Part shown: piece by piece, positions 1 to 64,000 of the stretch
Numbering within the stretch: position 1 is the first letter of the stretch
How the letters are laid out: the number at the start of each line of letters is the position of its first letter
Assembly: GCA_020832725.1 (NCBI GenBank)
Contig: JAFIEC010000418.1
Location: forward strand, 5,518 to 69,517
Length of the DNA: 64,000 nucleotides
DNA from: Paracoccaceae bacterium
GTDB taxonomy: Bacteria > Pseudomonadota > Alphaproteobacteria > Rhodobacterales > Rhodobacteraceae
Reading direction: 5' to 3'
Notes under the pieces: generated by a model
Told to the model about the DNA's origin: nothing
Database searches by the model: none
What the model saw: only the letters and a program-made list of their open reading frames with translations
Made by a program: the position numbers and the translations under genes

Positions 1-654
1 GGGCGGATCACCTCTATTGTTCGCATTTCGGTCAACAATCTGGCCGGTGTTCCCAGTATTGTTTACGGTGTGTTTGGTCTGGGCTTCTTCGCCTACACAA
101 TGGGCGGCACGATTGACCAGCTATTCTACCCCGAAAACCTGCCCAACCCGACCTTCGGCAAGGGCGGTATCCTGTGGGCATCGCTGACGCTGGCGTTGCT
201 GACCGTGCCGGTGGTGATCGTGGCCACCGAAGAAGCACTTGCCGCCGTGCCGCGTTCGATGCGCGAAGGCTCGCTGGCCTGCGGCGCGTCGAAATGGCAG
301 ACCATCCGCTATGTCGTGCTGCCCAAGGCGCTGCCGGGCATCATGACGGGGATGATCCTGGCGATGGCGCGCGGTGCGGGCGAAGTGGCGCCGCTGATGC
401 TGGTGGGTGTGGTCAAGCTGGCCCCCGCCCTGCCGATTGACACGTTCTACCCCTTCATCCACCTTGATCGCAGCTTCATGCATCTGGGCTTTCATATCTT
501 CGATGTGGGCTTCCAGTCGCGCAACTCGGAAGCAGGCAAGCCGATGGTCTTTGTCACCACGCTGCTGCTGCTGGCGCTGATTGTCACCATGAATGCCACT
601 GCCATCATCATCCGCAACCGCCTGAAGCGCAAATACGCGACCGGCCAGTTCTGA
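1..654 (+). CDS. pstA: Phosphate ABC transporter permease PstA, C-terminal part (5' end lies outside the window)
   Basis: Frame 1 is open from base 1. Translation matches the PstA C-terminal permease core (EEALAAVPRSMREGSLACGASKWQTIRYVVLPKALPGIMTG; EAA-like loop). pstB follows directly. Confidence 0.85.
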   Translation, partial: GRITSIVRISVNNLAGVPSIVYGVFGLGFFAYTMGGTIDQLFYPENLPNPTFGKGGILWASLTLALLTVPVVIVATEEALAAVPRSMREGSLACGASKWQTIRYVVLPKALPGIMTGMILAMARGAGEVAPLMLVGVVKLAPALPIDTFYPFIHLDRSFMHLGFHIFDVGFQSRNSEAGKPMVFVTTLLLLALIVTMNATAIIIRNRLKRKYATGQF

Positions 655-663
655 GTTAGACCC

Positions 664-1473
664 ATGAGCGAAACACTCGAATTTGAACCGACCGCCTATC
701 ACGTCAAGAAATCCAGCGAAGGCCCGGCGCTGGAGATCAAGGATTTCAACCTGTGGTATGGTGACACCCAGGCGCTGTTCAACAACAATCTGGAAATCCA
801 GAAAGGGCAGGTGACAGCGCTGATCGGCCCGTCGGGCTGCGGCAAATCCACCTTGCTGCGGTGTCTGAACCGGATGAATGATCTGGTGGACGGGCTGAGG
901 ATCGAAGGCCAGATCACTGTTGACGGGTTCGACATCTACGCCAGAGGCGTCGATGTGATCGCGCTGCGCAAACGCATGGGCATGGTGTTCCAAAAGCCCA
1001 ACCCCTTCGCGATGTCGATCTATGACAACATCACCTATCCGCTGCGCGTGGACGGGGTGACCAAGAAGTCGATCCTTGATGACACAGTCGAACATGCGCT
1101 GAGCAAGGCGGCGCTTTGGAAAGAGGCCAAGGATCGCCTGAACGAAAGCGCATTGGGGCTGTCTGGCGGCCAGCAACAGCGCCTGTGTATCGCTCGGGCC
1201 ATTGCCTCTGACCCGGAAGTGCTGCTGATGGATGAACCCTGCTCTGCGCTTGACCCGATTGCCACTGCCCGGATCGAGGAACTGATCGAAGAGCTGAAGG
1301 GCAGCTATTCCATCGTGATGGTCACGCATTCGATGGCGCAGGCAGCGCGGGTTTCGGACAACACTGCCTTCATGTATCTGGGTCGGCTGATCGAATATGG
1401 CGATACCGACACGATCTTCACCAACCCGCAAAAAACGCGCACCAATGACTATGTGACCGGCCGGTTCGGCTGA
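664..1473 (+). CDS. pstB: Phosphate ABC transporter ATP-binding protein PstB
   Basis: 269 aa. Walker [10 protein letters not shown], signature [14 protein letters not shown], Walker B LLMDEP, and the typical PstB C-terminus [10 protein letters not shown]. Confidence 0.95.
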
Positions 1474-1929
1474 TCACCCCGGCGCCCCGACTGCCGGAAC
1501 TGGCGGCAGGGGTGCCCCAGTCCTGAATTATTTCGTCATGCCGTGTCATGCCCCCGTATCATCCGCGGGCCGCCGCAGCGTGATGCCCCATGCTTCGGGC
1601 AATGCGCCGACAGCATGCATGCTACATGCAGCGCAAATTAGCAGCAAACAGAAGCGGGGTTGCCCAAATAAGCGGCAATCCCGCCCGAAACCCATGCGCT
1701 GCGCGCGCCCGGCCCGGTCTTTGATTGTAACCGGCCATGCGCGGCGAAATACAGCACGTGCTGATTATCGTGATCAGATGCATGCCCGACGGACTGATCC
1801 TGGCAGATGCTGCCCGCCGGACATGCGCAACAGGCTCGCTGCTGCGAGAAGGATATGGGGCGCGCAGTGGTCCAGGTCAAGCCGCGCCCGTCCTTCCCAA
1901 TGCAGTCGCATCAAAGGAGGATGCACCGC

Positions 1930-3210
1930 ATGGTTAAAAAATCTCTGCTTTCCACTGTCGCTGCCACGACGTTGCTTGCCGCGGCCCCTGCACTTGCTGA
2001 TTGCCCGATTCAGGTGGGCGTGCTGCATTCGCTGTCGGGCAGCATGGCGATTTCCGAAACCACATTGCGCGACGTGATGCTGATGCTGATTGACCAGCAG
2101 AACGCCAAGGGCGGCGTGCTGGGCTGCGAGTTGGAAGCGGTTGTCGTTGATCCGGCCTCTGACTGGCCACTATTCGCCGAGCTTACCCGCCAGCTTCTGA
2201 CCGTTAACGAAGTCGATGTGATCTTCGGCGCCTGGACTTCGGTGTCGCGCAAGGCACTTCTGCCGGTGCTGGAGGAACTGAATGGTCTGTTCTTCTATCC
2301 GGTTCAGTATGAAGGGCAGGAAAGCTCGCGCAATGTGTTCTACACAGGTGCTGCGCCCAATCAGCAGGCCATCCCCGCTGTTGACTATTTCCTTGAAGAA
2401 CTGGGCGTTGAAAGCTTCGCGCTGCTGGGCACCGACTATGTCTATCCCCGCACCACCAATGCCATTCTGGAAGCCTATCTTCTGGACAAGGGCATCGCCG
2501 CCGAAGATATCTTCGTCAACTACACCCCCTTCGGCCATGCCGACTGGTCAACCATTGTCTCTGACGTGATTGCGCTGGGCGCGGGCGGCAAGCAGGTTGG
2601 TGTGATTTCAACCATCAATGGCGATGCGAATATCGGCTTCTATACAGAGCTTGCCGCACAAGGGGTCAGCGCCGATGACATCCCCGTGGTTGCCTTCTCG
2701 GTCGGCGAGGAAGAGCTTTCGGGCCTTGATACCTCGCGTCTGGTCGGCCATCTGGCGGCGTGGAACTACTTCATGTCTGCCGATACCGAGGCCAATGAAG
2801 AGTTCATCGCCGCCTGGCATGAGTTCATCGGCGATGAAGCCCGTGTGACCAACGATCCGATGGAAGCCCATTATATCGGCTTCAACATGTGGGTGAATGC
2901 GGTAGAGGCTGCGGGCACCACGGATGTTGATGCAGTGCGTGAAGCCATGTGGGGCCAGGAATTCCCCAACCTGACCGGCGGCATGGCTGTGATGAACACC
3001 AATCATCACCTGTCGAAACCCGTGCTGATCGGCGAGATCCGCGCCGATGGCCAGTTCGATATCATCAGCCAGACCGACGAGGTTCCGGGCGAGGCATGGT
3101 CGCCCTTCCTAGAAGAAAGCGCCACGCTGACCAGCGACTGGCAGGTTCTGGGCTGCGGCATGTATGACACGGCCACCGAAAGCTGTGTGCAGTTGACATC
3201 GAACTACTGA
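1930..3210 (+). CDS. urtA: Urea ABC transporter substrate-binding protein UrtA
   Basis: ATG at 1930 lies 9 nt after AAGGAGG (1914-1920). Signal peptide MVKKSLLSTVAATTLLAAAPALA. UrtA-type motifs VGVLHSLSGSMAISETTL and VVDPASDWPLFAE. First gene of a urtABCDE run. Confidence 0.9.
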   Translation: MVKKSLLSTVAATTLLAAAPALADCPIQVGVLHSLSGSMAISETTLRDVMLMLIDQQNAKGGVLGCELEAVVVDPASDWPLFAELTRQLLTVNEVDVIFGAWTSVSRKALLPVLEELNGLFFYPVQYEGQESSRNVFYTGAAPNQQAIPAVDYFLEELGVESFALLGTDYVYPRTTNAILEAYLLDKGIAAEDIFVNYTPFGHADWSTIVSDVIALGAGGKQVGVISTINGDANIGFYTELAAQGVSADDIPVVAFSVGEEELSGLDTSRLVGHLAAWNYFMSADTEANEEFIAAWHEFIGDEARVTNDPMEAHYIGFNMWVNAVEAAGTTDVDAVREAMWGQEFPNLTGGMAVMNTNHHLSKPVLIGEIRADGQFDIISQTDEVPGEAWSPFLEESATLTSDWQVLGCGMYDTATESCVQLTSNY

Positions 3211-3231
3211 CAACAACCGGGCAGGGGGGCT

Positions 3232-5244
3232 GTGGTCCCCCTGCCACTGTCTTGCCGAAAGCCCCAGCCCATGCCGCGCCCGCCCTGGTTCCTGATCCTT
3301 GTCGCCTGTCTGACTGTCCCGCTGCTGTTGCGGCCCGCGCCGCTTGCCGCGCAGACAGAAACCCCGTTGCAGGATCTGCTGCAATCCATGCAGCAGATCG
3401 TTGCCAGCCCGTCGCGCGCGCGCGTCGCCGAAGTGCTGGACGCGCTGCAACAGGCTGACGCCCCCGGCACCACGACCTTCCTGAACCGCTGGGCCGCCAG
3501 AGAGGTTTATGAACGCCCCGAGGACGGGCTGTTCTTCTATGGCCGCGAAGGCGCGGCGCGCAGTCTGATCCTGATCGATATCGATACAGACGCGGACATC
3601 GCCGAAGTCACCACCCGCGATGTCAACCAGATCCGCGTCAATGCCGGGGTTCGGCGCGAGATCGAGGCCGCGATGGTCAGCTTCGAATTGCTCAACCCCG
3701 ATCCCGCGCGCCGCAGCGCGGCGCTTGCCGCGATTGCCCGCAGCCCCGACCCAGAGCAGATACCTTTGCTGGAAGCCGCGCTGGAGGCCGAGGAACAGGC
3801 CGCGATTGCCACCCGCATGGCCCGGCTTCTGGACCTTCTGAATGCCCGCTTTGCCACCGACAGCGCGATCCGCGTGGCCGCGATAGAGGGGTTGCGCGGT
3901 GACATCAGCACCGAAGCACGGCGCGCGCTGAACCAGATCCTCGCCACCAGCGCCGAATTGGCGCCTGAAATCCCCGCAGGCAGCAATGTCGCGCGCATCC
4001 GCGTTCCGGGCCAGGATATTGACCTGCTTGCTGCTTATCAGCGGCTGTCCGATGCCGGTCTTGCGCCGCCGCGGCCGGGCCGCAATGCCATCCGCGACGC
4101 GCTGCGTGCCAATGTCGTCGATGGCGAGGTGGGTGGCATCCCCGTTCATCAGCTTCACACCGATGAGATGCGCCGCGCCACCTATCGCGCGCTGGAAGCG
4201 GCGGGCAGCGTGCCGCCATTGGTCACGCAAGCCGATATCGAAGCGGCAGTCGCGGAATATGTGTTCTTCGATCAGTATCTGGAACCTGACCCCGCCGTGA
4301 CCGATGCAGCCCGCGCGGCGCTGGACAGCACGCGCACGGCCATTTCGCTGTGGCAGTTCCTGAGCCTTTCTATCGACGCGCTGTCGCTGGCCTCGATCTT
4401 CTTTCTGGCCGCAATCGGGTTGGCCATCACCTTTGGCGTGATGCGGGTGATCAATATGGCGCATGGCGAGTTTATCATGATGGGCGCCTATACCGGCTAT
4501 GTCGTGCAGACCATGATCCCGAATTACACCACATCTCTGATTGTCGCGCTGCCGCTGGCCTTTCTTGTGACCTTTGCCGCCGGGGTGGCGATGGAGCGGA
4601 CGGTCATCCGCCATCTTTATTCCCGCCCGCTGGAAACCCTGCTGGCAACATTCGGCATTTCCATTGCGCTTCAGCAACTGGCCAAGAACATCTTTGGCAC
4701 GCAGGCGCGGCCGCTGACGTCGCCCGACTGGCTGGCGGGGTCGATTGCCCTGAATGATCTGGTGTCGGTATCGACCATCCGGGTGGCGATTTTCGTGATG
4801 GCGCTGGCCTTTCTGCTGATCCTGCTGTTCATCCTGAACCGTACCCGCCTGGGGCTGGAGGTGCGCGCCGTTACCCAAAACCCCGGCATGGCAGCCAGCA
4901 TGGGTATCAACCCCGACCGCATCAACATGCTGACCTTCGGGCTGGGGTCTGGCATTGCCGGGGTGGCGGGCGTGTCCATCGGGCTGGTGGCGCAGGTCAC
5001 CTCTGAGATGGGCGCGAACTACATTGTGCAAAGCTTCATGACGGTCGTGGTGGGCGGGGTCGGTTCGGTCTTCGGCACGCTGGCCGGGGCCACCCTGATC
5101 GGCGCGCTGCAAAAGGGCATCGAATGGTTCAACCCCGGCAACACGCTGGCCGCGCAGACCTATATGGTGCTGTTCATCATCCTGTTCATCCAGTTCCGGC
5201 CCAAGGGCATTGTTGCCCTAAAGGGCCGCGCCGCAGGGGATTGA
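3232..5244 (+). CDS. urtB: Urea ABC transporter permease UrtB with a long N-terminal periplasmic extension
   Basis: The C-terminal ~300 aa is a branched-chain-type permease (GVMRVINMAHGEF..., MGINPDRINMLTFGLGSGIAGVAG). The N-terminal ~370 aa follows a signal-like segment. Start is uncertain: GTG 3232 or ATG 3271. Confidence 0.85.
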   Translation: MVPLPLSCRKPQPMPRPPWFLILVACLTVPLLLRPAPLAAQTETPLQDLLQSMQQIVASPSRARVAEVLDALQQADAPGTTTFLNRWAAREVYERPEDGLFFYGREGAARSLILIDIDTDADIAEVTTRDVNQIRVNAGVRREIEAAMVSFELLNPDPARRSAALAAIARSPDPEQIPLLEAALEAEEQAAIATRMARLLDLLNARFATDSAIRVAAIEGLRGDISTEARRALNQILATSAELAPEIPAGSNVARIRVPGQDIDLLAAYQRLSDAGLAPPRPGRNAIRDALRANVVDGEVGGIPVHQLHTDEMRRATYRALEAAGSVPPLVTQADIEAAVAEYVFFDQYLEPDPAVTDAARAALDSTRTAISLWQFLSLSIDALSLASIFFLAAIGLAITFGVMRVINMAHGEFIMMGAYTGYVVQTMIPNYTTSLIVALPLAFLVTFAAGVAMERTVIRHLYSRPLETLLATFGISIALQQLAKNIFGTQARPLTSPDWLAGSIALNDLVSVSTIRVAIFVMALAFLLILLFILNRTRLGLEVRAVTQNPGMAASMGINPDRINMLTFGLGSGIAGVAGVSIGLVAQVTSEMGANYIVQSFMTVVVGGVGSVFGTLAGATLIGALQKGIEWFNPGNTLAAQTYMVLFIILFIQFRPKGIVALKGRAAGD

Positions 5245-5248
5245 GGTC

Positions 5249-6448
5249 ATGGATATTCCGCGCAAGACCGCTGCCCGCCCCCGTCGCCGCACGCTGTTTC
5301 AGGACAACCCTTCGGTTCTGTGGTTCATGGGGCTGCTGGGGCTGTTCACGCTGGGCGTCACCATCCTGTCGGAAGGTTTCGGGCTGGGGCTGATTTCAAC
5401 CAATCTGGTCAAGATCCTTGGCATGACGCTGTGCCTGTGCCTGATTGCCATCGCGATGGATGTGGTCTGGGGCTATTGCGGTATCCTGTCGCTTGGCCAT
5501 TTCGCCTTTTTCGGGCTGGGCGGCTACATGATCGGTATGTGGCTGATGTATGCGCGCACTGAAATCGTGATCCGCGGTTCGCTGGGGCGCGGCACCATCC
5601 CGCCCACCGAACTGGAAGTGTCAGAAGCCGTGGCCGCGCAGATTTTCGGCGTCGTCGGGTCCAGCGAATTGCCTGCGATCTGGATGTTTGCCCATTCGCT
5701 GCCCGCGCAGCTTGCGCTGGTCGTGCTGGTGCCGGGGCTGCTGGCGCTGATTTTCGGCTGGCTGGCCTTTCGCAGCCGCGTGACCGGGGTCTATCTGTCG
5801 ATCCTGACCCAGGCGATGACGCTGGCGCTGTCGCTCTATCTGTTCCAGAATGATACCGGGCTGCGCGGCAATAACGGGCTGTCGGGGTTGCAGAACATCC
5901 CCGGTGCGCTGGATGTACCGCAATCCATCATCTCTATGTGGTTCTTCTGGGCCTCGGCCTTCATGCTGGGCGCGGGCTATCTGCTGTTTGCCTGGGTCGT
6001 GTCCGGCAAGTTCGGCAGTGTCATCCGCGCCATTCGCGACAATGAAGCCCGCGTGCGTTTCCTTGGCTACAATGTCGAAGGCTACAAGCTGTTCATCTTC
6101 ACTCTGACGGCTGTGATATCGGGCATTGCAGGGGCGCTTTACTACCCGCAGGCGGGCATCATCAACCCGGCCGAAATCGCGCCCATTGCCAGCATTTATC
6201 TGGCGGTCTGGGTGGCGATTGGCGGGCGCGGGCGCCTTTATGGTGCGGTGATCGGGGCGGCATCGGTGTCGCTTCTGTCAAGCTGGCTGACCGGGGGCGG
6301 CGCGCCCAATATCGATCTGGGCTTTTACCGCATCGTCTGGACCGATTGGTGGCTGGTGCTGCTGGGGCTGGGCTTTGTGCTGGTCACGTTGTTTTTCCCC
6401 AAGGGCATCGGCGGGCTGTTTGACTATCTGGTAAGGAAACAGCCATGA
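5249..6448 (+). CDS. urtC: Urea ABC transporter permease UrtC
   Basis: 399 aa polytopic permease with IRAIRDNEARVRFLGYNVEGYKLFIFTLTAVISGIAGALY. Sits between urtB and urtD. Confidence 0.9.
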   Translation: MDIPRKTAARPRRRTLFQDNPSVLWFMGLLGLFTLGVTILSEGFGLGLISTNLVKILGMTLCLCLIAIAMDVVWGYCGILSLGHFAFFGLGGYMIGMWLMYARTEIVIRGSLGRGTIPPTELEVSEAVAAQIFGVVGSSELPAIWMFAHSLPAQLALVVLVPGLLALIFGWLAFRSRVTGVYLSILTQAMTLALSLYLFQNDTGLRGNNGLSGLQNIPGALDVPQSIISMWFFWASAFMLGAGYLLFAWVVSGKFGSVIRAIRDNEARVRFLGYNVEGYKLFIFTLTAVISGIAGALYYPQAGIINPAEIAPIASIYLAVWVAIGGRGRLYGAVIGAASVSLLSSWLTGGGAPNIDLGFYRIVWTDWWLVLLGLGFVLVTLFFPKGIGGLFDYLVRKQP

Positions 6449-7185
6449 CCACCTTACTTGAAGTCTCTGGCGTGTCGGTCACATTTGACGGCTTTCGCGC
6501 CATCAACAACCTGTCCATCGCGATCGGAGAGCCGGAACTGCGCGCAGTGATTGGCCCCAATGGCGCGGGAAAGACCACTTTCATGGATATCGTCACCGGC
6601 AAGACCCGCCCTGATGAGGGCCGCGTGATCTGGGGGGAACGCTCGGTCGATCTGCTGAAACTGTCGGAAAGCGATATCGCCAAGATCGGGATCGGGCGGA
6701 AGTTCCAGAAACCCACCGTGTTCGAGGAACAGACCGTGCGCGACAATCTGGCGATGGCGCTGAAGAACCGGCGCGGGCCGCTTTCTGTGCTGACATGGAA
6801 GGCCACCACGCGCGACAAGGCGCGCATTCTGGAACTGGCAGAAGAGATCGGACTGGCCGACCGGCTGGAACGCCGCGCGGGCGATCTGAGCCACGGGCAG
6901 AAGCAATGGCTGGAAATCGGGATGCTGCTGGCGCAGGATCCACGCCTTCTGCTGGTCGATGAACCCGCAGCGGGCATGACGCCATCGGAACGCGAACACA
7001 CGACCGATCTGCTCAAACGTGCGGCGAAAACCCGCGCGGTGATGGTGATCGAGCATGACATGGAATTCATCCGTCGGCTGGGGTGCCGGGTGACAGTGCT
7101 GCATGAAGGCGCGGTGCTGGCCGAAGGTAGCCTGGACCATGTGACGAAGAACCAGCAGGTGATTGATGTCTATCTGGGGCGCTGA
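6445..7185 (+). CDS. urtD: Urea ABC transporter ATP-binding protein UrtD
   Basis: ATGA overlap with urtC. Walker A GPNGAGKTT, signature LSHGQKQWLEIG, Walker B LLLVDEP. Confidence 0.9.
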   Translation: MTTLLEVSGVSVTFDGFRAINNLSIAIGEPELRAVIGPNGAGKTTFMDIVTGKTRPDEGRVIWGERSVDLLKLSESDIAKIGIGRKFQKPTVFEEQTVRDNLAMALKNRRGPLSVLTWKATTRDKARILELAEEIGLADRLERRAGDLSHGQKQWLEIGMLLAQDPRLLLVDEPAAGMTPSEREHTTDLLKRAAKTRAVMVIEHDMEFIRRLGCRVTVLHEGAVLAEGSLDHVTKNQQVIDVYLGR

Positions 7186-7188
7186 GCG

Positions 7189-7884
7189 ATGCTGAAAGTC
7201 GAAGATCTGACCCTGCATTACGGGGCATCGCAAATCCTTTGGGGGGTGTCGCTTGACGCCCGCGCAGGCGCTGTCACGGCGGTGATGGGCACGAACGGGG
7301 TGGGCAAGACCTCGCTTTTGCGCGCAATCGCGGGGCGGCACCCCTATACGGGCGGAACCATCACGCTTGACGGGCAGGCGCTGGATCATCCTGGTCCGGC
7401 GCAGGCGGCGCGCGCGGGCATCGCCTATGTGCCGCAGGGGCGCGAGATCTTCCCGCTTCTGACAGTGACAGAAAACCTGCAAACCGGCTTTGCCTGCCTG
7501 CCCCGATCCGAGCACAAGATCCCTGCACGCATCTACGAGCTGTTTCCGGTGCTGGAGCAGATGAAGAACCGCCGCGGCGGCGACCTTTCGGGCGGGCAGC
7601 AACAGCAGCTTGCCATTGCCCGCGCCCTGATCGCCCAGCCCAAGGTGTTGCTGCTGGATGAACCGACCGAGGGCATTCAGCCCAATATCATCAAGCAGAT
7701 CGGCAAGGTCATCGAGTTGTTGCGCGACGAAGGCCAGATCGCGATTGTGCTGGTAGAGCAGTATTTCGACTTCGCCTATGGGCTGGCGGATGAATTCTGC
7801 GTGCTCAACCGTGGAGAGGTCGTGCTGAAAAAGCCGTCGGCCGAGGTCACGCGTCACGAAATTCTGCAGCGCGTCTCGATCTGA
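7189..7884 (+). CDS. urtE: Urea ABC transporter ATP-binding protein UrtE
   Basis: Walker A GTNGVGKTS, signature LSGGQQQQLAIARA, Walker B LLLDEPTEG. Last gene of the urt run. Confidence 0.9.
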   Translation: MLKVEDLTLHYGASQILWGVSLDARAGAVTAVMGTNGVGKTSLLRAIAGRHPYTGGTITLDGQALDHPGPAQAARAGIAYVPQGREIFPLLTVTENLQTGFACLPRSEHKIPARIYELFPVLEQMKNRRGGDLSGGQQQQLAIARALIAQPKVLLLDEPTEGIQPNIIKQIGKVIELLRDEGQIAIVLVEQYFDFAYGLADEFCVLNRGEVVLKKPSAEVTRHEILQRVSI

Positions 7885-7921
7885 CCGCAGGGGCGCAGGC
7901 ACATGATGCTGCCCGGTCCCG

Positions 7922-8623
7922 TCACCCCATCGCATAGCCCGCGCCGCGCACCGTGCGGATCGGATCGGTGCCGCCGGTGGAACACAGTATTTTGCGCAAC
8001 CGCCCGACATGCACATCCACCGTGCGGGTATCGATATAGATCTCGCGCCCCCAGACCCGGTCCAGCAAGGCTTCGCGCGTCCACACCTTGCCGGGGCGTT
8101 CCATGAAGGCGGCCAGAAGGCGAAACTCTGTCGGGCCAAGATGCAGGGCTTCGCCCGCGCGGGTCACAAGATAGGTGTCGGGGTCCAGACGGATATCGTC
8201 GATCTCCAGCGCCTGACCCGTCGCGACCGGGCGCAACCGGCGCAGATTGGCGCGCACGCGGGCGATCAGCTCGGCCACCGAATAGGGCTTGACGATGTAG
8301 TCATCCGCCCCGGTATCCAGCCCCCTGATGCGGTCGCTTTCCTCTGACCGCGCCGAAACCATGATCACCGCCGCCTCGCGCCCCTGTGGGCTGGCCTTGA
8401 TCTGGCGGCAGGCCTCCAGCCCCGAAAGCCGCGGCAGCATCCAGTCCAGAAGCACGACATCCGGCCCCTGTTCGGCCACTGCCAGCAGCGCTTCCTCGCC
8501 ATCCCTGGCGGTGGCGACGCGAAACCCGGCGGCTTTCAGATTGTAACTGAGAAGCGCAAGCTGGGCGGGTTCATCATCGACGATCAGCACCAGCGGCGCG
8601 GTGGTGTCAGTCGTCAGCGTCAT
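7922..8623 (-). CDS. phoB: Phosphate regulon response regulator PhoB (OmpR family)
   Basis: Receiver domain (LIVDDE, DVVLLDWMLP, KP) plus winged-helix output domain (IRTVRGAGY). 4-nt overlap with phoU. Confidence 0.9.
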   Translation of the reverse strand: MTLTTDTTAPLVLIVDDEPAQLALLSYNLKAAGFRVATARDGEEALLAVAEQGPDVVLLDWMLPRLSGLEACRQIKASPQGREAAVIMVSARSEESDRIRGLDTGADDYIVKPYSVAELIARVRANLRRLRPVATGQALEIDDIRLDPDTYLVTRAGEALHLGPTEFRLLAAFMERPGKVWTREALLDRVWGREIYIDTRTVDVHVGRLRKILCSTGGTDPIRTVRGAGYAMG

Positions 8624-9327
8624 TCCTTTGGCGCCTCTATCGTTGCGGTCGAATGGCCTTTTTCGCGTGCTTCTGTCGGCTTGCCTTCGCTTGCGAAGAT
8701 CACATGTTCCGCCCCATGCGTGACCAGATCGCCCATGCGCTCGATATTCTTGGCGATGAAGACGTAATGCAGGCAGGGCGTGATGTTGCGCGGGTCTTCC
8801 ATCATATGGGTGATGAACTCGCGAAACAGGGCATTGGTCATGTCATCGACCTCTATATCACGGCTGATGACATCGCGTGCAAGCGCGGCATCCCCGCGGG
8901 CAAAGGCATCCAGCATGTCCTTCAGCATCTGGCCCACCAGGCGCGCCTGGCGGCGTAGCGCCCCGGCGGCCCCTTCGATCATCGGTGCGGCAACCAGCAC
9001 CGGCACGCGCTTGGCCATGTTCTTGGCATAGTCGCCCAGACGCTCCATATCGCCAGTCATCTTCATCACCGCGACTGCCGAGCGCAGGTCATCGGCCTGC
9101 GGCTGGCGCAGGGCAAGCAGACGCACCACTTGGGCGTTGATCTCTTCTTCCGCCTTGTCGATGCGCTTGTCGCCCTCGACGACTTGCGCGGCCAGATCCT
9201 GATCGCGCGTTTCAAGCGCGCGCGAGGCATCAAGGATCGCGGTCTCTACCTGCCCGCCCATCGTCAGTACGGACAGGCGGATGGCTTCGAGGTCGCGGTC
9301 AAATGCGGAAAGTGTGTGCGGTTTCAT
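8620..9327 (-). CDS. phoU: Phosphate signalling complex protein PhoU
   Basis: 235 aa with two PhoU repeats (E..I....D..ID; DMERLGDYAKNMAKR and NIERMGDLVTHGAEH). Confidence 0.9.
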   Translation of the reverse strand: MKPHTLSAFDRDLEAIRLSVLTMGGQVETAILDASRALETRDQDLAAQVVEGDKRIDKAEEEINAQVVRLLALRQPQADDLRSAVAVMKMTGDMERLGDYAKNMAKRVPVLVAAPMIEGAAGALRRQARLVGQMLKDMLDAFARGDAALARDVISRDIEVDDMTNALFREFITHMMEDPRNITPCLHYVFIAKNIERMGDLVTHGAEHVIFASEGKPTEAREKGHSTATIEAPKE

Positions 9328-9349
9328 GGTTCAGTTCCTTTCAATCTGA

Positions 9350-10381
9350 TCAGTTGCAGGGCAGCACGGCGTCAAAGCTTGATCCTTCGCCGGGGGCCGA
9401 ACGGATGATAAGTCGCCCGCGATGGCGGCTGAGAATGTGTTTCACGATGGCCAGCCCCAGCCCGGTGCCACCACTGTCGCGCGACCGGGCCTTGTCGATA
9501 CGAAAGAACCTTTCGGTCAGGCGTGGAATGAAGATCGGGTCGAAGCCTTCGCCATAGTCGCGGATGCTGACGCGCAAGACTGCGCCGTCAAAGCCCGGCA
9601 TCGCCGGGATATGGGTTGCAGTGATGTCGATGCACCCGCCGCTGCCACCATATTTCAGGCCATTTTCGATCAGGTTGTGAAAGACCTGAACAAGCTGGTC
9701 ATAATCGCCGGGGATCTCGGGCAGGGTGTCGGGAATGTCGAAATTCACCGTGACCGAGGCTGCGTCGATCTGTGGGCGCAGCGCCGCCAGAGTGGCCTTT
9801 AGCACCGTGTCGATCAAAACCGGGGTGCGGGGGCGGATCTTTTCGACCGCCTCTACCCGGCTGAGTGATAGCAGATCGGCAACAAGCCCGCTCATGCGCG
9901 CGGCCTGTTCTGCCATGATCGACAGGAATTCCGCGCGCGCAGCCGGATCATCGCCAGCCGGACCTTGCAAGGTTTCGACGAAGCCTGCCAGAACGGTCAG
10001 GGGCGAGCGCAGTTCATGGCTGACATTCGCGACAAAGTCGCGTCGCTGCGCTTCTGCGGCTTCCATATCCGAAATGTCAGAGAGCGACAGGACAAATGTC
10101 TCCGGCGCGGCTTGCCGCGCGACAACCTTCCATACTGTTTCGCGGCTGCTGGTATGCGCGATGAAGCAGGCGCTGTCCTCTGGCCGGCCCGCCAGAACCC
10201 GGTCCAGCATCGCGGCAACGCCGGGCTGGCGCAGATGCGCCCTGATCTGCGCCCCCGCGATCTGGGCGCCGAACAATTCGATTGCAGCCGGGTTCGCGGC
10301 CTGCACCAAACCGTCATGATTGACCAGCATCACCGGCTGTGGAAGTGCGGCGATCATGGCGGGAAAAAGATCGCTATTCAT
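9350..10381 (-). CDS. phoR: Phosphate regulon sensor histidine kinase PhoR; soluble PAS-HisKA-HATPase form with no TM segment seen
   Basis: H-box FVANVSHELRSPLT, N-box HNLIENGLKY, G-boxes RDYGEGF and GGTGLGLAIVKH. ATG 10381 (MNSDLFPAMIAAL) is preferred over the longer ORF. Lies upstream of phoU-phoB. Confidence 0.8.
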   Translation of the reverse strand: MNSDLFPAMIAALPQPVMLVNHDGLVQAANPAAIELFGAQIAGAQIRAHLRQPGVAAMLDRVLAGRPEDSACFIAHTSSRETVWKVVARQAAPETFVLSLSDISDMEAAEAQRRDFVANVSHELRSPLTVLAGFVETLQGPAGDDPAARAEFLSIMAEQAARMSGLVADLLSLSRVEAVEKIRPRTPVLIDTVLKATLAALRPQIDAASVTVNFDIPDTLPEIPGDYDQLVQVFHNLIENGLKYGGSGGCIDITATHIPAMPGFDGAVLRVSIRDYGEGFDPIFIPRLTERFFRIDKARSRDSGGTGLGLAIVKHILSRHRGRLIIRSAPGEGSSFDAVLPCN

Positions 10382-10555
10382 CCGATACCTGTCCAGTCCC
10401 TGCCCGCGCAGGCACCGGCGCCGAATGCTGCCAAATCCATCCTGACCCCGCATGAGGTGCCGATCTTGCTGCTGAGGGTTTAAGATGGTTGCGCATCAGA
10501 CGCTCTTGGGCCGGGTGCCCGGTTCGGGCAGGTGAATGACTAGTAGCGCCAGCAT

Positions 10556-10573
10556 ATGACATGTTTATGACAA
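10556..10573 (-). promoter_or_regulatory. Pho-box-like direct repeat upstream of phoR
   Basis: The minus strand reads TTGTCAT-AAAC-ATGTCAT: two 7-bp repeats at 11-bp periodicity, close to the enterobacterial CTGTCAT-N4-CTGTCAT Pho box. About 175 bp upstream of the phoR ATG. Confidence 0.5.
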
Positions 10574-10883
10574 TTCCACAGCGCAAGGCACCAACGCTTG
10601 TTGGCGGGTGCCCTTGCCGCCGTGCCACCATTCGCGGCGCTTGGCGCGGATATGTGTTATGTGGCCGGATACGCCCGCGCCAGCCCGGCACGAACATCGC
10701 GCAGTCAGAACGGCCCCGAACCATGTTCGGAAAGGTCCGGGCGGTCCGCCAGGCTACAGTTACAGATATCACGAAACACGGCGCCCCCAGCCAGCAAGGC
10801 GCCCGAGCAGAAGTAGGGGGATGTCGTCCAGAGGGAGGGGGCGCAACTGGACAACACAAAGCATGGCGGGCTGAAAAGACAAT

Positions 10884-10973
10884 TGGCGGAGAGAGCGGGA
10901 TTCGAACCCGCGAGACGGTTTCCCGCCTACACGCTTTCCAGGCGTGCGCCTTCGACCACTCGGCCACCTCTCC
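10884..10973 (-). tRNA. tRNA-Ser (anticodon GGA), 90 nt, CCA encoded
   Basis: Manual fold of the reverse complement GGAGAGGTGGCCGAGTGGTCGAAGGCGCACGCCTGGAAAGCGTGTAGGCGGGAAACCGTCTCGCGGGTTCGAATCCCGCTCTCTCCGCCA. It has a 7-bp acceptor stem, anticodon stem CACGC/GCGTG with loop CTGGAAA, a long variable arm, and T-arm GCGGG-TTCGAAT-CCCGC. Confidence 0.9.
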
Positions 10974-11067
10974 GGCTGTGTCCGTCTAGCCCAGTTCCCT
11001 AACCCTATGCAAGCAACGAATGTCGGCTTGCCCGCGTGTCCTGAAACCGTGCCGATGCAGCGGCAGA

Positions 11068-14812
<3,745 letters not shown>

Positions 14813-14816
<4 letters not shown>

Positions 14817-16252
14817 GATGGGTTCAGCATATCCCTGTAAAGCGCTGCATAGGCGGCAGCGGACTGATCCCAGCCCACAGGATGGGCCATCGCGTTGCGC
14901 TGCAACTTAAGCCAGAGTTTCGGGCGCGCGTAAAGATCGCAAAGCTTGCCCAGCGCGTTTGCCAGTGCCTGCGCCGATACGGGGTGGAACTGCACACCCG
15001 TAGCCACGGGAACTCGGGCAAGCGTTGCAGGGGTTGCCGGGATCACCGTGTCGGCCAGCCCGCCGGTCAGGGCGACCAGCGGCAGCGCGCCATAGCGCAA
15101 CCCGTAAAGCTGCGTCAGCCCGCAAGGTTCAAACCGCGACGGCACGAGGATGGCATCCGCCCCGGCCATGATCCGGTGCGAGAGCGGCTCGTCATAGCCG
15201 ATATGCACGGCGATATTCGCGTGCTTTTCAGCAGCGCGGCGAAACGCGCCCTCCAGCGCTGCCTCGCCGGTTCCCAGCACCACCAGCTGACCATCGCGTT
15301 CCAGCAGGGCGGGCATGGCATCAAGCAGCAAATCCAGCCCCTTCTGGTCGGTCAGCCGCGAAATCACCGCACAAAGCGGCCCATCGGCCATTGGCAGGCC
15401 GAATTCCTGTTGCAGCGCGTCCTTGTTGGCCGCCTTGCCGCGCGGTGTCTTGTAGGGGCGGATATGCGGGTCGGTTTCGGGCGACCAGACGCGCCGGTCG
15501 ATCCCGTTCAATATGCCGCACAGCGCCGCGGCGCGCTGGCGCAGCACCCCGTCAAGCCCCATGCCGAATTCAGGGGTTGTCAGTTCTTCGGCATAGCTGG
15601 GCGACACTGTGGTCAGACGGTCGGCGTATATCAGCCCTGCCTTCAGCGCCGAGATCTGGCCCCAATATTCGAACCCTTCGGGCGTGAAATCTGCCTTGCG
15701 CAGGTGCAAGGCGCCCAGCTTGCTGGCCGGGGCCAGCCCCTGAAAGGCAATATTGTGGATGGTCAGCACGCTGCGCACGCGCCCGGCGGCTTCACTTTGC
15801 GCGATGTAATAGGGCGCAAGCCCGGCCTGCCAGTCATGGCCATGCACGATGTCGGGCCGCCAGTCCTGCAGCAGGCCACTGGCGATTTCGCTGGCCACCC
15901 AGGACAGCGCGGCAAAGCGTTCGGGATTGTCGGGCCAGTCCTTGCCGGAATCACTTGCGTAAAGCCCCGCGCCCCGGTCGAACAGATGCGGGGCATCCAC
16001 CACCAAAAGCGACAGCCGGTCATGGCGCGCAGCCAGCAGCCTTGCGCTGCCCCCGAAACAGTCGGGCAGCCGCGCCACGGTCTCGGCCTCGTCCGATAGT
16101 GCCTGCATCACCGCCGGATATCCCGGCATCAGCAGGCGCATTTCAATCTCATGCGCGGCCAGCGCAGCGGGCAGGGCACCGGCCACATCGGCCAGCCCGC
16201 CGGTCTTGACCAGCGGCACCGCTTCGGGCGTGACCGACAAAACCCGTATCAT
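14813..16252 (-). CDS. glgA: Glycogen synthase GlgA
   Basis: N-terminal [13 protein letters not shown] motif, 479 aa GT5 architecture, 4-nt overlaps with glgC and glgX. Confidence 0.9.
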
Positions 16253-17508
16253 TGCGCCTCCTGCCAGCGATCCACCATTGGCTGGGTGATCAGCGTGACC
16301 CCGCGTTCGCTGACGCGAAAGAACTTCGCATCCTCTTCCGGGTCTTCGCCTGCCACCAGCCCGCGCGGGATGACCACCCCGCGATCGACCACCGCCTTGC
16401 GCAGCCGCGCCGAGCGGTTGATCACCACATCGGGCAGGATCACCGAATGATCGAGCACGGCATAGGAATTCGTATGTACTTGCGTGAACAGCAGCGAATT
16501 ACGTACTTCGGTGCCAGAGATGATGCAGCCCCCCGCCACCATCGACGAAATCGCCACCCCGCGCCGGTCCTTTTCATCATGGATGAATTTTGCCGGTGGC
16601 ACGGTTTCCGAATAGGTCCAGATCGGCCAGTTGCGGTCCCACAGATCCAGCGTTGGCGTGAAATCGGTCATGTCGATATTGGCCTGCCAGAAGGCATCTA
16701 TCGTGCCGACATCGCGCCAGTAAGCCTCTGCCCCCGGTGCGCGCACGCAAGAATCGTCGAAACGATGCGCCACGGCCTTGCCGTATTTCACGATATCAGG
16801 GATCAGGTCATTGCCGAAATCATGGCTGGAACCGGGGTCGGCGGCATCTTTCAGCAGAAGATCGCGCAGGAACGGCCAGGAAAAGACATATATCCCCATC
16901 GAGGCCAGCGCCTTTGTCGGGTCATCGGGCATGGCAGGCGGGTCGGCAGGTTTTTCCAGAAAGGATGTGATGTTGCTGTCGCGGTCCACGGCCATGACGC
17001 CAAAGGCGCTGGCCTCTTCGCGCGGGACGGTCAGGCAGCCCACGGTCACATCGGCCCCGGTTTCGACATGCTGGCGCAGCATCACCTCGTAATCCATCTT
17101 GTAGATGTGATCGCCCGCAAGAATGACGATGTAGTCAATGTCGTAACTGTCCACGATGTCGATATTCTGCGCCACTGCATCCGCTGTGCCGCGATACCAC
17201 ATCGATTCATTAACCCGCTGCGAGGCCGGCAGGATGTCCAGAAACTCGTTGCGTTCTGCGCGAAAGAAGTTCCAGCCGCGCTGGCAATGGCGGATCAGCG
17301 AATGCGCCTTGTATTGCGTGGCCAGCGCCATGCGGCGAATGCCGGAATTCAGCGCATTGGACAGTGCGAAGTCGATGATGCGCGTCTTGCCCCCGAAATA
17401 CACAGCAGGCTTCACGCGCTTGTCGGTCAACTCTTTCAGCCGTGATCCGCGCCCCCCTGCCAGCACGAAGGCCATTGAGCGATGCGTAAGTCTTTTGGTG
17501 CCTGCCAT
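16249..17508 (-). CDS. glgC: Glucose-1-phosphate adenylyltransferase GlgC
   Basis: ATG 17508 is preceded by GGAGGAG. Motifs [31 protein letters not shown] and WYRGTADAV. Confidence 0.9.
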
Positions 17509-17543
17509 ACTCTTCTCCTCCCAAAGCGTTGGCGTTCCCGAAT

Positions 17544-19760
17544 TCACTGGTGCAGTTGAAGTATCATGCATGAAAGCGGCGGTAGCGTCATCTGCAGCGA
17601 ATCCGGGCAGCCATCATGGGCGGTGCGCTGGCTGTCCAGCCCGCCCAGATTGCCGCGATTGCCGCCGCCATAAGTCGCGGCATCGGTATTCATGATCTCG
17701 GCCCAATGCCCCGGCGCGGGCACGCCCACGCGCCAGCCCGTCCGTTCGACCGGCGTGAAATTGCAGATCACCAGAACCGGGGCATCGCCGGGATCACCGA
17801 AACGGGCGAAGGCGGTGACGGATTCGGCCGGTGCATTGGCGATCCAGCGAAACCCGCTGGCGTCGCAATCGCGCCGGAACAATGCAGGCGTGCAACGATA
17901 GAGGTGGTTCAGATCGCGGATCAGCCGCTGCACACCCGCATGGCGCGCATCCCCCAGCGCCGCCCAGTCAAGGCTGGCGTCATGGTTCCATTCATGGCTT
18001 TGGGCGAATTCACACCCCATGAACAAAAGCTTCTTGCCGGGATGGCCCCACATGAAGCCGTAATAGGCGCGCAGATTGGCGAATTTTTCCCAGTCATTTC
18101 CAGGCATCTTTTCCAGCATCGCGCCCTTGCCATGCACGACCTCGTCATGGCTGATCGGCAGGATGAAGTTCTCCGAAAAGGCGTAATGAATCCCGAAGGT
18201 CAGCAGGTGGTGGTGATACTTCCGGTTGACCGGGTCCTCGGCCATGTAGCGGAGTGTGTCGTTCATCCAGCCCATGTTCCACTTGAACCCGAAACCCAGT
18301 CCCCCGGCGTGCGCGGGCGCCGAGACGCCGGGAAAGGCGGTGCTTTCCTCGGCCACGGTCATGATCCCCGGCACCTCGCCATAGGCCAGCCGGTTCGCGG
18401 CCCGCAGGAAGGCGATGGCTTCCAGATTCTCGCGCCCGCCGTGGGCGTTCGGCACCCACTCTCCCGGTTTCCGCGAATAGTCGCGATAGAGCATCGAGGC
18501 CACGGCATCCACGCGCAGCCCGTCCACATGGTATTCCTCCAGCCAGTAGAGCGCGTTGGAGGTCAGGAAATTCGCCACCTCGCGCCGCCCGTAGTTGTAG
18601 ATCAGCGTGTTCCAGTCCGGGTGATAGCCCTCGCGCGGGTCGGCGTGTTCGTACAGGTGGTTGCCGTCGAACCGCGCCAGCCCGTGCGCATCGGCCGGGA
18701 AATGCCCCGGCACCCAGTCCAGCAGCACGCCGATCCCGCGCCGGTGGGCGGCGTCGATCAGGTCGCGGAACTCGTGCGGGGGGCCGTGGCGCACCGTGGG
18801 CGCATAAAGCCCGACCGGCTGATACCCCCAGGAGCCATCGAACGGGTATTCGGAAACCGGCATCAATTCGATATGCGTGAAGCCCATGTCGGCGACATAA
18901 TGCACCAGTTCGTCCGCCGCTTCGATCCAGGACAGGCGCCGCCCGTCCTTGCGCCGCCATGACCCCAGGTGCACCTCGTAGACGGAAATCGGCGCGCGGC
19001 GGTCGTTGCGCGCGGCGCGGGTGTCCATCCAGTCGCTGTCCTTCCAGCCATAGCCGCGAATGTCGCGGATGACCGAGGCATTGGCGGGCGGGTGCTCCGA
19101 GCCGAAGCCCAGCGGGTCGGCCTTCAGCGGTTGCAGCGCGCCATCGGAACCGGTGATCTGGTACTTGTAGGGCACCCCCTCGCCCAGCCCGGGGATGAAC
19201 AGCTCCCATATCCCGGTGGTTCCGCGCGGGCGCATGGGGTGGCGCCGCCCGTCCCAGAAGTTGAAGCCGCCAACCACCGAAACCGCCTGCGCACCCGGCG
19301 CCCAGACGGCAAAGGCGGTGCCGTGGACGCCTTCATGTTCCATCACCCGTGCGCCCAGGATGTGCCACAGCCGCTTGTGCGTGCCTTCGGAGAACAGGTG
19401 TTCGTCCAGATCGCCCAGCACCGGGCCGAAGCGATAGGGGTCATCGAATTCCCAGGCCGCGCCCCCGCGTGCGGCGCGCAGCCGGTAGGGTGCGTCCGGC
19501 GTGATCTGCCCGGCCCATACGCCCTCGGCCACCTGTGTGAGCGGCACCTCTGCATCGGCCAGCGCCATGACCGTGTCGGCTCCGGGGACATAGACCACCA
19601 ATTGCCCCGCGATCCCGCCCGAACGCGGCCCCAGCAGCGCAAAGGGATCGGCAAGCCGCGCGCTTGCGAGCGCTAACATCTTCTCCGGAGCAATCTCGAA
19701 AGGCGGCGGGGTCATGAACATATCTTCGCGCATATCCCCGAGATTACGGGCTTCAAGCAC
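17544..19760 (-). CDS. glgB: 1,4-alpha-glucan branching enzyme GlgB
   Basis: 738-aa ORF with GH13 motifs ([42 protein letters not shown]). Start is uncertain: GTG 19760, or ATG 19733/19715. Confidence 0.9.
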
Positions 19761-19772
19761 GATTACAAGCGT

Positions 19773-20651
19773 TCAATCCGCCTGCGCGCGGGCCGTGTCG
19801 GCTTCGGCATCGAGGATCGCGCGCAGGCCGGTGCGGTAATCCGGATAGGCCAGCTTGACGCCCAGTTCCGTGCGGATGCGGTCATTGCGCACGCGTTTGC
19901 TTTCGGCATAGAAGCTGCGCGCCATGGGGCTCAGGTCCGCGTCCTCGAATGCGACCCGTGGCGGTGGCGGCATGTCCAGCAGCGCGGCGGCCTGCGCCAG
20001 CACGTCCTGCGGCGGGGCGGGGTCATCGTCGCAGACGTTATAGACCGCGCCGGGCCGCGGCCGGTCGATCGAGGCTTCCAGCACGGCGGCGATATCGGCG
20101 ACATGGATGCGTGAAAACACCTGTCCGGGCTTGATGATCGCGCGGGCGGTGCCGTTGCGGACCTTCTCGAACGGGCCGCGCCCGGGGCCGTAGATGCCCG
20201 CCAGCCGGAAGATGTGGAGCGGCAGGCCGTAGCGCGCCGCCAGCGCCCGCCAGCCGGTTTCGGCCGAGACGCGCGCGCGCCCGCGGGCCGTGGCGGGGGT
20301 CAGGGGCGTCTCCTCGTCGACCCAGCCGCCGCCGTGATCGCCATAGACGCCGGTGGTGGAAAGATACCCCAGCCAGCGCAGATGCGTGGCCTGCGCCAGC
20401 GCTTCGCTTTCGGCGGCGAGCACCGGATCGCCCCCTTCGGCGGGGGCCACGGAGCTGAGCACATGCGTCGCGCGCGACAGCGGCAGCGGCGTGCCGGGCC
20501 AGATCAGCGGCTCGATCCCTGCGGCCTGCAGCTTCGCCGCCTTGTCCGCGCTGCGTGTGGTGCCGATCACCTGCCAGCCGCGCGCGCGCAGCCGCCGCGC
20601 CAGCGCCTGCGCCGAATACCCGTGTCCGATGGACAGAAGCGTTCCCGTCAT
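19773..20651 (-). CDS. NAD(P)-binding Rossmann-fold protein (extended SDR / epimerase-like), function unknown
   Basis: 292 aa. N-terminal dinucleotide-binding-like segment LLSIGHGYSAQALARRL. High GC3 coding frame. Family assignment from sequence impression only. Confidence 0.6.
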   Translation of the reverse strand: MTGTLLSIGHGYSAQALARRLRARGWQVIGTTRSADKAAKLQAAGIEPLIWPGTPLPLSRATHVLSSVAPAEGGDPVLAAESEALAQATHLRWLGYLSTTGVYGDHGGGWVDEETPLTPATARGRARVSAETGWRALAARYGLPLHIFRLAGIYGPGRGPFEKVRNGTARAIIKPGQVFSRIHVADIAAVLEASIDRPRPGAVYNVCDDDPAPPQDVLAQAAALLDMPPPPRVAFEDADLSPMARSFYAESKRVRNDRIRTELGVKLAYPDYRTGLRAILDAEADTARAQAD

Positions 20652-20742
20652 GCCCCGAGAGATACACGCTTTCGCGGCCTCGGCCAGTGCGGGCGGCGCA
20701 TTTCCGGTTGAAACCGCGGCGCTCCGGGGTCAGTTTCGCTGC

Positions 20743-21255
20743 ATGAGCAAGCGGCAGATCAAGGCGGTTCTGCATCGCACGGCGCTGTGTGCGCTGGTCT
20801 GGCTGGCGTTGACACGCGCCGACCCGGGCGCTTTTGCGCCCGGTGTGGCGGTGGTGGCGGCGGCGGTCTGGCTCAGCCTGCGGCTGCTGCCCGCGCGGCA
20901 CCCGCTGGCGTTGTGGCGGCTGGCGCTGCACCTGCCACGGTTCCTGGCGGGATCGGTCACTGGCGGGCTGGACGTGGCGCGCCGCGCATTGTCGCGCGAC
21001 ATGGGGTTGCGACCGGGCTGGATTTCCCTGCGCGCCGACCTGCCACCCGGCGGGCGCGTCGCGCTGGGGTGCGAGGTCTCGCTCATGCCCGGCACGCTCG
21101 CCGCCGGATCGCGCGCCGACGGGAGGCTGCTGGTGCATGTGCTGGACACCGAAGCCGGGTTCGAGCGGATGCTGGGCCGCGAGGCGCAGGCGCTGGCGCG
21201 GATTGCCGAACTGGAGCACTCGGCCTCATCCCCGGGCGGTGGGGACCAAGCATGA
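20743..21255 (+). CDS. mrpE: Mrp/Mnh-type cation:proton antiporter subunit E
   Basis: 170 aa, MnhE-like (two N-terminal TM segments, SLMPGTL motif). First of eight co-directional genes. ATGA overlap with the next gene. Confidence 0.75.
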   Translation: MSKRQIKAVLHRTALCALVWLALTRADPGAFAPGVAVVAAAVWLSLRLLPARHPLALWRLALHLPRFLAGSVTGGLDVARRALSRDMGLRPGWISLRADLPPGGRVALGCEVSLMPGTLAAGSRADGRLLVHVLDTEAGFERMLGREAQALARIAELEHSASSPGGGDQA

Positions 21256-21593
21256 GCGGCTGGCTGGGCGGCTGGCTTCTGCTTTGCGCGGCGGGCGTGC
21301 TGGCCACGCTGGGCGCGGCGTTGTGGCGGGTCTGGCGCGGCCCGGCGCGGGCCGACCGGATGATGGCGGCGCAACTCGTGGGCACCGGGGGCGTGGCGGT
21401 GCTGTTGCTGCTGGCCCCTGCGCAGGGCTGGGCGGCGCTGGACGTGGCGCTGGTGCTGGCCATTCTGGCCGCGTTGGCGGCCGTGGGCTTCGTCAAGGCC
21501 AGCACCCCTGACGGTGCGGGCGCCCCCGAAGAGGCGGACGCCCCCGCCGACCCGGCGACCGACAGCGCGCGGGGCGACCGCGATGTGGCTTGA
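21252..21593 (+). CDS. mrpF: Mrp/Mnh-type antiporter subunit F
   Basis: 113 aa, three hydrophobic helices, RGPARADRMMAAQLVG resembles the MnhF RGPxxxDRvxAxD motif. Confidence 0.75.
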   Translation: MSGWLGGWLLLCAAGVLATLGAALWRVWRGPARADRMMAAQLVGTGGVAVLLLLAPAQGWAALDVALVLAILAALAAVGFVKASTPDGAGAPEEADAPADPATDSARGDRDVA

Positions 21594-21891
21594 CCTGTCC
21601 AGTTTCGCGCTGACCGCGCTGGGGCTGTTCTTCTTTGTCGCGGGCACGGCGGGGTTGTTGCGCTTCCCTGATACTTTCAGCCGCCTGCACGCGCTGACCA
21701 AAGCCGACAACCTCGGGCTGGGTTGTGTGGCGCTGGGGGTGGCATTGCAGGCGGCGCACTGGACCGATGTGCTGAAGCTCGCGCTGATCTGGGCGCTGGC
21801 GCTGCTGGCGGCGGGGACGGTGGCGCAACTGGTGGCCCGCGCGGCGCTGTCGGAGCCGCGCGCGCGCAAGCGCGCAGGTGAGCGGCCATGA
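21583..21891 (+). CDS. mrpG: Mrp/Mnh-type antiporter subunit G
   Basis: 102 aa. GLLRFPDTFSRLHALTKADNLG matches the MnhG/PhaG signature (RxPDxxxRxHaxxkxxtlG). Confidence 0.8.
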   Translation: MWLDLSSFALTALGLFFFVAGTAGLLRFPDTFSRLHALTKADNLGLGCVALGVALQAAHWTDVLKLALIWALALLAAGTVAQLVARAALSEPRARKRAGERP

Positions 21892-22904
21892 CCGGGACCA
21901 TGACCGGGGCAGCGGCGCTGCTTCTGGACCTGCTGCTGGTGGCGCTGGTGGCCTTTGCAGGCTGGGCGGCGCTGGCGGGGCGGGGGGTGTTCCGCGCGGT
22001 GGTGTTCTTCATCGCCTACGGTCTGCTGGTGGCGCTGGGCTGGGTGCGGCTGGGCGCGGTGAACGTGGCGCTGGCCGAGGCTGCGATCGGCGCCGGGCTG
22101 ACCGGGGTGCTGCTGCTGGCCACGGTGGGGCGGCTGGAACGCGCAGGCGCGGCGCGCGACGTGCCGCCGGTGCGCGGCGCGGCGGCCTGGGTGCCCGCGC
22201 TGGCGGGGCTGGGCGTGACCGGCGCGCTGGTCTGGGCCTGGTTCGCGCTGCCGCTGCCCGAATCCCCGGGCCCGGCGCTGGCCGAGGCGCTGCCGCGCTC
22301 GGGCGTTGAAAACCCGGTGACGGCGGTGCTGCTCAACTTCCGGTCCTGGGACACGCTGCTGGAGGCGATCGTGCTGCTGGCCGCGCTGCTGGGTGTCTGG
22401 ATGCTGGGGCGCGATGGTGACTGGGACGCGCCGCTGGGCCTGCGCCAGCATGTGCGGCCGGGCGGGGTGATGGCGGGCTTTGGCCGCGTGCTGCCGCCGC
22501 TGGGCCTGCTGGTCGGGGTCTGGCTTCTGTGGGCGGGCGCCGATGCGCCGGGGGGCGCGTTTCAGGGCGGCACGGTGCTGGCGGCGGTGATCGTGGTGGC
22601 GCTGATGGCGGGCGTGGCCACGCCGCCGGGGGTGAGCGCGCTGCCCCTGCGCGCCGCACTGGTACTGGGCCCGGGGGTGTTCCTGGGCGCGGGGGGGGTG
22701 CTGGCGGCGCTGGGGGGCGGGTTCCTGACCTTGCCCGAGGCGCAGGCGAAAGTGGTGATCGTGGCGATCGAAGCCGCGCTGACCCTGTCCATCGCGGTCA
22801 CGCTGGCGGGGTTGGTGCTGGGCCCGCCGACGGCGGCGAACGGCACGGCAGAGGGGGGCGCAGAGCCGAACGCGAACGGCCCGGCGGCAGGGAGGCGCGC
22901 ATGA
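21888..22904 (+). CDS. mrpB: Fusion of an MrpA C-terminal-like (DUF4040-type) domain with MnhB/MrpB
   Basis: The N-terminal part has NVALAEAAIGAGLTGVLLL (DUF4040-type). The central part has NPVTAVLLNFRSWDTLLEAIVLLAALLG (MnhB signature). ATGA overlaps on both sides. Confidence 0.75.
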   Translation: MTGTMTGAAALLLDLLLVALVAFAGWAALAGRGVFRAVVFFIAYGLLVALGWVRLGAVNVALAEAAIGAGLTGVLLLATVGRLERAGAARDVPPVRGAAAWVPALAGLGVTGALVWAWFALPLPESPGPALAEALPRSGVENPVTAVLLNFRSWDTLLEAIVLLAALLGVWMLGRDGDWDAPLGLRQHVRPGGVMAGFGRVLPPLGLLVGVWLLWAGADAPGGAFQGGTVLAAVIVVALMAGVATPPGVSALPLRAALVLGPGVFLGAGGVLAALGGGFLTLPEAQAKVVIVAIEAALTLSIAVTLAGLVLGPPTAANGTAEGGAEPNANGPAAGRRA

Positions 22905-23287
22905 CCGGGGCCGAAACCTTCCTGCCCGCCGCCCATGGCGCCGACGTCTATGCGCTGGGGGGCGCGGTGCTGGTGGGTCTTGGCGTCTGGGGGCTGCTGG
23001 CGCTGCGGCATCTGTTGCGCCGAGTGGTGGCGTTCAACGTCATCGGCTCGGGCATCTTCCTGTTCTTTGGCGCCATTGCCGCGCGCGGCGGAGGCGCGCC
23101 GGACCCGGTGCCGCAGGCGCTGATCATCACCGGGATCGTGGTGGCGCTGTCGGCCAGCGCGCTGGCGGTGACGCTGGTCGCCGCTCTGGCGCAGCGGCGC
23201 GGCGGCGCGGTGCTGCCGGGCGAGGGGCGCCAGCCCCCCGAGGCGCCGACCGCGACGCCCCCCGCTGCGGGCCGGGCCGAAGGGTGA
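22901..23287 (+). CDS. mrpC: Mrp/Mnh-type antiporter subunit C (NuoK-like)
   Basis: 128 aa, three helices, LRRVVAFNVIGSGIFLFF and PQALIITGIVVA typical of MnhC/NuoK. GGGAGG RBS upstream. Confidence 0.8.
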   Translation: MTGAETFLPAAHGADVYALGGAVLVGLGVWGLLALRHLLRRVVAFNVIGSGIFLFFGAIAARGGGAPDPVPQALIITGIVVALSASALAVTLVAALAQRRGGAVLPGEGRQPPEAPTATPPAAGRAEG

Positions 23288-24750
23288 GCGCGCTGGTCCT
23301 CCTTCTGGTGCTGCCGCTGGCGGCGGCGCTGGCGACACTGCTCGCCCCGCGCGCGGCCCCCGCGCTGACGCTGGGCAGCGCGGCAGCGGGGGTGGGCGCA
23401 GCGCTGCGGCTGGCGCAGACGGTCGCGCAGGACGGCGTGCAGGCCATCGCGCTGGCGGGCTGGGCGCCGCCGCTGGGGATCACGGTGGCCGCCGACGGGC
23501 TGGCGGCGGCGTTCGTGCTGATGACGGCGCTGGTGATGCTGGCGGTGGCGCTGGCCGCAAAGGTGGACCTGGCGCCCGGCCGGGCGGGGGCGCGCGTGGC
23601 CTTCGGCTTCTGGCCCATCGCGCTGCTGCTCTGGGGGGCGCTGAACGCGGTGTTCCTGTCGCGCGACCTGTTCAACCTCTATGTCGGAATCGAGTTGCTG
23701 ACGCTCGCGGCGGTGGCGCTGGTGGCGCTTTCGGGCAAGCCGGGCGCGCTGGTCGCGGCGATGCGCTACATGATCTTCGCGCTGGCCGGGTCGCTGCTGT
23801 ATCTGCTGGGCGTGGTGCTGGTCTACGGGGGGCATGGCACGCTGGACGTGGGCCTGCTGGCCGCCCGCACCCCGGCTGCGACGGACGCGCTGGCGCTGGC
23901 GCTGATGAGCGCGGGGCTTGCCGCCAAGACGGCGCTGTTTCCGTTCCATGTCTGGCTGCCCCCGGCGCATGCGGGCGCGCCTGCACCGGCCTCGGCGATG
24001 CTCTCGGGGCTGGTGCCAAAGGCCTCGTTCGTGATCCTGATCCGGCTGGGGTTCGAGGCGATGCCGGATCAGGCGGGTGCCGGGGCGCTGTTGCTGCTGG
24101 GCCTGATGGGCGCGGCGGCGGTGATCTGGGGCAGCCTGCGGGCGCTGTCGCAGCCGCGGCTGAAGCTTATCGTCGCCTATTCGACGGTGGCGCAACTGGG
24201 CTACTTGTTCCTGGTCTTCCCGCTGGCGGGGGGCGATGGCGCGGCGCAGCCCTGGGCGGCCGGGGCCTGGACCGGGGCGATGTTTCAGGCGCTGTCGCAC
24301 GGGCTGGCCAAGGCGGCAATGTTCCTGTGCGCGGGGCTGTGGGTCATGGCCGCCGGGGGGGACCGGCTGACGGACCTGCGCGGGCTGGCGCGGCCGATGC
24401 CGATGACTGCCATGGCCTTTGGCCTTGCGGCGGTGACGCTGATGGGGCTGCCGCCCTCGGGCGGGTTCACGGCCAAGTATCTGATGATGACCGCCGCCTT
24501 TGCCTCGGGGCAATGGGGCTGGGCGCTGGTGCTGGCCGGGGGCGGGCTGCTGGCGGCGGGCTATCTGTATCGCCCGATGGCCGAGGTTTTCGCCCGCGAC
24601 TGTCCGGTCACGCCGCAGCCGGTGGCGCGTGCCTGGCAGGCGGTGCCGCTGGCACTGGCGCTGGCGGCGATCGTGCTGGGCCTGATCTCGGCACCGCCCT
24701 TCGATCTGCTGCAGGTCGGGCGCCCCGCGGCGGCGGAGGTGGGGCTGTGA
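23284..24750 (+). CDS. mrpD: Mrp subunit D-like proton-conducting membrane transporter (NuoN/NuoM family), copy 1
   Basis: 488 aa polytopic. Motifs FNLYVGIELLTL, KTALFPFHVWLPPAHAGAPAPASAMLSG, AYSTVAQLGY. GTGA overlap with mrpC. Confidence 0.85.
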   Translation: MSALVLLLVLPLAAALATLLAPRAAPALTLGSAAAGVGAALRLAQTVAQDGVQAIALAGWAPPLGITVAADGLAAAFVLMTALVMLAVALAAKVDLAPGRAGARVAFGFWPIALLLWGALNAVFLSRDLFNLYVGIELLTLAAVALVALSGKPGALVAAMRYMIFALAGSLLYLLGVVLVYGGHGTLDVGLLAARTPAATDALALALMSAGLAAKTALFPFHVWLPPAHAGAPAPASAMLSGLVPKASFVILIRLGFEAMPDQAGAGALLLLGLMGAAAVIWGSLRALSQPRLKLIVAYSTVAQLGYLFLVFPLAGGDGAAQPWAAGAWTGAMFQALSHGLAKAAMFLCAGLWVMAAGGDRLTDLRGLARPMPMTAMAFGLAAVTLMGLPPSGGFTAKYLMMTAAFASGQWGWALVLAGGGLLAAGYLYRPMAEVFARDCPVTPQPVARAWQAVPLALALAAIVLGLISAPPFDLLQVGRPAAAEVGL

Positions 24751-24788
24751 TCGACCTTTCCCGCCTCGCTTCAGATTGCGCGCATGAA

Positions 24789-24838
24789 GCGCCCTCGGGC
24801 CGCGCCCACCCACCCGCCCCTGCACGCCCCGAGGGCGC
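24789..24838 (+). repeat. GC-rich hairpin with invariant loop CCCACCCACCCGCCCC (family copy 1)
   Basis: Arms GCGCCCTCGGGCCGCGC / GCACGCCCCGAGGGCGC (2 mismatches) flank the exact 16-mer at 24805-24820. The same 16-mer recurs at 52485, 60247 and, reversed, at 51342. Confidence 0.8.
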
Positions 24839-24864
24839 CTGCCCCTGCCGGGGGCAGGGGCAGG
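24838..24864 (+). repeat. Perfect 12-bp-stem hairpin in the mrpD1-mrpD2 spacer
   Basis: CCTGCCCCTGCC-GGG-GGCAGGGGCAGG read directly from the sequence. It abuts the family hairpin. Confidence 0.75.
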
Positions 24865-24913
24865 GGGCGGCCTGTGAAGACGGGGTGCGCCGCGATCCTT
24901 GGCGGGCGGCGCC

Positions 24914-26377
24914 ATGACCGCATTCCTGCCCGTGGCGGTGCTGCTGTCTTCGCTGATCCCGGCCGTCGTCACCTTCTTTCTGGATCAGGAGGCGCACCGG
25001 CTGCGCAACGCGCTGACCCTGGGGGGCGCGGTGCTGAAGCTGGCCCTTATCGTCGCCATGCTGGTCGCGGTGGCGGGCGGCGCGGCCTATGAGGCGCGGC
25101 TGTCGCTGGCGCCCGGGCTCTATATCCTGCTCAGGCTGGATGCGGTGGCGCTGCTGTTCCTGTCGCTCTCGGCCGTGCTGTGGCTGCTGACCACCGTCTA
25201 TGCCATCGCCTATTTCGGCACCAAGGCGGAGCTGTCGCGCTTCTTCGGCTTCTTCAGCCTCTGCGTCGCGGCCACCACCGGGCTGGCCATGTCCGGCACG
25301 CTGATTTCCTTCCTCATCTTCTTCGAGTTGCTGACGCTGTCGACCTGGCCGCTGGTCGCGCACAAGCAGGACCGCCCCTCGCTTTCGGCGGCGCGCAGCT
25401 ACCTGTTCTATGCGCTGCCCGCCAGCGCGGCCCTGCTGATCGCCGTGATCTGGCTGGAAGCGGCCACCGGGCCGGTGGTGTTCATCGAGGCGGTGGATTT
25501 CGGCGCGCTGTCGGAAAACAGCCAGCGCGCCATCTTCGCGCTGTTCATGCTGGGCGTGGGCGTGAAGGCGGCGCTGGTGCCGCTGCACGGATGGTTGCCG
25601 GCGGCGATGGCGGCCCCCGCGCCGGTGTCGGCACTGCTGCATGCGGTGGCGGTGGTCAAGGCCGGGGCCTTTGGCGTGATCCGCGTGATCTATGACGTGT
25701 TCGGCCCCGAGCGGGTGGCGGCGTTGGGGGTCGGCGTGCCGCTGGCCGCGCTGGCTTCGGTCACCATCCTCTGGGGGTCGCTCCGGGCGCTGCAGCAGGA
25801 CGAGATCAAGAAGCGTCTGGCCTTTTCCACCGTCAGTCAGGTCAGCTACATCGTGCTGGCCGCGGCGCTGGCCAGCCCGGCTGCGCTGGTGGGGGGGCTG
25901 GCGCATCTGGTGCATCAGGGGCTGATGAAGATCACGCTGTTCTTCTGCGCGGGCATCTATGACGAGCGCGCGGGCGTCAAGCGCATCGACGGGCTGGACG
26001 GGCTGGGGCGGCGCATGCCCTGGACCTCGACCGCGTTTTCCGTGGGCGCGCTGGGAATGATCGGCCTGCCGCCGCTGGCGGGGTTCATCTCCAAGCTGTA
26101 TCTCGGGCTTGGCGGGCTGGAAGCCGGTGCGCCCTGGGTGCTGGCGGTGCTGGCGGGATCGACGCTGCTCAACGCGGCCTATTTCCTGCCGCTGCTGTAT
26201 CGGCTGTGGATCGTGCCCGCGCGAGACGGCGCGGCGGGGGACGAGCGCGCGCCGGGGCTGTTGGCGCCTGCGGTGGTGACGGCGCTGGCTTCGGTCGCGG
26301 TCGGTGTGCTGGCAGCGAGCGCGCTCAGCCCGCTGAGTTGGGCCGACCTGATCGTTGCGCGGGGGTATCTGCGATGA
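24914..26377 (+). CDS. Mrp subunit D-like proton-conducting membrane transporter, copy 2
   Basis: About 487 aa. Motifs KAALVPLHGWLPAAMAAPAPVSALLHA and AFSTVSQVSYIV. Start is ATG 24914 or TTG 24899. Its stop overlaps the next start (ATGA). Confidence 0.85.
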   Translation: MTAFLPVAVLLSSLIPAVVTFFLDQEAHRLRNALTLGGAVLKLALIVAMLVAVAGGAAYEARLSLAPGLYILLRLDAVALLFLSLSAVLWLLTTVYAIAYFGTKAELSRFFGFFSLCVAATTGLAMSGTLISFLIFFELLTLSTWPLVAHKQDRPSLSAARSYLFYALPASAALLIAVIWLEAATGPVVFIEAVDFGALSENSQRAIFALFMLGVGVKAALVPLHGWLPAAMAAPAPVSALLHAVAVVKAGAFGVIRVIYDVFGPERVAALGVGVPLAALASVTILWGSLRALQQDEIKKRLAFSTVSQVSYIVLAAALASPAALVGGLAHLVHQGLMKITLFFCAGIYDERAGVKRIDGLDGLGRRMPWTSTAFSVGALGMIGLPPLAGFISKLYLGLGGLEAGAPWVLAVLAGSTLLNAAYFLPLLYRLWIVPARDGAAGDERAPGLLAPAVVTALASVAVGVLAASALSPLSWADLIVARGYLR

Positions 26378-28011
26378 ATGCGCTTGTCACCGGGCCGGTC
26401 TGGCCGCTTCTGGTGCTGATCTGGCCGCTGCTGCTGGCGCTGGTGCCGGTGCTGCGGGCGGGGCGCGCGCATGCGCTGCAGGTGCTGCCCTTTGCGCCGC
26501 TGCCCGCGCTGGCGCTGGCGCTGGGGGGCGCGGGTGGCGTGACCGAGGCGCCGGACCTGCTGCTGGGCGTGGTGCTGGCAGCGGAACCGGCGGGCGTGCT
26601 GCTGCTGGGCGTCACGGCGCTGATCTGGGCCGTGGCAGGCTGGCAGGCGGCGCATACGCTGGAGCCCGGCGCGCAGGCGGGCATCTTCGCAGGCTTCTGG
26701 GGCCTGACGCTGGCGGGGAACCTGGGCGTGTTCCTGGCCGCCGATGCGGTGACCTTCTACGTGGCCTTTGCCGCCGTGTCGCTGGCAGCCTGGTTCCTGG
26801 TCATCCACGACCGGACCGACGCGGCGCTGGCCGCCGGGCGGGTCTATATCGTCATGGCGGTGCTGGGCGAGGTGGCGCTGCTCATCGGCCTGATCCTGGG
26901 CGTGCAGGCGGCGGGGTCGATGCTGATCGCCGATATCCGCGCGGCCTGGGGGCAGGCACCGGCGGTGGCGCCCTGGCTGTTGCTGGCGGGGTTCGGGATC
27001 AAGGCGGGGATGGTGCCCCTGCATGTCTGGCTGCCGCTGGCGCATCCGGCCGCCCCGGTGCCGGGGTCGGCGGTGCTGTCGGGCGCAATCGTCAAGGCGG
27101 GGCTGATCGGGGTGCTGCTGCTGCTGCCGCCCCAGACGGTCGGCGCTGCGCTGCTGGCGCTGGGGCTGGCCGGGGCCTTCGGCGCGGCGCTCTGGGGTCT
27201 GACGCAGACCGACGCAAAGGCGGTGCTGGCCTATTCCACGGTCAGCCAGATGGGCCTGATGCTGGCGCTGGCGGGCGCCGGGCAGGGGGCGGTGGCCTAT
27301 TACGCCGCGCATCACGGGCTGGCGAAGGGGGCGCTGTTCCTGTCGGTGGGGGCGGTGCTGGCCGCAACGGGCCGCGCGCGGGTCGCCGCGCTGGCGGTGG
27401 CGGCGGTGGCCGCCGGATCGGTGGCCGGGCTGCCGCTTTCGGGGGGCGCGCTGGCCAAGGCCGCCGCCAAGCCGGGGCTGGCCGACTGGCTGGCCCAGGC
27501 GATCACCGCCAGCAGTGTCACCACGGCATTGGTCATGGGCTGGTTCCTGTGGCGGCTGCACCGCAGCGCATTGAAGAAATCCACCCGGGCGCCGGGCGTG
27601 CAGGTGGCGGCGGCGGCGGTCCTGACGCTGGCCGCGCTCGCCGCGCCCTGGGCGCTCTGGGCGGGCTGGGTCGACCTGCCGCCCGACTACGCGCTGGGCC
27701 GCGCCCCGGTGATCGAGGCGCTGGTGCCCGTGCTGGGGGGATTGGCGGTGCTGGCGCTGGTGCTGCGCCACCCGCCGCGCGCGCGCGCGCCCGGTGACCT
27801 GCTGCTGGTGCTGCCTCGGCTGCGGCTACGCTGGACCGAGGCGTGGGCAGTGCCCGGGTCGGCACTGCCGACCGCGTTCCGCAGCCAGCTTCACCGCAGC
27901 CTGCGCCGCGGGGCGGCGGCGCTGCGGCTGGTCGATGGCTGGGTCTGCCGCTGGCCGTTTACCGGAACGGTGCTGGTGGGGATGGCGCTGGTGCTGGTCT
28001 GGATCATGTAA
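26374..28011 (+). CDS. Third NuoL/MrpA/MrpD-like antiporter subunit (545 aa)
   Basis: Motifs KAGMVPLHVWLPLAHPAAPVPGSAVLSGAIVKAG and AYSTVSQMGLML. Last gene of the cluster. May supply the NuoL-like part of a split MrpA (inference). Confidence 0.8.
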   Translation: MNALVTGPVWPLLVLIWPLLLALVPVLRAGRAHALQVLPFAPLPALALALGGAGGVTEAPDLLLGVVLAAEPAGVLLLGVTALIWAVAGWQAAHTLEPGAQAGIFAGFWGLTLAGNLGVFLAADAVTFYVAFAAVSLAAWFLVIHDRTDAALAAGRVYIVMAVLGEVALLIGLILGVQAAGSMLIADIRAAWGQAPAVAPWLLLAGFGIKAGMVPLHVWLPLAHPAAPVPGSAVLSGAIVKAGLIGVLLLLPPQTVGAALLALGLAGAFGAALWGLTQTDAKAVLAYSTVSQMGLMLALAGAGQGAVAYYAAHHGLAKGALFLSVGAVLAATGRARVAALAVAAVAAGSVAGLPLSGGALAKAAAKPGLADWLAQAITASSVTTALVMGWFLWRLHRSALKKSTRAPGVQVAAAAVLTLAALAAPWALWAGWVDLPPDYALGRAPVIEALVPVLGGLAVLALVLRHPPRARAPGDLLLVLPRLRLRWTEAWAVPGSALPTAFRSQLHRSLRRGAAALRLVDGWVCRWPFTGTVLVGMALVLVWIM

Positions 28012-28171
28012 GCCGCCCACCCCGTGCAGATACGCGCCGGGTGCTTGTTGCGGGCGGGGGGAGCAGCGCGCCGCCGCTCCCGTGTGGATCCGGTCAGGCC
28101 ACGGCCGCAACGCAGGGTGACCGCTTGATCCTGCCCACTGCACGCGTGTTCCCGCACGCCGGACAGACAAG

Positions 28172-28205
28172 AGCCGCCGCACCCATGGGCACGGCGGCTT
28201 TCTGC
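28172..28205. terminator. Hairpin between the convergent mrp cluster and ftsH (possible bidirectional terminator)
   Basis: AGCCGCCG-(CACCCATGGGCA)-CGGCGGCT followed by TTTCTG on the plus strand. The loop is itself partly self-complementary. Confidence 0.5.
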
Positions 28206-28240
28206 CCTGTGCGTCGGCGCCCGGAAAGCGGCGCGCCGCA

Positions 28241-30157
28241 TCAGATCTGCGGTTCGGGCTCCATGTCGCCGCCCTCGTCGCCGCGCTTGCGCGGCCGCGT
28301 CTTGGGGATCGCCGCCACCGATGGCGTGCCGCCCGAGGGTGCGTCGCTGTCATCGTCCCGGCCCAGAGGCTCCCCCTTGATGACGCGGGTGATCTCGGCG
28401 CCGGTGAGGGTCTCGTATTCCAGCAGGCCCTGCGCCAGCCGGTCCAGATCCTCGCGTTTCTCGGTCAGGATGCGCTTTGCGGTCTCGTAGCCTTCGTCAA
28501 CGATCCGCTTCACTTCCTCGTCGATCTTCTTCTGCGTCTCGGGCGAGATCTGCGATGGCCCCTGATAGGCGCCCAGGTAGCTCTGCTGCTCGTTGGCATA
28601 GTCGATATGGCCAAGCTGGTCGGAAAAGCCGAACTGGGTGACCATGGCGCGGGCGATCCGGGACACCTGCTGGATGTCCGAGGCCGCGCCCGAAGTGATG
28701 TTGTCCATGCCGAAGACCAGTTCCTCGGCCACACGCCCGCCCATGGCCATCGCGATCTTGGACTTGTACTTGGTGTAGGTCACGGACAACTGGTCGCGCT
28801 CGGGCAACGAGAGGACCAGACCCAGCGCCCGCCCGCGCGGGATGATCGTGGCCTTGTGGATGGGATCGTGCTGCGGCACGTTCAGCCCGACCACCGCGTG
28901 CCCGGCCTCGTGATAGGCGGTCAGCTTCTTCTCTTCCTCGGTCATGACCATGGACCGCCGTTCCGCGCCCATCATCACCTTGTCCTTGGCGTTCTCGAAA
29001 TCCTCCATGGTGACGAAACGCCGGTTGCCGCGCGCCGCCATCAGCGCTGCCTCGTTAACCAGGTTCGCCAGATCGGCGCCCGAGAAGCCCGGCGTGCCGC
29101 GCGCGATGATGCGCAGATCGACATTCGGACCCAGCGGCACCTTGCGGGCATGGACGCCCAGGATACGCTCGCGGCCCTTGATGTCGGGATTGGGCACCTG
29201 CACCTGGCGGTCGAAGCGACCGGGACGCAGGAGTGCCGGGTCCAGCACGTCGGGGCGGTTGGTGGCCGCGACGATGATGATGCCCTCATTGGCCTCGAAC
29301 CCGTCCATTTCCACCAGAAGCTGGTTCAGCGTCTGCTCGCGTTCGTCATTGCCGCCGCCATAGCCCACACCGCGCGAGCGGCCCACGGCGTCAATCTCGT
29401 CGATGAAGACGATGCAGGGCGCGTTCTTCTTGGCCTGTTCGAACATGTCGCGCACGCGGGACGCACCCACACCCACGAACATCTCCACGAAGTCCGAGCC
29501 CGAGATGGTGAAGAAGGGCACGCCCGCCTCGCCTGCAATCGCGCGCGCCAGAAGCGTCTTGCCGGTGCCCGGAGGACCCACCAGCAGCGCACCCTTGGGG
29601 ATCTTGCCGCCCAGGCGGCTGAATTTCTGCGGGTGGCGCAGGAACTCGACGATCTCTTCCAGCTCGTCCTTGGCCTCGTCGATCCCGGCCACATCGTCGA
29701 AGGTCACGCGGCCGCTCTTTTCGGTCAGCAGCTTCGCCTTGGACTTGCCGAACCCCATGGCGCCGCCACGACCGCCGCCCTGCATCCGGTTCATGAAGAA
29801 GATCCAGATGGCGATCAGCAGCAGGAACGGCAGCCACAGGGTCAGCGCCGACAGGAAGCCGGACTGCTGCTGCGGGCGTGCCTCGATCGGCACGTTGTTC
29901 TGCAGGAGCCGCTCGGTCAGGCCCGCGTCCTCGGGTTTGACGGTGCTGTATTGCTGGCCGTCGCGGCCCACGAAGATCACGCGCTCGCCGTCCAGGGTCA
30001 CGCGGTTCACCTCGCCCTGCTGAACCCGCTCGATGAAGTCGGAATACGTGACCGACCGTGCCGAACTCGTTCCCTGCGTGCCGCTGAACATGTTGAACAG
30101 CATGATCATGAGCAGGAACAGTACGATCCAGAATGCGAAGTTGCGCGCGTTGCCCAC
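28241..30157 (-). CDS. ftsH: ATP-dependent zinc metalloprotease FtsH
   Basis: Walker [12 protein letters not shown], Walker B IVFIDEID, zinc site HEAGHA. GTG 30157 lies 6 nt after AGGAGG, giving the typical (M)[10 protein letters not shown]-terminus. Confidence 0.95.
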
Positions 30158-30231
30158 GGGGCGCCTCCTGTCAGATTGGGTGCCGGGCGTCCCCGGCGCG
30201 TGCGTCATACATAGAGATTACAGGGCCGCGA

Positions 30232-31488
30232 TCAATGCGATAATGGGCCGCGCAGCAGATCGGCGGGTCCTTGCCGTGCATGGGCACGCCATTGTGACCC
30301 GCCCCGGACCAGCGGCGCGGCCAGCACGGTATCGCCCCGCCAGACCGCCGGCGAGGCCAGCACCGAGGCGCGCGGCAGCCCGCAGGCCGCCCAGGCGCCG
30401 ATCTGCGCCAGCCCCTGCGGGCCCAGCGCGGCGATGGTGCAACCCTGCGCATCGGTGCCCGGTGCCGGGGTCAGGACCCAGCGGTTGTCCCAGGGTGCGC
30501 CGGGTGCGGCGCGCAGCCCGGCAACGGCACGCCATTCGCGCCCGATGCGCAGGCGGTCACCTGCCCGCGAGAGCACACAGCCGTGCAGGGTCGCGCGCTG
30601 CGGTTCCGCCAGCGCCCTGCGCAGCGCCGCGCGGCGCGGGCGATACGGCTGGCTTGAAAGCGCGCAGAGCACTCGCGCCACGATCCGTTCGCGGAGGTCG
30701 TCCGGCAAGGCGTCCAGCGCACGCGCATCCAGCACCGCGTCGCCCCGCTCCATGCGCAGCAACATCAGTCCCGTCGCCTGCGCGGTCCGCTCCAGCGCTG
30801 CTTGCGCCTGCGTCATGGCTGCGGCGGTCCCGGCCAGTCGCTCCGCCCCGATCCCCAGCGGTGCGAGCGCCACCAGCGCCGCCCGCGCCCGCGTGCGCAA
30901 GAAGCGGGTATCGGCGTTGGTGGGATCCTCGGCCCATCCCAGCCCGCGGTCGCGCAGCACCGAGCGTAGCACATCGCGCCGGACACCGAGGAGCGGGCGC
31001 AGCCATAGCACACCGCCACGACGGTGTGCTTCGGCCATCCCCGCCAGCCCGTCCACGCCCGAGCCGCGCGCCAGCCGCATCAGCAACGTCTCGGCCTGAT
31101 CGTCCAGCGTATGGCCCAGTGCCACCGCGCCGATCCCGCGCGCCAGCGCCCAGTCGGCGATCAGCGTCCGCCGCGCCCGCCGCGCCGCGTCCATCAGGTT
31201 GCCGCCCGGCGCCGGACCGCGTTCCCAGCGCCGAACCGCATGCGCCAGCCCCAGCCGCGCGGCAAGCGCGCCCGCCGCCGCGGCCTCAGTGGCGCTTTCG
31301 GCTCGCAACCCGTGATCCACGCTCACCGCTTCCAGCACCACGCCCTGCGCCCGCGCCCAATCCGCCAGCAGCATCATCAGCGCCATGGAATCCCCGCCGC
31401 CGGAAACCGCCACCCCCAGCCGTGCCGGTGGCAGCGCGGGCAGGAGCCGCGCCATCGCCTCGGCCAGTTTCGCGTCCGGGGGGCTCAC
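30232..31488 (-). CDS. tilS: tRNA(Ile)-lysidine synthase TilS
   Basis: PP-loop GVAVSGGGDSMAL, then LGHTLDDQAETLLMRLARGSG. GTG start is preceded by AGGAGG. Confidence 0.85.
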   Translation of the reverse strand: MSPPDAKLAEAMARLLPALPPARLGVAVSGGGDSMALMMLLADWARAQGVVLEAVSVDHGLRAESATEAAAAGALAARLGLAHAVRRWERGPAPGGNLMDAARRARRTLIADWALARGIGAVALGHTLDDQAETLLMRLARGSGVDGLAGMAEAHRRGGVLWLRPLLGVRRDVLRSVLRDRGLGWAEDPTNADTRFLRTRARAALVALAPLGIGAERLAGTAAAMTQAQAALERTAQATGLMLLRMERGDAVLDARALDALPDDLRERIVARVLCALSSQPYRPRRAALRRALAEPQRATLHGCVLSRAGDRLRIGREWRAVAGLRAAPGAPWDNRWVLTPAPGTDAQGCTIAALGPQGLAQIGAWAACGLPRASVLASPAVWRGDTVLAAPLVRGGSQWRAHARQGPADLLRGPLSH

Positions 31489-31501
31489 ACCCGCCTCCTG
31501 C

Positions 31502-31523
31502 CATCATCTGTGCAAAAATATCC
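31502..31523 (-). repeat. 22-nt conserved box (minus strand GGATATTTTTGCACAGATGATG), copy A, next to a compound GC hairpin downstream of cpoB
   Basis: Exact 22-mer CATCATCTGTGCAAAAATATCC is shared with 43803-43824. Adjacent hairpins are GGGGGC-GGCA-GCCCCC (31551-31566) and paired GCGGCCGC sites. Confidence 0.7.
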
Positions 31524-31603
31524 GCGGGGGAGGGCGGCCGCAGGCCGACCGGGGGCGGCAGCCCCCTGCGACGCGGCCGCAGGCGCGCGGCTGGACAGGC
31601 GCC

Positions 31604-32443
31604 TCACCCGCAGTTCAGGCGCGCGAAGAACGCGCGTCCGCGCGCGGCCTCCTCGGTGTCGGGGAAGCGGATCGACAGTTCGTCGAACATGACGCAGGCC
31701 TCGGAGGTTTCGCCCAGGTCCGAAAGCGCTTCGCCCAGTGCCAGCAGCGCGGCGGGCGCGCGCGGGCCCTGCGGATCCGCGGTGAACAGGTCGAGATAGG
31801 CCCGCGCGGCATCGCCATAGGCGCCGCGCGCGCTGTGCGCCACACCCAGCAGAAGCTGCGCCTCGGCGGTCATCGGCCCGCCGGGATAGGCGTCGATGAA
31901 CTCGGCCAGCGCCGCGGCGGCGTCGTCGGGGCGATCGTCCTGCAGAAACGCCGCCGCCGCCGCGAAGGCGCGGCGTTCATCGGCGGCCATCAGCGGGCCG
32001 TCGTCGCCGGGGGCGGGCTCCGGCGACGGGGCGGCGGCGATGCCATCCGGCAGGCTGAGGTCCAGCCCGCCCAGTGGCGGCGTCCGGCCCAGTTCGCTCA
32101 CATCGCCGCCTTCCAGTTCGACCAGCCGGAATTCGATATCGCCCAGACGGTTGGTGGCGTCCGACACGACCCGGCGAATGCGGAATTCCAGCTCCTCGGT
32201 CTGCGCGGTCAGACGCGCCAGCGCCGCCTCGATCCGGTCGATCCGCTCCAGTGTGTCGCCCTCGACCGGTCGTTCCGCCGCGCCATCGCCGCGCACCAGT
32301 TCGGCGCGCAGCCGGGCGATCTCGGCGCCCAGCGCCTCGGTCTCGGCGCGCAGGTCGGCGAGCGTGTCCGCCCGCAGGCCGGACCCGCCCGCACCCAGCG
32401 CCAGCGCGACCAGCACCATGAGCGGCAGGAAACGCCCGCGCAT
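31604..32443 (-). CDS. cpoB: Tol-Pal system protein CpoB/YbgF (TPR)
   Basis: Signal peptide, coiled-coil N-domain, C-terminal TPR-like region (YLDLF..P.GPRAPAALLALGEAL). Last gene after pal. Confidence 0.8.
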   Translation of the reverse strand: MRGRFLPLMVLVALALGAGGSGLRADTLADLRAETEALGAEIARLRAELVRGDGAAERPVEGDTLERIDRIEAALARLTAQTEELEFRIRRVVSDATNRLGDIEFRLVELEGGDVSELGRTPPLGGLDLSLPDGIAAAPSPEPAPGDDGPLMAADERRAFAAAAAFLQDDRPDDAAAALAEFIDAYPGGPMTAEAQLLLGVAHSARGAYGDAARAYLDLFTADPQGPRAPAALLALGEALSDLGETSEACVMFDELSIRFPDTEEAARGRAFFARLNCG

Positions 32444-32450
32444 GGCCCGC

Positions 32451-32984
32451 TTACCCCGTCAGCCCGGTCGAAACGACCGTCACCGCGCGGCGGTTGAGGT
32501 TCCAGCACCGCGCCTCGGGGCAGGCTTCGACCGGGCGCTCCTTGCCATAGCTGACGGTGCGCATGCGGTTGGCATTGATCCCCTGGCTGACCAGATACTG
32601 CATCACCGCATTCGCGCGCCGCGCGCCCAGGGCCACGTTGTATTCGCGGGTGCCGCGCTCGTCGGCGTGCCCTTCGATCAGGATGGCGAATTGCGGGTTG
32701 GCGCTCAGCCAGCGCGCCTGTGCGCTGAGGGTCTGGCGCGCGGTGTCGGTCAGGGTGCTCTGGTCGGTTTCAAAGAACACCCGGTCGCCGATGCGCTCGT
32801 TGAAATGGGCAATCGAGCGGGGGTCGTTCGGATCGCCCAGCGCGCCGGTCTGGATGCCGCCCGCGCCGCCGCCGTTCCAGCCGTCGGCGCCGTTGCTGTC
32901 CCAGCCGCCGCCCGCGCGCGGGTTGTTGCAGGCCGCCAGTGCCAGCGCGGCGACGATCATCAGCGCCTTTGTCATCAGTTTCAT
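32451..32984 (-). CDS. pal: Peptidoglycan-associated lipoprotein Pal
   Basis: Lipobox LALAAC. OmpA-like domain (IEGHADERGTREYNVALGARRANAV). Confidence 0.9.
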   Translation of the reverse strand: MKLMTKALMIVAALALAACNNPRAGGGWDSNGADGWNGGGAGGIQTGALGDPNDPRSIAHFNERIGDRVFFETDQSTLTDTARQTLSAQARWLSANPQFAILIEGHADERGTREYNVALGARRANAVMQYLVSQGINANRMRTVSYGKERPVEACPEARCWNLNRRAVTVVSTGLTG

Positions 32985-33055
32985 GGGTCTTTCCCTCGTG
33001 CGGCGGGGTGGTGTCTGCCAATGGCCCCGCAGGTTATGGTTGTGACGGTATCAGA

Positions 33056-34432
33056 TCAGGGCCGCAACGGCGACCATGCCGGGTCCGAGGCAGGCCCCGG
33101 CGTGGGGATGCGGCGCAGGTTGCGCCCCGAGATGTCCACCGACCACAGCGCCGGATCGCCGCCTGCGGTCTCGCGGGTGAACATGATGACGCGGCCATTG
33201 GGCGCCCAGGTCGGCCCTTCGTCAAGGAACGAGGCCGTGAGCAGGCGTTCCTCGGACCCGTCGGTGCGCATCACGCCGATATGGAACCGGCCCTGGTGCG
33301 ACTTGGTGAAGGCAATCAGGTCGCCGCGCGGTGACCAGACCGGCGTGCCGTAGCGCCCCTGGCCGAAGCTGATGCGCCGGGCCTCGCCGCCGTTCGCAGG
33401 CATGATGTAAAGCTGCGAGGTGCCCGAGCGGTCGGATTCGAACACCACCCGGCTGCCATCGGGCGAGAAGCTGGGCGCGGTGGCGATCGACGGTGCGTTG
33501 GTCAACTGCAGCCGCTGCCCGTTCGACAGGTTCAGCCGGTAAAGGTCCGTGGTCCCGCCGACCGACAGCGAATAGATCATGCTGCCGCCATCGGGCGAAA
33601 AGCGGGGCGCGAAGGTCATGGTGCCGGGCTGGTCGCCCACCACCTGCCGCCGCATGGTGGCCAGGTCCATCAGATAGATGCGCGGCGTGCCGGTTTCATA
33701 GCTGGTATAGAGGATCCGCTCGCCATTGGGCGAAAACCGCGGTGCAATCACCAGCGCGCGCCCGTCGGTCAGATATTCGACATTGGCGCCGTCCTGATCC
33801 ATCACCGCCAGCCGTTTCACGCGGTTTTCGCGCGGACCCGATTCGGCGACGAACACCACGCGGCTGTCGAAATAGCCGCCCTCTCCGGTGATGCGGCTGT
33901 AGACCGCGTCCGAGACCTTGTGCGCCATGCGCCGCCAGGCATCGGTGCTGCCCTGGAATTGCAGCCCGTCGCCCATCTGCCGCCCCGAGACGATGTCGAA
34001 CAGGCGGAACTTGACCGACATGCGGTTGCCCTGCACCGATACCGCGCCGGTGATCAGCGCCTGCGCGTTGATCGCCCGCCAGTCGGCATATTGCACCGGG
34101 GCATCAAAGCTGGTGATCCGCGCGATATGGGCCGAGGCCGGGATCTCGCGGAACAGTCCGGTGTTGCTCAGGTTCGCGGAGATCACGCGGGAAAGCTGGT
34201 CGGAATACTGCTGCCCGGCGCTGTTTTCGGCCACGAAGGCCGGCACGGCGAAAGGCATCGGTTCGATCACGCCTTCGGTGATTTCGATCCGCAGCGGTCC
34301 GGACTGGGCCTGCGCGGCACTTGCGGTCAGGAGCAGCGCAAGCGTGGCAAGCATGCCAAGCGCGCAGGCCAGCGCGGCGAACAACGCCGCGCGAACGGGC
34401 CGGAACGGGGCAGGGTGGGCAAGAATACTCAT
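33056..34432 (-). CDS. tolB: Tol-Pal system beta-propeller protein TolB
   Basis: 458 aa. N-terminal TolB domain plus repeated PxFSPDG propeller motifs ([43 protein letters not shown]). ATGA overlap with tolA. Confidence 0.9.
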
Positions 34433-35652
34433 CTGATACGCATCCCTTCGGGGTTGAACGTGATTTCTATATCACGCCAGTGATCGTATTTCTCGGGCGG
34501 CAGGCCGTAGCCGTCGCCGGCGCAGCGGATGATCGCGCGGCGCGCGGCCTCGAAGGCCTGCGAGGTGGCCGACTCGCCGCCGCCCGAGGCGCTGATCATC
34601 CGGATCGAGCCCATTTCGGGCATGGCGTTGGGGGTCATGGACACGCCCACCACCACGGTCACGCCCATCGCCTCGGTCGACAGCGCGCCCAGGTTCCAGC
34701 ATTGCTGCACCGCCAGGCGCAGCCCGTCGGCTTCGGACTGGCTCAGCCCGCCGGTGGCGGCGCGCGCGGGGCCGGGGTCGGCGGCACCGCCTGCCAGCGC
34801 CTCGGCCAGTGCATCGGCGATAGCGTCGCGCGGGGCCTCGGGCTCGGGGTCCGGTTCGGGCGCGGGTTGCGGCGGCGGTGCGGGCCGTTCGGCGGTCTGC
34901 GCGGGTTCGGGCTGGGGCTCCGGTTGGGGTTCGGGTTCGGGCCGGGGTTGCGGGCGCTCGGGGCGGCGCTGCGGGCGCGGGCTGATCTCGGGCGCGCGGG
35001 CGGCCAGGTCCAGCGACTCGCGGTCGGTTTCCGTCGCTTCGGTGACGATCTCGGTGGTGGCCTCGGGCAGGGCGGTGGCCTGGGCTTCGGGTTCCACCAC
35101 TTCTGCCTCGCGTTCGGCATCGGGGGTGATCGCCGCGGACTCGGCGATGTCGATGCGGGCCTCGGGGTCGGGGGCCTCGCTCGGCGTGGGGGCGACGCGG
35201 TCCACGGGGCGCGGGCGCGGGCGCACCGAACTGCCCGGCGCGGGCAGGGGTGAAAACACGACACCGGTTTCAGGCACAACAGGCGCCGCCGGTTCGGGCT
35301 GTGGCTGCGGTTCCGGTTCGGGCTGCGGTGCGGGGGCCGGTTCCGGCGCGGGCGCGGGGGGCGGGTCCTGCTCCAGCGGTGCCGGTGCGGCGATTTCCGG
35401 TTCGGGGGTGGGTTCGGGCGCCGGTTCGGGGGCCGGTTCGGGCTCGGGCGCCGGCGCCGGTTGCGGCGCCGGGTCGGGGCTGCGCGCGGGGGCCTGCAAT
35501 GCGGCGAATTCCTCGGCCGAGATCAGGGCGACATCGGTCACGGGCACGCGCATGCCGGAATCGGGCGCGCGGAACAGGTCACCGACCATCACCCAGAGGA
35601 TGAGGCCGATGTGCATGGCGCCCGAAATCTTCTGTCCCGTGTCCAGGGGCAT
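34429..35652 (-). CDS. tolA: TolA (membrane anchor, very Pro/Glu-rich linker, C-terminal TolA domain)
   Basis: Position between tolR and tolB. N-terminal TM segment ([14 protein letters not shown]). Long PEPEP/PAPEP low-complexity region. Confidence 0.75.
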
Positions 35653-35674
35653 GGGGTGTCCGTTCTGCCCTTGC

Positions 35675-36145
35675 TCAGTTCTGTCCGTCGAAGCGCGGCC
35701 CGTCGGTGTCGGTCACCAGCCCGATGTTGTTGAACCCGCCCGAGTTGAGCGCCCCCATCACCTGCACCACGCGCTCATACGGGATGGAGCCGTCGGCGCG
35801 CAGGAAGATGCGGTTGTCGCGCCGCTCGGCGGCCACCGCGCGCAGTTGCGGGATCAGGTCCCCGGCGGTGATTTCCGTGGTCATGATCATCACCCGCCCG
35901 TCAGCGGTCAGCGTGACCGACAGCGGCTCTTCCTGCTCGGCGGGCAGCGCCCCGGCCGAGGTGCGCGGCAATTCCACCGGCACGCCCACGGTCAGCATGG
36001 GCGCGGCCACCATGAAGATGATCAGCAACACCAGCATCACGTCCACAAAGGGCGTGACGTTGATCTCCGACATGCGCCCGCCGCGCGCCGCGCGGCGCCG
36101 ACCGCCGCCCTTGCCGCCATTGCGCCGGATGACCTGCCCCCCCAT
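35675..36145 (-). CDS. tolR: TolR (ExbD family)
   Basis: EINVTPFVDVMLVLLIIFMV motif, 156 aa, follows tolQ. Confidence 0.9.
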   Translation of the reverse strand: MGGQVIRRNGGKGGGRRRAARGGRMSEINVTPFVDVMLVLLIIFMVAAPMLTVGVPVELPRTSAGALPAEQEEPLSVTLTADGRVMIMTTEITAGDLIPQLRAVAAERRDNRIFLRADGSIPYERVVQVMGALNSGGFNNIGLVTDTDGPRFDGQN

Positions 36146-36148
36146 GGT

Positions 36149-36859
36149 TCAGGCCGCGTCCAGCTGGCGCGACAGGATCGTGTTGAATTCGTCCGCGAAG
36201 GCTTCATAGCCCGAGACGATGGCCTCGGAATCCTCGGTCAGCTTGTTGTAGAAGATGGTCGCGGGGATGGCGGCCAGCAGCCCCAGCCCGGTTGCCAGCA
36301 GCGCCTCGGCGATGCCCGGCGCCACCACGGCCAGGTTGGTGGACTGCGCAAGGGCGATTTCCTCGAAGGCGTGCTTGATGCCCCAGACAGTGCCGAACAG
36401 CCCGATGAAGGGCGAGGCCGACCCGACCGAGGCCAGAAACGTCAGCCCGCCCTGCAGCTCGCGCGCTTCCTTGGTGATGGCCACATCCATGGACCGGTCG
36501 ATGCGTTGCACCGCGCCGGGGATCAGCGCGCCGTCATGGCGGTGGCTGCGCCGCCATTCGGCCATCCCGGCGGCAAAGACGCGCGCAGGCGGCGTGGGCG
36601 GTTCGGGGCCGATCTGGTCGTAAAGCTCGTCCAGCGGTTCGCCCGACCAGAAGGCGGCGTCGAACTGGTCGGCCTCGCTGCGGGCGCGGCGGTAGCGGAT
36701 CAGCTTCTGGATGATGATCCCCCAGGACCAGAACGAGGCCAGGATCAGGATGATCATGACCAGTTGCACGGTCACCGTGGCGCGCGCGAACAGCGCGACC
36801 AGCGAAAAGTCGATATCTTGCGTCGCCGCAAGGGCGGTCTGTTCCATGGGCCTGCTCAC
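36149..36859 (-). CDS. tolQ: TolQ (MotA/ExbB family)
   Basis: 236 aa. LASVGSASPFIGLFGTVWGI motif. Confidence 0.9.
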   Translation of the reverse strand: MSRPMEQTALAATQDIDFSLVALFARATVTVQLVMIILILASFWSWGIIIQKLIRYRRARSEADQFDAAFWSGEPLDELYDQIGPEPPTPPARVFAAGMAEWRRSHRHDGALIPGAVQRIDRSMDVAITKEARELQGGLTFLASVGSASPFIGLFGTVWGIKHAFEEIALAQSTNLAVVAPGIAEALLATGLGLLAAIPATIFYNKLTEDSEAIVSGYEAFADEFNTILSRQLDAA

Positions 36860-36958
36860 TCAAGAAAGGCCACCCTTGCACCGGGCGGCTCTGTTTGGCG
36901 GCGAATCTACAGGTTTTCGGCCCTCAAAGCCAACAGATCGACCGGTGATGCAACAAAT

Positions 36959-37357
36959 TTATCCGTGATCGATGCAAAGGGCGCGCAGCGCGGCGGGAAA
37001 CCGCCGGGGGCGGGCGCCCGCGTCCAGGCAGACCAGCACCACGCGGGCGTCGAACAGGAGCGCATCGCCGCGCCGCACCTGCTGGCGCAGGGTCAGCCGC
37101 GCAGGGGTCGCGGCCTCTGCCTCGGTGGTGACGCTCAGCAGATCGTCGAACCGGGCCGGGGCCAGATAGTCGGCCTCTACCCGCCGGACGGCGAAGACCA
37201 GACCTTGTTCGGCCTTCAGCGCCGCCTGATCGACCCCCAGCGCCCGCACCCACTCGCTGCGCGCGCGTTCGATGAACTTCAGGTAATTCGCGTAATAGAC
37301 GATGCCCGCAAGGTCGGTGTCCTCGTAATAGACGCGGACGGAGTGGGTGTGGGTCAT
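36959..37357 (-). CDS. ybgC: Tol-Pal-associated acyl-CoA thioesterase YbgC (4HBT hotdog fold)
   Basis: 132 aa. N-terminus VRVYYEDTDLAGIVYYANYLKFIERAR. First gene of the tol cluster. Confidence 0.85.
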   Translation of the reverse strand: MTHTHSVRVYYEDTDLAGIVYYANYLKFIERARSEWVRALGVDQAALKAEQGLVFAVRRVEADYLAPARFDDLLSVTTEAEAATPARLTLRQQVRRGDALLFDARVVLVCLDAGARPRRFPAALRALCIDHG

Positions 37358-37507
37358 TTGGTGTCCTTCCGTCCTTGTGCGCCGTCTGGGGGGCGTGCGG
37401 TGCGCGACCCTCTAGCATCGGCGCGCGACCGGGGCCACGGGGAAGGCGGGCGGAACGGGGCGGGGGGGCAGGCGGGATCCTACCGGGAGTCATGTTGGAC
37501 GGGGATC

Positions 37508-39187
37508 ATCCGAACACCTGATAAGGACAACCATATGAAAAAAAGTTGTGTTTATCGAATATTCAAGTAATTCCAGAGGCCTGGGTGTATACACACGCCC
37601 AAGCTAGGCTTCAAAAACTCTTCCCCGCGATGAAACCAATAATATCGCCTCGCGTTGAAAGAGTCATCGTAATTTCCAATAACACCGTAATGAAACAAGT
37701 CGTCAACGAGTGTGGAGGTATTCGCAAATCCAAACTTCGCTATGACTGATCTATCGAATTCATCAAATGACTTGTAAAGTCTCTTGTTTATATTCTCCCT
37801 AAGTGTTTTAGCGATGGCATTCCCATGTCTTACGCTTATCTCATCCTTGATTTCATTCATCGCTCGCCTTGAATACTCGTTAAGCGCATTCTTTATCTCA
37901 TCTTCCCCTATTCTGGGTGAATCTGGGTTCTCGTCTGCTATCGAGTTGAGTAGCTGCACAACATCACGAGGTCGTCCCCAAGTGTTTATTTTAATAAAAT
38001 TCTCAAGTAGAATGGTCTTCTTTCCGAAATTAATTTTGGGTTCAACAAAATCAGCAAAATTGATTACTTCTAGATGTTTGGAGTGAATGACTTTCTGGAT
38101 AAGAAGTCGAAACAGAAGTGTCTCGCTCCCATCACTCATGTCCCATTCTAGCTTAACGCTTTTGCCGTCCACGAGTTTTCCGATTTCGGAATCCATGTCA
38201 TTAAGCAGATTCCGAATCTCTGGTCTGAGCGCACATACAATGTGAAAATCAAGATTGTGCTTAATAAAGAAATTATTTAATTCACGAGCTGATCTCAGTA
38301 TGTCACGGACCATCGCTGCCCGAACCTTAACCTCGTCATCTGCTGCATCAAGTCGCGACAAAACTAGCTCGTCAACATACAAGTAAAACAAATGATCTTG
38401 ATGGTGACGCCTCAATAGCTCGAGCGCTGCACTGATATACTCACTCAAGGGAACTTCGCTCCCCCCTTTGTATTTGGCGAAGTCAAATCCAACAGACGCT
38501 GAAATGTCAAACATCTCTGCAGATATCTCAACTGAGGCTGATTTCAAAACACCTTCGAAAATAGACGAGAGTCGACTCCTCTTTCCAAGGACGAATTTCG
38601 TAAATTGTGAAGTGAATGAGTTCTCACTCAGCTCTTCAGCAATTTTTACCAAAAAAGTTCTAAGCCAAATTTCTCGAAAATCATAATTCAAAAAAATGTT
38701 CCTAGAATTAACAACTCCCAGCATATCTATTTTTTGGGTTCTCGCGGCGCTATTGTAGTCTTTTGGCTTGACATCGGAGTGAAACGAAAAAAACTTTGAT
38801 ATGTATCCCTTTTCTTTTAGTTTTTCCGACAAGTAAAACTGAACAGCCGTTTTTCCTGAGCCTTTTCGTCCAACAATAATGTATTTTCTCTTGTTGTTGA
38901 GTGAATTCATCGAAAACGAGGTCGGCAGAATGAAAGTCGAGTGGAAATACTCGGGAAAGTTGTTGCCTTCGTCAATCGCCTCCACGTCGCCAAAGTAACA
39001 ATCAGACAGCATCTCTTATCCATCCATCGTCAGCACATTGATAAACGCCGCCTGCGGGATATCGACCTTCCCGAACTGGCGCTTCTTCTTCGTACCCGTT
39101 TTCTGATTCTCGAGCAATGTCTTCTTGCACGCCATGTCCCCGCCGTTGGCTGCCTGGATCGGTATTTCAAACATGTTGCGGGGGATC
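37508..39187. other. Low-GC islet (foreign composition) inserted between yqgE and the ybgC-tol promoter region; no recombinase seen
   Basis: There is an abrupt switch near 37510 from GC-rich flank to AT-rich DNA: by eye about 35-40% G+C over 37.55-39.01 kb, intermediate over 39.02-39.19 kb. Imperfect direct repeats lie at 37491-37507 and 39172-39187. Confidence 0.6.
37552..39012 (-). CDS. Orphan soluble P-loop NTPase (486 aa), family unassigned; candidate defence/abortive-infection ATPase
   Basis: Uninterrupted 486-codon ORF in AT-rich DNA. Walker A GRKGSGKT (aa 48-55), Walker B YLYVDE (aa 210-215), Arg-rich TWGRPRD (aa 344-350). No TM segments and no recognisable nuclease, protease or TIR motif. 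Confidence 0.85.
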   Translation of the reverse strand: MLSDCYFGDVEAIDEGNNFPEYFHSTFILPTSFSMNSLNNKRKYIIVGRKGSGKTAVQFYLSEKLKEKGYISKFFSFHSDVKPKDYNSAARTQKIDMLGVVNSRNIFLNYDFREIWLRTFLVKIAEELSENSFTSQFTKFVLGKRSRLSSIFEGVLKSASVEISAEMFDISASVGFDFAKYKGGSEVPLSEYISAALELLRRHHQDHLFYLYVDELVLSRLDAADDEVKVRAAMVRDILRSARELNNFFIKHNLDFHIVCALRPEIRNLLNDMDSEIGKLVDGKSVKLEWDMSDGSETLLFRLLIQKVIHSKHLEVINFADFVEPKINFGKKTILLENFIKINTWGRPRDVVQLLNSIADENPDSPRIGEDEIKNALNEYSRRAMNEIKDEISVRHGNAIAKTLRENINKRLYKSFDEFDRSVIAKFGFANTSTLVDDLFHYGVIGNYDDSFNARRYYWFHRGEEFLKPSLGVCIHPGLWNYLNIR

Positions 39188-39210
39188 GGCGCCTTGATGT
39201 TTTCGCACAT
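39016..39210 (-). CDS. Small basic hypothetical protein (64 aa, or 52 aa from ATG 39174), stop 3 nt before the NTPase start
   Basis: ORF with moderately high GC3. TAA at 39016-39018, then GAG, then the NTPase ATG at 39012. Lys-rich centre [20 protein letters not shown]. No homology recognised. Confidence 0.4.
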
Positions 39211-39229
39211 GCCGCCGCCCCGCCACGCC

Positions 39230-39811
39230 TCAGGCCCGCCCCGCCGCGCCCGACAGCATCACCGGGTCCACGCCCAGCGCGCGCAGCGCGGCCTCCCATT
39301 GCGCGGGGGGCGCGGTGTCGAAGACCAGCGCGGCAGTGGCGGCGACGCTCAGCCAGCCGTTGGCAAGGATCTCCTCCTCCAGTTGCCCCGGCGCCCAGCC
39401 CGCATAGCCCAGCATCATCCGCGCCCGCGCCGGGCCGCGCCCGTGCAGCATGTCCTCGAGGATATCAAGCGTGGCGCTCATGGCGATGCCCTCGGCCACC
39501 GGCAGGGTGGTGGCACCGCCATCATACTCGGCGCTGTGCAGCACGAATCCGCGGCCATGCTCCACCGGACCGCCGAAATGGACCGCTGCATCGGGTGCGC
39601 TGTGCTGCGCGTCCTCGGCGACCAGTTCCAGATGCGCCATCAGCGCGCCCAGCCGCAGGTCCGGCAGCGGCTTGTTGACGATCAGCCCCATGGCGCCCTG
39701 CGGCGAGTGCGAGCAGATACAGACCACGCTGCGCGCGAATCGCATGTCGGGCATGCCGGGCATGGCGATCAGCAGCTTGCCGGTCAGGTCCAGGTGATCC
39801 GAGGCGCTCAT
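39230..39811 (-). CDS. yqgE: YqgE/AlgH family protein (UPF0301)
   Basis: 193 aa from ATG 39811. [40 protein letters not shown] and [14 protein letters not shown] are characteristic. Confidence 0.85.
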
Positions 39812-39978
39812 GCGCTGACCATGCCGCAGCCGCGAAGGCTTGCCAAGCCATTCCCGGCGCCTGGGCGGGTGGTTTCTGCACCTTTGGGTTGTGTCATGCG
39901 ATGCAGCCGGGCCACAACGCCGCCGGTCTCCGAAACGTGACTTCCCTTTCGCCGCATTACAGCGGAATCCTCGACCGC

Positions 39979-40893
39979 ATGACCCGAGAACCGAACCCCG
40001 GACCTGCGCGGCTGCGCGCCCTTGCCCGAGCGCTGCGCCTCTCACCCGGCCCGTCCTCACCCGGCCTGACAGTGCGCCCCGCCTTGCGCGCGCTCGCCGC
40101 AGCCGCGATCATGGCCGTTGCGTCGATTGTGCCCGTCGATGCCCAGGGGCGCGGGGCCGAGCAGGTCTCGGCCGAGTTCCGCACGGGCTGGGTGCGCGAC
40201 GATGGCCGCCGGATGGCCGCGCTGCATCTGCGGCTGGCACCGGGCTGGATGACCTATTGGCGGGTCCCCGGCGAAGGCGGTCTGGCATTGCGCATGGACT
40301 GGTCCGGGTCCGAGAACCTGGCCGGGGTGGACAAGCACTGGCCCAGTCCGCGCGTGTTCGTGCAGAACGGCTATTACAACATCGGTTACCGCGACGAACT
40401 GGTGCTGCCCATCGAACTGACCCCCGTCGATCCCGCGCGCCCCATGGTCTTTGTCGCCGCGATCACACTGGGGGTGTGCCGCGATGTCTGCATTCCGGTG
40501 GACCTGCGCCTGCGTGCCGATCTGAGCGCACCCGGCCGCCCCGACGCGCTGATCGAGGCCGCCCTGTCGCAAGCGCCGCGCCCGGCGCTGGACGCAGGGC
40601 TGCGCGCCGCGCGGTGCGGGCTGGAACCGGCCGAGCGCAACGGGATGCGCCTGCGCGCGGAACTGGACCTGCCGGAAACCGGCGCCAACGAACGCGTGAT
40701 CGTCGAACTGCCGGGCCAGGAGGCGCGGGTGCGCGATCTGGGCAGCCTGCGCAACGGCGATCTGCTGCGCGGCGAGGCGCTGATCACGCCGCCACGGCGC
40801 GGCACCTTGAGCGTGAACCGCTCGGATATCCGCCTGACGGTGCTGAGCGATGCGGGCGCCGTGCAACACACCGGCTGCACGGCGGCGCCCTGA
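39979..40893 (+). CDS. Periplasmic protein with a DsbD N-terminal-like (thiol:disulfide interchange) domain
   Basis: Signal-like region, GWMTYWRVPGEGG and LGVCRDVCIP motifs typical of DsbD/ScsB N-domain-like proteins. Start ATG 39979 chosen. Confidence 0.65.
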   Translation: MTREPNPGPARLRALARALRLSPGPSSPGLTVRPALRALAAAAIMAVASIVPVDAQGRGAEQVSAEFRTGWVRDDGRRMAALHLRLAPGWMTYWRVPGEGGLALRMDWSGSENLAGVDKHWPSPRVFVQNGYYNIGYRDELVLPIELTPVDPARPMVFVAAITLGVCRDVCIPVDLRLRADLSAPGRPDALIEAALSQAPRPALDAGLRAARCGLEPAERNGMRLRAELDLPETGANERVIVELPGQEARVRDLGSLRNGDLLRGEALITPPRRGTLSVNRSDIRLTVLSDAGAVQHTGCTAAP

Positions 40894-41231
40894 GCGGAAA
40901 GCCGCGCCGCCACGGTCCTGAGGCGCCGGACCGGTCGGGGCTGTCGCGCCCGATGGCGGGGAACCCGGGCCACAGTCCCCATTGCCAGACCAGAGACCGG
41001 CGCGGCCCTGTCGCCCACCGCGCACACCGAAGCGCCCGCACAGGGTGGCAGCTCGGGGGGGGGCGGCCCATTGCGGGCCGTTGTCGACCCGCGCGGGCTG
41101 CACCGCGCAAGCTGGATCATCCGCCTCATGCCAGCGCCCGGTGGGTGCCGCACGTTCGCGCCGCTCAGGCCCGGCGCCGGACGCGCCGACGTGATGACGC
41201 ATCTGACCGGCCGATCCTGCGCGGTGGCGAA

Positions 41232-41720
41232 TCAGAACGGGATTTCGTCATCCATGTCGGGCGGGCCGCCGCCATAGCCGCCGCGATCATTGCCACGGTC
41301 GCCGCCCCCGCCTCCGCCCCCGCCACTGCCACTGCCACTGCCACTGCCACTGCCGCCACCGTCACCGCCACGCCCGTCCAGCATGGTCAGCGTGCCGCCC
41401 ATTCCGGCCACCACGATATCGGTCGAATAGCGATCCTGCCCGCTCTGGTCCTGCCACTTCCGGGTCTGCAGCGACCCCTCCACATAGACCTTCGACCCCT
41501 TGCGCAGGTATTGCTCGGCCACCCGCACCAGCCCGTCACCACGCAGCACCACATTGTGCCATTCGGTGCGTTCGCGCTGTTCGCCGGTGTTGCGGTCGCG
41601 CCAGCGCTCCGAGGTGGCAATGCGCAGGTTGCACAGCTTGCCGCCATCGGGGAAGGTCCGCACCTCGGGGTCGCGCCCCAGATTGCCCACCAGGATCACC
41701 TTGTTCACCGAACCTGCCAT
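41232..41720 (-). CDS. ssb: Single-stranded DNA-binding protein SSB
   Basis: [23 protein letters not shown]-fold N-terminus, Gly/Ser-rich linker, acidic tip DMDDEIPF. Confidence 0.95.
41322..41351. repeat. Perfect hexanucleotide tandem repeat (GCCACT)x5 inside the ssb linker
   Basis: Read directly. It encodes the (GS)5 part of the SSB disordered linker on the minus strand. Confidence 0.9.
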
Positions 41721-41909
41721 TGCGCCGCTCCCTTCGCGAATCCCGTTTCCACCCGCTTACACCAAGCCTGCGCGATACTCTACAAGACTGGTTAACGATC
41801 CCTGAAGCCCTGACTCCTTGCCGCGCCGCCCGCCCCGGAGGCGCAAACCGCTGGATTCGGCGCGCGTTTCCAGTATCATGTGCGCACGGAAACAACAGGG
41901 GCGGAACCC

Positions 41910-42521
41910 ATGCGACAGACGGCGCGGCGCACGGGACAGGCGCTGGCGGTGCTCTGCCTGGTGGCATCGCCCGCAGCGGCGCAGGGGCTCAACCTTTCGG
42001 GGCAGTCCTCGGCCTCGCGCGCTGATATCCTGCACAACCAGACCCGGCTGATGGACGGTCGGCTGTCGGAACAGTATTCGCGCTCGGACCGGCTGCTGCC
42101 GCCCGGCACCCGCGCCGGGCGCAACGTCGCCATCCCCGCCTATACCGGCCCCCGGACCGGCCCGCATGTCGACCTCGCCCGCGCCGCCGCGCGCCGCCAT
42201 GACCTGCCCGAAGACCTGTTCCTGCGCCTCGTGCATCAGGAAAGCCGCTGGAACCCGGACGCCGTGTCCAGCAAGGGCGCGCTGGGGCTGGCCCAACTGA
42301 TGCCGGAGACGGCGCGGCTTCTGGGCGTGGACCCGCTGGACCCGGCGCAGAACCTCGACGGGGGCGCGCGCTACCTGCGGATGATGTTCGACCGCTTCGG
42401 CGACTGGGAACTGGCGCTGGCGGCGTATAATGCCGGGCCGGGCGCGGTCGATGCCCATGGCGGCATCCCGCCCTTCGCCGAAACGCGCCAGTACGTGCAG
42501 ATCATCCTCGGGTCAGGCTGA
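41910..42521 (+). CDS. Lytic transglycosylase (SLT domain) with signal peptide
   Basis: Catalytic region LVHQESRWNPDAVSSKGALGLAQLMPETA and AAYNAGPGAV. Signal peptide ALAVLCLVASPAAAQG. Confidence 0.85.
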   Translation: MRQTARRTGQALAVLCLVASPAAAQGLNLSGQSSASRADILHNQTRLMDGRLSEQYSRSDRLLPPGTRAGRNVAIPAYTGPRTGPHVDLARAAARRHDLPEDLFLRLVHQESRWNPDAVSSKGALGLAQLMPETARLLGVDPLDPAQNLDGGARYLRMMFDRFGDWELALAAYNAGPGAVDAHGGIPPFAETRQYVQIILGSG

Positions 42522-42543
42522 CCGCCCGGCAACGCGGGCGCCT

Positions 42544-43752
42544 TCACCCCGGCCGGCGCAGGGTCATGTGCACCACGTCGCAATTGCCCGACTGGAACGC
42601 CCCCGCGCAGGAGGTGAGGTAATACTCCCACATGCGGCGAAAGCGCTCGTCATAGCCCAGCGCGGCGATCTGATCCCATTGCTCGTTGAATCGGTCGTTC
42701 CAGCGCCGCAGGGTCTGGCTGTAGCTTTCGGCAAAGCCGAAACTGTCCACCAGCGTCAGCCCCACCTGCGCCGCCTGGCGCCTGAGCGGCGCGACCGCGC
42801 CCAGCATCCCGCCGGGAAAGATGTATTTCTGGATGAAATCGACATGGCGGCGATAGGCCTCGAACCGGTCGTCCGGCACGGTGATGACCTGCAGCGCGGC
42901 GCGCGCACCGGGGCGCAGCCGGTCGTGCAGGGTGCGGAAATAGGCGGGCCAGTAGCGTTCGCCCACTGCCTCGAACATCTCGATCGAGGCGACCCCGTCA
43001 TAGCTGCCGCGCTCGTCGCGATAGTCGCGCAGCACGATCTCCACCCGGTCCGATACCCCCGCCGCCGCCATCCGCGCCACCGCGTAATCATGCTGCGCCT
43101 GGCTGATGGTCAGCCCGGTCACCCGCAGCCCCCGCTCGCGCGCGGCGTATTCGGCAAAGCCGCCCCAGCCGCAGCCGATTTCCAGCACGTGATCCCCCGG
43201 CTTCACCGCCAGCCGGTCCAGAAGCGCGGCGTATTTCTGCTCCTGCGCGCGCTCGAGTGATTCCTGCCCGGTGCGGAACAGCGCCGAGGAATAGGTCATC
43301 GTGTCATCCAGCCACAGCCGGTAGAAATCATTGCCCAGGTCGTAGTGATGGGCGATGTTGCGCCGCGCCTGCCCCTTGCTGTTGGACCGCAGCCAGTGGC
43401 GCAGCCGCTCATAGGCGCGGACCAGCCCCATGGGGAGCACCTCGTCATAGACGCTGGGATTGCCGTCATTGATCAGGTCCATGAAGGCCTGAAGGTCGGG
43501 CGAGGACCACCAACCTTCCAGATAGGCTTCGGAAAACCCCATGTCGCCCTCGCGGATCAGCCGTGCAAACAGGTCGGGGTTGTGGACATGAATCTCGGCC
43601 ACATGGCCGGGATGCGCGCCCTCGGCCCGGAAGCGCCGCCCGTCCGGCAATACCACGTCCAGCCGTCCGCGGTTGAGCCCCTGCGCCATGCGAAAGGCCG
43701 GGGCGAAGTAGCGCGGCAGGTCGTGCTGCCCTTCGGTGCCGGTCAGGATCAT
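42544..43752 (-). CDS. cfa: Cyclopropane-fatty-acyl-phospholipid synthase family SAM methyltransferase
   Basis: 402 aa. SAM motif VLEIGCGWGGFAEYAA, HYDLGNDFY and MTYSSALF motifs. Confidence 0.85.
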   Translation of the reverse strand: MILTGTEGQHDLPRYFAPAFRMAQGLNRGRLDVVLPDGRRFRAEGAHPGHVAEIHVHNPDLFARLIREGDMGFSEAYLEGWWSSPDLQAFMDLINDGNPSVYDEVLPMGLVRAYERLRHWLRSNSKGQARRNIAHHYDLGNDFYRLWLDDTMTYSSALFRTGQESLERAQEQKYAALLDRLAVKPGDHVLEIGCGWGGFAEYAARERGLRVTGLTISQAQHDYAVARMAAAGVSDRVEIVLRDYRDERGSYDGVASIEMFEAVGERYWPAYFRTLHDRLRPGARAALQVITVPDDRFEAYRRHVDFIQKYIFPGGMLGAVAPLRRQAAQVGLTLVDSFGFAESYSQTLRRWNDRFNEQWDQIAALGYDERFRRMWEYYLTSCAGAFQSGNCDVVHMTLRRPG

Positions 43753-43802
43753 CGCCGTTTCCCTGTCTTGGTGCGGACCGGGCCGATGCCTGCCGCTCTG
43801 GT

Positions 43803-43824
43803 CATCATCTGTGCAAAAATATCC
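43803..43824 (-). repeat. 22-nt conserved box, copy B (identical to 31502-31523)
   Basis: Exact CATCATCTGTGCAAAAATATCC. It lies between the phr stop and the cfa start, next to a perfect hairpin. Confidence 0.7.
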
Positions 43825-43870
43825 CGGGGGGAGTCCAGCCCTTCAGGGCTGGACGGGGGGCTGGCCCCCC
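43825..43870 (-). terminator. Rho-independent-terminator-like structure downstream of phr
   Basis: Perfect 9-bp stem GTCCAGCCC-TTCA-GGGCTGGAC (43833-43854) plus GGGGGG-CTGG-CCCCCC. On the minus strand these are followed by GGATATTTTTG. Confidence 0.6.
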
Positions 43871-43896
43871 ACCTGACCCGGCGTCGCTGCACCGCC

Positions 43897-45324
43897 TCAC
43901 GCATCCGCCTTCAGCGCCTCGTAAGCCGCCAGTGCCCGCTTGCGCCCGCTGTCCAGATCGACCAGTGGCGCCGGCGGGGCCATGTCCGGCGCAAGGCCCC
44001 AGGAGCGTGGGCAGGCGTCGAAGAAGGCCAGCGCATCGGCATGCGGCGCGCGCGCCCCCTCGGTCAGGAAGCGGCGGCGATAGCGGGCGTCGGCGTCGAA
44101 CTTGTCGGCCTGGAGCGCGGGGTTGAAGACGCGGAAATAGGGCGCGGCATCGGGGCCGGACCCGGCCACCCACTGCCAGCCCATGGCGTTCGAGGCCGGG
44201 TCCCAGTCGATCAGGCAATCTGCGAACCAGTCCAGCCCCACCTTCCAGTGTACCAGCATGTGCTTGGTCAGATAGGACGCCACGATCATCCGCGCGCGGT
44301 TGTGCATGGTGCCGGTGACATACATCTCGCGCATCGCGGCATCGACGAAGGCCACGCCCGTGCGGCCCTGTTTCCAGCGCCGCACGGCGTCGTTGTCGGC
44401 ATCCATTTTCCAAGGAAAATCAGACCATTCTGGGCGAAAGTTCTCGCGGTCCATGCGCGGATGATGATAGAGCAGATGCCAGGCGAATTCGCGCCAGACC
44501 AGTTCCTTCAGGAAATGCTCGGCGCCGCGTGCGCCGTGCTCCATGGCGCGGCGTCCGGCATGCCAGACCTCCCGAATGCCGATCTCGCCCCAGGTCAGGT
44601 TCTCCGACAGGCGCGATGTAGCCTCGGCATCGGGGAAATCGCGCCGGGTCTTGTAGTCGTCGATGGCGTGGTCGATGAACCGCTCCAGCCGCTCGCGCGC
44701 GGCGTCCTCACCCACGCAGACATGGCGGGCGACCACATCGGCGCCGCGGTTCATGGCTGCGCCAAGAGCCCAGTCGGCAAGGGTATCGCTTGCGGGCCAG
44801 TGCTGCGGGGCCTGCAGCGCCGTGGGGGCAGGGGCAGGGGCAGGCACCGCGCGGTCGCGCACGGCGCGCCAATAGGGGGAATAGACCTTGTACACGCCGC
44901 CGCTGCCGGTTTCGACCTCCCAGGGTTCAAAGAGGACATGCCCGGCAAAGCTGCGCGCGTCGATGCCGCGCTCCTGCAGGGGTTTCTTGATCTTCGCATC
45001 GCGGTCGCGGGTGGCGGCATCATACTGCCGCCCCCACCAGACCGCGCCGGCGCCGGTCTCGGAAACCAGCGCATCCAGCACCGCCGCCGCATCGCCCTGC
45101 CGCAGGATCAGCCGTGTGCCCATGCCCGCCAGCGTTTCGGCGAAGCGCTCCAGCGCCAGCCCCAGCCGCCATTTCGGCGCCGCACCCAGCCCGTCAATCT
45201 GCGGGTCGCGGATGAACACGGGGATCAGCGGGCGGCCGGTCCCGGCGGCCTCGGCCAGCATCGGGTTGTCGGCCAGCCGCAGGTCACGGCGGAACCACAG
45301 GATGATCGGAGACGTGTCGGCCAT
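43897..45324 (-). CDS. phr: Deoxyribodipyrimidine photolyase (CPD photolyase/cryptochrome family)
   Basis: 475 aa. IILWFRRDLRLADNP N-terminus, WREFAWHLLYHHP, GWQWVAGSGPDAAPYFRVFNP FAD-binding motifs. Confidence 0.9.
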   Translation of the reverse strand: MADTSPIILWFRRDLRLADNPMLAEAAGTGRPLIPVFIRDPQIDGLGAAPKWRLGLALERFAETLAGMGTRLILRQGDAAAVLDALVSETGAGAVWWGRQYDAATRDRDAKIKKPLQERGIDARSFAGHVLFEPWEVETGSGGVYKVYSPYWRAVRDRAVPAPAPAPTALQAPQHWPASDTLADWALGAAMNRGADVVARHVCVGEDAARERLERFIDHAIDDYKTRRDFPDAEATSRLSENLTWGEIGIREVWHAGRRAMEHGARGAEHFLKELVWREFAWHLLYHHPRMDRENFRPEWSDFPWKMDADNDAVRRWKQGRTGVAFVDAAMREMYVTGTMHNRARMIVASYLTKHMLVHWKVGLDWFADCLIDWDPASNAMGWQWVAGSGPDAAPYFRVFNPALQADKFDADARYRRRFLTEGARAPHADALAFFDACPRSWGLAPDMAPPAPLVDLDSGRKRALAAYEALKADA

Positions 45325-45344
45325 TCGGTGCCTGTCGGGAGAGA

Positions 45345-46658
45345 TTACAGGACCTGATCTAGCGCGCCGATCAGCCGGTCAAGTTCACCCCGCGACGTAT
45401 AGTGCACAAACGAGAGTCGCAGCACGCCGTGGCCCGGGTCGATCCCCAGTGCCGCCAGCGCCCGGTCGGCATAAAAACTGCCGCCGCCCGCCATGATCCC
45501 GTGCGCGGCCAGCGCGCGGGCCAGATCGGCGCCGGGGCGGGAGTGGGTCAGCGCCACGGTAGGCGCGCGGCCTTCGGCGCGGGCAGGACCCAGAAGGCGC
45601 AGGTCATTGCGCCCGGCCACGTAGTCCAGCAGCGGCTGCAGCAGCGCGGTTTCGTGCCCGCGCATCAGGTCATGCACCGCCGCTGCGCGCCCGGCGGGGC
45701 CGGGGTCCGGGCTTTCGGCGTGATGCGCGCCGTAAAGCGCGTCGATGTAATCCGCGAGCCCGGCGCAGGCAGCGATCTGCGCATGGTCCGGCCCGGCGGG
45801 GGTGAAGCGCTTGGTGGGCGCCTCGGCGTTGAAGTAATGCGCCTGGTTGGGCAGGGCGCGGGCCAGCTCGGGGCGCATGACCATCAGACCCTGATGCGGG
45901 CCATAGGTCTTGTAGGCCGAAAACAGGTAGATATCGGCCTCCAGCGCCCCCACATCCGGCAGCCCGTGCGGCGCATAGGAGACGCCATCGACGCAACTGA
46001 AGGCGCCCGCGTCGCGGATCATGGCGCAGAGCGCGGCCACCGGGTTGATCTCGCCCACAACGTTCGAGCAATGCGGGAAGGCCACAAGCTTCACCCGTTC
46101 GTCCAGCAGGTTCGCCAGCGCGTCCGGGTCCAGATGCCCGGTGTCTGGGTCGAGCGTCCATTCGCGCACCTCGATCCCGCGCGCTGCCAGCCGTCGCCAG
46201 GGGCCGGTGTTGGCCTCGTGGTCCTGATCGGTGACGATGATCGCATCGCCCGGGCGCAGCATGTCGGAGAAGGCCTGCGCCAGCACATAGGTGTTGCCGG
46301 TGGTCGAGGGGCCGAAGCTGAGCGCCTCGGGCGGCACACCCATCATCGCCGACAGCCGGTCGCGGGCCTCGTCCATTTCGGCACCCGCGTCCTGGCTGGC
46401 GGGATAGGCGCCATAGGGCTGCACCTTGCGCATGCGGTAGAAGCGCGTCAGCCGGTCGATCACCGGCGCGCAGGTGTAGGAGCCGCCCGCGTTTTCAAAG
46501 AACGCCTGATCCTGCAGGGATGGTTCGGAAAAGGCAGGAAACTGCGCGCGGACGAAACGCAGGTCGAGGGTCGGGGCGTTGGTCGGGGCGTGGGTCGGGG
46601 CGCGGGGTGTGGCGGGGGGCGTGGCGGCAGAGCCGGTGAGCGGCGGGGGCGTGGTCAT
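45345..46658 (-). CDS. Class V aminotransferase-fold PLP enzyme (cysteine desulfurase/SufS-like family), with a Pro/Thr/Ala-rich N-terminal repeat
   Basis: ATG 46658 is preceded by GGAAGGA. HCSNVVGEINP and SAYKTYGPHQG (PLP-Lys region). Only 20 nt separate it from phr. Confidence 0.75.
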   Translation of the reverse strand: MTTPPPLTGSAATPPATPRAPTHAPTNAPTLDLRFVRAQFPAFSEPSLQDQAFFENAGGSYTCAPVIDRLTRFYRMRKVQPYGAYPASQDAGAEMDEARDRLSAMMGVPPEALSFGPSTTGNTYVLAQAFSDMLRPGDAIIVTDQDHEANTGPWRRLAARGIEVREWTLDPDTGHLDPDALANLLDERVKLVAFPHCSNVVGEINPVAALCAMIRDAGAFSCVDGVSYAPHGLPDVGALEADIYLFSAYKTYGPHQGLMVMRPELARALPNQAHYFNAEAPTKRFTPAGPDHAQIAACAGLADYIDALYGAHHAESPDPGPAGRAAAVHDLMRGHETALLQPLLDYVAGRNDLRLLGPARAEGRAPTVALTHSRPGADLARALAAHGIMAGGGSFYADRALAALGIDPGHGVLRLSFVHYTSRGELDRLIGALDQVL

Positions 46659-46682
46659 GGCGGTCCTTCCTGCGGGCGCGGC

Positions 46683-46714
46683 CGTGTCGGCGTGTGGGCG
46701 TGTGGGCGTGTGGG
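46683..46714. repeat. Tandem 8-bp repeat (CGTGTGGG x3 plus degenerate CGTGTCGG) 25-55 bp upstream of the aminotransferase start
   Basis: Read directly: CGTGTCGG CGTGTGGG CGTGTGGG CGTGTGGG. Confidence 0.85.
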
Positions 46715-46774
46715 CGCGACTGTGCCCGACCGGGCGGCAGATGCAACCCCGTTGGCGCGTGTGGCCGTGGTTGC

Positions 46775-46851
46775 AAAAGCGCCCCCTCAGCGCCCCGCCC
46801 GCCCGCCCATGGCGCTTCGGGGGCGCTGCCCGGCGCAAAGGCGCGCCGGGC
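46775..46851 (-). terminator. Two GC hairpins followed by a T-tract downstream of the SDR remnant
   Basis: The minus strand reads GCCCGGCGC-GCCTTT-GCGCCGGGC, then AGCGCCCCC...GGGGGCGCT followed by TTTTGC. Confidence 0.5.
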
Positions 46852-46861
46852 AAGGGGGCGT

Positions 46862-47479
46862 TCAGCGCCGGACGCCGGCCGAGCCGTCAAGCATGGTGCC
46901 GGCGATGGCGCGTGCGGCATGCGACAGCAGGAAGCGCACCGCCTGAGCGACCGCGTCGGCGTGACTTCGTCGGCGTGACCCGGCCAACCGGTCGCGGTCA
47001 GTCCGGTGCACTGGCGGATGACCTCGGGCGCCGGGGGCGGTCGCGTTGCCCCGAAGTCCGCGCCGACCCAGCGCGCTGGCGCCGCAGAAATTCACCACCA
47101 ATCCGCCGGTCTGCGGATACGGCAGCGCCGCGCCGATCCGCGCCAGCGGCGCCGTCACGTTCACCGCGAACACCTGCCTGGCCAGACCCGGGGCGCATGG
47201 CTCCATCGGCGGTTCGGGCAGGGCTGCTGCGGCATTGTTCACGAACCCGTCCAGCCGCCCGAACCGGTCGATGACGGCGGCGATGATCCCGGCTGCCGGG
47301 GCCGTGGCAAGATCGGCCTGATGGACAAGCGCGTGCGGATGCCGGAACGAAAACACCGCAGCCTCCTCGGCTGCGGTGTTCCAGGTGATGGCGATGTCAT
47401 GGTCCGGCGCCAGACCTTCGGCGATGGCGCGCCCGATCCCGCGCGCGCCGCCAGTTATCAGAATGGCCCGCCGGGCCAC
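46862..47479 (-). pseudogene. Degraded short-chain dehydrogenase/reductase (SDR): ORF still open but the catalytic region is missing
   Basis: TGxxxGxG (ITGGARGIGRA) and NNAA motifs are present. From VVNFCGAS to NATAPG is only ~13 aa instead of the usual ~40, so no Y-x3-K. A 14-bp-period tandem duplication sits at 46953-46980. The middle segment looks more SDR-like in another frame. Confidence 0.5.
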
Positions 47480-47484
47480 CGGCC

Positions 47485-50262
<2,778 letters not shown>

Positions 50263-50482
50263 GGTCTGGCCTCCCATCTGGGTTGCTGATCGGGGAATTC
50301 TGCGCAGGACATGCCTTATTGCGGGGCTTCGATCAAGGGGCTGGCGGCAAAATTGTATACCGTTGTGCACAAAAATCCGTGCAACAGTGTCGCGCAATCG
50401 CGCGCTCTCTCAAAACCTTGATTGGCCGAGGCAGGGATGCTTGGTTAGATACGCTCCACCCGGTCCCAAGAGGCATTCGCGC

Positions 50483-51190
50483 ATGCGTATCCTGCTCAGC
50501 ACTCTCGCCGCGTCCCTTCTGCTGCTGGCGGGTGCCTCCCGGGCCGACGCCTCGGATAACGTGGTGGTGCTGGAACTCTTCACTTCGCAGGGCTGTGCCG
50601 CGTGTCCTCCGGCGGACGAACTGATCGGCGCCTTCGCCGGGCGCGATGACGTTATCGCGCTCAGCCTGCATGTGGATTACTGGGACTATATCGGCTGGGA
50701 AGACAGCTTCGCCGATGCGGTCTTCACCGAACGGCAGAAGCGCTATGCGCGGAGCTGGAACCGGTCCACGGTCTTCACCCCGCAGATCATCATCGGCGGC
50801 ATGGATGAGGCCAAGAGCGCGCGGCGTTCGGTGGTCAACGATCTGCTGGCGGAACACAAGGCCCGCCCCGCGCGGGTGCATCTGTCGATGACCCGGGGCG
50901 AGGGGGGGGCGCTGCGCGTCGAGGCAACGGCCGAGCCGCCGCTGAGTTCCGAGGCGGACGTGGTGCTGATCCGCTACACGCCCCATGCGGCGGTCGAGGT
51001 GACGTCGGGCGAAAACAACGGTCGCCGCCTGACGCACTTCAACGTTGTGACCAGCCTCGAAACCGTGACGCGCTGGGACGGGCAGGGCACGCTGCAGTTG
51101 ACGATTTCGGCGCCCGGGGATGATCCGGCGGTGGTGATGGTGCAGGAAAAGGGGCAGGGCGCGGTGCTGGCGGCGGCGCGCCGGCGCTGA
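50483..51190 (+). CDS. DUF1223-type secreted thioredoxin-fold-like protein
   Basis: Signal peptide, then VVVLELFTSQGCAACPPADELI and HVDYWDYIGWED, characteristic of DUF1223. Confidence 0.7.
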   Translation: MRILLSTLAASLLLLAGASRADASDNVVVLELFTSQGCAACPPADELIGAFAGRDDVIALSLHVDYWDYIGWEDSFADAVFTERQKRYARSWNRSTVFTPQIIIGGMDEAKSARRSVVNDLLAEHKARPARVHLSMTRGEGGALRVEATAEPPLSSEADVVLIRYTPHAAVEVTSGENNGRRLTHFNVVTSLETVTRWDGQGTLQLTISAPGDDPAVVMVQEKGQGAVLAAARRR

Positions 51191-51322
51191 CGGTACGCGT
51201 GCGCTGCCTTGCTCTGCGCGCGCGCCCCGTTTGCCCTGCGCGCGCCCGCGCTGCCCGAACGCGGCGTCCTGCGATGTGCGGCCGTGACGGTTCCGCCCGC
51301 CCGGCGCGCCTGCGCGCCGGGC

Positions 51323-51375
51323 GGCGCCCGCGAAGGGTGCCGGGGCGGGTGGGTGGGGCACCCTGAGCGGGCGCC
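51323..51375 (-). repeat. GC-rich hairpin with the invariant loop (family copy, reverse orientation)
   Basis: The plus strand carries GGGGCGGGTGGGTGGG (51342-51357) between arms GGCGCCCGCGAAGGGTGCC / GGCACCCTGAGCGGGCGCC. Lies downstream of the DMT transporter gene. Confidence 0.8.
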
Positions 51376-51411
51376 TTCCTGCCCCGGGCGGGCGGAGCTT
51401 GATGCCCGGTG

Positions 51412-52329
51412 TCACCCCTGCGGCGTGCCCGCCTTGCTCGGCTTGTCGCGTTCCAGCCCCAGTTGACGCTCGCGCCAGATGATGATGACCCCGGCGGCGA
51501 TGACCAGGCTGGCGCCGAACAGCATCGGCGCGGTCGGCACCTCGGAAAACACCCAGTAGCCGATGGCCAGCGAAAACAGGATCTGCACATAGCCGAAGGG
51601 CGCGATGACCGAGACATCGGCATCGCGGTAGCTCGAGGTCAGGCAGACCTGCCCCAGCCCGCCGAGCAACCCCGCCAGCACCAGAAACGCCGCCGCCTGT
51701 GCCCCGGGGATCACCCAGCCGAAGGGCAGGGTCAGCAGGGACAGCGCGCTGGCGGTGATGGAAAACCAGAACACGATCGCGGGCGTGGTCTCGGTATTGA
51801 CCAGCTTGCGCAGGAACACCTGCGCCAGTGCCACGAAGACCGCCCCCATCAGCACCAGGATGGCGCCCAGCGCCTCGCCGGTGCCGAGGTCCGCATCCAG
51901 GCTCAGGCGGGGCCAGATCACGACCATCACACCCACCATGCCCAGCGCCACGGCGCTCAAACGGAAGGCGCGCACCTGCTCACCCAGGAACATGGCGGCA
52001 AAGACCACGGTCAGAATCGGTGCGGCAAAGCCGATGGCGGTGACCTCGGGCAGCGGCAGGAAGGCCAGCCCGGCGAATCCCAGCCCCATGGCCGCCGTGC
52101 CGATCAGCCCGCGCCAGAAATGGCCCAGCGGGTTGGCGGTCTTCAGCCCGGTCGCAAGTTCCCGCCGCCAGGCCAGCCACAAAAGGATCACCGGCAGCGC
52201 GAAAAAGGAGCGGAAGAACACCGCCTGTCCCGGCGGCACGGTGTCCGAGACCGCCTTGATCAGCGAGGCCATGACGATGAAGAACATCATCGACAGGACC
52301 TTCAGGGCAATGCCGCGCAGCGGGCGCAT
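51412..52329 (-). CDS. DMT superfamily (EamA-like) transporter
   Basis: 305 aa from ATG 52329. Ten hydrophobic segments with two EamA-like halves. Confidence 0.75.
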   Translation of the reverse strand: MRPLRGIALKVLSMMFFIVMASLIKAVSDTVPPGQAVFFRSFFALPVILLWLAWRRELATGLKTANPLGHFWRGLIGTAAMGLGFAGLAFLPLPEVTAIGFAAPILTVVFAAMFLGEQVRAFRLSAVALGMVGVMVVIWPRLSLDADLGTGEALGAILVLMGAVFVALAQVFLRKLVNTETTPAIVFWFSITASALSLLTLPFGWVIPGAQAAAFLVLAGLLGGLGQVCLTSSYRDADVSVIAPFGYVQILFSLAIGYWVFSEVPTAPMLFGASLVIAAGVIIIWRERQLGLERDKPSKAGTPQG

Positions 52330-52467
52330 GACGACTCCATAACTTAACCTGTTCAATACATCCCCATGGTCCGGGAATGGCAACCCCCTGCGCCGCGCAG
52401 GACCTTCTGCATGCGCTTCGCGGGATTGCCTCTGACCCGGCGTGCTGTATCTGTCGGGTGTGGCCAG

Positions 52468-52518
52468 AGCGCCCGCCCGCCGGACCCACCCACCCGCCCC
52501 GTCCGCCGGGCGGGCGCT
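52468..52518 (+). repeat. GC-rich hairpin with the invariant loop (family copy in the sseB leader / divergent promoter region)
   Basis: Arms AGCGCCCGCCCGCCGGAC / GTCCGCCGGGCGGGCGCT flank the exact 16-mer at 52485-52500. Confidence 0.8.
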
Positions 52519-52586
52519 GCCATGTGCCTGCAGGCACATGGCGCGCAGCCGCTTCGGAAGACCACGCCCAGAGCACGGAACCTGCC

Positions 52587-53429
52587 ATGTCCGATCCGAC
52601 CGACCCCGCCGCCGGTGGCGCCACCGCGGACCCCGCCGCCGAAACCGCGCTGGACCATGCCTGGCGCGCGGTGCTGGCCCGGCCCGGGGATGATGCCGCG
52701 CGGCTGGGCTTCTACGCCCGCCTGAGCGAGGCCGAACTCTTCCTGCTGCTGGAGCGCGACCCCGAGGGCGAGCGGATCGACCCGCGCGTGTTCCCGCTGG
52801 AGGACGGCCCCATGGTGGTGGCCTTCGATACCGAGTCCCGGCTGGCCGATTTCACCGGCATGGCGGCGCCCTATGTGGCGGTGCCGGGCCGCGCGCTTGT
52901 GCGGCTGCTGGCCGATGCCGAACCGCCGCTGGCGCTGGGGCTGAACCTGGGGGATGCGCCCTCGGCCCGGCACCTGCCGCCCGAGGTGCTGGCCTGGCTG
53001 GCCGATGCGCTGTCGCGCCGCCCCGCCGAAGTGCAGGCCGCGATCACCGCGATCGACGCGCCGCGCGGATTGCCCGAATCGCTGCTCCCGGCGCTGGATG
53101 CGCGGCTGGCGCGGGCCGGGGGGCTGGCGGCGCTGGCCTGGCTGGTCGCGGTCCGCTACGCCGGGGGCGGCGGCGGTCACATGCTGGCCTTCATCGATCC
53201 CGCACCGGGCGCCGAACCGACGCTGGCCCGCGCCCTGGGCGAGGCGCTCACCTTCTCGGGGGTCGAGGCGGGGGTGCTCGACATTGCCTTCTTCGCGGCC
53301 TCTGACCCGGTGGCGGCGCGTCTGGCGCGGGTGGGGCTGCGGTTCGACCTGCCGGTGCCCGCCAATGCCCCCGCGCGCCCGGCGGTGCCGCCGGGCATGG
53401 ACCCGGACCGCCCGCCAAGGCTGCGCTGA
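52587..53429 (+). CDS. SseB family protein
   Basis: 280 aa. ELFLLLERDPEGERIDPRVFPLEDGPMVVAFDTESRLADF resembles the SseB N-domain. Assignment by sequence impression. Confidence 0.55.
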   Translation: MSDPTDPAAGGATADPAAETALDHAWRAVLARPGDDAARLGFYARLSEAELFLLLERDPEGERIDPRVFPLEDGPMVVAFDTESRLADFTGMAAPYVAVPGRALVRLLADAEPPLALGLNLGDAPSARHLPPEVLAWLADALSRRPAEVQAAITAIDAPRGLPESLLPALDARLARAGGLAALAWLVAVRYAGGGGGHMLAFIDPAPGAEPTLARALGEALTFSGVEAGVLDIAFFAASDPVAARLARVGLRFDLPVPANAPARPAVPPGMDPDRPPRLR

Positions 53430-53599
53430 CCGGGCCGACGCCTGGCTTGTCCGGCCCTGCGCGCCGCCGCGCAGGCCTTGCCCGAGGACGACTCCGCAGG
53501 CCCCACGGCGTGGACCTCTTGCCCCGCGGGACCGCGCCGCTGTGCACGGCATGCGCGCGCCGGCAGCCACCGGCCAACCCTACCGGCCCGCCGTCAAAC

Positions 53600-54805
53600 A
53601 TGCTATTGCGCCTGCGAGCCAGCGCCTGTGGCGACTCGCCCCGAGACAGTGGAACCGCCGCCTTGATCGTCATCGAACACGGACCCGGCGGGCAGGCAGT
53701 GACCTTCCCGCGCATCCGCACCCTGCTTTGCGCCCGCACCCCCGACGAGGTGCCCGCCGCGCTGCAGGCGGCCGAGGAGGCACGCCGTGCGGGCGCCTGG
53801 GTGGCCGGGTATCTGGCCTATCAGTCCGGCTGCGTCTTCGAGCCGCGCCTGCGCGACTGCGTCAAGCTTGCCATTCCCGGCGAACCGCTGGTCCTGCTCG
53901 CCGTCTGCGACGCGCCCGAACCCGCCGATGCGGTTCTGGCGCAGGCGGCACAGGCCGCGGGCAGCGCGGCCCTGACCCCGCCGACACCGCTGATCCAGCG
54001 CGCGGCCTATGATGCGGCCATGGCGCGGCTGCTGGACTACATCGCCGCCGGGGACTGCTATCAGGTCAACCTGACCTTTCCGCTCGAAGCGCGGCTGATC
54101 GGCGGGACGGCGCTGGGCCTCTACGGTGCGCTGCGGGCGCGCCAGCAGGTGGGTTACGGCGCCTTCATCGATCTGGGGGCGGGGCCGGTGGTGATCTCGC
54201 GCAGCCCGGAGCTGTTCTTTCACGTCACCGACGGGGTGATCGAAAGCCGCCCCATGAAGGGCACCGCACCCCGCAGCGACGATCCGGCCGAGGATGCCCG
54301 CCTGGCCGCCGCGCTGTCGGACAGCGAAAAGGTGCTGGCCGAAAACCTGATGATCGTGGACCTGCTGCGCAACGACATCGGGCGTATATCCGAGATCGGC
54401 TCGGTTTCGGTCCCGGAACTCTTTGCCGTGGAAAGCTTCGCCACCGTGCACCAGATGAGCAGCCGCATTCGGGGCCGCCTGCGCCCCGGGGCCGGGCTGG
54501 GCGCGCTGATGACGGCGCTGTTTCCCTGCGGCTCGGTCACCGGTGCGCCGAAGATCCGCGCCATGCAGATCATCGCCGAGCTGGAACCGCATCCGCGCGG
54601 GGTCTATTGCGGGGCCATCGGCTGGGCGGCGCCGGATGGCAACCAGTGCTGGTCGGTGGCGATCCGCACCCTGCGGCTTTACCCGGACGGGCGGGTGCTG
54701 GCGAATGTGGGCGGCGGCGTGGTGCAGGACAGCACCGCACCGGGCGAATGGGAGGAGGCGCTGTGGAAGGCACGCTTCATGCAGGGGCTGACGCGCCCGG
54801 GCTGA
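53600..54805 (+). CDS. pabB: Aminodeoxychorismate synthase component I (PabB)
   Basis: Chorismate-binding motifs SPELFF, PMKGTAPR, NLMIVDLLRND, FPCGSVTGAPKIRAMQII, RGVYCGAIGW. Start uncertain. Confidence 0.8.
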   Translation: MLLRLRASACGDSPRDSGTAALIVIEHGPGGQAVTFPRIRTLLCARTPDEVPAALQAAEEARRAGAWVAGYLAYQSGCVFEPRLRDCVKLAIPGEPLVLLAVCDAPEPADAVLAQAAQAAGSAALTPPTPLIQRAAYDAAMARLLDYIAAGDCYQVNLTFPLEARLIGGTALGLYGALRARQQVGYGAFIDLGAGPVVISRSPELFFHVTDGVIESRPMKGTAPRSDDPAEDARLAAALSDSEKVLAENLMIVDLLRNDIGRISEIGSVSVPELFAVESFATVHQMSSRIRGRLRPGAGLGALMTALFPCGSVTGAPKIRAMQIIAELEPHPRGVYCGAIGWAAPDGNQCWSVAIRTLRLYPDGRVLANVGGGVVQDSTAPGEWEEALWKARFMQGLTRPG

Positions 54806-54819
54806 AACTCATCGAAACC

Positions 54820-55410
54820 ATGCGCTGGGACGGGCACGCCGTGGCGCATTGGCCGCTGCACCGCGCGCGGCTGGCGGCGGGCGCGAAGGCGCTGGGCTGG
54901 AACCTGCCCGATATCACCCCGTCCGGCCCCGCGGGCACGCCCGCCCGCCTGCGCCTGACCCTCGATGCCCGTGGCCGGATCGAACAGACCCACGGCCCGC
55001 TGCCACCGGCGGCGACGCTGTGGCGGCTGGGGATGGCGGCGGAATGCCTGCGCTCCGACGATCCCTGGCTGCGGATCAAGTCCACCCGCCGCGAAACCTA
55101 TGACACCGCCCGCGCGGCGCTGCCCGAGGGGCTGGACGAGGTGATCTTTCTCAACGAACGCGGCGAGGTCTGCGACGGCACCATCACCACGCTGTTCTTT
55201 GACCGGGGCGCCGGCATGCGCACGCCACCGCTGAGCAGCGGGTTGCTGCCCGGCGTGCTGCGCGCCGCCCGCGCCGTCCCCGAAGAGGTGCTGCTGGCCC
55301 GCGATCTTCCGCATGTGCGGCTCTGGGTCGGCAACGCCCTGCGCGGGCTGGTCCCGGCCGTATGGATCGATTTGCCCCCTGTTGCGCCGCACCGGCGTTC
55401 GGCGCCCTAG
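54820..55410 (+). CDS. pabC: Aminodeoxychorismate lyase / class IV aminotransferase-like (PabC)
   Basis: Motifs IKSTRRETYD, EVIFLNERGEVCDGTITTLFF, GLLPGVLR. Abuts the pabB stop. Start ATG 54820 or an upstream alternative codon. Confidence 0.65.
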   Translation: MRWDGHAVAHWPLHRARLAAGAKALGWNLPDITPSGPAGTPARLRLTLDARGRIEQTHGPLPPAATLWRLGMAAECLRSDDPWLRIKSTRRETYDTARAALPEGLDEVIFLNERGEVCDGTITTLFFDRGAGMRTPPLSSGLLPGVLRAARAVPEEVLLARDLPHVRLWVGNALRGLVPAVWIDLPPVAPHRRSAP

Positions 55411-55469
55411 GCCCCCGTTGACGCGGGCGCGGCAGGATCGCGCCGATCCCGCGCTCAACGGAGACCGCC

Positions 55470-56639
55470 ATGCCCGACGATTCGCCCAGACTGGGCCTGC
55501 CCTTCCTGCTGCCCGCGCAGGCACAGAAACACGTCACCCATAACGAGGCGCTGGAGCGGCTCGACCTGCTGGTGCAACTGACGGTCGAGGCGTTTGACGC
55601 CAACACCCCGCCGACGCTGCCGCTTGACGGGCAGGTCTGGGCGCTGGGGCTGGCGCCTTCGGGCGTCTGGGCGGGGCAGGCGGGGCGGCTGGCGGCCTGG
55701 GTGAACGGCGCCTGGGTCTTCGTCACGCCGCAAACCGGCTGGCGCGCGGCCATGGGTGATGCGCTGCGGATCTGGGACGGCAGCGTCTGGGTGACCCCCG
55801 CGCCCGGCGCGCTGGACAACCTGCCCGGCGTGGGGATCAACGCCAGCCACGACGCCACCAACCGCCTGAGCGTGGCCGCCGACGCCACGCTGCTGAACCA
55901 CGCGGGCGCGGGCCACCAGCTCAAGCTGAACAAGGCCGCGCCCGCCGATACCGCCAGCCTGCTGTTCCAGACCGGGTTCTCGGGCCGGGCCGAGATGGGC
56001 ACCGCCGGGTCGGATGCCTTCGTCATCAAGGTCAGTGCCGATGGCGCTAGCTGGCACGATGGCGCCATCTTCGACCCGGCCAGCGGCGCCGCCAGCCTGC
56101 CGGGGGGGCTGGAGGTCACGGGCCTGATCACCGGCAGCGCGGTCACGGCGGATGCCACGGACACCACGCCGGGGCGGCTGCTGACCACCGGGGCGGGGCA
56201 TGCGCAACTGGACCCCGGACTCTATCGGCAGGGCAATATCCTCGGCCCGGTTGCCCTGACGGCGGGCCTGCCCTCGGGGGCGGTTCTGGACCATGACGAG
56301 ACCCCGGACGGGCATGTCCTGCGGCTGGCGGATGGCACGCAACTGTGCTGGATGACCCGCGATCTGGGCGCGATCCTGGCCCATGGCTCGGGCAGCTTTT
56401 CCAGCCCCTACCGCACCGCGGCGCTGACGCTGACCTTTCCCGCCGCCTTCGACGGCCCGCCCGCGCTGGTCCTGACCGCCACCATCCCCGGCGCCAGCGC
56501 CACCGCGCGGCTGCTCCACGCAAGCCATGGCGCGATCACCGCGACCCAGGCCGCCGGGGTGCAGGCCTGGCGCGGCAACGGCAACAGCACCGCCGGCGAT
56601 GCGATCCTTTCGGCGCTGGCCATAGGGCGCTGGGCCTGA
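55470..56639 (+). CDS. DUF2793-type protein, phage/GTA tail-fibre-like
   Basis: N-terminus PRLGLPFLLPAQAQKHVTHNEALERLDLLVQL is the hallmark of DUF2793. Gly/Ala/Thr-rich beta-like central and C-terminal regions. No other phage genes nearby. Confidence 0.7.
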   Translation: MPDDSPRLGLPFLLPAQAQKHVTHNEALERLDLLVQLTVEAFDANTPPTLPLDGQVWALGLAPSGVWAGQAGRLAAWVNGAWVFVTPQTGWRAAMGDALRIWDGSVWVTPAPGALDNLPGVGINASHDATNRLSVAADATLLNHAGAGHQLKLNKAAPADTASLLFQTGFSGRAEMGTAGSDAFVIKVSADGASWHDGAIFDPASGAASLPGGLEVTGLITGSAVTADATDTTPGRLLTTGAGHAQLDPGLYRQGNILGPVALTAGLPSGAVLDHDETPDGHVLRLADGTQLCWMTRDLGAILAHGSGSFSSPYRTAALTLTFPAAFDGPPALVLTATIPGASATARLLHASHGAITATQAAGVQAWRGNGNSTAGDAILSALAIGRWA

Positions 56640-56689
56640 GCCGCGCGGCGGGTGCGGGGCGTCCGGAGGCGGGGGCCGCGCGCGCTCAG

Positions 56690-56717
56690 GTGCCTGCCGC
56701 CGAGGGGTGGCAGGCAC
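56690..56717. terminator. 9-bp-stem hairpin between the convergent DUF2793 gene and ggt
   Basis: GTGCCTGCC-N10-GGCAGGCAC read directly. No clear U-tract. Confidence 0.35.
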
Positions 56718-56745
56718 GCAGGGCACCCCGTCGGCGGCCGGTGGG

Positions 56746-58323
56746 TCAGTAGCCGATGGCGCAGCCGTCCTTGCGCGGGTCCGAGGCGGCCTCGAGCACG
56801 CCGCTGTCATGCATCCAGATCGCCTGCGCCCCGCCGATGGGATCGGGCGCGCGCTGGACCTTGTGGCCGCGTTCGGCCAGTCCGGCCAGCGTGCGCTCGG
56901 GGTAGGGCGATTCGATATTGAGCACCCCGTCCTCGGGGAAGGCGCGCGGCGCGTCGATCGCAGCCTGCGGGTGCATGCCGAAATCCAGCAGGTTGGTGAC
57001 GAACCGCGCATGCCCGCAGGCCTGATAGGGCCCGCCCATGACGCCGAAGGGCATGACCAGCCGCCCTTCATGGCGCAGCATGGCCGGGATGATCGTATGC
57101 ATCGGGCGCTTGCCGGGCGCCATCTCGTTCGGATGACCATCGGCAAGCGTGAACCCGGCCCCGCGGTTCTGCAGCATGATGCCGAATTTCTCGGACGCGA
57201 TGCCCGAGCCGAAGGGGTGGAAGATCGAATAGATGAACGAAACCGCCATGCGGTCGCGATCCACCACGGTCAGATACACGGTCTCGCGGTGCACCGCTTC
57301 GGAGAGCGGCGCCGGGTCGGCCATGGCGCGGGCCGGATCGATCAGCGCGGCCAGGGCGGCGGCGGTTTCGGGGGCGAGCATGTGCTCCAGCCGCGTGCAA
57401 TGGTCCGGATCGGCGAGGATGCGGTCGCGCGCGTCATAGCCGAGCTTCGTCGCCTCGGCTTCGAGATGCGTGCGCTCGGGGCCGAACGGGTCCATGGCCG
57501 CAAGGTCGAAGTGCTTGAGGATGTTGAGGATCAGCATCGCGGTCGCGCCCTGACCGTTGGGCGCGTGTTCCAGCAGTTCGAACCCCTGATAGTCGCTGGC
57601 GATGGGGTCGCCCCAGGTGCAGCTTGTGGCCGCCATGTCGTCGAGCGTATGCCAGCCGCCCAGGCCCTGCAGCGTGTCGATCACGTCAGCCGCGACCTCG
57701 CCCTCGTAGAAGGCCGCGCGTCCGTCGCGTGCGATCCGGCGCAGCACCTCGGCCTGCCCCGGCGCGCGAAAGACATGGCCGGGTTTCGGTGCCTTGCCGC
57801 CGGGCAGGTGCAGATCGCGCGCGCGCCCCTGCAGGTGGTCGGATTGCAGCGCCCAGTCGCGGGCCACGCGCGGGGCGACGGGGATGCCTTCGTCGGCATA
57901 GCGGATGGCGGCGGCGAAAACCTGGTCCAGCGCCATGGTCCCGTGATCGGCGGCGAGAGCGCAGAAGGCATCGACCGCGCCCGGGATGGTCACGGCGGCG
58001 GGATCGTTCAGGGGCACCGCCGTGTGCCCCGCCGCGCGCAGTGCGCCCGCCGAGGCCCCGGCTGCGGCGCGGCCCGAGCCGTTCAGCGCGCGCACGGTTT
58101 CGGACCCGGCGGGCTTGATGAGCACGAAACAGTCGCCGCCCAGCGCGCACATGTGTGGTTCGGCCACCCCCAGCACGGCAGCCGCGGCCAGGGCCGCATC
58201 GACGGCATTGCCGCCGGCCTTGAGAATGTCCACCGCCGCGCCGGCGGCCAGCGGGTGCGAGGTCGCGCAGACCCCGTTCGTGGCAAAGACGGCCGATCGG
58301 CCCGGTGTGTCGAAGTCGCGCAT
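56746..58323 (-). CDS. ggt: Gamma-glutamyltransferase family protein
   Basis: 525 aa from ATG 58323 (GGAGG RBS). N-terminal TSHPLAAGAAVDILKAGGNAVDAA. Autoprocessing region GKRPMHTIIPAM. Confidence 0.85.
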   Translation of the reverse strand: MRDFDTPGRSAVFATNGVCATSHPLAAGAAVDILKAGGNAVDAALAAAAVLGVAEPHMCALGGDCFVLIKPAGSETVRALNGSGRAAAGASAGALRAAGHTAVPLNDPAAVTIPGAVDAFCALAADHGTMALDQVFAAAIRYADEGIPVAPRVARDWALQSDHLQGRARDLHLPGGKAPKPGHVFRAPGQAEVLRRIARDGRAAFYEGEVAADVIDTLQGLGGWHTLDDMAATSCTWGDPIASDYQGFELLEHAPNGQGATAMLILNILKHFDLAAMDPFGPERTHLEAEATKLGYDARDRILADPDHCTRLEHMLAPETAAALAALIDPARAMADPAPLSEAVHRETVYLTVVDRDRMAVSFIYSIFHPFGSGIASEKFGIMLQNRGAGFTLADGHPNEMAPGKRPMHTIIPAMLRHEGRLVMPFGVMGGPYQACGHARFVTNLLDFGMHPQAAIDAPRAFPEDGVLNIESPYPERTLAGLAERGHKVQRAPDPIGGAQAIWMHDSGVLEAASDPRKDGCAIGY

Positions 58324-58465
58324 CTCTTCCTCCCTCGCGGCGCATCCCGCCGAACGCGGCGACCCTAGAGCGTGGCGCGGGGATTGACCAGAGGGGCGCG
58401 CGGGTCTGGCGAAGCGCCCGGCCATGCGCTAGAGGGAAGGCCGGACAGCAGCGGGAACGGCAGAC

Positions 58466-60202
58466 ATGGCGCGCATTCTCATCACCTCGGCGCTTCCCTA
58501 TATCAACGGGATCAAGCATCTGGGCAATCTGGTCGGCAGTCAATTGCCCGCCGACCTCTATGCCCGATACATGCGCGCGCGCGGCCACGAGGTCATGTTC
58601 ATCTGCGCCACGGACGAGCACGGCACCCCTGCCGAGCTGGCCGCCGCCAAGGCGGGCGAAGAGGTGTCGGCCTATTGCGCGCGGATGCACGCGGTGCAGG
58701 CGGAGCTGGCGCGCGGCTTCGGGCTGAGCTTCGATCATTTCGGGCGTTCCTCCAGCCCGCAGAACCGCGACCTCACGCAGCATCTTGCGGCGCGGCTGGC
58801 CAAGGCCGGGCTGATCGAGCAGGTCAGCGAAAGCCAGGTTTATTCGCCCGCCGACGGACGGTTCCTGCCCGACCGCTACATCACCGGCACCTGCCCGGCC
58901 TGCGGCTACGAGAATGCGCGCGGGGATCAGTGCGAGAACTGCACCAAGCAGCTTGACCCCACCGACCTGATCAACCCGCGCTCGGCGATTTCGGGCGCGA
59001 CCGATCTGGAAGTGCGCGCGACGCGGCATCTGTTCCTGCGCCAGTCGGCACTGCGCGCGCGGCTGGATGCGTGGATCGACAGCCAGCAGGGCTGGCCGGT
59101 GCTGACCACCTCGATCGCGAAGAAATGGCTGCATGATGGTGACGGGTTGCAGGACCGCGGCATCACCCGTGATCTGGACTGGGGCATCCCGGTCCAGTTC
59201 GACGGCGCGCCCTGGGAGGGCATGGAGGACAAGGTCTTCTACGTCTGGTTCGATGCGCCCATCGAATACATCGCCGCCACCGCCGAATGGGCCGAAGCGC
59301 AGGGGCTGAGTGATGCCGCCTGGCGGCGCTGGTGGCGGACGGATGCGGGCGCCGACGATGTCCGTTACGTCCAGTTCATGGGCAAGGACAACGTGCCCTT
59401 CCACACGCTGAGCTTCCCGGCCACCCTGATTGGCGCCAATTTCGACGGGACGGAGCCGTGGAAGCTGGTGGATTACATCAAGTCCTTCAACTACCTGAAC
59501 TATGACGGCGGGCAGTTCAGCACCTCGCAGGGGCGGGGCGTGTTCATGGACCAGGCGCTGGAAATCCTGCCGGGCGACTACTGGCGCTGGTGGCTGCTGA
59601 GCCACGCGCCCGAAAGCAGCGATTCGGAATTCACCTGGGAGAATTTCCAGGCCGGGGTGAACAAGGATCTGGCCGATGTGCTGGGCAATCTGGTCAGCCG
59701 CGTGACCAAGTTCTGTCGGTCGAAGTTCGGCGAAACGGTGCCCGAGGGTGGCGCGCCCGGCGCGCGCGAGGCGGCGCTGCGGGCGGCGCTGGAGGGGCGG
59801 CTGCGCGCCTACGAGCGGCACATGGAGGCGATGGAGGTGCGCAAGTCGGCGGCGGAATTGCGCGCGCTCTGGGTGCTGGGCAACGAGTATCTGCAGGAGG
59901 CCGCGCCCTGGGCCGCGTTCAAGAACGATCCGGCGCAGGCGGCCATGCAGATCCGGCTGGCGCTGAACCTGATCCGGGTCTACGCGGTGATCTCGCAGCC
60001 GTTCATCCCGGACGCGGCGGCGCGGATCATGGCGGCGCTGGGGTCCGGGGACTGGTCCTGGCCCGATGATCTGGCGGGCGCGCTCGAGGTGCTGCCCCCG
60101 GGGCAGGGGTTCATGGTGCCCGACGTGCTGTTCGCCAAGATCGGTGACGAGCAGCGCGCCGAATGGGCGGCGCGGTTCTCGGGGCAGCGCGCCGAGGCGT
60201 GA
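58466..60202 (+). CDS. metG: Methionine-tRNA ligase MetG
   Basis: [18 protein letters not shown] (HIGH-type region), zinc knuckle [26 protein letters not shown] (KMSKS-type region). Confidence 0.95.
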
Positions 60203-60229
60203 GGCGGGCGCCGGCCGACAGGCGGGAAA

Positions 60230-60280
60230 GCGCCTGCGGGCCGTGCCCCACCCACCCGCCCCAGCACGCCCCGCAGGCGC
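60230..60280 (+). repeat. GC-rich hairpin with the invariant loop (family copy downstream of metG)
   Basis: Arms GCGCCTGCGGGCCGTGC / GCACGCCCCGCAGGCGC (1 mismatch) flank the exact 16-mer at 60247-60262. Confidence 0.8.
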
Positions 60281-60313
60281 CGGTTTCCTGATCCGGGACG
60301 GAGGAAAAGCACC

Positions 60314-60571
60314 ATGTTCACCATCGAGCACGATTTCGACGCCACCGTCATCACCCTTGTGGACGAAGGCACCGACAAGGGCGTTCCCCTGCAGGAGGAC
60401 GTTGTGGTCAACGCCTTCGAGGACTGCGTGACGGTGACCCAGTACGACCCGCGCGAGGACCGCGAACAGCGGATCACGCTGTCCGTGGCGCAATTGCGCG
60501 ATCTTGGCGCGGCGCTGAACCTGCCGGAAGGGGTCTATCGGCTGCGCCGTCCGGGGCGCGGCAAGGACTGA
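60314..60571 (+). CDS. Small acidic hypothetical protein (85 aa)
   Basis: ATG is preceded by GGAGGA at good spacing. High GC3. No family recognised. Confidence 0.6.
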   Translation: MFTIEHDFDATVITLVDEGTDKGVPLQEDVVVNAFEDCVTVTQYDPREDREQRITLSVAQLRDLGAALNLPEGVYRLRRPGRGKD

Positions 60572-60582
60572 CCCACAGCGCG

Positions 60583-60640
60583 CGCGGCGCCCTCGGGGCG
60601 TGCGGGGGCGGGGGAGCGGGCACGCCCCGCAGGCGCTTTT
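60583..60640 (+). terminator. Rho-independent-terminator-like hairpin after the 85-aa ORF
   Basis: GGGGCGTGC...GCACGCCCC stem extended by GCGCC/GGCGC, followed by TTTT (60637-60640). The 3' arm matches the arm sequence of the hairpin family. Confidence 0.6.
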
Positions 60641-60665
60641 CGGGCACGCCCCGGGGTGGTGGCGC

Positions 60666-60947
60666 TCACGCCCCGCGCCCGGCAATCCGCGCATTGCGCC
60701 CGCCGCGCCGCGCGCCGCCGACCGCGCGCGGGGCAAGACCGGCGCGCAGCAGCGCGGTCATCGGATGGTCCGGGGCGGTTGCGCCATACTCGGCCAGCAG
60801 GCGCGTCAGCGCCGAATCGGGGTCCGCGCCCGCGGGCAGGCTGAGCGCCCAGTCGATCAGGATCGACCGGCATTCGGCGTCCGTGATCCCGTCGATGCGA
60901 TAGCTTTCGCGGATCAGCCCCTTGGGGTCGGCGGTCTGAAGCTCCAT
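60666..60947 (-). CDS. Small hypothetical protein (93 aa) downstream of glnE
   Basis: Open frame with high GC3, co-directional with glnE at a 60-nt gap. No family recognised. Confidence 0.5.
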   Translation of the reverse strand: MELQTADPKGLIRESYRIDGITDAECRSILIDWALSLPAGADPDSALTRLLAEYGATAPDHPMTALLRAGLAPRAVGGARRGGRNARIAGRGA

Positions 60948-61007
60948 GCGCGATACCCGGTCCCTGGCGGCGTGGCCTGTCTGCCACGCGCGCCAGCATT
61001 GGCGCAG

Positions 61008-63800
61008 TCAGTCGCCGCTGTCCAGAAGTTCCGTCACCGCTGCCGCTGCCGCCGCGCAGCGCGCGGCCAGTGCCTCGGCCAGCGCCTCCAGCGTGTCGCA
61101 CCCGGTTTCCCGCAGGATCAGCGCCCGCCCGCCTTCGCCCAGCGCCTCCATCCGGCCCAGGTCATCGGCCAGCAGGCGCCCGGCGCATTGCAGCCGCCAG
61201 CACAGGCGATAGGCGTCCAGCAGCGCGGCCTCGGCGGCCCCGTCCAGCACGCCCGCGCTGCGCCCGGCGCGCAACTGCGCCTCGGTCCGGTGCGCGTGGC
61301 TTCCCGCCAGCAGCGCGCAGGTCTGGGCGGCCAGTTCGATGTCCTGGATGCGCCCCGGCCCGTCCTTGGCGTTCCAGCGGCCATCGCCGGGCTTGGCTTC
61401 GGCCAGCCGGGCGCGCATTTCGGCCACATCGGCGCGCACGGTGGCGCCGCGCCCCTTTTCGGGCAGAAGCGCGCGGCGGAATTCCTCGACCTCGGCGCCC
61501 AGGTCGGTGCAGCCCGCCACCCTGCGCGCCCGGGTCAGGGCCAGATGCTCCCAGGTCCAGGCCTCGTTGCGCTGGTAGTTGCGGAACGATTCGAGCGCGG
61601 TTGCCACGGGCCCCTGCCGCCCCGAGGGACGCAGACGCATGTCCACCTCGTAAAGGCGCCCCTCGGCCATGGGGGCGGACAGCGCCGTGACGAAGGCCTG
61701 CGTCAGCCGCGCGTAATAGGGCCGCGCGGCCAGCGGGCGGCGGCCGTCCGAGTGCTCCACCCCCGCGGGGTCATAGATCACGATCAGATCAAGGTCCGAG
61801 GCCGCGTTCAGCCGTGCCGCGCCCAGCGACCCCATGCCGAAGACCACCGCCCCGCGTCCGGGCGGGGCGCCGTGCTTGCGGGCGAATTCGGCCACAACCT
61901 CGGGCCAGAGCGCGTTCAGCGTGGCCTCGGCCAGGTGCGCATACTGGCCGCCGGCCTCGAAGGCATCGATCAGCCCGCGCAGGTGATGCACGCCGATGCG
62001 GAAGTGCCATTCGCGCGCCCAGACCCGCGCCGCATCGAGCTTGCGCTCATAGTCATCGATCCCCGCCAGCCGGTCCGCCAGCGCCCGCGACAGCGCCGCC
62101 GTGCCGGGCCAGGGGGCGAAGAAATCGCCGCCGATCACCGCGTCCAGCACGCCCGCGTTGCGCGACAGATAGGCCGCCAGCCGGGGTGCGGTGGCGCAGA
62201 TGTCCACGATCAGGTCGATCAGCGTGGGATTCGCCTCGAAGAGCGCGAAAAGCTGCACCCCGGCTGGCAGGCCGCCCAGGAAGCGGTCGAACTGGATCAG
62301 CGCCTCGTCGGGGTTGGCGGCCTTGTGCAGGCGACGCAGCAATTCGGGGCGCAGGCGCTCGAAGATCTGTTGTGCGCGGGCGGAGCGCAGCGCTGCATAG
62401 GCGGGCCAGCCGGACACGATCCTGCGCGCGCTGTCCGAAAGCTCCGGCGCGGGGGCGGTGTCGGTGCCGGGGGCAAAGAAACCTTCGGTCAGTTCATGGA
62501 CGCGCGCGAAGCGGGTCTTGACGCCGGCGCGCCAGGCGGCGGTATCGGCCGCGCCCATGAAGCGGGCCAGACGGTCGAAGCCTTCGGGCGCGGTCGGCAT
62601 GATCTGGGTCTGCGCATCCTGGACCATCTGCAGCCGGTGTTCGACCTCGCGGTGGTGGCGGTAGTTCTCGGTCAGTTCGTGGGCCACATCCTGCGGCACC
62701 CAGCCTTTCGCGGCCAGCGCGGCCAGCGCCTCGACAGTGCGCGGGCTGCGCAACTCCGGGTCACGCCCCCCGGCGATGATCTGGCGGGTCTGGGTGAAGA
62801 ATTCGATCTCGCGGATGCCGCCCCGGCCCAGCTTGACGTTGTGACCCTCCAGCGTAAGCGCCCCGCCCAGCCCCTTGTGCTCGCGGATGCGCAGGCGCAT
62901 GTCGTGGGCGTCCTGGATGGCGGCGAAATCCAGATGACGGCGCCAGACGAAGGGGATGAGCGTGTCCAGAAACCGCTGCCCGGCGTCCAGATCACCCGCG
63001 CAGGGGCGCGCCTTGATATAGGCCGCGCGCTCCCAGGTCCGGCCCAGCGACTCGTAATAGCGTTCGGCGGCTTCCATCGACAGGCAGACGGGCGTCACCG
63101 ATGGATCGGGGCGCAGCCGCAGGTCGGTGCGGAATACATAGCCATCGCCTGTATGGTCCGAGAGCAGCGCGCACATCTTGCGGGTGGCGCGGATGAAGGC
63201 GGCGCGGGCGTCGTGGTAATCGGCGTCACTGAAGCGAGTTTCGTCGAACAGGCAGATCAGGTCGATATCCGAGGAATAGTTGAGCTCGCGCGCGCCCATC
63301 TTGCCCATGGCCAGCACCACCATGCCGGCGCCGGTGGCGGCGTCTTCAGGGGCGGCGCCGGGCAGCTTGCCGCGCCGGATCTCATGGGCCAGCGCGTCGG
63401 TCAGCGCGGCCTGCGTGACGGCATCGGCCAGATCGCTCAGGGCTCCGGTGAGCGCCTCGAGCGACCAGATGCCACCCAGATCGGCCAGCGCGGCGATCAG
63501 CGCGACCCGACGCTTGGCCTGCCGCAGCCGCGGGGCGAGCGGCTCATCGGACGATTCGGCCAGTGCGGCGAGTTCACCGGCCACGGCGACGTCCGGCCCG
63601 GCGTCCAGCGCGCGCGGGAGCCAGGCAGCCTCGCGCGTCATCAGCGTTTTAAGATAGGGGCTGCACCCGGCGGTCCCGGCGACCAGGTCGCCCAACTCGG
63701 CGGACAGTTCCGGGAAGAGCGCCCGTGCCTCGTCTCCTGCGGCACGGTCATGGGGCAGGGGGCAGCGGGTCAGGCCGTTGAAACTAGGGGTCTGCGTCAT
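61008..63800 (-). CDS. glnE: Bifunctional glutamine synthetase adenylyltransferase/adenylyl-removing enzyme GlnE
   Basis: 930 aa with two nucleotidyltransferase halves (GKMGARELNYSSDIDLI and GMGSLGAARLNAASDLDLIVIY). Confidence 0.9.
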   Translation of the reverse strand: MTQTPSFNGLTRCPLPHDRAAGDEARALFPELSAELGDLVAGTAGCSPYLKTLMTREAAWLPRALDAGPDVAVAGELAALAESSDEPLAPRLRQAKRRVALIAALADLGGIWSLEALTGALSDLADAVTQAALTDALAHEIRRGKLPGAAPEDAATGAGMVVLAMGKMGARELNYSSDIDLICLFDETRFSDADYHDARAAFIRATRKMCALLSDHTGDGYVFRTDLRLRPDPSVTPVCLSMEAAERYYESLGRTWERAAYIKARPCAGDLDAGQRFLDTLIPFVWRRHLDFAAIQDAHDMRLRIREHKGLGGALTLEGHNVKLGRGGIREIEFFTQTRQIIAGGRDPELRSPRTVEALAALAAKGWVPQDVAHELTENYRHHREVEHRLQMVQDAQTQIMPTAPEGFDRLARFMGAADTAAWRAGVKTRFARVHELTEGFFAPGTDTAPAPELSDSARRIVSGWPAYAALRSARAQQIFERLRPELLRRLHKAANPDEALIQFDRFLGGLPAGVQLFALFEANPTLIDLIVDICATAPRLAAYLSRNAGVLDAVIGGDFFAPWPGTAALSRALADRLAGIDDYERKLDAARVWAREWHFRIGVHHLRGLIDAFEAGGQYAHLAEATLNALWPEVVAEFARKHGAPPGRGAVVFGMGSLGAARLNAASDLDLIVIYDPAGVEHSDGRRPLAARPYYARLTQAFVTALSAPMAEGRLYEVDMRLRPSGRQGPVATALESFRNYQRNEAWTWEHLALTRARRVAGCTDLGAEVEEFRRALLPEKGRGATVRADVAEMRARLAEAKPGDGRWNAKDGPGRIQDIELAAQTCALLAGSHAHRTEAQLRAGRSAGVLDGAAEAALLDAYRLCWRLQCAGRLLADDLGRMEALGEGGRALILRETGCDTLEALAEALAARCAAAAAAVTELLDSGD

Positions 63801-63851
63801 GGCCGCAGAGTGCGGCGCAGGGCGCTGGAAATCAACGCCTGGCGTGCAAGT

Positions 63852-64000
63852 TCAAGGAACCTGCGTTCCCAGCGAACAGCACCCGCTCAGCAGGGGCGCC
63901 GCAGGTCCCGGCATCCAGGCCACCGCCAGCCCGTAAAGCCGGTCGCTCATCCCGTCGGAACACTCCTGCGGGTGGACATAGGCCACGGCGCCACCCTCGG
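63852..64000 (-). CDS. 3' end of an unidentified gene (continues beyond the window)
   Basis: A 48-codon open frame with GC3-rich codons ending at TGA 63852-63854. Not in the ORF track because it is shorter than 60 aa. No motif recognised. Confidence 0.3.
   Translation of the reverse strand, partial: EGGAVAYVHPQECSDGMSDRLYGLAVAWMPGPAAPLLSGCCSLGTQVP

What the first reader, a model, noticed from the sequence alone, without database searches (positions are those of the whole stretch)
24789..24838. Dispersed hairpin family with covarying GC stems and an invariant loop whose complement is a canonical G-quadruplex motif
The exact 16-mer CCCACCCACCCGCCCC occurs four times in 64 kb: 24805-24820, 52485-52500, 60247-60262, and reverse-complemented at 51342-51357. 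Each copy is the loop of a 17-19 bp GC-rich inverted repeat. The arms differ between copies but stay complementary: GCGCCCTCGGG.../...CCCGAGGGCGC, GCGCCTGCGGG.../...CCCGCAGGCGC, AGCGCCCGCCCGCCGGAC/GTCCGCCGGGCGGGCGCT, GGCGCCCGC..GGGTGCC/GGCACCC..GCGGGCGC. This covariation suggests selection for structure. The complementary strand of the loop, GGGGCGGGTGGGTGGG, has four G-tracts with 1-nt spacers, a textbook parallel G-quadruplex former; the C-strand could form an i-motif. All four copies are intergenic. In all four, the C-rich strand is the sense strand of the adjacent gene: after mrpD1, after metG, after the DMT gene, and in the sseB leader. That places the G4 motif on the template strand. This is more specific than an ordinary REP or terminator hairpin.
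Basis: seen in the sequence. Interest (0 to 1): 0.65.

Follow-up and report, generated by a model that had tools for sequence, protein, structure and literature searches.

The report
Dispersed GC hairpins capped by G4-motif loop
The four hairpins are real members of an apparently undescribed family of repeated, terminator-like palindromes found next to gene ends across the Rhodobacteraceae. Their tip carries a C-tract/G-tract (G-quadruplex-type) module that is gained, lost and inverted between close relatives, so it behaves more like a REP-type mobile repeat than a fixed regulatory site.

Summary
The 16-mer occurs exactly four times at the stated coordinates; 0 of 100 shuffles reach four. Each copy caps a 14-18 bp GC stem.

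The window holds two more, degenerate members: 46778-46827 and 60587-60636. In public genomes the same 16-mer sits in a long stem in 12 of 15 Rhodobacteraceae hits and in 0 of 110 hits from other taxa.

Most exact-loop copies lie 0-55 nt after a stop codon with the C-rich strand as sense strand. This is a tendency, not a rule: L028, L140 and most variant-loop copies are inverted. In the window's clade the inverted copies carry a T-run, like intrinsic terminators.

The elements turn over quickly:
- One entered a formerly overlapping mrpD-mrpD junction inside an operon.
- At two orthologous sites the same stem carries the module in the window but a 3-4 nt loop in a 92-95% relative.
- Loops drift at spacer positions while keeping four C/G tracts.
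- Stem mismatches are strongly strand-asymmetric.

There is no Rfam match and I found no paper describing the family. My best reading is a REP-like, terminator-derived dispersed repeat with a G4-motif cap. G4 or i-motif folding and any RNA 3' ends remain untested.

The parts
24789..24838 (+). Family member 1 (stem subfamily A). Arms GCGCCCTCGGGCCGCGC / GCACGCCCCGAGGGCGC with a C.C and a C.A mismatch; loop is the exact 16-mer 24805-24820. It lies 39 nt after the stop of the first mrpD-like gene and about 75 nt before the next, inside the mrp operon.
   Evidence: (I10)
24836..24877 (+). Second hairpin (CTGCCCCTGCC GG GGCAGGGGCAG) and G-run tract directly after member 1. It is also present in relative L280, so it belongs to the same inserted intergenic block.
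46778..46827 (+). Variant member (subfamily B). Stem AGCGCCCCC-TC-AGCGC / GCGCT-TC-GGGGGCGCT; loop CCCGCCCGCCCGCCCA on the + strand. The neighbouring genes are on the - strand, so the G-rich loop is in the sense RNA. It lies 34 nt after the SDR gene stop (46862) and is followed on the - strand by TTTTG.
51297..51324 (.). Neighbour hairpin CCGCCCGGCGCGC ct GCGCGCCGGGCGG abutting member 2. The same pair of hairpins recurs at an unrelated locus (L140), so the repeated unit can be about 95 nt.
   Evidence: (I20)
51323..51375 (-). Family member 2 (subfamily B). Stem GGCGCCCGC-TC-AGGGTGC(C) / (G)GCACCCT-TC-GCGGGCGCC with a tandem TC/TC mismatch (GA/GA on the G strand); loop is the exact 16-mer. It lies between convergent genes DUF1223 (+, ends 51190) and EamA (-, ends 51412), 37 nt after the EamA stop.
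52468..52518 (+). Family member 3. Stem AGCGCCCGCCCGCCGGA(C) / (G)TCCGCCGGGCGGGCGCT with one C.C mismatch; loop is the exact 16-mer. It lies in the spacer between divergent EamA and SseB-like genes. Relatives L116 and L275 have the same stem with loop AAT(C).
   Evidence: (I3)
60230..60280 (+). Family member 4 (subfamily A). Arms GCGCCTGCGGGCCGTGC / GCACGCCCCGCAGGCGC with one C.C mismatch; loop is the exact 16-mer. It lies 28 nt after the metG stop (60202) and before a conserved 85-aa ORF. It is preceded by GGGAAA.
   Evidence: (I6)
60587..60636 (-). Degenerate member (subfamily A). Arms on the + strand are GCGCCCTCGGGGCGTGC / GCACGCCCCGCAGGCGC; the + strand loop is GGGGGCGGGGGAGCGG. It lies 16 nt after the stop of the 85-aa ORF (+), followed by TTTTC, and 30 nt after the stop of a 113-aa ORF on the - strand.
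   Evidence: (I12)

Best explanation
What it is. These are copies of a Rhodobacteraceae-wide family of dispersed, REP-like palindromic repeats derived from, or doubling as, intrinsic-terminator hairpins. The unit is about 50 nt. It has an imperfect GC-rich stem of 14-19 bp (up to 40 bp) whose base is often GCGCC.../...GGCGC. Its apical module has four C-tracts (C3N)3C3-4, which read as four G-tracts on the other strand. In the window's clade there is also an A-run on the 5' side of the C-rich strand, which is a T-run after the G-rich hairpin.

Shown:
- Whole units exist as stem subfamilies at different loci.
- They appear and disappear at orthologous sites between relatives.
- One entered a compact operon junction.
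- They occur in both orientations.
- Their apical module can be swapped for a short loop.

Inferred mechanism:
- With the G-rich strand as sense strand, the RNA forms a very stable stem followed by U3-4 and acts as an intrinsic terminator.
- With the C-rich strand as sense strand (the commoner state, and the only one seen inside operons), there is no U-run. The RNA hairpin is weaker because its mismatches are C.A, C.C and C.U. Transcription reads through, and the hairpin can serve at most as a barrier to 3'-exonucleases. This resembles REP in malEFG or the puf intercistronic hairpins.
- The orientation bias then reflects purging of terminating insertions upstream of co-transcribed genes.
- The tract module is kept because it belongs to the form that is propagated or selected on the G strand, most simply as a G-quadruplex-capable cap. 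Its exact role is not established.
For: Family and specificity:
- 12 of 15 Rhodobacteraceae genome hits have the 16-mer inside a stem scoring 9 or more. The figure is 0 of 110 for other taxa, 6 of 112 for metagenome hits and 0 of 19 for viral hits.

Stem subfamilies at different loci:
- A: window 1, window 4, window 60587, L251, L266/L268 7407, L275 2531.
- B: window 2, window 46778, L063 (two copies), L140, L266 about 10012.
- C: L070, L223, L188.
- Sources.

Turnover:
- At the mrpD-mrpD junction the genes overlap in L282. The spacer is 46 nt without a hairpin in L281, 142 nt in L280 and 164 nt in the window, the last two with the hairpin.
- The copy-2 and copy-3 sites are occupied only in the closest relatives.
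- L275 has a copy after sseB where the window has none.

Module swap in identical stems:
- Window 16-mer versus L280 GTGT.
- Window 15-mer versus L116/L275 AAT.

Position:
- 14 of 18 exact-loop copies lie within 116 nt after a stop codon with the C strand as sense, 13 of them within 55 nt.

Terminator form in the G orientation:
- TTTTG, TTTTC, TTTCC or TTTGCG follows the G-strand hairpin at window 46778, window 60587, L140 and L275.
- The G strand folds 5-13 kcal/mol better than the C strand.

Read-through in the C orientation:
- One copy lies inside the mrp operon.
- Another lies between betB (Aldedh) and betA (GMC oxidoreductase), where RNA-library contigs span the hairpin.

Structure maintained:
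- There are two compensatory double changes with an identical loop between the Epibacterium and Pseudophaeobacter orthologues, and one T-A to C-G change at the metG site.

Strand asymmetry of mismatches:
- 29 of 32 are C-containing on the C strand, which makes them G.U, G.G or G.A on the G strand. One further polymorphism is of the same kind.

Novelty checks:
- No Rfam family matches.
- The simple scan finds no canonical terminators above chance in this genome region, so hairpins of this kind are plausible substitutes.
Against: - No transcript 3' ends could be mapped. The only metatranscriptomes of the source habitat give under 1x depth.
- No transposase or other mobilising gene was found next to any copy, and there are no target-site duplications, so 'mobile' rests on comparative presence and absence only.
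- Classical REPs conserve the stem and a GTAG-type tag. Here the loop is the most conserved part.
- A 15-17 nt loop is atypical for terminators, and U-runs are short (3-4).
- Some distant members (L148, L188) have the T-run after the C-rich hairpin instead.
- The model does not explain why the exact 16-mer recurs in many genera.
- It does not explain why exact loops are mostly C-sense while variant loops are mostly G-sense.
- The sample is small (about 35 copies). Members outside the window's clade were ascertained by the exact 16-mer.
Confidence: 0.5

Rival explanations
1. This is the first reader's model: a template-strand G-quadruplex device. The loop complement GGGGCGGGTGGGTGGG folds into a parallel G4 on the template strand at gene ends, with cruciform extrusion by the flanking arms helping to expose it. 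It would pause or stop RNA polymerase, or otherwise mark transcript ends at the DNA level.
For: - The four-tract pattern is retained while spacers vary: CCCGCCCGCCCGCCC, CCCACCCACCCACCC, CCCCGCCCTCCCACCC.
- G4Hunter scores 2.2-2.7. ViennaRNA with G4 energies predicts a stem plus an apical three-tier quadruplex for the G strand.
- Exact-loop copies are mostly oriented with the G strand as template, just after stop codons.
- Mismatches are of the kinds tolerated on the G strand.
Against: - Several copies are inverted, including exact-loop ones (L028, L140).
- Copies lie inside operons with downstream genes that must be expressed: mrp and betB-betA with read-through RNA contigs.
- One copy lies between divergent genes.
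- The module is dispensable at two orthologous sites.
- G4 folding in a duplex or hairpin context was not tested. An all-parallel G4 with 1-nt loops puts its two ends on opposite faces, which fits a closed stem poorly (general knowledge).
Confidence: 0.15
2. This model treats the element as an RNA protein-binding motif. In the sense RNA, the stem presents a 16-nt oligo-C loop to a C-specific RNA-binding factor. The most obvious candidate is Rho, which in Rhodobacter capsulatus is a degradosome component. The result would be Rho-dependent termination just after the gene, or targeted decay of the 3' hairpin.
For: - Exact-loop copies are predominantly C-sense and 0-55 nt after stop codons.
- They lack a U-run, so they would need a factor to terminate.
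- Stem mismatches raise C and remove G on the sense strand.
- Loops that are G-sense are the drifted ones.
- Rho is reported as part of the R. capsulatus degradosome (PMC7866481).
- Rho prefers C-rich, G-poor, unstructured RNA (established knowledge).
Against: - Flanks on the C-loop strand are G-rich, not C-rich: 877 G versus 666 C upstream and 913 versus 682 downstream. There is therefore no extended rut-like region.
- 16 nt is far shorter than a usual Rho loading site.
- Operon-internal copies are read through.
- The loop drifts or is lost in close relatives.
- No binding data exist.
Confidence: 0.15
3. This model treats the elements as bona fide REPs mobilised by a RAYT or IS200/IS605-type HUH transposase acting on single-stranded DNA. 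The G-rich strand would be the active strand and the hairpin, with its non-canonical pairs, the recognition structure.
For: - The repeats are short, imperfect, extragenic palindromes with many copies, subfamilies and rapid turnover.
- Non-canonical pairs are conserved on one strand only. The tandem GA/GA is shared by subfamily B copies at different loci, and the mismatch asymmetry follows the element rather than the host gene.
- A composite two-hairpin unit recurs at unrelated loci, as in BIMEs.
Against: - There is no GTAG or CGTC-type tag.
- Stems differ completely between genera while the loop is kept, the reverse of REPs.
- No Y1 transposase appears among the called genes of any fetched locus, though such genes are usually single-copy.
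- The orientation relative to genes is opposite to what lagging-strand-template targeting of the G strand would predict if genes are co-oriented with replication (inference).
Confidence: 0.1
4. This model treats the pattern as chance or low-complexity coincidence in a 67% GC genome. On this view the hairpins are ordinary, unrelated terminators that happen to share a C-rich loop.
For: The 16-mer is low in complexity. It turns up in unrelated contexts in Streptomyces, Chloroflexi and viral contigs.
Against: - 0 of 100 shuffles give four copies.
- Stems flank the 16-mer in 12 of 15 Rhodobacteraceae hits and in 0 of 110 hits from other taxa.
- Stem subfamilies and a shared 5' flank indicate common descent.
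Confidence: 0.01

Closest known systems
REP / BIME elements and REPINs (Enterobacteria, Pseudomonas), associated with RAYT transposases
   Same: - Short GC-rich imperfect palindromes.
- Many copies, strictly extragenic, mostly just after stop codons or between cistrons.
- Lineage-specific subfamilies, composite units and rapid gain and loss.
- Transcribed copies form RNA stem-loops that can protect upstream mRNA.
   Different: - Here the loop is the conserved part across genera and the stem is free to vary.
- There is no GTAG tag.
- No RAYT was seen.
- The loop is a four-tract G4/i-motif-type module.
Intrinsic (Rho-independent) terminators, including bidirectional ones
   Same: - A GC-rich stem immediately downstream of genes.
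- In the G orientation a T-run follows, and A-run/T-run symmetry is seen in L266 7407 (AAAGCGCC...GGCGCTTT).
   Different: - The loop is 15-17 nt instead of 3-8.
- T-runs are only 3-4 long and sit on the strand opposite to the usual sense orientation.
- Copies occur inside operons.
- The loop sequence is shared between copies.
Intercistronic mRNA-stabilising hairpins of the Rhodobacter capsulatus puf operon and the malE-malF REP
   Same: - Stable stem-loops between co-transcribed genes in the same bacterial family.
- They are read through by RNA polymerase and could block 3'-exonucleases. This comparison rests on established knowledge of those systems.
   Different: - Those hairpins are single-locus structures without a shared loop motif.
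- No decay data exist for the present family.
Cuckoo / CcsR (alpha-r14) sRNA hairpins with CCUCCUCCC loops in Alphaproteobacteria
   Same: The architecture has a conserved C-rich loop on variable stems, and it occurs in the same class of bacteria (PMC4615179 appeared).
   Different: - Their loop is an anti-Shine-Dalgarno CCUCC motif, which is absent here.
- They are tandem hairpins in dedicated sRNA genes, not single hairpins after coding genes.
- Rfam models do not match.
Bacterial promoter-proximal G-quadruplexes, e.g. the nasT upstream G4 of Paracoccus denitrificans (PMC5123632)
   Same: It is a canonical G4 motif in an intergenic region of a Rhodobacterales genome. The paper reports 494 predicted G4 motifs in that genome.
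   Different: - Its sequence is different (GGGAGCGGGACGGGGGCCGGG).
- It is a single locus upstream of a gene, not inside a hairpin and not a repeat family.

Membership tests
REP/BIME (RAYT-associated) | Short imperfect palindrome, multi-copy, extragenic | tested here: met
   There are 6 copies in 64 kb, all intergenic. There are 2-3 copies per 8-14 kb in relatives L063 and L266/L267.
REP/BIME (RAYT-associated) | Conserved stem sequence with a GTAG (or CGTC) tag at the foot | tested here: not met
   Stems are unrelated between genera. Only a GCGCC/GGCGC base recurs, with no GTAG. The conserved part is the loop.
REP/BIME (RAYT-associated) | Cognate Y1 (HUH) transposase gene in the genome, often flanked by REPs | tested here: inconclusive
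   No Y1_Tnp family appears among the Pfam calls of the fetched loci or the window ORFs scanned. Only a small part of any genome was seen.
Intrinsic terminator | GC-rich hairpin directly downstream of a gene | tested here: met
Intrinsic terminator | Short loop (3-8 nt) and a U-run of at least 5 within 8 nt after the stem on the sense strand | tested here: not met
   The loop is 15-17 nt. The consensus scan calls none of the copies. C-sense copies have no T-run. G-sense copies have TTTT or TTT only.
Intrinsic terminator | Transcript 3' ends at the U-run | not testable with these tools
   The habitat metatranscriptomes give under 1x depth. Other RNA data are assembled contigs only.
Canonical G-quadruplex motif | Four runs of at least 3 G separated by loops of 1-7 nt | tested here: met
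   The motif is GGGGCGGGTGGGTGGG, with a G4Hunter score of 2.62. Variants keep the pattern except window 60587.
Canonical G-quadruplex motif | Actual K+-dependent folding, in isolation and within the hairpin or duplex | not testable with these tools
   There is only an energy-model prediction for RNA.
Any Rfam family (4227 models) | Covariance-model match | tested here: not met
   The whole-window gathering scan finds only a tRNA. The E-value scan of 60150-60700 finds nothing on the hairpins.
Cuckoo/CcsR sRNA hairpins | CCUCCUCCC anti-SD loop, tandem hairpins in an sRNA gene | tested here: not met
   The loop lacks CUCC. The hairpins are single and follow coding genes.
MITE | Terminal inverted repeats of an IS family plus target-site duplication | tested here: not met
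   Comparison of filled and empty mrp sites shows no duplication or defined ends.

The most novel reading that the evidence does not exclude
The apical (G3N)3G3 / (C3N)3C3 module may be a unit in its own right. A structure-directed process would write it into, and erase it from, the tip of GC-rich hairpins. Alternatively the whole cassette may be a 'mobile terminator' propagated through a G-strand intermediate. Either way the product would be G-quadruplex-capped hairpins that act as polar elements: they terminate or block in one direction and are transparent in the other. This would account for the same 16-mer on unrelated stems in many genera, the module/short-loop alternation in identical stems at two loci, and the one-strand mismatch rule.
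Probability: 0.15. Interest if true: 0.85.

Novelty: new variant of a known kind. Interest (0 to 1): 0.55.

Why it matters
- High-GC Alphaproteobacteria largely lack canonical U-rich terminators, and how their transcripts end is poorly known. A family-wide, orientation-dependent hairpin cassette at gene ends would be a concrete candidate to test.
- The element places the most stable class of G4 motif (1-nt loops), which is usually depleted from genomes, at probably hundreds of defined sites per genome. Natural 'with module' and 'without module' alleles sit in identical stems. That offers a ready-made system for asking whether bacterial G-quadruplexes or oligo-C loops do anything in vivo.
- The strand-asymmetric mismatch pattern gives a sequence-only handle on which strand of a palindromic repeat is the active one.

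Tried and rejected
- RNA evidence for the window organism. The window comes from a soda-lake/bioreactor metagenome lineage. The three metatranscriptomes of that study gave 9-22 reads over 12 kb, which is unusable.
- RNA contigs for the Epibacterium copy. They only show read-through, and the contig breaks at the palindrome are assembly artefacts.
- Searching plasmids (PLSDB) with whole hairpins. This returned only GC-rich noise.
- Literature searches on the 11-mers, on REP plus Rhodobacter, on quadruplex plus Rhodobacterales, on conserved-loop repeats and on G4 plus terminator. None found a description of the family.
- A C>G (rut-like) region around the hairpin. Rejected, because the flanks are G-rich.
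- A replication-strand explanation. The GC skew of the window gives no usable signal.
- Deamination of an exposed strand as the cause of the mismatch asymmetry. Rejected by reasoning, because it predicts the opposite bias.
- Orientation analysis of the Streptomyces and Chloroflexi contexts of the same 16-mer. No pattern emerged, and gene calling was weak.
- A family-wide covariation count. An alignment was made (A5), but I did not use it as evidence. The stems are in two registers and mostly not homologous.
- Polarity of the module gain or loss. It could not be resolved with the available outgroups.

Full report
**1. The observation**

The 16-mer CCCACCCACCCGCCCC occurs at 24805, 52485 and 60247 on the + strand and at 51342 on the - strand. 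No near-matches appear with up to 2 mismatches. Chance expectation is 0.35, and 0 of 100 shuffles reach four.

Each copy is the apex of a GC-rich inverted repeat. The stems are 14-18 bp and carry one or two internal mismatches: C.C in copies 1, 3 and 4, and a tandem TC/TC in copy 2. Both strands fold well as RNA. The G-rich strand is 5-13 kcal/mol more stable.

Pfam confirms the neighbours:
- Copy 1 lies between two Proton_antipo_M (mrpD-like) genes.
- Copy 2 lies between convergent DUF1223 and EamA genes.
- Copy 3 lies between divergent EamA and SseB-like genes.
- Copy 4 lies after methionyl-tRNA synthetase.

**2. More members in the window**

Relaxed searches and the inverted-repeat list reveal two further copies.
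- 60587-60636 has arms homologous to copies 1 and 4. Its left arm is of the copy-1 type and its right arm of the copy-4 type. Its + strand loop is GGGGGCGGGGGAGCGG. It lies 16 nt after the stop of the 85-aa ORF and is followed by TTTTC.
- 46778-46827 has a stem with the same TC/TC mismatch as copy 2 and the loop CCCGCCCGCCCGCCCA. It lies 34 nt after the stop of a short-chain dehydrogenase gene on the - strand. The G-rich loop is therefore in the sense RNA, followed by TTTTG.

**3. The family elsewhere**

An exact-match scan of one genome per species stopped at its 120-locus limit.
- Most hits are in Actinomycetota, Chloroflexota and other groups, and have no flanking complementarity.
- In 12 of 15 occurrences in Rhodobacteraceae genomes the 16-mer is the loop of a 15-30 bp stem, against 0 of 110 in other taxa.
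- 6 of 112 metagenome occurrences and 0 of 19 viral ones have such a stem.

Stems differ completely between genera, but recurring subfamilies exist:
- A: GCGCC[CT/TG]CGGG(C/G)CG(T/C)GC.
- B: (A/G)GCGCCC(G/C)C-TC-...
- C: ...GGGCAACG|loop|CGTTGCCC.

The base of the stem is often GCGCC/GGCGC. In the window's clade the C-rich strand is preceded by G-A(2-6).

No Rfam model matches. Six literature searches found no description of the family.

**4. Position and orientation**

With a GC3-based gene call, 14 of 18 exact-loop copies lie within 116 nt after the stop codon of a gene whose sense strand is the C-rich strand, 13 of them within 55 nt. Stop codons are visible right next to several hairpins.

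Exceptions exist.
- L028 and L140 carry the exact loop in the opposite orientation after a gene.
- Four variant-loop copies are also G-sense: window 46778, window 60587, L266 about 10012 and L275 2531. In the window's clade these have a T-run after the G-rich hairpin.
- C-sense copies have no T-run. The simple terminator scan finds no canonical terminators above chance in this region.

Two C-sense copies are intercistronic.
- Copy 1 lies in the mnhE-F-G-B-C-D-D-D (mrp) operon.
- The Epibacterium/Pseudophaeobacter copy lies between an aldehyde dehydrogenase (betB-like) gene and a GMC oxidoreductase (betA-like) gene. Contigs of an RNA library run straight through that hairpin.

**5. Evolution at orthologous sites**

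(a) The mrpD-mrpD junction. The two genes overlap in L282 (80% protein identity). They are 46 nt apart with no hairpin in L281 (87%), 142 nt apart in L280 (92%) and 164 nt apart in the window. L280 has the same stem as window copy 1, but its loop is GTGT instead of the 16-mer.

(b) The EamA/SseB spacer. L116 and L275 (95% EamA identity) have the stem of copy 3, without its C.C mismatch, and the loop AAT(C). L277 and L278 have no hairpin there. L279 has a different hairpin with the loop CCCACCCACCCACCA.

(c) The metG site. The window has the exact loop. L268 has CCCACCCACCCGACCCC and L266 has CCCAACCACCCGACCCC. L269 has a diverged C-rich stretch plus a new T5 terminator. One T-A to C-G compensatory change is seen in the stem.

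(d) betB-betA. There are two compensatory double changes and an identical loop between two genera. Four related strains carry G1449A, an uncompensated A.C on the C strand.

(e) Other gains and composite units. L275 has a copy after sseB where the window has an 17-nt spacer. L140 shares with window copy 2 not only the hairpin but also the adjacent hairpin, in a different gene context.

The elements are therefore young at individual sites, move or duplicate as units, and can lose or gain the apical module. Neither short loop is a subset of the 16-mer, so simple slippage is excluded. The direction of the change is unresolved.

**6. Strand asymmetry**

Read on the C-loop strand, 29 of 32 stem mismatches retain a C and have lost the partner G: C.A 12, C.C 8 and C.T 9, against G.T 1, A.G 1 and A.A 1. 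On the G strand these are G.U, G.G and G.A, including a tandem GA/GA shared by subfamily B.

The rule follows the loop orientation rather than the direction of the neighbouring gene in three of four G-sense copies. Deamination of an exposed coding or lagging-template strand would give the opposite bias.

The simplest reading is that the structure is selected or propagated on the G strand, either as the terminator-form RNA or as a single-stranded DNA intermediate. Mismatch-specific repair on extruded C-strand hairpins is an alternative. The asymmetry remains unexplained.

**7. G-quadruplex aspect**

The loop complement is a (G3+N1)3G3 motif with a G4Hunter score of 2.62. With G4 energies switched on, ViennaRNA predicts a stem plus an apical three-tier quadruplex for all four G-strand RNAs, at about -76 versus -42 kcal/mol. 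Variant loops change mainly the spacer bases and keep four tracts, although my variant search favoured C/G-rich loops.

The inverted copies, the operon-internal copies and the dispensability of the module argue against an obligatory roadblock on the template strand.

**8. Conclusion**

The finding is real and broader than described. It is a Rhodobacteraceae-wide repeat family and appears to be undescribed.

I rank the explanations as follows:
- A REP-like, terminator-derived dispersed palindrome with a G4-motif cap and orientation-dependent consequences for transcripts (0.5).
- A template-strand G4 device (0.15).
- An oligo-C loop as a protein, possibly Rho, binding site (0.15). The R. capsulatus degradosome contains Rho (PMC7866481).
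- A classical RAYT-mobilised REP (0.1).
- Chance (0.01).

What is shown: family membership, taxonomic restriction, position, turnover, module swapping, mismatch asymmetry and the absence of a known RNA family. What is inferred: terminator activity in the G orientation, read-through or stabiliser behaviour in the C orientation, purifying selection as the cause of the orientation bias, and any role of G4 folding.

Noticed in passing
Loci L009, L023, L037, L057, L093, L123, L146, L157, L186, L192, L211, L214 and others (Chloroflexota/Dehalococcoidia MAGs and metagenome contigs): The same exact 16-mer recurs in a different, longer conserved intergenic element. A short stem (e.g. CTTCTC/GAGAAG) surrounds the 16-mer. 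It is followed by a T-rich spacer, a GGGGGACACCCCC hairpin, and ACCCCCGGCAGAGGG...CCCTCTGCACTCCC. There is no Rfam match. It looks like an undescribed repeat or ncRNA family of Chloroflexota.
   Followed up: partly
Loci L004, L007, L022, L026, L039, L041, L053, L062, L082, L101, L108, L114 (Streptomyces): The 16-mer recurs in a fixed context: ...CCCATCT-CCCACCCACCCGCCCC-CTCCGGGGGC(T/G)TCGGCCCC... This is a C-tract followed by a small GC hairpin, sometimes in inverted pairs (L053). It is probably a Streptomyces-specific dispersed repeat.
   Followed up: no
Loci L230, L242, L246, L254, L257, L264 and L172, L243, L244, L260 (low-GC viral/metagenome contigs): There are two further conserved contexts of the 16-mer in 38-46% GC viral contigs, with no flanking stem: ...GCCAGCTGGGA-16mer-TGGAGTTGCATCC... 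and ...GCTGGTGTGCT-16mer-GCCAGTAAACTTCC... Such a C-rich 16-mer is unexpected in low-GC phage-like DNA.
   Followed up: no
window 60314-60571 (+): An 85-aa ORF lies between the two hairpins after metG. It has 5,892 homologues at E<=1e-5, including Dinoroseobacter shibae Dshi_2625, and no Pfam domain. Some sources label it 'phosphomannomutase', which cannot be right for an 80-aa protein. It is a conserved small protein of unknown function in Rhodobacteraceae.
   Followed up: partly
L266 3744-3790 / L268 3799-3836 versus window 60280: Relatives carry an extra 38-nt block directly after the metG hairpin, with its own small hairpin (CCCGACGC AGG CGTCGGG). The window lacks it. This is another sign that intergenic hairpins of several kinds are inserted and deleted quickly in this clade.
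   Followed up: no
window 1-20000 and 36000-40000: G+C is 61-64% in the first 20 kb and 57% at 36-40 kb, against 70-75% elsewhere. The 36-40 kb dip holds a 486-aa ORF (37552-39012, -) with only weak P-loop/STAND NTPase matches. This may be acquired DNA.
   Followed up: partly
window 43800-43900 versus L170 6238-6334: At the same intergenic site between the same two genes, the window has an unrelated hairpin (GTCCAGCCC TTCA GGGCTGGAC flanked by G6/C6 runs). L170 has a 40-bp-stem family member with the exact 16-mer.
   Followed up: partly
window 52519-52542: A perfect 24-nt palindrome GCCATGTGCCTGCAGGCACATGGC abuts copy 3. It is partly conserved in L116 and L275, and may be an operator in the EamA/SseB divergent promoter region.
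   Followed up: no

Follow-up and report, generated by a model that had tools for sequence, protein, structure and literature searches.

In the stretch of Paracoccaceae DNA analyzed here, which comprises 64,000 nucleotides and is called the window in the following, a foreign segment of ~1.7 kb has taken the place of that part of the yqgE-ybgC spacer which lies next to yqgE. According to the explanation that we prefer as a whole, and to which we give slightly better than even credence, a segment composed of a lepA tail and an ATPase gene came from a donor in which the ATPase gene was docked behind lepA, was integrated without a recombinase, is expressed by read-through, and encodes a single-gene anti-phage NTPase. 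The features involved are the following.

39230..39811, minus strand: yqgE (YqgE/AlgH family), the host gene on one side of the insert (NCBIfam NF001268, 222.8 bits, cut-off 216)
39016..39223, minus strand: lepA′, a decayed 3′ fragment of lepA (EF4) corresponding to the last ~92 codons with an in-frame 22-codon deletion
37552..39012, minus strand: the cargo gene, whose 486-aa product is a P-loop ATPase of the Sll1717/FunZ family (NF047389, 199.7 bits, cut-off 75, full length)
37510..37551, minus strand: the AT-rich end of the insert, 3′ of the ATPase stop codon, at which (37554) the similarity to locus L001 ends
37358..37509, minus strand: retained host spacer, ybgC-proximal (promoter-side), which aligns with the ybgC-proximal spacer of the relatives L102, L106, and L109
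36959..37357, minus strand: ybgC, with which the tol-pal cluster begins, the other border of the insert (TIGR02799, 169.8 bits, cut-off 141)

The first-pass annotation had described an abrupt AT-rich islet within a GC-rich window, and this description was confirmed by a sliding G+C scan, by GC3, and by the deviation of the ATPase gene from the rest of the window. The G+C content drops from 0.68 in the window to 0.41 over 37.51 to 39.01 kb and then amounts to 0.53 up to 39.22 kb. In a sliding 200-bp scan, values of 0.35 to 0.49 were obtained for positions 37500 to 39000, 0.50 to 0.535 for positions 38900 to 39200, and 0.59 to 0.80 for the flanks. The ATPase gene has a G+C content of 0.41 compared to 0.68 elsewhere in the window (z = −5.8; the lowest 1461-bp window outside the islet had 0.585) and a GC3 of 0.44 compared to 0.85 to 0.89 for yqgE, ybgC, and tolQ. 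Alignment to relatives set the limits of the insert at ~39223 and ~37510 on the minus strand, i.e., ~1.7 kb; the islet itself was thus recovered, but its yqgE-side edge lies slightly further out than the position 39187 proposed initially. One large ORF (37552 to 39012, minus strand) and one small ORF (39016 to 39210, minus strand) make up its content, as had been annotated, and the gene order on the minus strand is yqgE, small ORF, large ORF, and ybgC-tolQ-tolR-tolA.

The flanks of the insert show colinearity with a relative between 46076 and 31604, except for 39228 to 37388, and therefore no integrase or phage gene adjoins the insert. A tRNA search between 27 and 50 kb found none, and the earlier statement that no integrase, transposase, tRNA, or phage genes are adjacent was borne out by these two results. 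Features of an integrase-borne island or a prophage were not found at the insert. The repeats located there are GC-rich, of low complexity, and present at empty sites too, and since this also holds for the GC-rich inverted repeats that the repeat search revealed at the junction, the latter do not represent element ends. An Rfam search of the region from 34 to 43 kb (E ≤ 0.1) gave no match. The 3′ tail of the insert (37510 to 37551) contains only a weak hairpin (ACAAC...GTTGT; fold z = −0.44, no better than shuffles); no terminator-like site was found in it, nor does it match the sequences that follow the gene at other loci.

Comparison with related genomes revealed empty, filled, and alternatively filled versions of the spacer. 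On one side of the insert, yqgE shares 88 to 93% nucleotide identity with L102 and L106 up to window positions 39228 to 39223, and host-type sequence reaches ~7 to 15 nt beyond its stop codon. On the other side, ybgC shows 86 to 91% nucleotide identity to relatives, and the alignment of the retained spacer with L102, L106, and L109 is weak from ~37500 and strong from 37388. The empty yqgE-ybgC spacer measures 261 bp in L102 to L105 (YqgE 90% identical) and 393 bp in L109 (80%), in a gene order that is otherwise identical to that of the window; an empty site of about 150 to 250 bp had in fact been predicted. In the closest relatives, L106 to L108 (YqgE 94% identical), a different gene encoding 236 amino acids occupies the same spot, and no Pfam, NCBIfam, PADLOC, or PHROG match was found for this alternative cargo of L106. 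The folding of spacer elements was no better than that of shuffles. Empty spacers in the 90% and 80% relatives and another gene in the 94% relatives show that the window carries a real insertion at a lineage-specific hotspot, as expected for the horizontally acquired cassette that had been postulated. The target spacer would thus also take other cargo.

The small ORF is present as annotated but does not qualify as a cargo gene, since profile matches, alignment, and codon differences identify it as the decayed 3′ end of lepA. It matched positions 68 to 106 of 107 of Pfam LepA_C (E = 5e-14) and positions 555 to 595 of 595 of TIGR01393, and lepA′ aligned with lepA of L001 in two nucleotide blocks with 79% and 71 to 78% identity. 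The fragment originally comprised ~270 nt and now has 208 nt after a 66-nt in-frame deletion. The upstream junction in the window falls inside lepA codon ~508, an ATG-started ORF of 64 codons is still open, and its stop codon is located 3 nt before the ATPase start codon. With a G+C content of 0.53 and a GC3 of 0.77, lepA′ resembles lepA of L001 and L002 (GC3 0.74 to 0.81), unlike the host genes of the window (0.85 to 0.89). Nonsynonymous and synonymous codon differences amounted to 24 to 28 and 14 to 17, respectively, for lepA′, compared to 5 to 11 and 20 to 28 among real lepA genes (Fisher p = 0.001); judged by these codon counts, lepA′ shows relaxed constraint. It thus appears to decay while the cargo is maintained, the ATPase having kept all 56 residues that are invariant in its family.

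The origin of this fragment is indicated by other loci of the same ATPase clade. In four other Rhodobacterales contigs the ATPase gene begins 2 to 203 nt past an intact lepA stop codon; it is positioned directly behind lepA in L001, L002, L003/L004, and L005, and the distance from stop to start is 2 nt in Roseinatronobacter (L001) and Amaricoccus. The window and L001 could be aligned continuously from inside lepA as far as the ATPase stop codon, with 71% identity in 1605 nt, a second lepA block aligning upstream, and in a neighbor-joining tree the window protein was placed inside the lepA-linked clade. The lepA fossil and the position of the ATPase gene behind intact lepA elsewhere lead to the conclusion that the islet is a lepA-tail plus ATPase segment from a lepA-docked locus. 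The acquisition route, which had initially been called unclear, is therefore largely resolved, a segment having been copied from a locus with the ATPase gene directly behind lepA. The donor would have been a lepA-docked locus of a moderately GC-rich (~0.58 to 0.60) member of the Rhodobacterales, and integration may have occurred without a recombinase of its own by illegitimate recombination at short GC-rich microhomology. Among the lepA-docked genomes, identity and GC3 were not elevated at the lepA 3′ ends, so that there is no sign of a recent co-transfer with the cassette at these sites. The G+C content of the ATPase gene is foreign to the host in every host examined, and since low G+C is constant for the family in all of them, it is no sign of a recent arrival.

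A promoter and terminator scan revealed no promoter-like site upstream of the ATPase gene and no terminator-like site between yqgE and the ATPase gene, the number of sites being no higher than in shuffles. Because it has no recognizable promoter of its own, the ATPase gene is probably transcribed by read-through from yqgE. Its translation may be coupled to the residual lepA′ mini-ORF, and read-through together with coupling at lepA′ would mimic the normal arrangement behind lepA.

Docking is not confined to lepA. In the 15 alphaproteobacterial loci that we tabulated, the ATPase gene (GC3 0.34 to 0.54) is co-oriented with a conserved housekeeping gene and follows it after 0 to 289 nt. The upstream partners were lepA, parE (5 loci), gyrB, uvrB (2 loci), thyX, mtgA, and yqgE; in a sixteenth alphaproteobacterial locus the ATPase gene is located after a toxin-antitoxin pair. 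In 10 of the 15 loci, with the lepA′ junction of the window counted, the distance to the stop codon of the conserved gene is 0 to 37 nt. No significant foreign gene tails were found in the stop-to-start gaps of the other loci; the window alone carries a gene tail. The insert resembles single-gene defense or accessory islets at core-genome hotspots that were acquired with no integrase of their own in that it contains one low-GC gene flanked by conserved genes, is empty in relatives, and is replaced by alternative cargo in sister strains. It differs from them by carrying a remnant of lepA, the gene that lay upstream in the donor, and its ATPase family differs by being located elsewhere 0 to 37 nt past housekeeping stop codons in the same orientation. 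To our knowledge, abutting a stop codon in the same orientation is no described feature of such hotspot islets.

By its match to NF047389 above the curated cut-off (residues 7 to 483 on profile positions 1 to 454 of 454), the large gene belongs to the uncharacterized Sll1717/FunZ family of P-loop ATPases. A further match was obtained with phrog_13260, whose function is unassigned in PHROG (E = 8.3e-37, residues 2 to 486 on positions 4 to 492 of 497), in a library without a curated cut-off. The NF047389 family corresponds to phrog_13260, goes by the name FunZ on Bacillus plasmids, and has no assigned function; a search of the accessible literature for Sll1717 found no paper, and FunZ occurred there as a name only. 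Family and window protein have the Walker A/B and RPRD motifs and a length of ~490 amino acids in common. In the window ATPase, the motifs are Walker A GRKGSGKT (residues 48 to 55), Walker B DELV (214 to 217), RPExR (263 to 267), and WGRPRD (345 to 350). Across 30 homologues, including the window protein, 56 columns were invariant, among them G48-K50-G51-x-G53-K54-T55 and D214-E215. Clustered at 50% identity, the Sll1717/FunZ family has about 2,100 representatives, and the alphaproteobacterial subfamily of the window protein, which is set apart from the rest of NF047389 by its peculiar docking behind housekeeping genes, comprises ~13 at this clustering level. The window protein is 22 to 28% identical to plasmid and phage homologues and 21 to 28% identical to P0042 to P0045, the four weakest-scoring relatives, which pass the NF047389 cut-off.

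An AlphaFold2 model of the window ATPase (pLDDT 85, pTM 0.83) has a winged-helix-like C-terminus at about residues 400 to 486. The best Foldseek matches were Cdc6/Orc1 (2qby_A), SSO1545 (2fna), and BrxC (9zll), with E values of 9e-6 to 1e-4 and TM scores of only 0.41 to 0.52; a BFVD fold search gave generic AAA+ matches only, and comparing the family profile with the sequences in the PDB gave nothing meaningful. In Pfam, the matches of the ATPase to P-loop families (ORC-CDC6-like, nSTAND3, ATPase_2) were all sub-threshold. The ORC-CDC6-like profile PF24389 scored 21.1 bits (cut-off 27) over the N-terminal 37 residues only; the longer family members P0284 (34.2) and P0247 (29.6) exceeded this cut-off. 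An assignment as STAND NTPase was rejected, as nSTAND3 (PF20720) scored 21.1 bits compared to a cut-off of 27.2 over residues 35 to 79, and no further Pfam domain was found in the protein. The ORC/Cdc6-type ATPases (2qby, 2fna, PF24389, BrxC) were the best structural matches across base, lid, and winged-helix-like C-terminus. The window ATPase differs from this type by a helical insertion of ~130 residues between Walker A and Walker B and from BrxC and ORC by being without BREX partners and without replication-origin context. The model suggests an AAA+ ATPase of the ORC/Cdc6-like kind whose C-terminus is winged-helix-like and which has no enzymatic effector domain.

Judged by the neighbors of distant relatives and by a prophage position, a defense role of the ATPase is plausible. 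The defense neighbors come from three distant loci only, with members above the NF047389 cut-off: L017 beside a TIR/ThsB-like PDC-S66 protein and an integron-type integrase, L018 beside an integrase and HigBA/PD-Lambda-2, and L019 beside prophage structural genes and a type II methyltransferase. A family homologue is located at the post-lysin end of the temperate Lactococcus phage CAP, and of the plasmid records with a match, where homologues are annotated as FunZ, 83 of 88 were typed as conjugative. In Neisseria, FunZ is one alternative content of a variable genomic island (PMC8627216). The ATPase would act as a single-gene anti-phage NTPase of the abortive-infection type that binds nucleic acid, oligomerizes in an ATP-dependent manner, and blocks phage or cell replication, and the AT-rich coding sequence might keep its basal expression low.

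Near the window ATPase itself no defense genes were found, the neighbors being housekeeping genes; the same is true of 16 other alphaproteobacterial loci, save for toxin-antitoxin pairs at L003, L005, and L014. A PADLOC v2 run that covered the ATPase as well as the small ORF and one antisense ORF yielded nothing beyond a 29-residue P-loop match to Septu PtuA (PDLC00268; 15.3 bits, residues 40 to 68 only), which was rejected, the neighbors being yqgE and ybgC, with no PtuB. A viral contig collection contained no close-subfamily homologue, and a search of the accessible literature returned no report of phage defense for the Sll1717/FunZ family and nothing relevant for lepA in combination with defense hotspots.

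A single-gene anti-phage system validated in Escherichia coli is DS-41 (AAA2, WP_033812887.1; DefensePredictor, PMC13092281). Both DS-41 and the window ATPase are single P-loop/AAA-type proteins of ~500 amino acids; in neither is an effector domain obvious, and both carry an N-terminal motif ahead of Walker A and, resembling sensor 2, a "...SPRE/RPRD..." motif. The equivalog profile for DS-41, NF053860, matched the window protein (E = 6e-10) and residues 17 to 429 of a family member (E = 1e-8), which amounts to a weak but significant profile similarity. Membership in the same family was rejected: the scores of 38.6 and 34 bits were about 10-fold lower than the cut-off of 370, and hhalign of the family alignment against the DS-41 sequence aligned the P-loop only, with a probability of 14%. 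At best, DS-41 would represent a different family of the same superfamily.

A non-immune role of the ATPase is the alternative that has to be taken most seriously, although we consider it rather unlikely. The protein could be a selfish hitchhiker or else an accessory factor in DNA metabolism, i.e., an ORC/Cdc6-like DNA-binding ATPase, kept via co-transcription with indispensable genes or by modulating replication, topology, or repair. Genes of DNA metabolism are overrepresented among the docking partners (parE in 5 loci, gyrB, uvrB in 2 loci, thyX), the protein has no effector domain and a fold like that of DNA-loading or initiator ATPases (ORC/Cdc6, DnaA, TnsC, MuB), and both the lack of defense neighbors in the alphaproteobacterial loci and the negative PADLOC result fit such a role. 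However, lepA, mtgA, and yqgE are not DNA-metabolism genes, and the distribution of the close family is sporadic, with only 45 clusters (E ≤ 1e-3) in 5.8 billion proteins and absence of the gene from the closest relatives. Frameshifted copies in L001 and L013, the foreign G+C content in every host, and the occurrence of homologues elsewhere in plasmid, prophage, and genomic-island contexts likewise argue against a non-immune role.

With regard to mobility, a more general model is conceivable, which we put forward as a speculation with little weight. The ATPase gene would be a promoter-less, persistently AT-rich stop-codon hitchhiker that docks behind conserved constitutive genes, borrows their transcription and translation, and moves with the 3′ tail of the previous host gene, which would serve as recombination handle or leader ORF; lepA′ would be the first caught intermediate. 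If true, stop-codon hitchhiking would constitute recombinase-free gene mobility combined with expression parasitism, whatever the function of the protein. A dedicated site-specific system acting in trans, either integron-like or another recombinase targeting gene 3′ ends, is improbable to a still higher degree; the copy in the window would then stem from such machinery and not from illegitimate recombination. Such a system could explain the position of the gene 0 to 37 nt past a stop codon in 10 of the 15 loci and the similarity of the stop-proximal sequences of lepA and parE (GGATGGGTGA and GGATGTTTGA), and one distant member is in fact located beside an integron-type integrase. It is contradicted by the window junction, which is located inside lepA codon ~508 and not at the stop codon, and by the absence of end sequences, repeats (inverted or direct), and att-like motifs common to the loci. 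Moreover, the downstream boundaries have no sequence in common, and no recombinase was found near any alphaproteobacterial locus.

An ancestral position of the gene at the junction, followed by its deletion in relatives and involving no insertion, is very hard to reconcile with the data. Deletion can in principle yield empty sites, and nothing specific speaks for it here. A spacer element that is common to the relatives is missing from the window, where the insert stands in place of the yqgE-side portion of the ancestral spacer; as the relatives share this element and the window lacks it, the empty state is ancestral. The segment also contains a foreign lepA tail, and its G+C content and GC3 are far from the host values. 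In addition, the junction is young: the neighborhood of yqgE and the tol-pal genes had been regarded as highly conserved, but the junction is present only in the close lineage of the window, and ybgC or tolQ was found downstream of YqgE proteins with 52 to 61% identity in none of 80 metagenome contigs, within the ≤4 kb available downstream (<2 kb in ~30 of them). The least probable explanation, a chimeric contig in which AT-rich foreign reads were joined into a GC-rich genome, can practically be dismissed: the source is a metagenome-assembled genome and another contig (L101), a short one, breaks off 62 nt upstream of ybgC, but L100, a contig of independent assembly, matches the window with 100% identity along 2999 nt that span both junctions, the flanks are colinear with relatives with the insert exactly in the spacer, and the lepA tail meets host sequence at a GC-rich microhomology.

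The locus provides a clean natural experiment, as one and the same spacer is found empty, filled, or alternatively filled among close relatives, and because the insert carries the lepA fossil of its previous address, a recombinase-less transfer route can be reconstructed base by base. Given the presence of the family on conjugative plasmids, in a temperate phage, and in a variable island of Neisseria, the ATPase can reasonably be considered a candidate for a new immune protein encoded by a single gene. Its alphaproteobacterial members have the unusual habit of placing an AT-rich gene directly behind housekeeping stop codons. If the ATPase were shown to defend against phage, it would add an ORC/Cdc6-like single-protein system; if it were not defensive, the docking pattern itself would be worth explaining.

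In a sliding scan with 200-bp windows, the G+C content was 0.35-0.49 at 37500-39000, compared to 0.59-0.80 in the flanks, and 0.50-0.535 at 38900-39200 before it returned to 0.67-0.76. Two ORFs were found here, in a gene order that lies entirely on the minus strand (yqgE, 64-codon ORF, 486-codon ORF, ybgC, tolQ, tolR, tolA):

39230-39811, minus strand, yqgE (NF001268, 222.8 bits)
39016-39210, minus strand, 64-codon ORF, termed lepA' (LepA_C and TIGR01393 matches)
37552-39012, minus strand, 486-codon ORF encoding an ATPase (NF047389, 199.7 bits)
36959-37357, minus strand, ybgC (TIGR02799), followed by tolQ, tolR, and tolA

The ATPase ORF has a G+C content of 0.41 versus 0.68 in the rest of the window (z = -5.8), the lowest value among the other 1461-bp windows being 0.585. 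The shift was displayed most clearly at codon position 3, with a G+C content (GC3) of 0.44 in the ATPase ORF versus 0.88 in yqgE, 0.85 in ybgC, and 0.89 in tolQ. Scan, GC3, and ORF content thus bear out the first-pass annotation, which had proposed a low-GC islet with one large gene and a small ORF between yqgE and the tol-pal genes. As regards host genes, the central part of tolA (34700-35500) reaches a G+C content of 0.80 with a strong AT skew (down to -0.79) and encodes long Pro/Glu/Ala-rich repeats, and the SSB gene (41232-41720, minus strand) encodes a long Gly/Ser tract ahead of the conserved C-terminal DDEIPF tip.

Comparison with relatives confirmed that the islet was inserted, and at a hotspot specific to this lineage. 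Contigs of relatives with 90% identical YqgE (L102 to L105) share with the window the gene order photolyase, CMAS, SLT, SSB, DsbD_N, yqgE, ybgC, tolQRAB, pal, cpoB, and their yqgE-ybgC spacer is empty (261 bp); the expected empty site was also seen in L109 (YqgE 80% identical, 393 bp). Window and L102 are colinear from 46076 to 31604 with the sole exception of 39228-37388. In alignments to the relatives, host-type sequence stops 7-15 nt past the yqgE stop codon (39223-39215); on the ybgC side it reappears near 37500 with weak similarity, which becomes strong at 37388. Over 2999 nt that include both junctions, the window is matched at 100% identity by contig L100, an independent assembly. In the closest relatives (L106 to L108, YqgE 94% identical), the same spacer is filled by a different gene on the opposite strand, whose 236-aa product had no match in Pfam, NCBIfam, PADLOC, or PHROG. 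Just downstream of yqgE, L102, L106, and L109 have kept an element of ~60 nt (GGGACCrAT.GTC...GCGTCwGC..TGCGGGAC), present in L106 in two copies 118 nt apart, whose predicted folding was no better than that of shuffled sequences:

L106:3971-4681 (also in L107 and L108), minus strand, alternative-cargo gene, start MQDRYAGDVGDFVKLGLLRAL, G+C content ~0.55-0.58
L102:6595-6660, L109:6610-6670, L106:3790-3855 and 3944-3972, ~60-nt spacer element

The window lacks this element; the insert therefore took the place of part of the spacer, and the empty form of the junction is the ancestral one. Conservation of the junction, which had been considered broad, is only local: none of 80 metagenome contigs with 52-61% identical YqgE showed ybgC or tolQ downstream of yqgE (within at most 4 kb of downstream sequence, and less than 2 kb in ~30 of them).

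The source and acquisition route of the islet are revealed by the small ORF, which is not a cargo gene but a fossil of lepA. Its 64-aa product corresponds to the very end of LepA/EF4 (Pfam LepA_C positions 68-106 of 107, E 5e-14; TIGR01393 positions 555-595 of 595), and two nucleotide blocks, 39223-39140 and 39144-39016, align to the final ~270 nt of lepA from Roseinatronobacter sp. S2 (L001), with an in-frame loss of 22 codons. The alignment of the second block continues unbroken over the lepA stop and the ATPase start and ends at the ATPase stop (71% over 1605 nt). An ATPase homologue directly follows intact lepA in L001 (stop-to-start gap of 2 nt), Phaeobacter italicus (L002, 203 nt), the metagenomic loci L003/L004 (100 nt), and Amaricoccus (L005 = L007, 2 nt); in the window, 3 nt separate the lepA' stop from the ATPase ATG. 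In a neighbour-joining tree the window ATPase fell inside the lepA-linked clade, beside L001. The GC3 of lepA' (0.77) is in the range of lepA from hosts with ~0.58-0.60 G+C (0.74-0.81), compared to 0.85-0.89 for the window's own genes and 0.93 for lepA of high-GC hosts. Over 70 codons, lepA' differs from real lepA genes nonsynonymously at 24-28 codons and synonymously at 14-17, versus 5-11 and 20-28 among the real genes (Fisher p = 0.001), showing relaxed constraint on lepA'. In the same time the ATPase has lost none of the 56 residues found to be invariant across 30 homologues. As the first-pass annotation had stated, neither a recombinase nor a tRNA was present at the insert, nor were element-end repeats. 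We conclude that a segment of lepA tail plus ATPase came from a lepA-docked donor locus and integrated here without an integrase, probably via GC-rich microhomology between host (...GGCGGGGCGG) and insert (CGGCATGTGCG).

We tabulated 15 alphaproteobacterial ATPase loci, including the window. In all 15 the ATPase gene is AT-rich (GC3 0.34-0.54 versus 0.69-0.93 in the immediate upstream gene) and lies co-oriented 0-289 nt downstream of a conserved housekeeping gene, namely parE (5 loci), lepA (4), uvrB (2), gyrB, thyX, mtgA (1 each), or yqgE (the window). The gap is ≤37 nt in 10 of the 15, counting the window's lepA' junction. At a 16th locus (L014), the ATPase follows a putative ParD/ParE-like toxin-antitoxin pair, judged from the translated sequence. 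Since the proteins of the tabulated loci are only 41-77% identical to the window ATPase, synonymous sites should be saturated, and we infer that the AT-richness is maintained or repeatedly imported from an unsampled AT-rich pool and does not point to recent arrival. The earlier reading of the islet is borne out in part, namely as regards foreign DNA, an empty site, a hotspot, and no integrase. It needs correction at three points: the small ORF stems from lepA and betrays the source, the junction is conserved only locally, and low G+C characterises the family as a whole.

lepA and parE end in similar codons (ATGGATGGGTGA and TTGGATGTTTGA, respectively, alike at 9 of 12 nt; stop-proximal sequences of L001, L003, L005, L008, and L010), and in L001, L005, and L010 an ATG lies 2 nt past the upstream stop; the likeness may be due to chance or provide a short-homology handle for moves between docking sites. 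Toxin-antitoxin genes adjoin the ATPase at L003:7417-7884, L005:7321-8054, and, putatively, L014:4380-4900; the copies in L003 and L005 are lepA-docked and have a BrnA antitoxin and a ParE/ParD pair on their downstream side. In Rhodobacterales, the lepA 3′ flank appears to be variable. Two tests for a general mechanism of carrying the tail along came out negative: the other ATPase loci had no shared end motifs or carried-along gene tails, and lepA 3′ ends in lepA-docked genomes gave no sign of recent co-transfer. The window copy is the sole intermediate observed so far.

The ATPase adds a new member to a catalogued, uncharacterised family: it matches NF047389 ("P-loop ATPase, Sll1717 family") over its full length well above the cut-off of 75 bits, and phrog_13260 (labelled unknown function) with E 8e-37; Bacillus plasmid homologues are annotated "FunZ". 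Clustered at 50%, the family comprises 2102 representatives with E ≤ 1e-3, of which 187 reach E ≤ 1e-30, and ~13 form the close subfamily. Conserved motifs are an N-terminal FG..EA.DE, Walker A GRKGSGKT, YDFR..W.R, Walker B DELV.S, RPE.R, W.RPRD, and a C-terminal G.IG...R.YW.HRG...HPGLW. The AlphaFold2 model (pLDDT 85, pTM 0.83) predicts an AAA+ core in which a helical insertion of ~130 residues separates Walker A from Walker B, together with a helical lid and a C-terminus of three helices plus a beta-hairpin. Its best PDB matches were Cdc6/Orc1 (2qby_A), SSO1545 (2fna), and BrxC, followed by TnsC, MuB, DnaA, and RdrA, with modest TM-scores (0.41-0.52 for the two best). Pfam detected no effector domain; some longer relatives carry an extra S1 domain or DUF6273. 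The gene is split by frameshifts in Roseinatronobacter sp. S2 (L001:8001-9460, 307 + 170 aa) and Rhodobacteraceae HTCC2083 (L013:5001-6423, 292 + 191 aa), indicating that the family is being lost in some hosts while intact in the window.

Regarding the suggested defence function, PADLOC returned only a 29-residue P-loop match to PtuA. The NCBIfam model of DS-41, a one-protein system (AAA-type, 502 aa) with validated anti-phage activity in E. coli (PMC13092281 and supplements), gave 38.6 bits for the window ATPase and 34 bits for a family member over residues 17-429 (cut-off, 370 bits), and hhalign against the DS-41 sequence aligned the P-loop only; the relationship is at most distant. The evidence that leans towards defence is circumstantial. 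Distant members passing the family cut-off adjoin a TIR/ThsB-like PDC-S66 protein and an integron-type integrase (L017), an integrase fragment and HigBA/PD-Lambda-2 (L018), or prophage portal and capsid genes, a type II methyltransferase, and a HATPase_c_3 protein (L019). A homologue lies at the post-lysin end of the temperate Lactococcus phage CAP, 83 of 88 matching plasmid records were typed conjugative, and a variable genomic island of Neisseria meningitidis has "FunZ", a WYL protein, or a helicase as its three alternative contents (PMC8627216).

At L017:375-3597 (Alteromonadales MAG), the family member is split beside the TIR-domain gene (PADLOC PDC-S66, E 1e-108), and a tyrosine recombinase (Phage_int_SAM_4 + Phage_integrase) lies ~1.4 kb from the latter; the region may be an integron cassette array. 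At L019:6779-10360 (Desulfobacter MAG), a low-GC pair at the prophage edge, with portal and capsid genes upstream, encodes the methyltransferase (PADLOC MTase_II, E 2e-103) and the 744-aa HATPase_c_3 protein, which has weak MzaB and REase_II matches.

As a whole working mechanism, we tentatively propose, at somewhat less than even chances, a single-protein ORC/Cdc6-like sensor-effector: its winged-helix-like domain would bind nucleic acid, and the protein would oligomerise with ATP and block replication in the style of abortive infection, AT-rich codons and reliance on read-through holding expression low. The main rival, a non-immune selfish or DNA-metabolism role, fits the DNA-related docking partners and the alphaproteobacterial loci lacking defence neighbours; we consider it rather unlikely. 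Two features are unusual and deserve a systematic survey: the lepA tail carried in the insert, and the repeated docking of the gene at the stop codons of housekeeping genes.

Follow-up and report, generated by a model that had tools for sequence, protein, structure and literature searches.

A Horizontally Acquired P-Loop ATPase of the Sll1717 Family in a Paracoccaceae Genome: A Candidate Single-Gene Anti-Phage Defense

The window analyzed here, a 64,000-nt stretch of contig from a Paracoccaceae bacterium, carries a gene encoding a stand-alone P-loop ATPase of the Sll1717 family (37552–39012, minus strand; coordinates refer to the window). The gene is a horizontal acquisition, having entered the genome on a 1.7-kb cassette that brought no promoter, and single-gene anti-phage defense is its most likely role, a reading that we favor with modest confidence because a distantly related protein, DS-41, provides such defense and because of the genomic behavior of the Sll1717 family. 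The initial annotation had likewise considered defense, which is still the best-supported reading, and had regarded the gene as a plausible part of an undescribed defense or toxin-like module. It is instead a further member of a catalogued family (NF047389) with thousands of members, one of which is a published anti-phage gene.

The ATPase, Its Family and Its Predicted Fold

The open reading frame is an intact 1,461 nt encoding 486 aa, exactly as first annotated, and is much too long to have stayed open by chance in AT-rich DNA. An identical protein is recorded in a Rhodobacteraceae MAG, and the same sequence was recovered from two independent samples. The description of the protein as an orphan did not hold up: 45 close homologues share 41–77% identity with it, a profile search gathered 4,093 related clusters at E ≤ 1e-3 (mostly stand-alone proteins of 500–530 aa), and the NCBIfam model NF047389 ("P-loop ATPase, Sll1717 family") is matched above its 75-bit cut-off, with a score of 199.7 bits (E 9.1e-59). 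This match is colinear and full length, placing residues 7–483 on profile positions 1–454 of 454, and phrog_13260 also matches over the full length (E 8e-37). All of the NF047389 invariants (Walker A GxxGxGK, the Walker B aspartate, R263, W290, and R349) are found in the window ATPase, and in 100 diverse members, from which the invariant residues were taken, G48, G51, G53, K54, D214, R263, W290, and R349 do not vary; the protein retains every one of them in an unbroken frame of 486 codons. Some family members additionally carry a C-terminal S1 RNA-binding domain. As a name, Sll1717 returned no match in the open-access literature. A second name, FunZ, has been used both for homologues on Bacillus plasmids and for RdrA-like proteins, and its appearance in the open-access literature is a table entry for a Neisseria phase-variable gene that is a site of phage insertion.

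The view of the protein as a stand-alone, soluble P-loop NTPase lacking an effector was upheld. No transmembrane helix is predicted (maximum Kyte-Doolittle 19-residue mean, 0.9), scans of Pfam, PADLOC, and NCBIfam detected no nuclease, protease, TIR, or SIR2 domain, and the only defense-family match in PADLOC v2 was a 15-bit P-loop match to PtuA.

An AF2 model of the whole ATPase (pLDDT 84.2, pTM 0.81) predicts an AAA+/STAND-like fold, for which the nearest PDB entries in Foldseek are BrxC, SSO1545, ORC/Cdc6, TnsC, MalT, plant NLRs, and Dark. Searches of PDB sequences with the single protein and with a 100-sequence profile gave P-loop matches only, and a fold search of viral models in BFVD gave generic AAA ATPases only. 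In the predicted layout, the Walker motifs flank a variable helical insert, and the core leads through a helical lid into a conserved alpha/beta domain at the C terminus. Walker A (GRKGSGKT, aa 48–55; 38848–38871, minus strand, as for all features of the protein) contains the invariant G48, G51, G53, and K54, and Walker B (YLYVDE, aa 210–215; 38368–38385) contains the invariant D214, with E215 falling within the family consensus FxDELE; both had been placed correctly. The 155 residues that separate them coincide with the least conserved region of the family, a mostly helical insert at aa 81–200 (38413–38772) in which the mean top-residue frequency is 0.25–0.29 vs 0.35–0.50 elsewhere and most blocks of the model are of lower confidence (pLDDT 52–71). 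We infer that this insert is a candidate sensor surface. R263 (38224–38226), invariant in family alignments A1 and A3, sits in the model at the end of strand 255–262, in a STAND-like sensor-1 position. The Arg-rich segment TWGRPRDVVQLLN, located as annotated at aa 344–356, spans an RPRD motif in the lid (aa 347–350; 37963–37974) that is sensor-2-like, with R349 invariant and P348 and D350 near-invariant (n = 100). The reading of this segment as a lid motif is sustained by its conservation, but not the affinity with KAP NTPases that had been attached to it, as no KAP match was obtained. Judged from the model, the catalytic set of the core (K54/T55, D214/E215, R263, and lid R349) is complete.

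The C-terminal alpha/beta domain (aa 361–486; 37555–37932) is conserved, with G443, G446, and H476 near-invariant, and includes the segment HYGVIG...EEF at aa 441–466. Although a model of the C-terminal 191 aa (aa 296–486) is of high confidence (pLDDT 90.6), a PDB fold search with it returned nothing significant (best E 1.1), in agreement with the annotation, which had recognized no match for this part of the protein; the weak matches, all with E of at least 1.1, were to RuvB, NB-ARC, CED-4, and winged-helix regulators.

A Promoter-Less Cassette with a Fragment of lepA

The ATPase gene lies in the spacer between two host genes on the same strand, namely the YqgE/AlgH gene directly upstream (Pfam DUF179; 39230–39811, minus strand) and a ybgC-type thioesterase gene directly downstream (Pfam 4HBT; 36959–37357, minus strand), which is the first gene of the tolQRAB cluster and is placed by synteny with the relatives L090–L094. 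The entire foreign insert, delimited by synteny and GC content, occupies 37523–39227 and comprises a lepA remnant, the ATPase gene, and a tail of approximately 30 nt. Synteny with relatives in which the site is empty (L090–L092) is lost at 39228 and regained at approximately 37522, so that about 140 nt of an ancestral 261-nt DUF179–ybgC spacer have been replaced. The edges are marked by GC steps in 100-nt windows, and the foreign composition claimed for the gene was confirmed: the ORF has 41% GC and its flanks 66–73%, the 1.7-kb insert as a whole standing at 41% in a 70%-GC genome. The neighboring DUF179 gene is 90–94% identical in relatives; the site is empty in those with a 90%-identical neighboring gene, and in L093 and L094 the same site holds a different cargo gene. 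Since the site is empty in the former and otherwise filled in the latter, the insertion appears to be recent. Among relatives, the DUF179–ybgC site thus presents a natural experiment, being either empty, filled with the ATPase cassette, or filled with a different gene.

The upstream part of the insert (39016–39223, minus strand) is a remnant of the 3' end of lepA. It corresponds to LepA residues ~515–604 with an in-frame 22-codon deletion, was aligned to the LepA of P. italicus by tblastn, and matches PF06421 (LepA_C) at 52.8 bits (cut-off 29.7). Its 64-codon ORF (39016–39210) ends 3 nt ahead of the ATPase ATG and had been proposed as a partner in the cassette, a role that is rejected because the small ORF is this lepA remnant. 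The block in the window is colinear with lepA plus the ATPase gene of Roseinatronobacter sp. S2 (L080) at 71–79% nucleotide identity, and lepA is found directly upstream of the ATPase homologue in L001, L079, L080, and L081. These comparisons show that in the donor the ATPase gene sat 2–3 nt behind lepA and that the 3' piece of lepA came along with it. No terminal inverted repeats were found at the insert boundaries, where the only inverted matches were G-rich, of low complexity, and offset from the right boundary. What moves is essentially the ATPase ORF by itself. The remnant is a molecular fossil showing that the cassette travels from behind a housekeeping gene as hardly more than a bare ORF.

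Neither a promoter-like site within the insert upstream of the ATPase nor a terminator of its own was found in a suitable place, the counts of both being equal to shuffled expectation, and an Rfam scan of the window yielded a single tRNA far from the locus. Expression of the ATPase would then depend on read-through, which is plausible because its gene follows an expressed-looking host gene in the same orientation, 19 nt + 3 nt downstream via the open leader ORF; the DUF179 gene is the probable source of ATPase transcription, and translation may be coupled to the lepA-remnant ORF.

Elsewhere in the family, members have 34–46% GC at almost every one of 40 loci irrespective of host GC, and no partner gene is conserved across 45 loci. 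Homologues lie 2–36 nt behind, and co-oriented with, lepA (five, counting the remnant), ParE/GyrB-type genes (five), or guaA (one). Next to LepA proteins that share 81–86% identity, the ATPases share 52–64%, which points to rapid divergence of the ATPase relative to LepA and, likewise, ParE. Pseudogenes occur among the relatives, both in L080 (the closest, 77% identical, split into 307 + 170 aa) and in L007 (frameshifts). Around 31 distant members, tyrosine integrases account for 7 of 149 flanking ORFs, and further ORFs match R-M methylases, MADS, PARIS AriA, and PD-Lambda-2; a type I R-M operon contains one member, placed between its hsdS and hsdR genes, and two members come directly after an integrase. 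Plasmid-borne members exist, including one near AbiE and an IS3 element. In Lactococcus phage CAP a member is found at the genome end, behind the lysin gene, and in a scan of IMG/VR viral contigs with alignment A1, five of eight matches were at contig ends. In the Rhodobacterales clade of the window ATPase itself, the neighbors are housekeeping genes rather than defense islands.

The Defense Reading and Its Alternatives

The functional reading leans on DS-41 ("AAA2," E. coli WP_033812887.1, 502 aa), a single-gene anti-phage system described with DefensePredictor (Science 2026; PMC13092281). DS-41 lowers plating of phages Bas63, Bas3, and Bas19 by 3.6, 2.7, and 2.3 log, respectively, and is, within this comparison, the only protein for which phage protection has been shown, in E. 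coli (PMC13092281). It matches NF047389 at 92.2 bits, over the cut-off of 75, and NCBI names its 45–87%-identical relatives "P-loop ATPase, Sll1717 family." A profile of the window branch aligned in hhalign with a profile of the DS-41 clade at 82% probability (E 1e-5) over only 187 columns, superseding a comparison of the family alignment with the single DS-41 sequence that had reached 9.8%. On NF053860, the equivalog model for DS-41 (cut-off 370), the window ATPase reaches 38.6 bits, with its best stretch at aa 21–86, and DS-41 scores only 8.7 bits on the profile of the window branch. By these comparisons DS-41 is only a distant relative of the window ATPase. This distance counts against the defense reading, as do the tryptophan of the DS-41 clade at the position of R263, the absence of any PADLOC v2 defense-family match beyond PtuA, the housekeeping neighbors in the Rhodobacterales clade, the insert's lack of a promoter, the pseudogenes of L080 and L007, and the missing effector domain. 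A remote HHblits match links DS-41 to Avs1B.

As a defense protein, the window ATPase would most likely act as a nucleotide-dependent switch, in which the variable insert, the C-terminal domain, or both would sense a phage-derived cue and so trigger nucleotide exchange and oligomerization. Since the protein has no effector domain, its output would lie in ATP-driven binding or remodeling of nucleic acid, or of a host or phage protein, and for the same reason the mechanism is conjecture; RNA is hinted at as a possible target by the S1 fusions in some family members. A more specific version, which we think quite unlikely, is that the cassette is an "operon-tail" immune gene lacking a promoter, which selective targeting or retention has placed at the 3' ends of conserved genes of translation and replication (lepA, parE/gyrB, and guaA). 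It would be expressed through read-through and stop-start coupling and might even guard those host functions, firing upon phage interference with LepA- or topoisomerase-linked processes. If so, the open frame kept by the lepA remnant would serve coupling as a functional leader and not be debris.

The same observations accommodate other roles. Synechocystis Sll1717 reportedly has a redox phenotype, whence the idea that the ATPase might be a housekeeping or regulatory accessory of respiration, or else of the genes that it follows (translation through LepA, topology through ParE/GyrB). The repeated co-oriented position 2–36 nt behind lepA, ParE/GyrB-type genes, and guaA and the S1 domain of some members are what such an accessory might display, but the distribution is patchy, with the sites empty in close relatives, and the genes are AT-rich almost everywhere, diverge fast relative to LepA and ParE, include pseudogenes, and turn up in phages, on plasmids, and within R-M operons. 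Moreover, the window ATPase is apart from any intact lepA, and we regard this explanation as very improbable. An ATPase serving a mobile element in maintenance or targeting, whether a TnsC/TniB/IstB-like regulator or an ORC/Cdc6/DnaA-like initiator, would fit the Foldseek matches to TnsC (7rzy; TM-score normalized by target length 0.54), DnaA, and ORC/Cdc6, the presence of the family on plasmids, on viral contigs, and beside integrases, and the precision with which insertions lie behind conserved genes. However, no transposase, integrase, or replication gene accompanies the cassette in the window, lepA, or parE contexts, the insert boundaries lack terminal inverted repeats, and what moves is essentially the ORF, from a stand-alone family that has no conserved partner; a role of this kind, in place of an immune one, is unlikely.

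Alternatively, the gene could be a hitch-hiker that is non-functional or in decay, having recently entered the spacer from a foreign source, unexpressed and heading for loss. The insert contains no promoter-like site, the closest relative (L080) is split and L007 is frameshifted, the adjoining piece of lepA is a pseudogene, and the site is empty in relatives. Against this stand a 486-codon frame that is intact in AT-rich DNA and retains every family-invariant residue, plausible read-through via the leader ORF from the host gene 19 nt + 3 nt upstream, and the recovery of the same sequence from two independent samples, and decay seems as doubtful an account as a mobile-element function. Defense stays the reading that we favor.

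Comparison with Known Systems

The wide spacing of the Walker motifs, the sole likeness to KAP, ABC, and OLD NTPases, had led to layouts of these types being proposed for the ATPase, and they are displaced by the AAA+/STAND-like fold of the AF2 model and its Foldseek matches. No KAP_NTPase (PF07693) match was obtained at E ≤ 10 and there is no transmembrane insert (hydropathy maximum 0.9); ABC_tran matched only the P-loop (aa 37–95, E 0.16). LSEY is present, at aa 189–192 and not at 188–191 as annotated, and is no decayed ABC signature because it is not conserved in the Sll1717 family. For OLD there was no Toprim match and no nuclease domain in the ATPase. RADAR was similarly set aside, as PADLOC gave no RdrA match and no deaminase (RdrB) gene is adjacent; the Foldseek comparison with RdrA (8fnu_A) gave probability 0.69 and E 0.011.

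With STAND/AVAST NTPases (Avs, NLR, MalT, and Apaf-1/CED-4) the window ATPase has in common a P-loop core, a sensor-1 arginine, a helical lid, and a C-terminal module of alpha/beta type, and its Foldseek matches in this class include Sr35, RPP1, MalT, Dark, and Avs4. No Pfam STAND model (NACHT, NB-ARC, or nSTAND) scored above gathering, nSTAND3 reaching 21.1 vs 27.2 over the P-loop region only, and NPHP3_N was also sub-threshold. For a counterpart of the MHD histidine, H476 is near-invariant; C-terminal matches to winged-helix, NB-ARC, and CED-4 structures had E 1.1 or worse. STAND NTPases combine a repeat sensor (TPR, WD40, or LRR) with an effector domain, whereas the window ATPase has neither according to Pfam and PADLOC and ends at residue 486. 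The best structural neighbors are BrxC of BREX (9zll_B, E 5e-5) and the archaeal ATPase SSO1545 (2fna, target-length-normalized TM-score 0.54), to both of which the AAA+-type core-plus-lid fold is matched with Foldseek probability 1.00; BREX partner genes are not present beside the ATPase. ORC, DnaA, and TnsC are also among the matches, and TM-scores for all of these neighbors are low (0.3–0.54). The ORC/Cdc6-like AAA+ model PF24389 fell below its cut-off of 27 on aa 21–57 (21.1 bits) but was passed by another family member, P0127 (29.6 bits).

The NF047389/phrog_13260 family agrees with the window ATPase in size, stand-alone architecture, and invariant motifs, and nothing in the comparison excludes membership. 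Within it, the window ATPase falls in an alphaproteobacterial sub-clade whose own genomic tendency is to follow lepA or parE. DS-41 and the window ATPase are both single proteins of ~500 aa with an N-terminal acidic motif, a Walker A near residue 50, a long insert, Walker B, a conserved tryptophan (W290/"ISWN"), and a P-R-[DE] lid motif, in which RPRD of the window ATPase aligns with SPRE of DS-41. They differ in the C-terminal region and at the position of the invariant R263 of the window branch, which is an invariant tryptophan in the DS-41 clade. Neither protein has an effector domain, and the window ATPase extends this little-studied type of effector-less, single-gene defense candidate into high-GC Alphaproteobacteria.

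Assignment to the Sll1717 family

The minus-strand ORF 37552..39012 encodes a protein of 486 aa that the initial annotation had described as an orphan P-loop NTPase of foreign composition. The ORF is genuine and its motifs lie where they had been placed, with Walker A (GRKGSGKT) at aa 48-55, Walker B (YLYVDE) at aa 210-215, TWGRPRDVVQLLN at aa 344-356 and the segment beginning HYGVIG at aa 441-466; only LSEY is shifted by one residue, to aa 189-192. Foreign composition is likewise borne out, the ORF having 41% GC in surroundings of 66-73% GC, with sharp GC steps on either side (~37520 and ~39200-39230). The identical protein is recorded from a Rhodobacteraceae MAG and two independent read sets. 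It has no hydrophobic segment, the highest 19-residue Kyte-Doolittle mean being 0.9.

The description as an orphan is refuted by a whole-model match to NCBIfam NF047389 (“P-loop ATPase, Sll1717 family”; residues 7-483, 199.7 bits, cut-off 75 bits) and by thousands of related clusters. An exhaustive profile search returned 4,093 clusters at E<=1e-3, of which 570 reached E<=1e-30; almost all are stand-alone proteins of 500-530 aa. A word-indexed search gave 45 homologues, mainly alphaproteobacterial, with 41-77% identity. PHROG 13260, of unknown function, also matches over the full length. All membership tests for the family agree, and the assignment is virtually certain. The protein is thus nothing new in kind; it adds one member to a family already catalogued.

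C-terminal extensions occur in few family members, and in two (P0131, P0145) the extension is an S1 RNA-binding domain; others, of ~100 aa or 300 aa, are without annotation. Distant homologues on Bacillus plasmids (H3, H5-H7, H10) are annotated “FunZ,” a name that UniRef also gives to RdrA-like proteins and that has been used for a phase-variable gene of Neisseria; only the C-terminal half of the homologue is present on pXO2-sized B. anthracis plasmids.

Fold and conserved residues

The AlphaFold model of the protein is confident (pLDDT 84.2, pTM 0.81), and in a Foldseek search of the PDB it groups with AAA+/STAND ATPases. Matches include BrxC of BREX (9zll_B, E 5e-5) and the archaeal ATPase SSO1545 (2fna, TM-score normalised by target length 0.54), followed by ORC/Cdc6, TnsC, MalT, DnaA, the plant NLRs Sr35 and RPP1, Dark, and Avs4; no sequence relative with a solved structure was found in the PDB. 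Across 100 diverse family members, G48, G51, G53, and K54 of Walker A, D214 of Walker B, R263, W290, and R349 are invariant, and G8, E15, K50, T55, W116, N246, P348, D350, Y380, E387, E391, L439, G443, G446, and H476 nearly so. In the model, R263 ends the strand 255-262, the sensor-1 position, where STAND NTPases typically have Arg, and R349 in the helical lid resembles the sensor-2 residue of AAA+ proteins. The protein combines an AAA+/STAND-like fold with a full set of nucleotide-binding and hydrolysis residues, and lacks an effector domain.

The 155-residue spacing between Walker A and Walker B is due to a mostly helical insert (aa 81-200), where conservation within the family is lowest (mean top-residue frequency 0.25-0.29 vs. 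0.35-0.50 elsewhere) and where the model, too, has its lowest confidence. That spacing had earlier been read as a possible KAP, ABC, or OLD-like layout, and the protein is none of these: Pfam gave no KAP match at all, ABC_tran appeared at E 0.16 only, and LSEY, proposed as a decayed signature motif, sits within the variable insert and is not conserved in the family. Pfam returned sub-threshold P-loop matches only (ORC-CDC6-like, AAA_7, nSTAND3), and the sole PADLOC v2 match was to the P-loop of PtuA at 15 bits. Identity with RdrA was also rejected.

The C-terminal domain is conserved, and its earlier description as unrecognised still stands: the last 191 residues, modelled alone with a pLDDT of 90.6, have no significant fold neighbour. 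Weak matches are to RuvB, NB-ARC, CED-4, and winged-helix regulators; since the best E is 1.1, a winged-helix identity would be conjecture.

The insertion site and its lepA remnant

The ATPase lies in a foreign 1.7-kb block (37523..39227) between the host DUF179 (YqgE/AlgH) gene (39230..39811, minus strand) and ybgC (36959..37357, minus strand). Host homology stops at 39228 and restarts at ~37522, and ~140 nt of the ancestral spacer have been replaced. Three relatives (L090-L092; DUF179 protein 90% identical) keep the photolyase-to-tolB synteny with a DUF179-ybgC spacer of only 261 nt, and two others (L093 and L094; DUF179 94% identical) carry there, on the opposite strand, a 236-aa ORF of ~55% GC (3971-4681 in L093) without a Pfam or PADLOC match. 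Empty, ATPase-filled, and otherwise occupied spacers together identify this spacer as a small variable hotspot. The left junction shows short G/C-rich microhomology only, and neither convincing terminal repeats nor a recombinase or promoter was found in the insert. Imperfect G-rich inverted repeats (18 nt, 78-83% complementary; 37447-37466 and 39212-39252) flank it; being of low complexity and off the right boundary, they are probably due to chance.

The small ORF upstream of the ATPase is the remnant of a lepA 3' end (39016-39223, minus strand; 64-codon ORF 39016-39210) rather than a partner gene. It scores 52.8 bits against Pfam LepA_C (cut-off 29.7) and aligns with LepA residues 515-604, with an in-frame deletion of 22 codons (66 nt) and a frame open through the natural stop, 3 nt ahead of the ATPase start. 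In the closest relatives, Roseinatronobacter sp. S2 (77% identity, 2-nt gap), Phaeobacter italicus, an Amaricoccus MAG, and a JGI metagenome contig, the ATPase lies immediately 3' of full-length lepA. The window block lines up colinearly with the tail of lepA and the ATPase of Roseinatronobacter (71-79% nucleotide identity), and the 56% GC of the remnant is near that of a donor lepA (58%) and far from the 70%-GC host. The Roseinatronobacter ATPase (L080 7001-8460) is itself split by a frameshift into 307 and 170 aa and the HTCC2083 copy (L007 10001-11414) bears frameshifts, so that both are pseudogenised at their own “native” sites.

In Rhodobacterales, the gene recurs 2-36 nt 3' of a co-oriented, conserved housekeeping gene: behind lepA in five contexts, the window remnant included; behind a ParE-type topoisomerase subunit (653 aa) at L002, L004, L007, and L083; and, at L008, behind a paralogous GyrB/ParE-type gene ~41% identical to the other ParE-type genes, where the ATPase shares only 31% identity with the rest. 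Next to LepA proteins of 81-86% identity, the ATPases share 52-64%. Loci behind lepA, ParE/GyrB-type genes, or guaA (L001, L079-L083, L002, L004, L007, L008, L038) lack a recombinase, and their ATPases diverge far faster than the housekeeping neighbours. The habit may stem from targeting, from selection to express a cassette lacking its own promoter, or from a functional link. In the window, the DUF179 stop is followed by 19 nt, the leader ORF, 3 nt, and the ATPase ATG. At such spacing, transcriptional read-through and stop-start coupling are both plausible; the lepA remnant may serve as the leader ORF for such coupling.

Elsewhere in the window, 8 kb at 20000-28000 have 73-76% GC, strong positive GC skew, an AT skew of -0.3 to -0.4, and many overlapping ORFs >330 aa on both strands, four of which, on the minus strand, had no Pfam match. 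Tandem repeats of 24 and 36 nt (35288-35479) inside tolA (34429-35652, minus strand) encode a Pro/Glu/Ala-rich linker, and the sole Rfam match is a tRNA gene (10887-10973, minus strand).

Genomic contexts and relationship to DS-41

Neighbourhood comparison revealed no conserved partner gene. In the flanks of 31 distant members (149 ORFs), tyrosine recombinases are the top Pfam family (seven ORFs), followed by SMC_N, DNA methylases, rve transposases, AAA_21, and DUF4145; MADS components, PD-Lambda-2_B, and AriA are among the PADLOC matches. At L029 (344-6329), a type I R-M operon has a family member between its hsdS and hsdR genes, separated from them by 35 and 25 nt. Two members from Pseudomonas lie 60-81 nt 3' of an integrase, and another 35 nt 3' of guaA. 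Lactococcus phage CAP has a homologue after its lysin gene, at the phage end; five of eight IMG/VR matches are at contig ends, and 90 plasmids carry relatives, one of them a Vibrio cholerae plasmid with the gene near an IS3 element and AbiEi/AbiEii. Such contexts are typical of mobile accessory and defence genes. The family gene has 34-46% GC in ~38 of 40 loci (within L001-L056, many phyla) at host GC of ~29% to 73%, an AT-rich family-wide trait.

DS-41, a single E. coli gene (“AAA2,” WP_033812887.1, 502 aa) validated in the DefensePredictor study, reduced phage plating in E. coli by 3.6 log (Bas63), 2.7 log (Bas3), and 2.3 log (Bas19) (PMC13092281). It scores 92.2 bits against NF047389 (399 residues scored), over the cut-off, and relatives 45-87% identical to it are named “P-loop ATPase, Sll1717 family” by NCBI/UniRef, indicating that the NCBI-defined family includes an experimentally validated defence gene. 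By analogy with DS-41, a part in phage defence is somewhat probable for the window protein. It would act as a nucleotide-dependent switch, sensing a cue via the variable insert and/or C-terminal domain. Once activated, it would oligomerise, and its output may be to bind or remodel nucleic acid or protein at the expense of ATP, with the S1 fusions hinting at RNA. Any specific effector step is far less probable than the defence role. The interest of the locus lies in this putative effector-less mechanism, in the operon-tail habit, and in the lepA fossil.

Compared with known systems, the protein is like STAND and ORC/Cdc6/BrxC ATPases in fold and falls outside their full definitions. Its relationship to DS-41 is distant: NF053860 (“DS41_1 anti-phage protein”) matches it weakly at 38.6 bits, and equivalog status was rejected. 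DS-41 scores only 8.7 bits against the profile of the window's branch, in an alignment that nevertheless keeps both Walker motifs, W290, and the P-R-[DE] lid motif in colinear order. Comparing profiles of the two branches gives 82% probability (E 1e-5, 187 columns). Where the window branch has R263, members of the DS-41 clade invariably have Trp.
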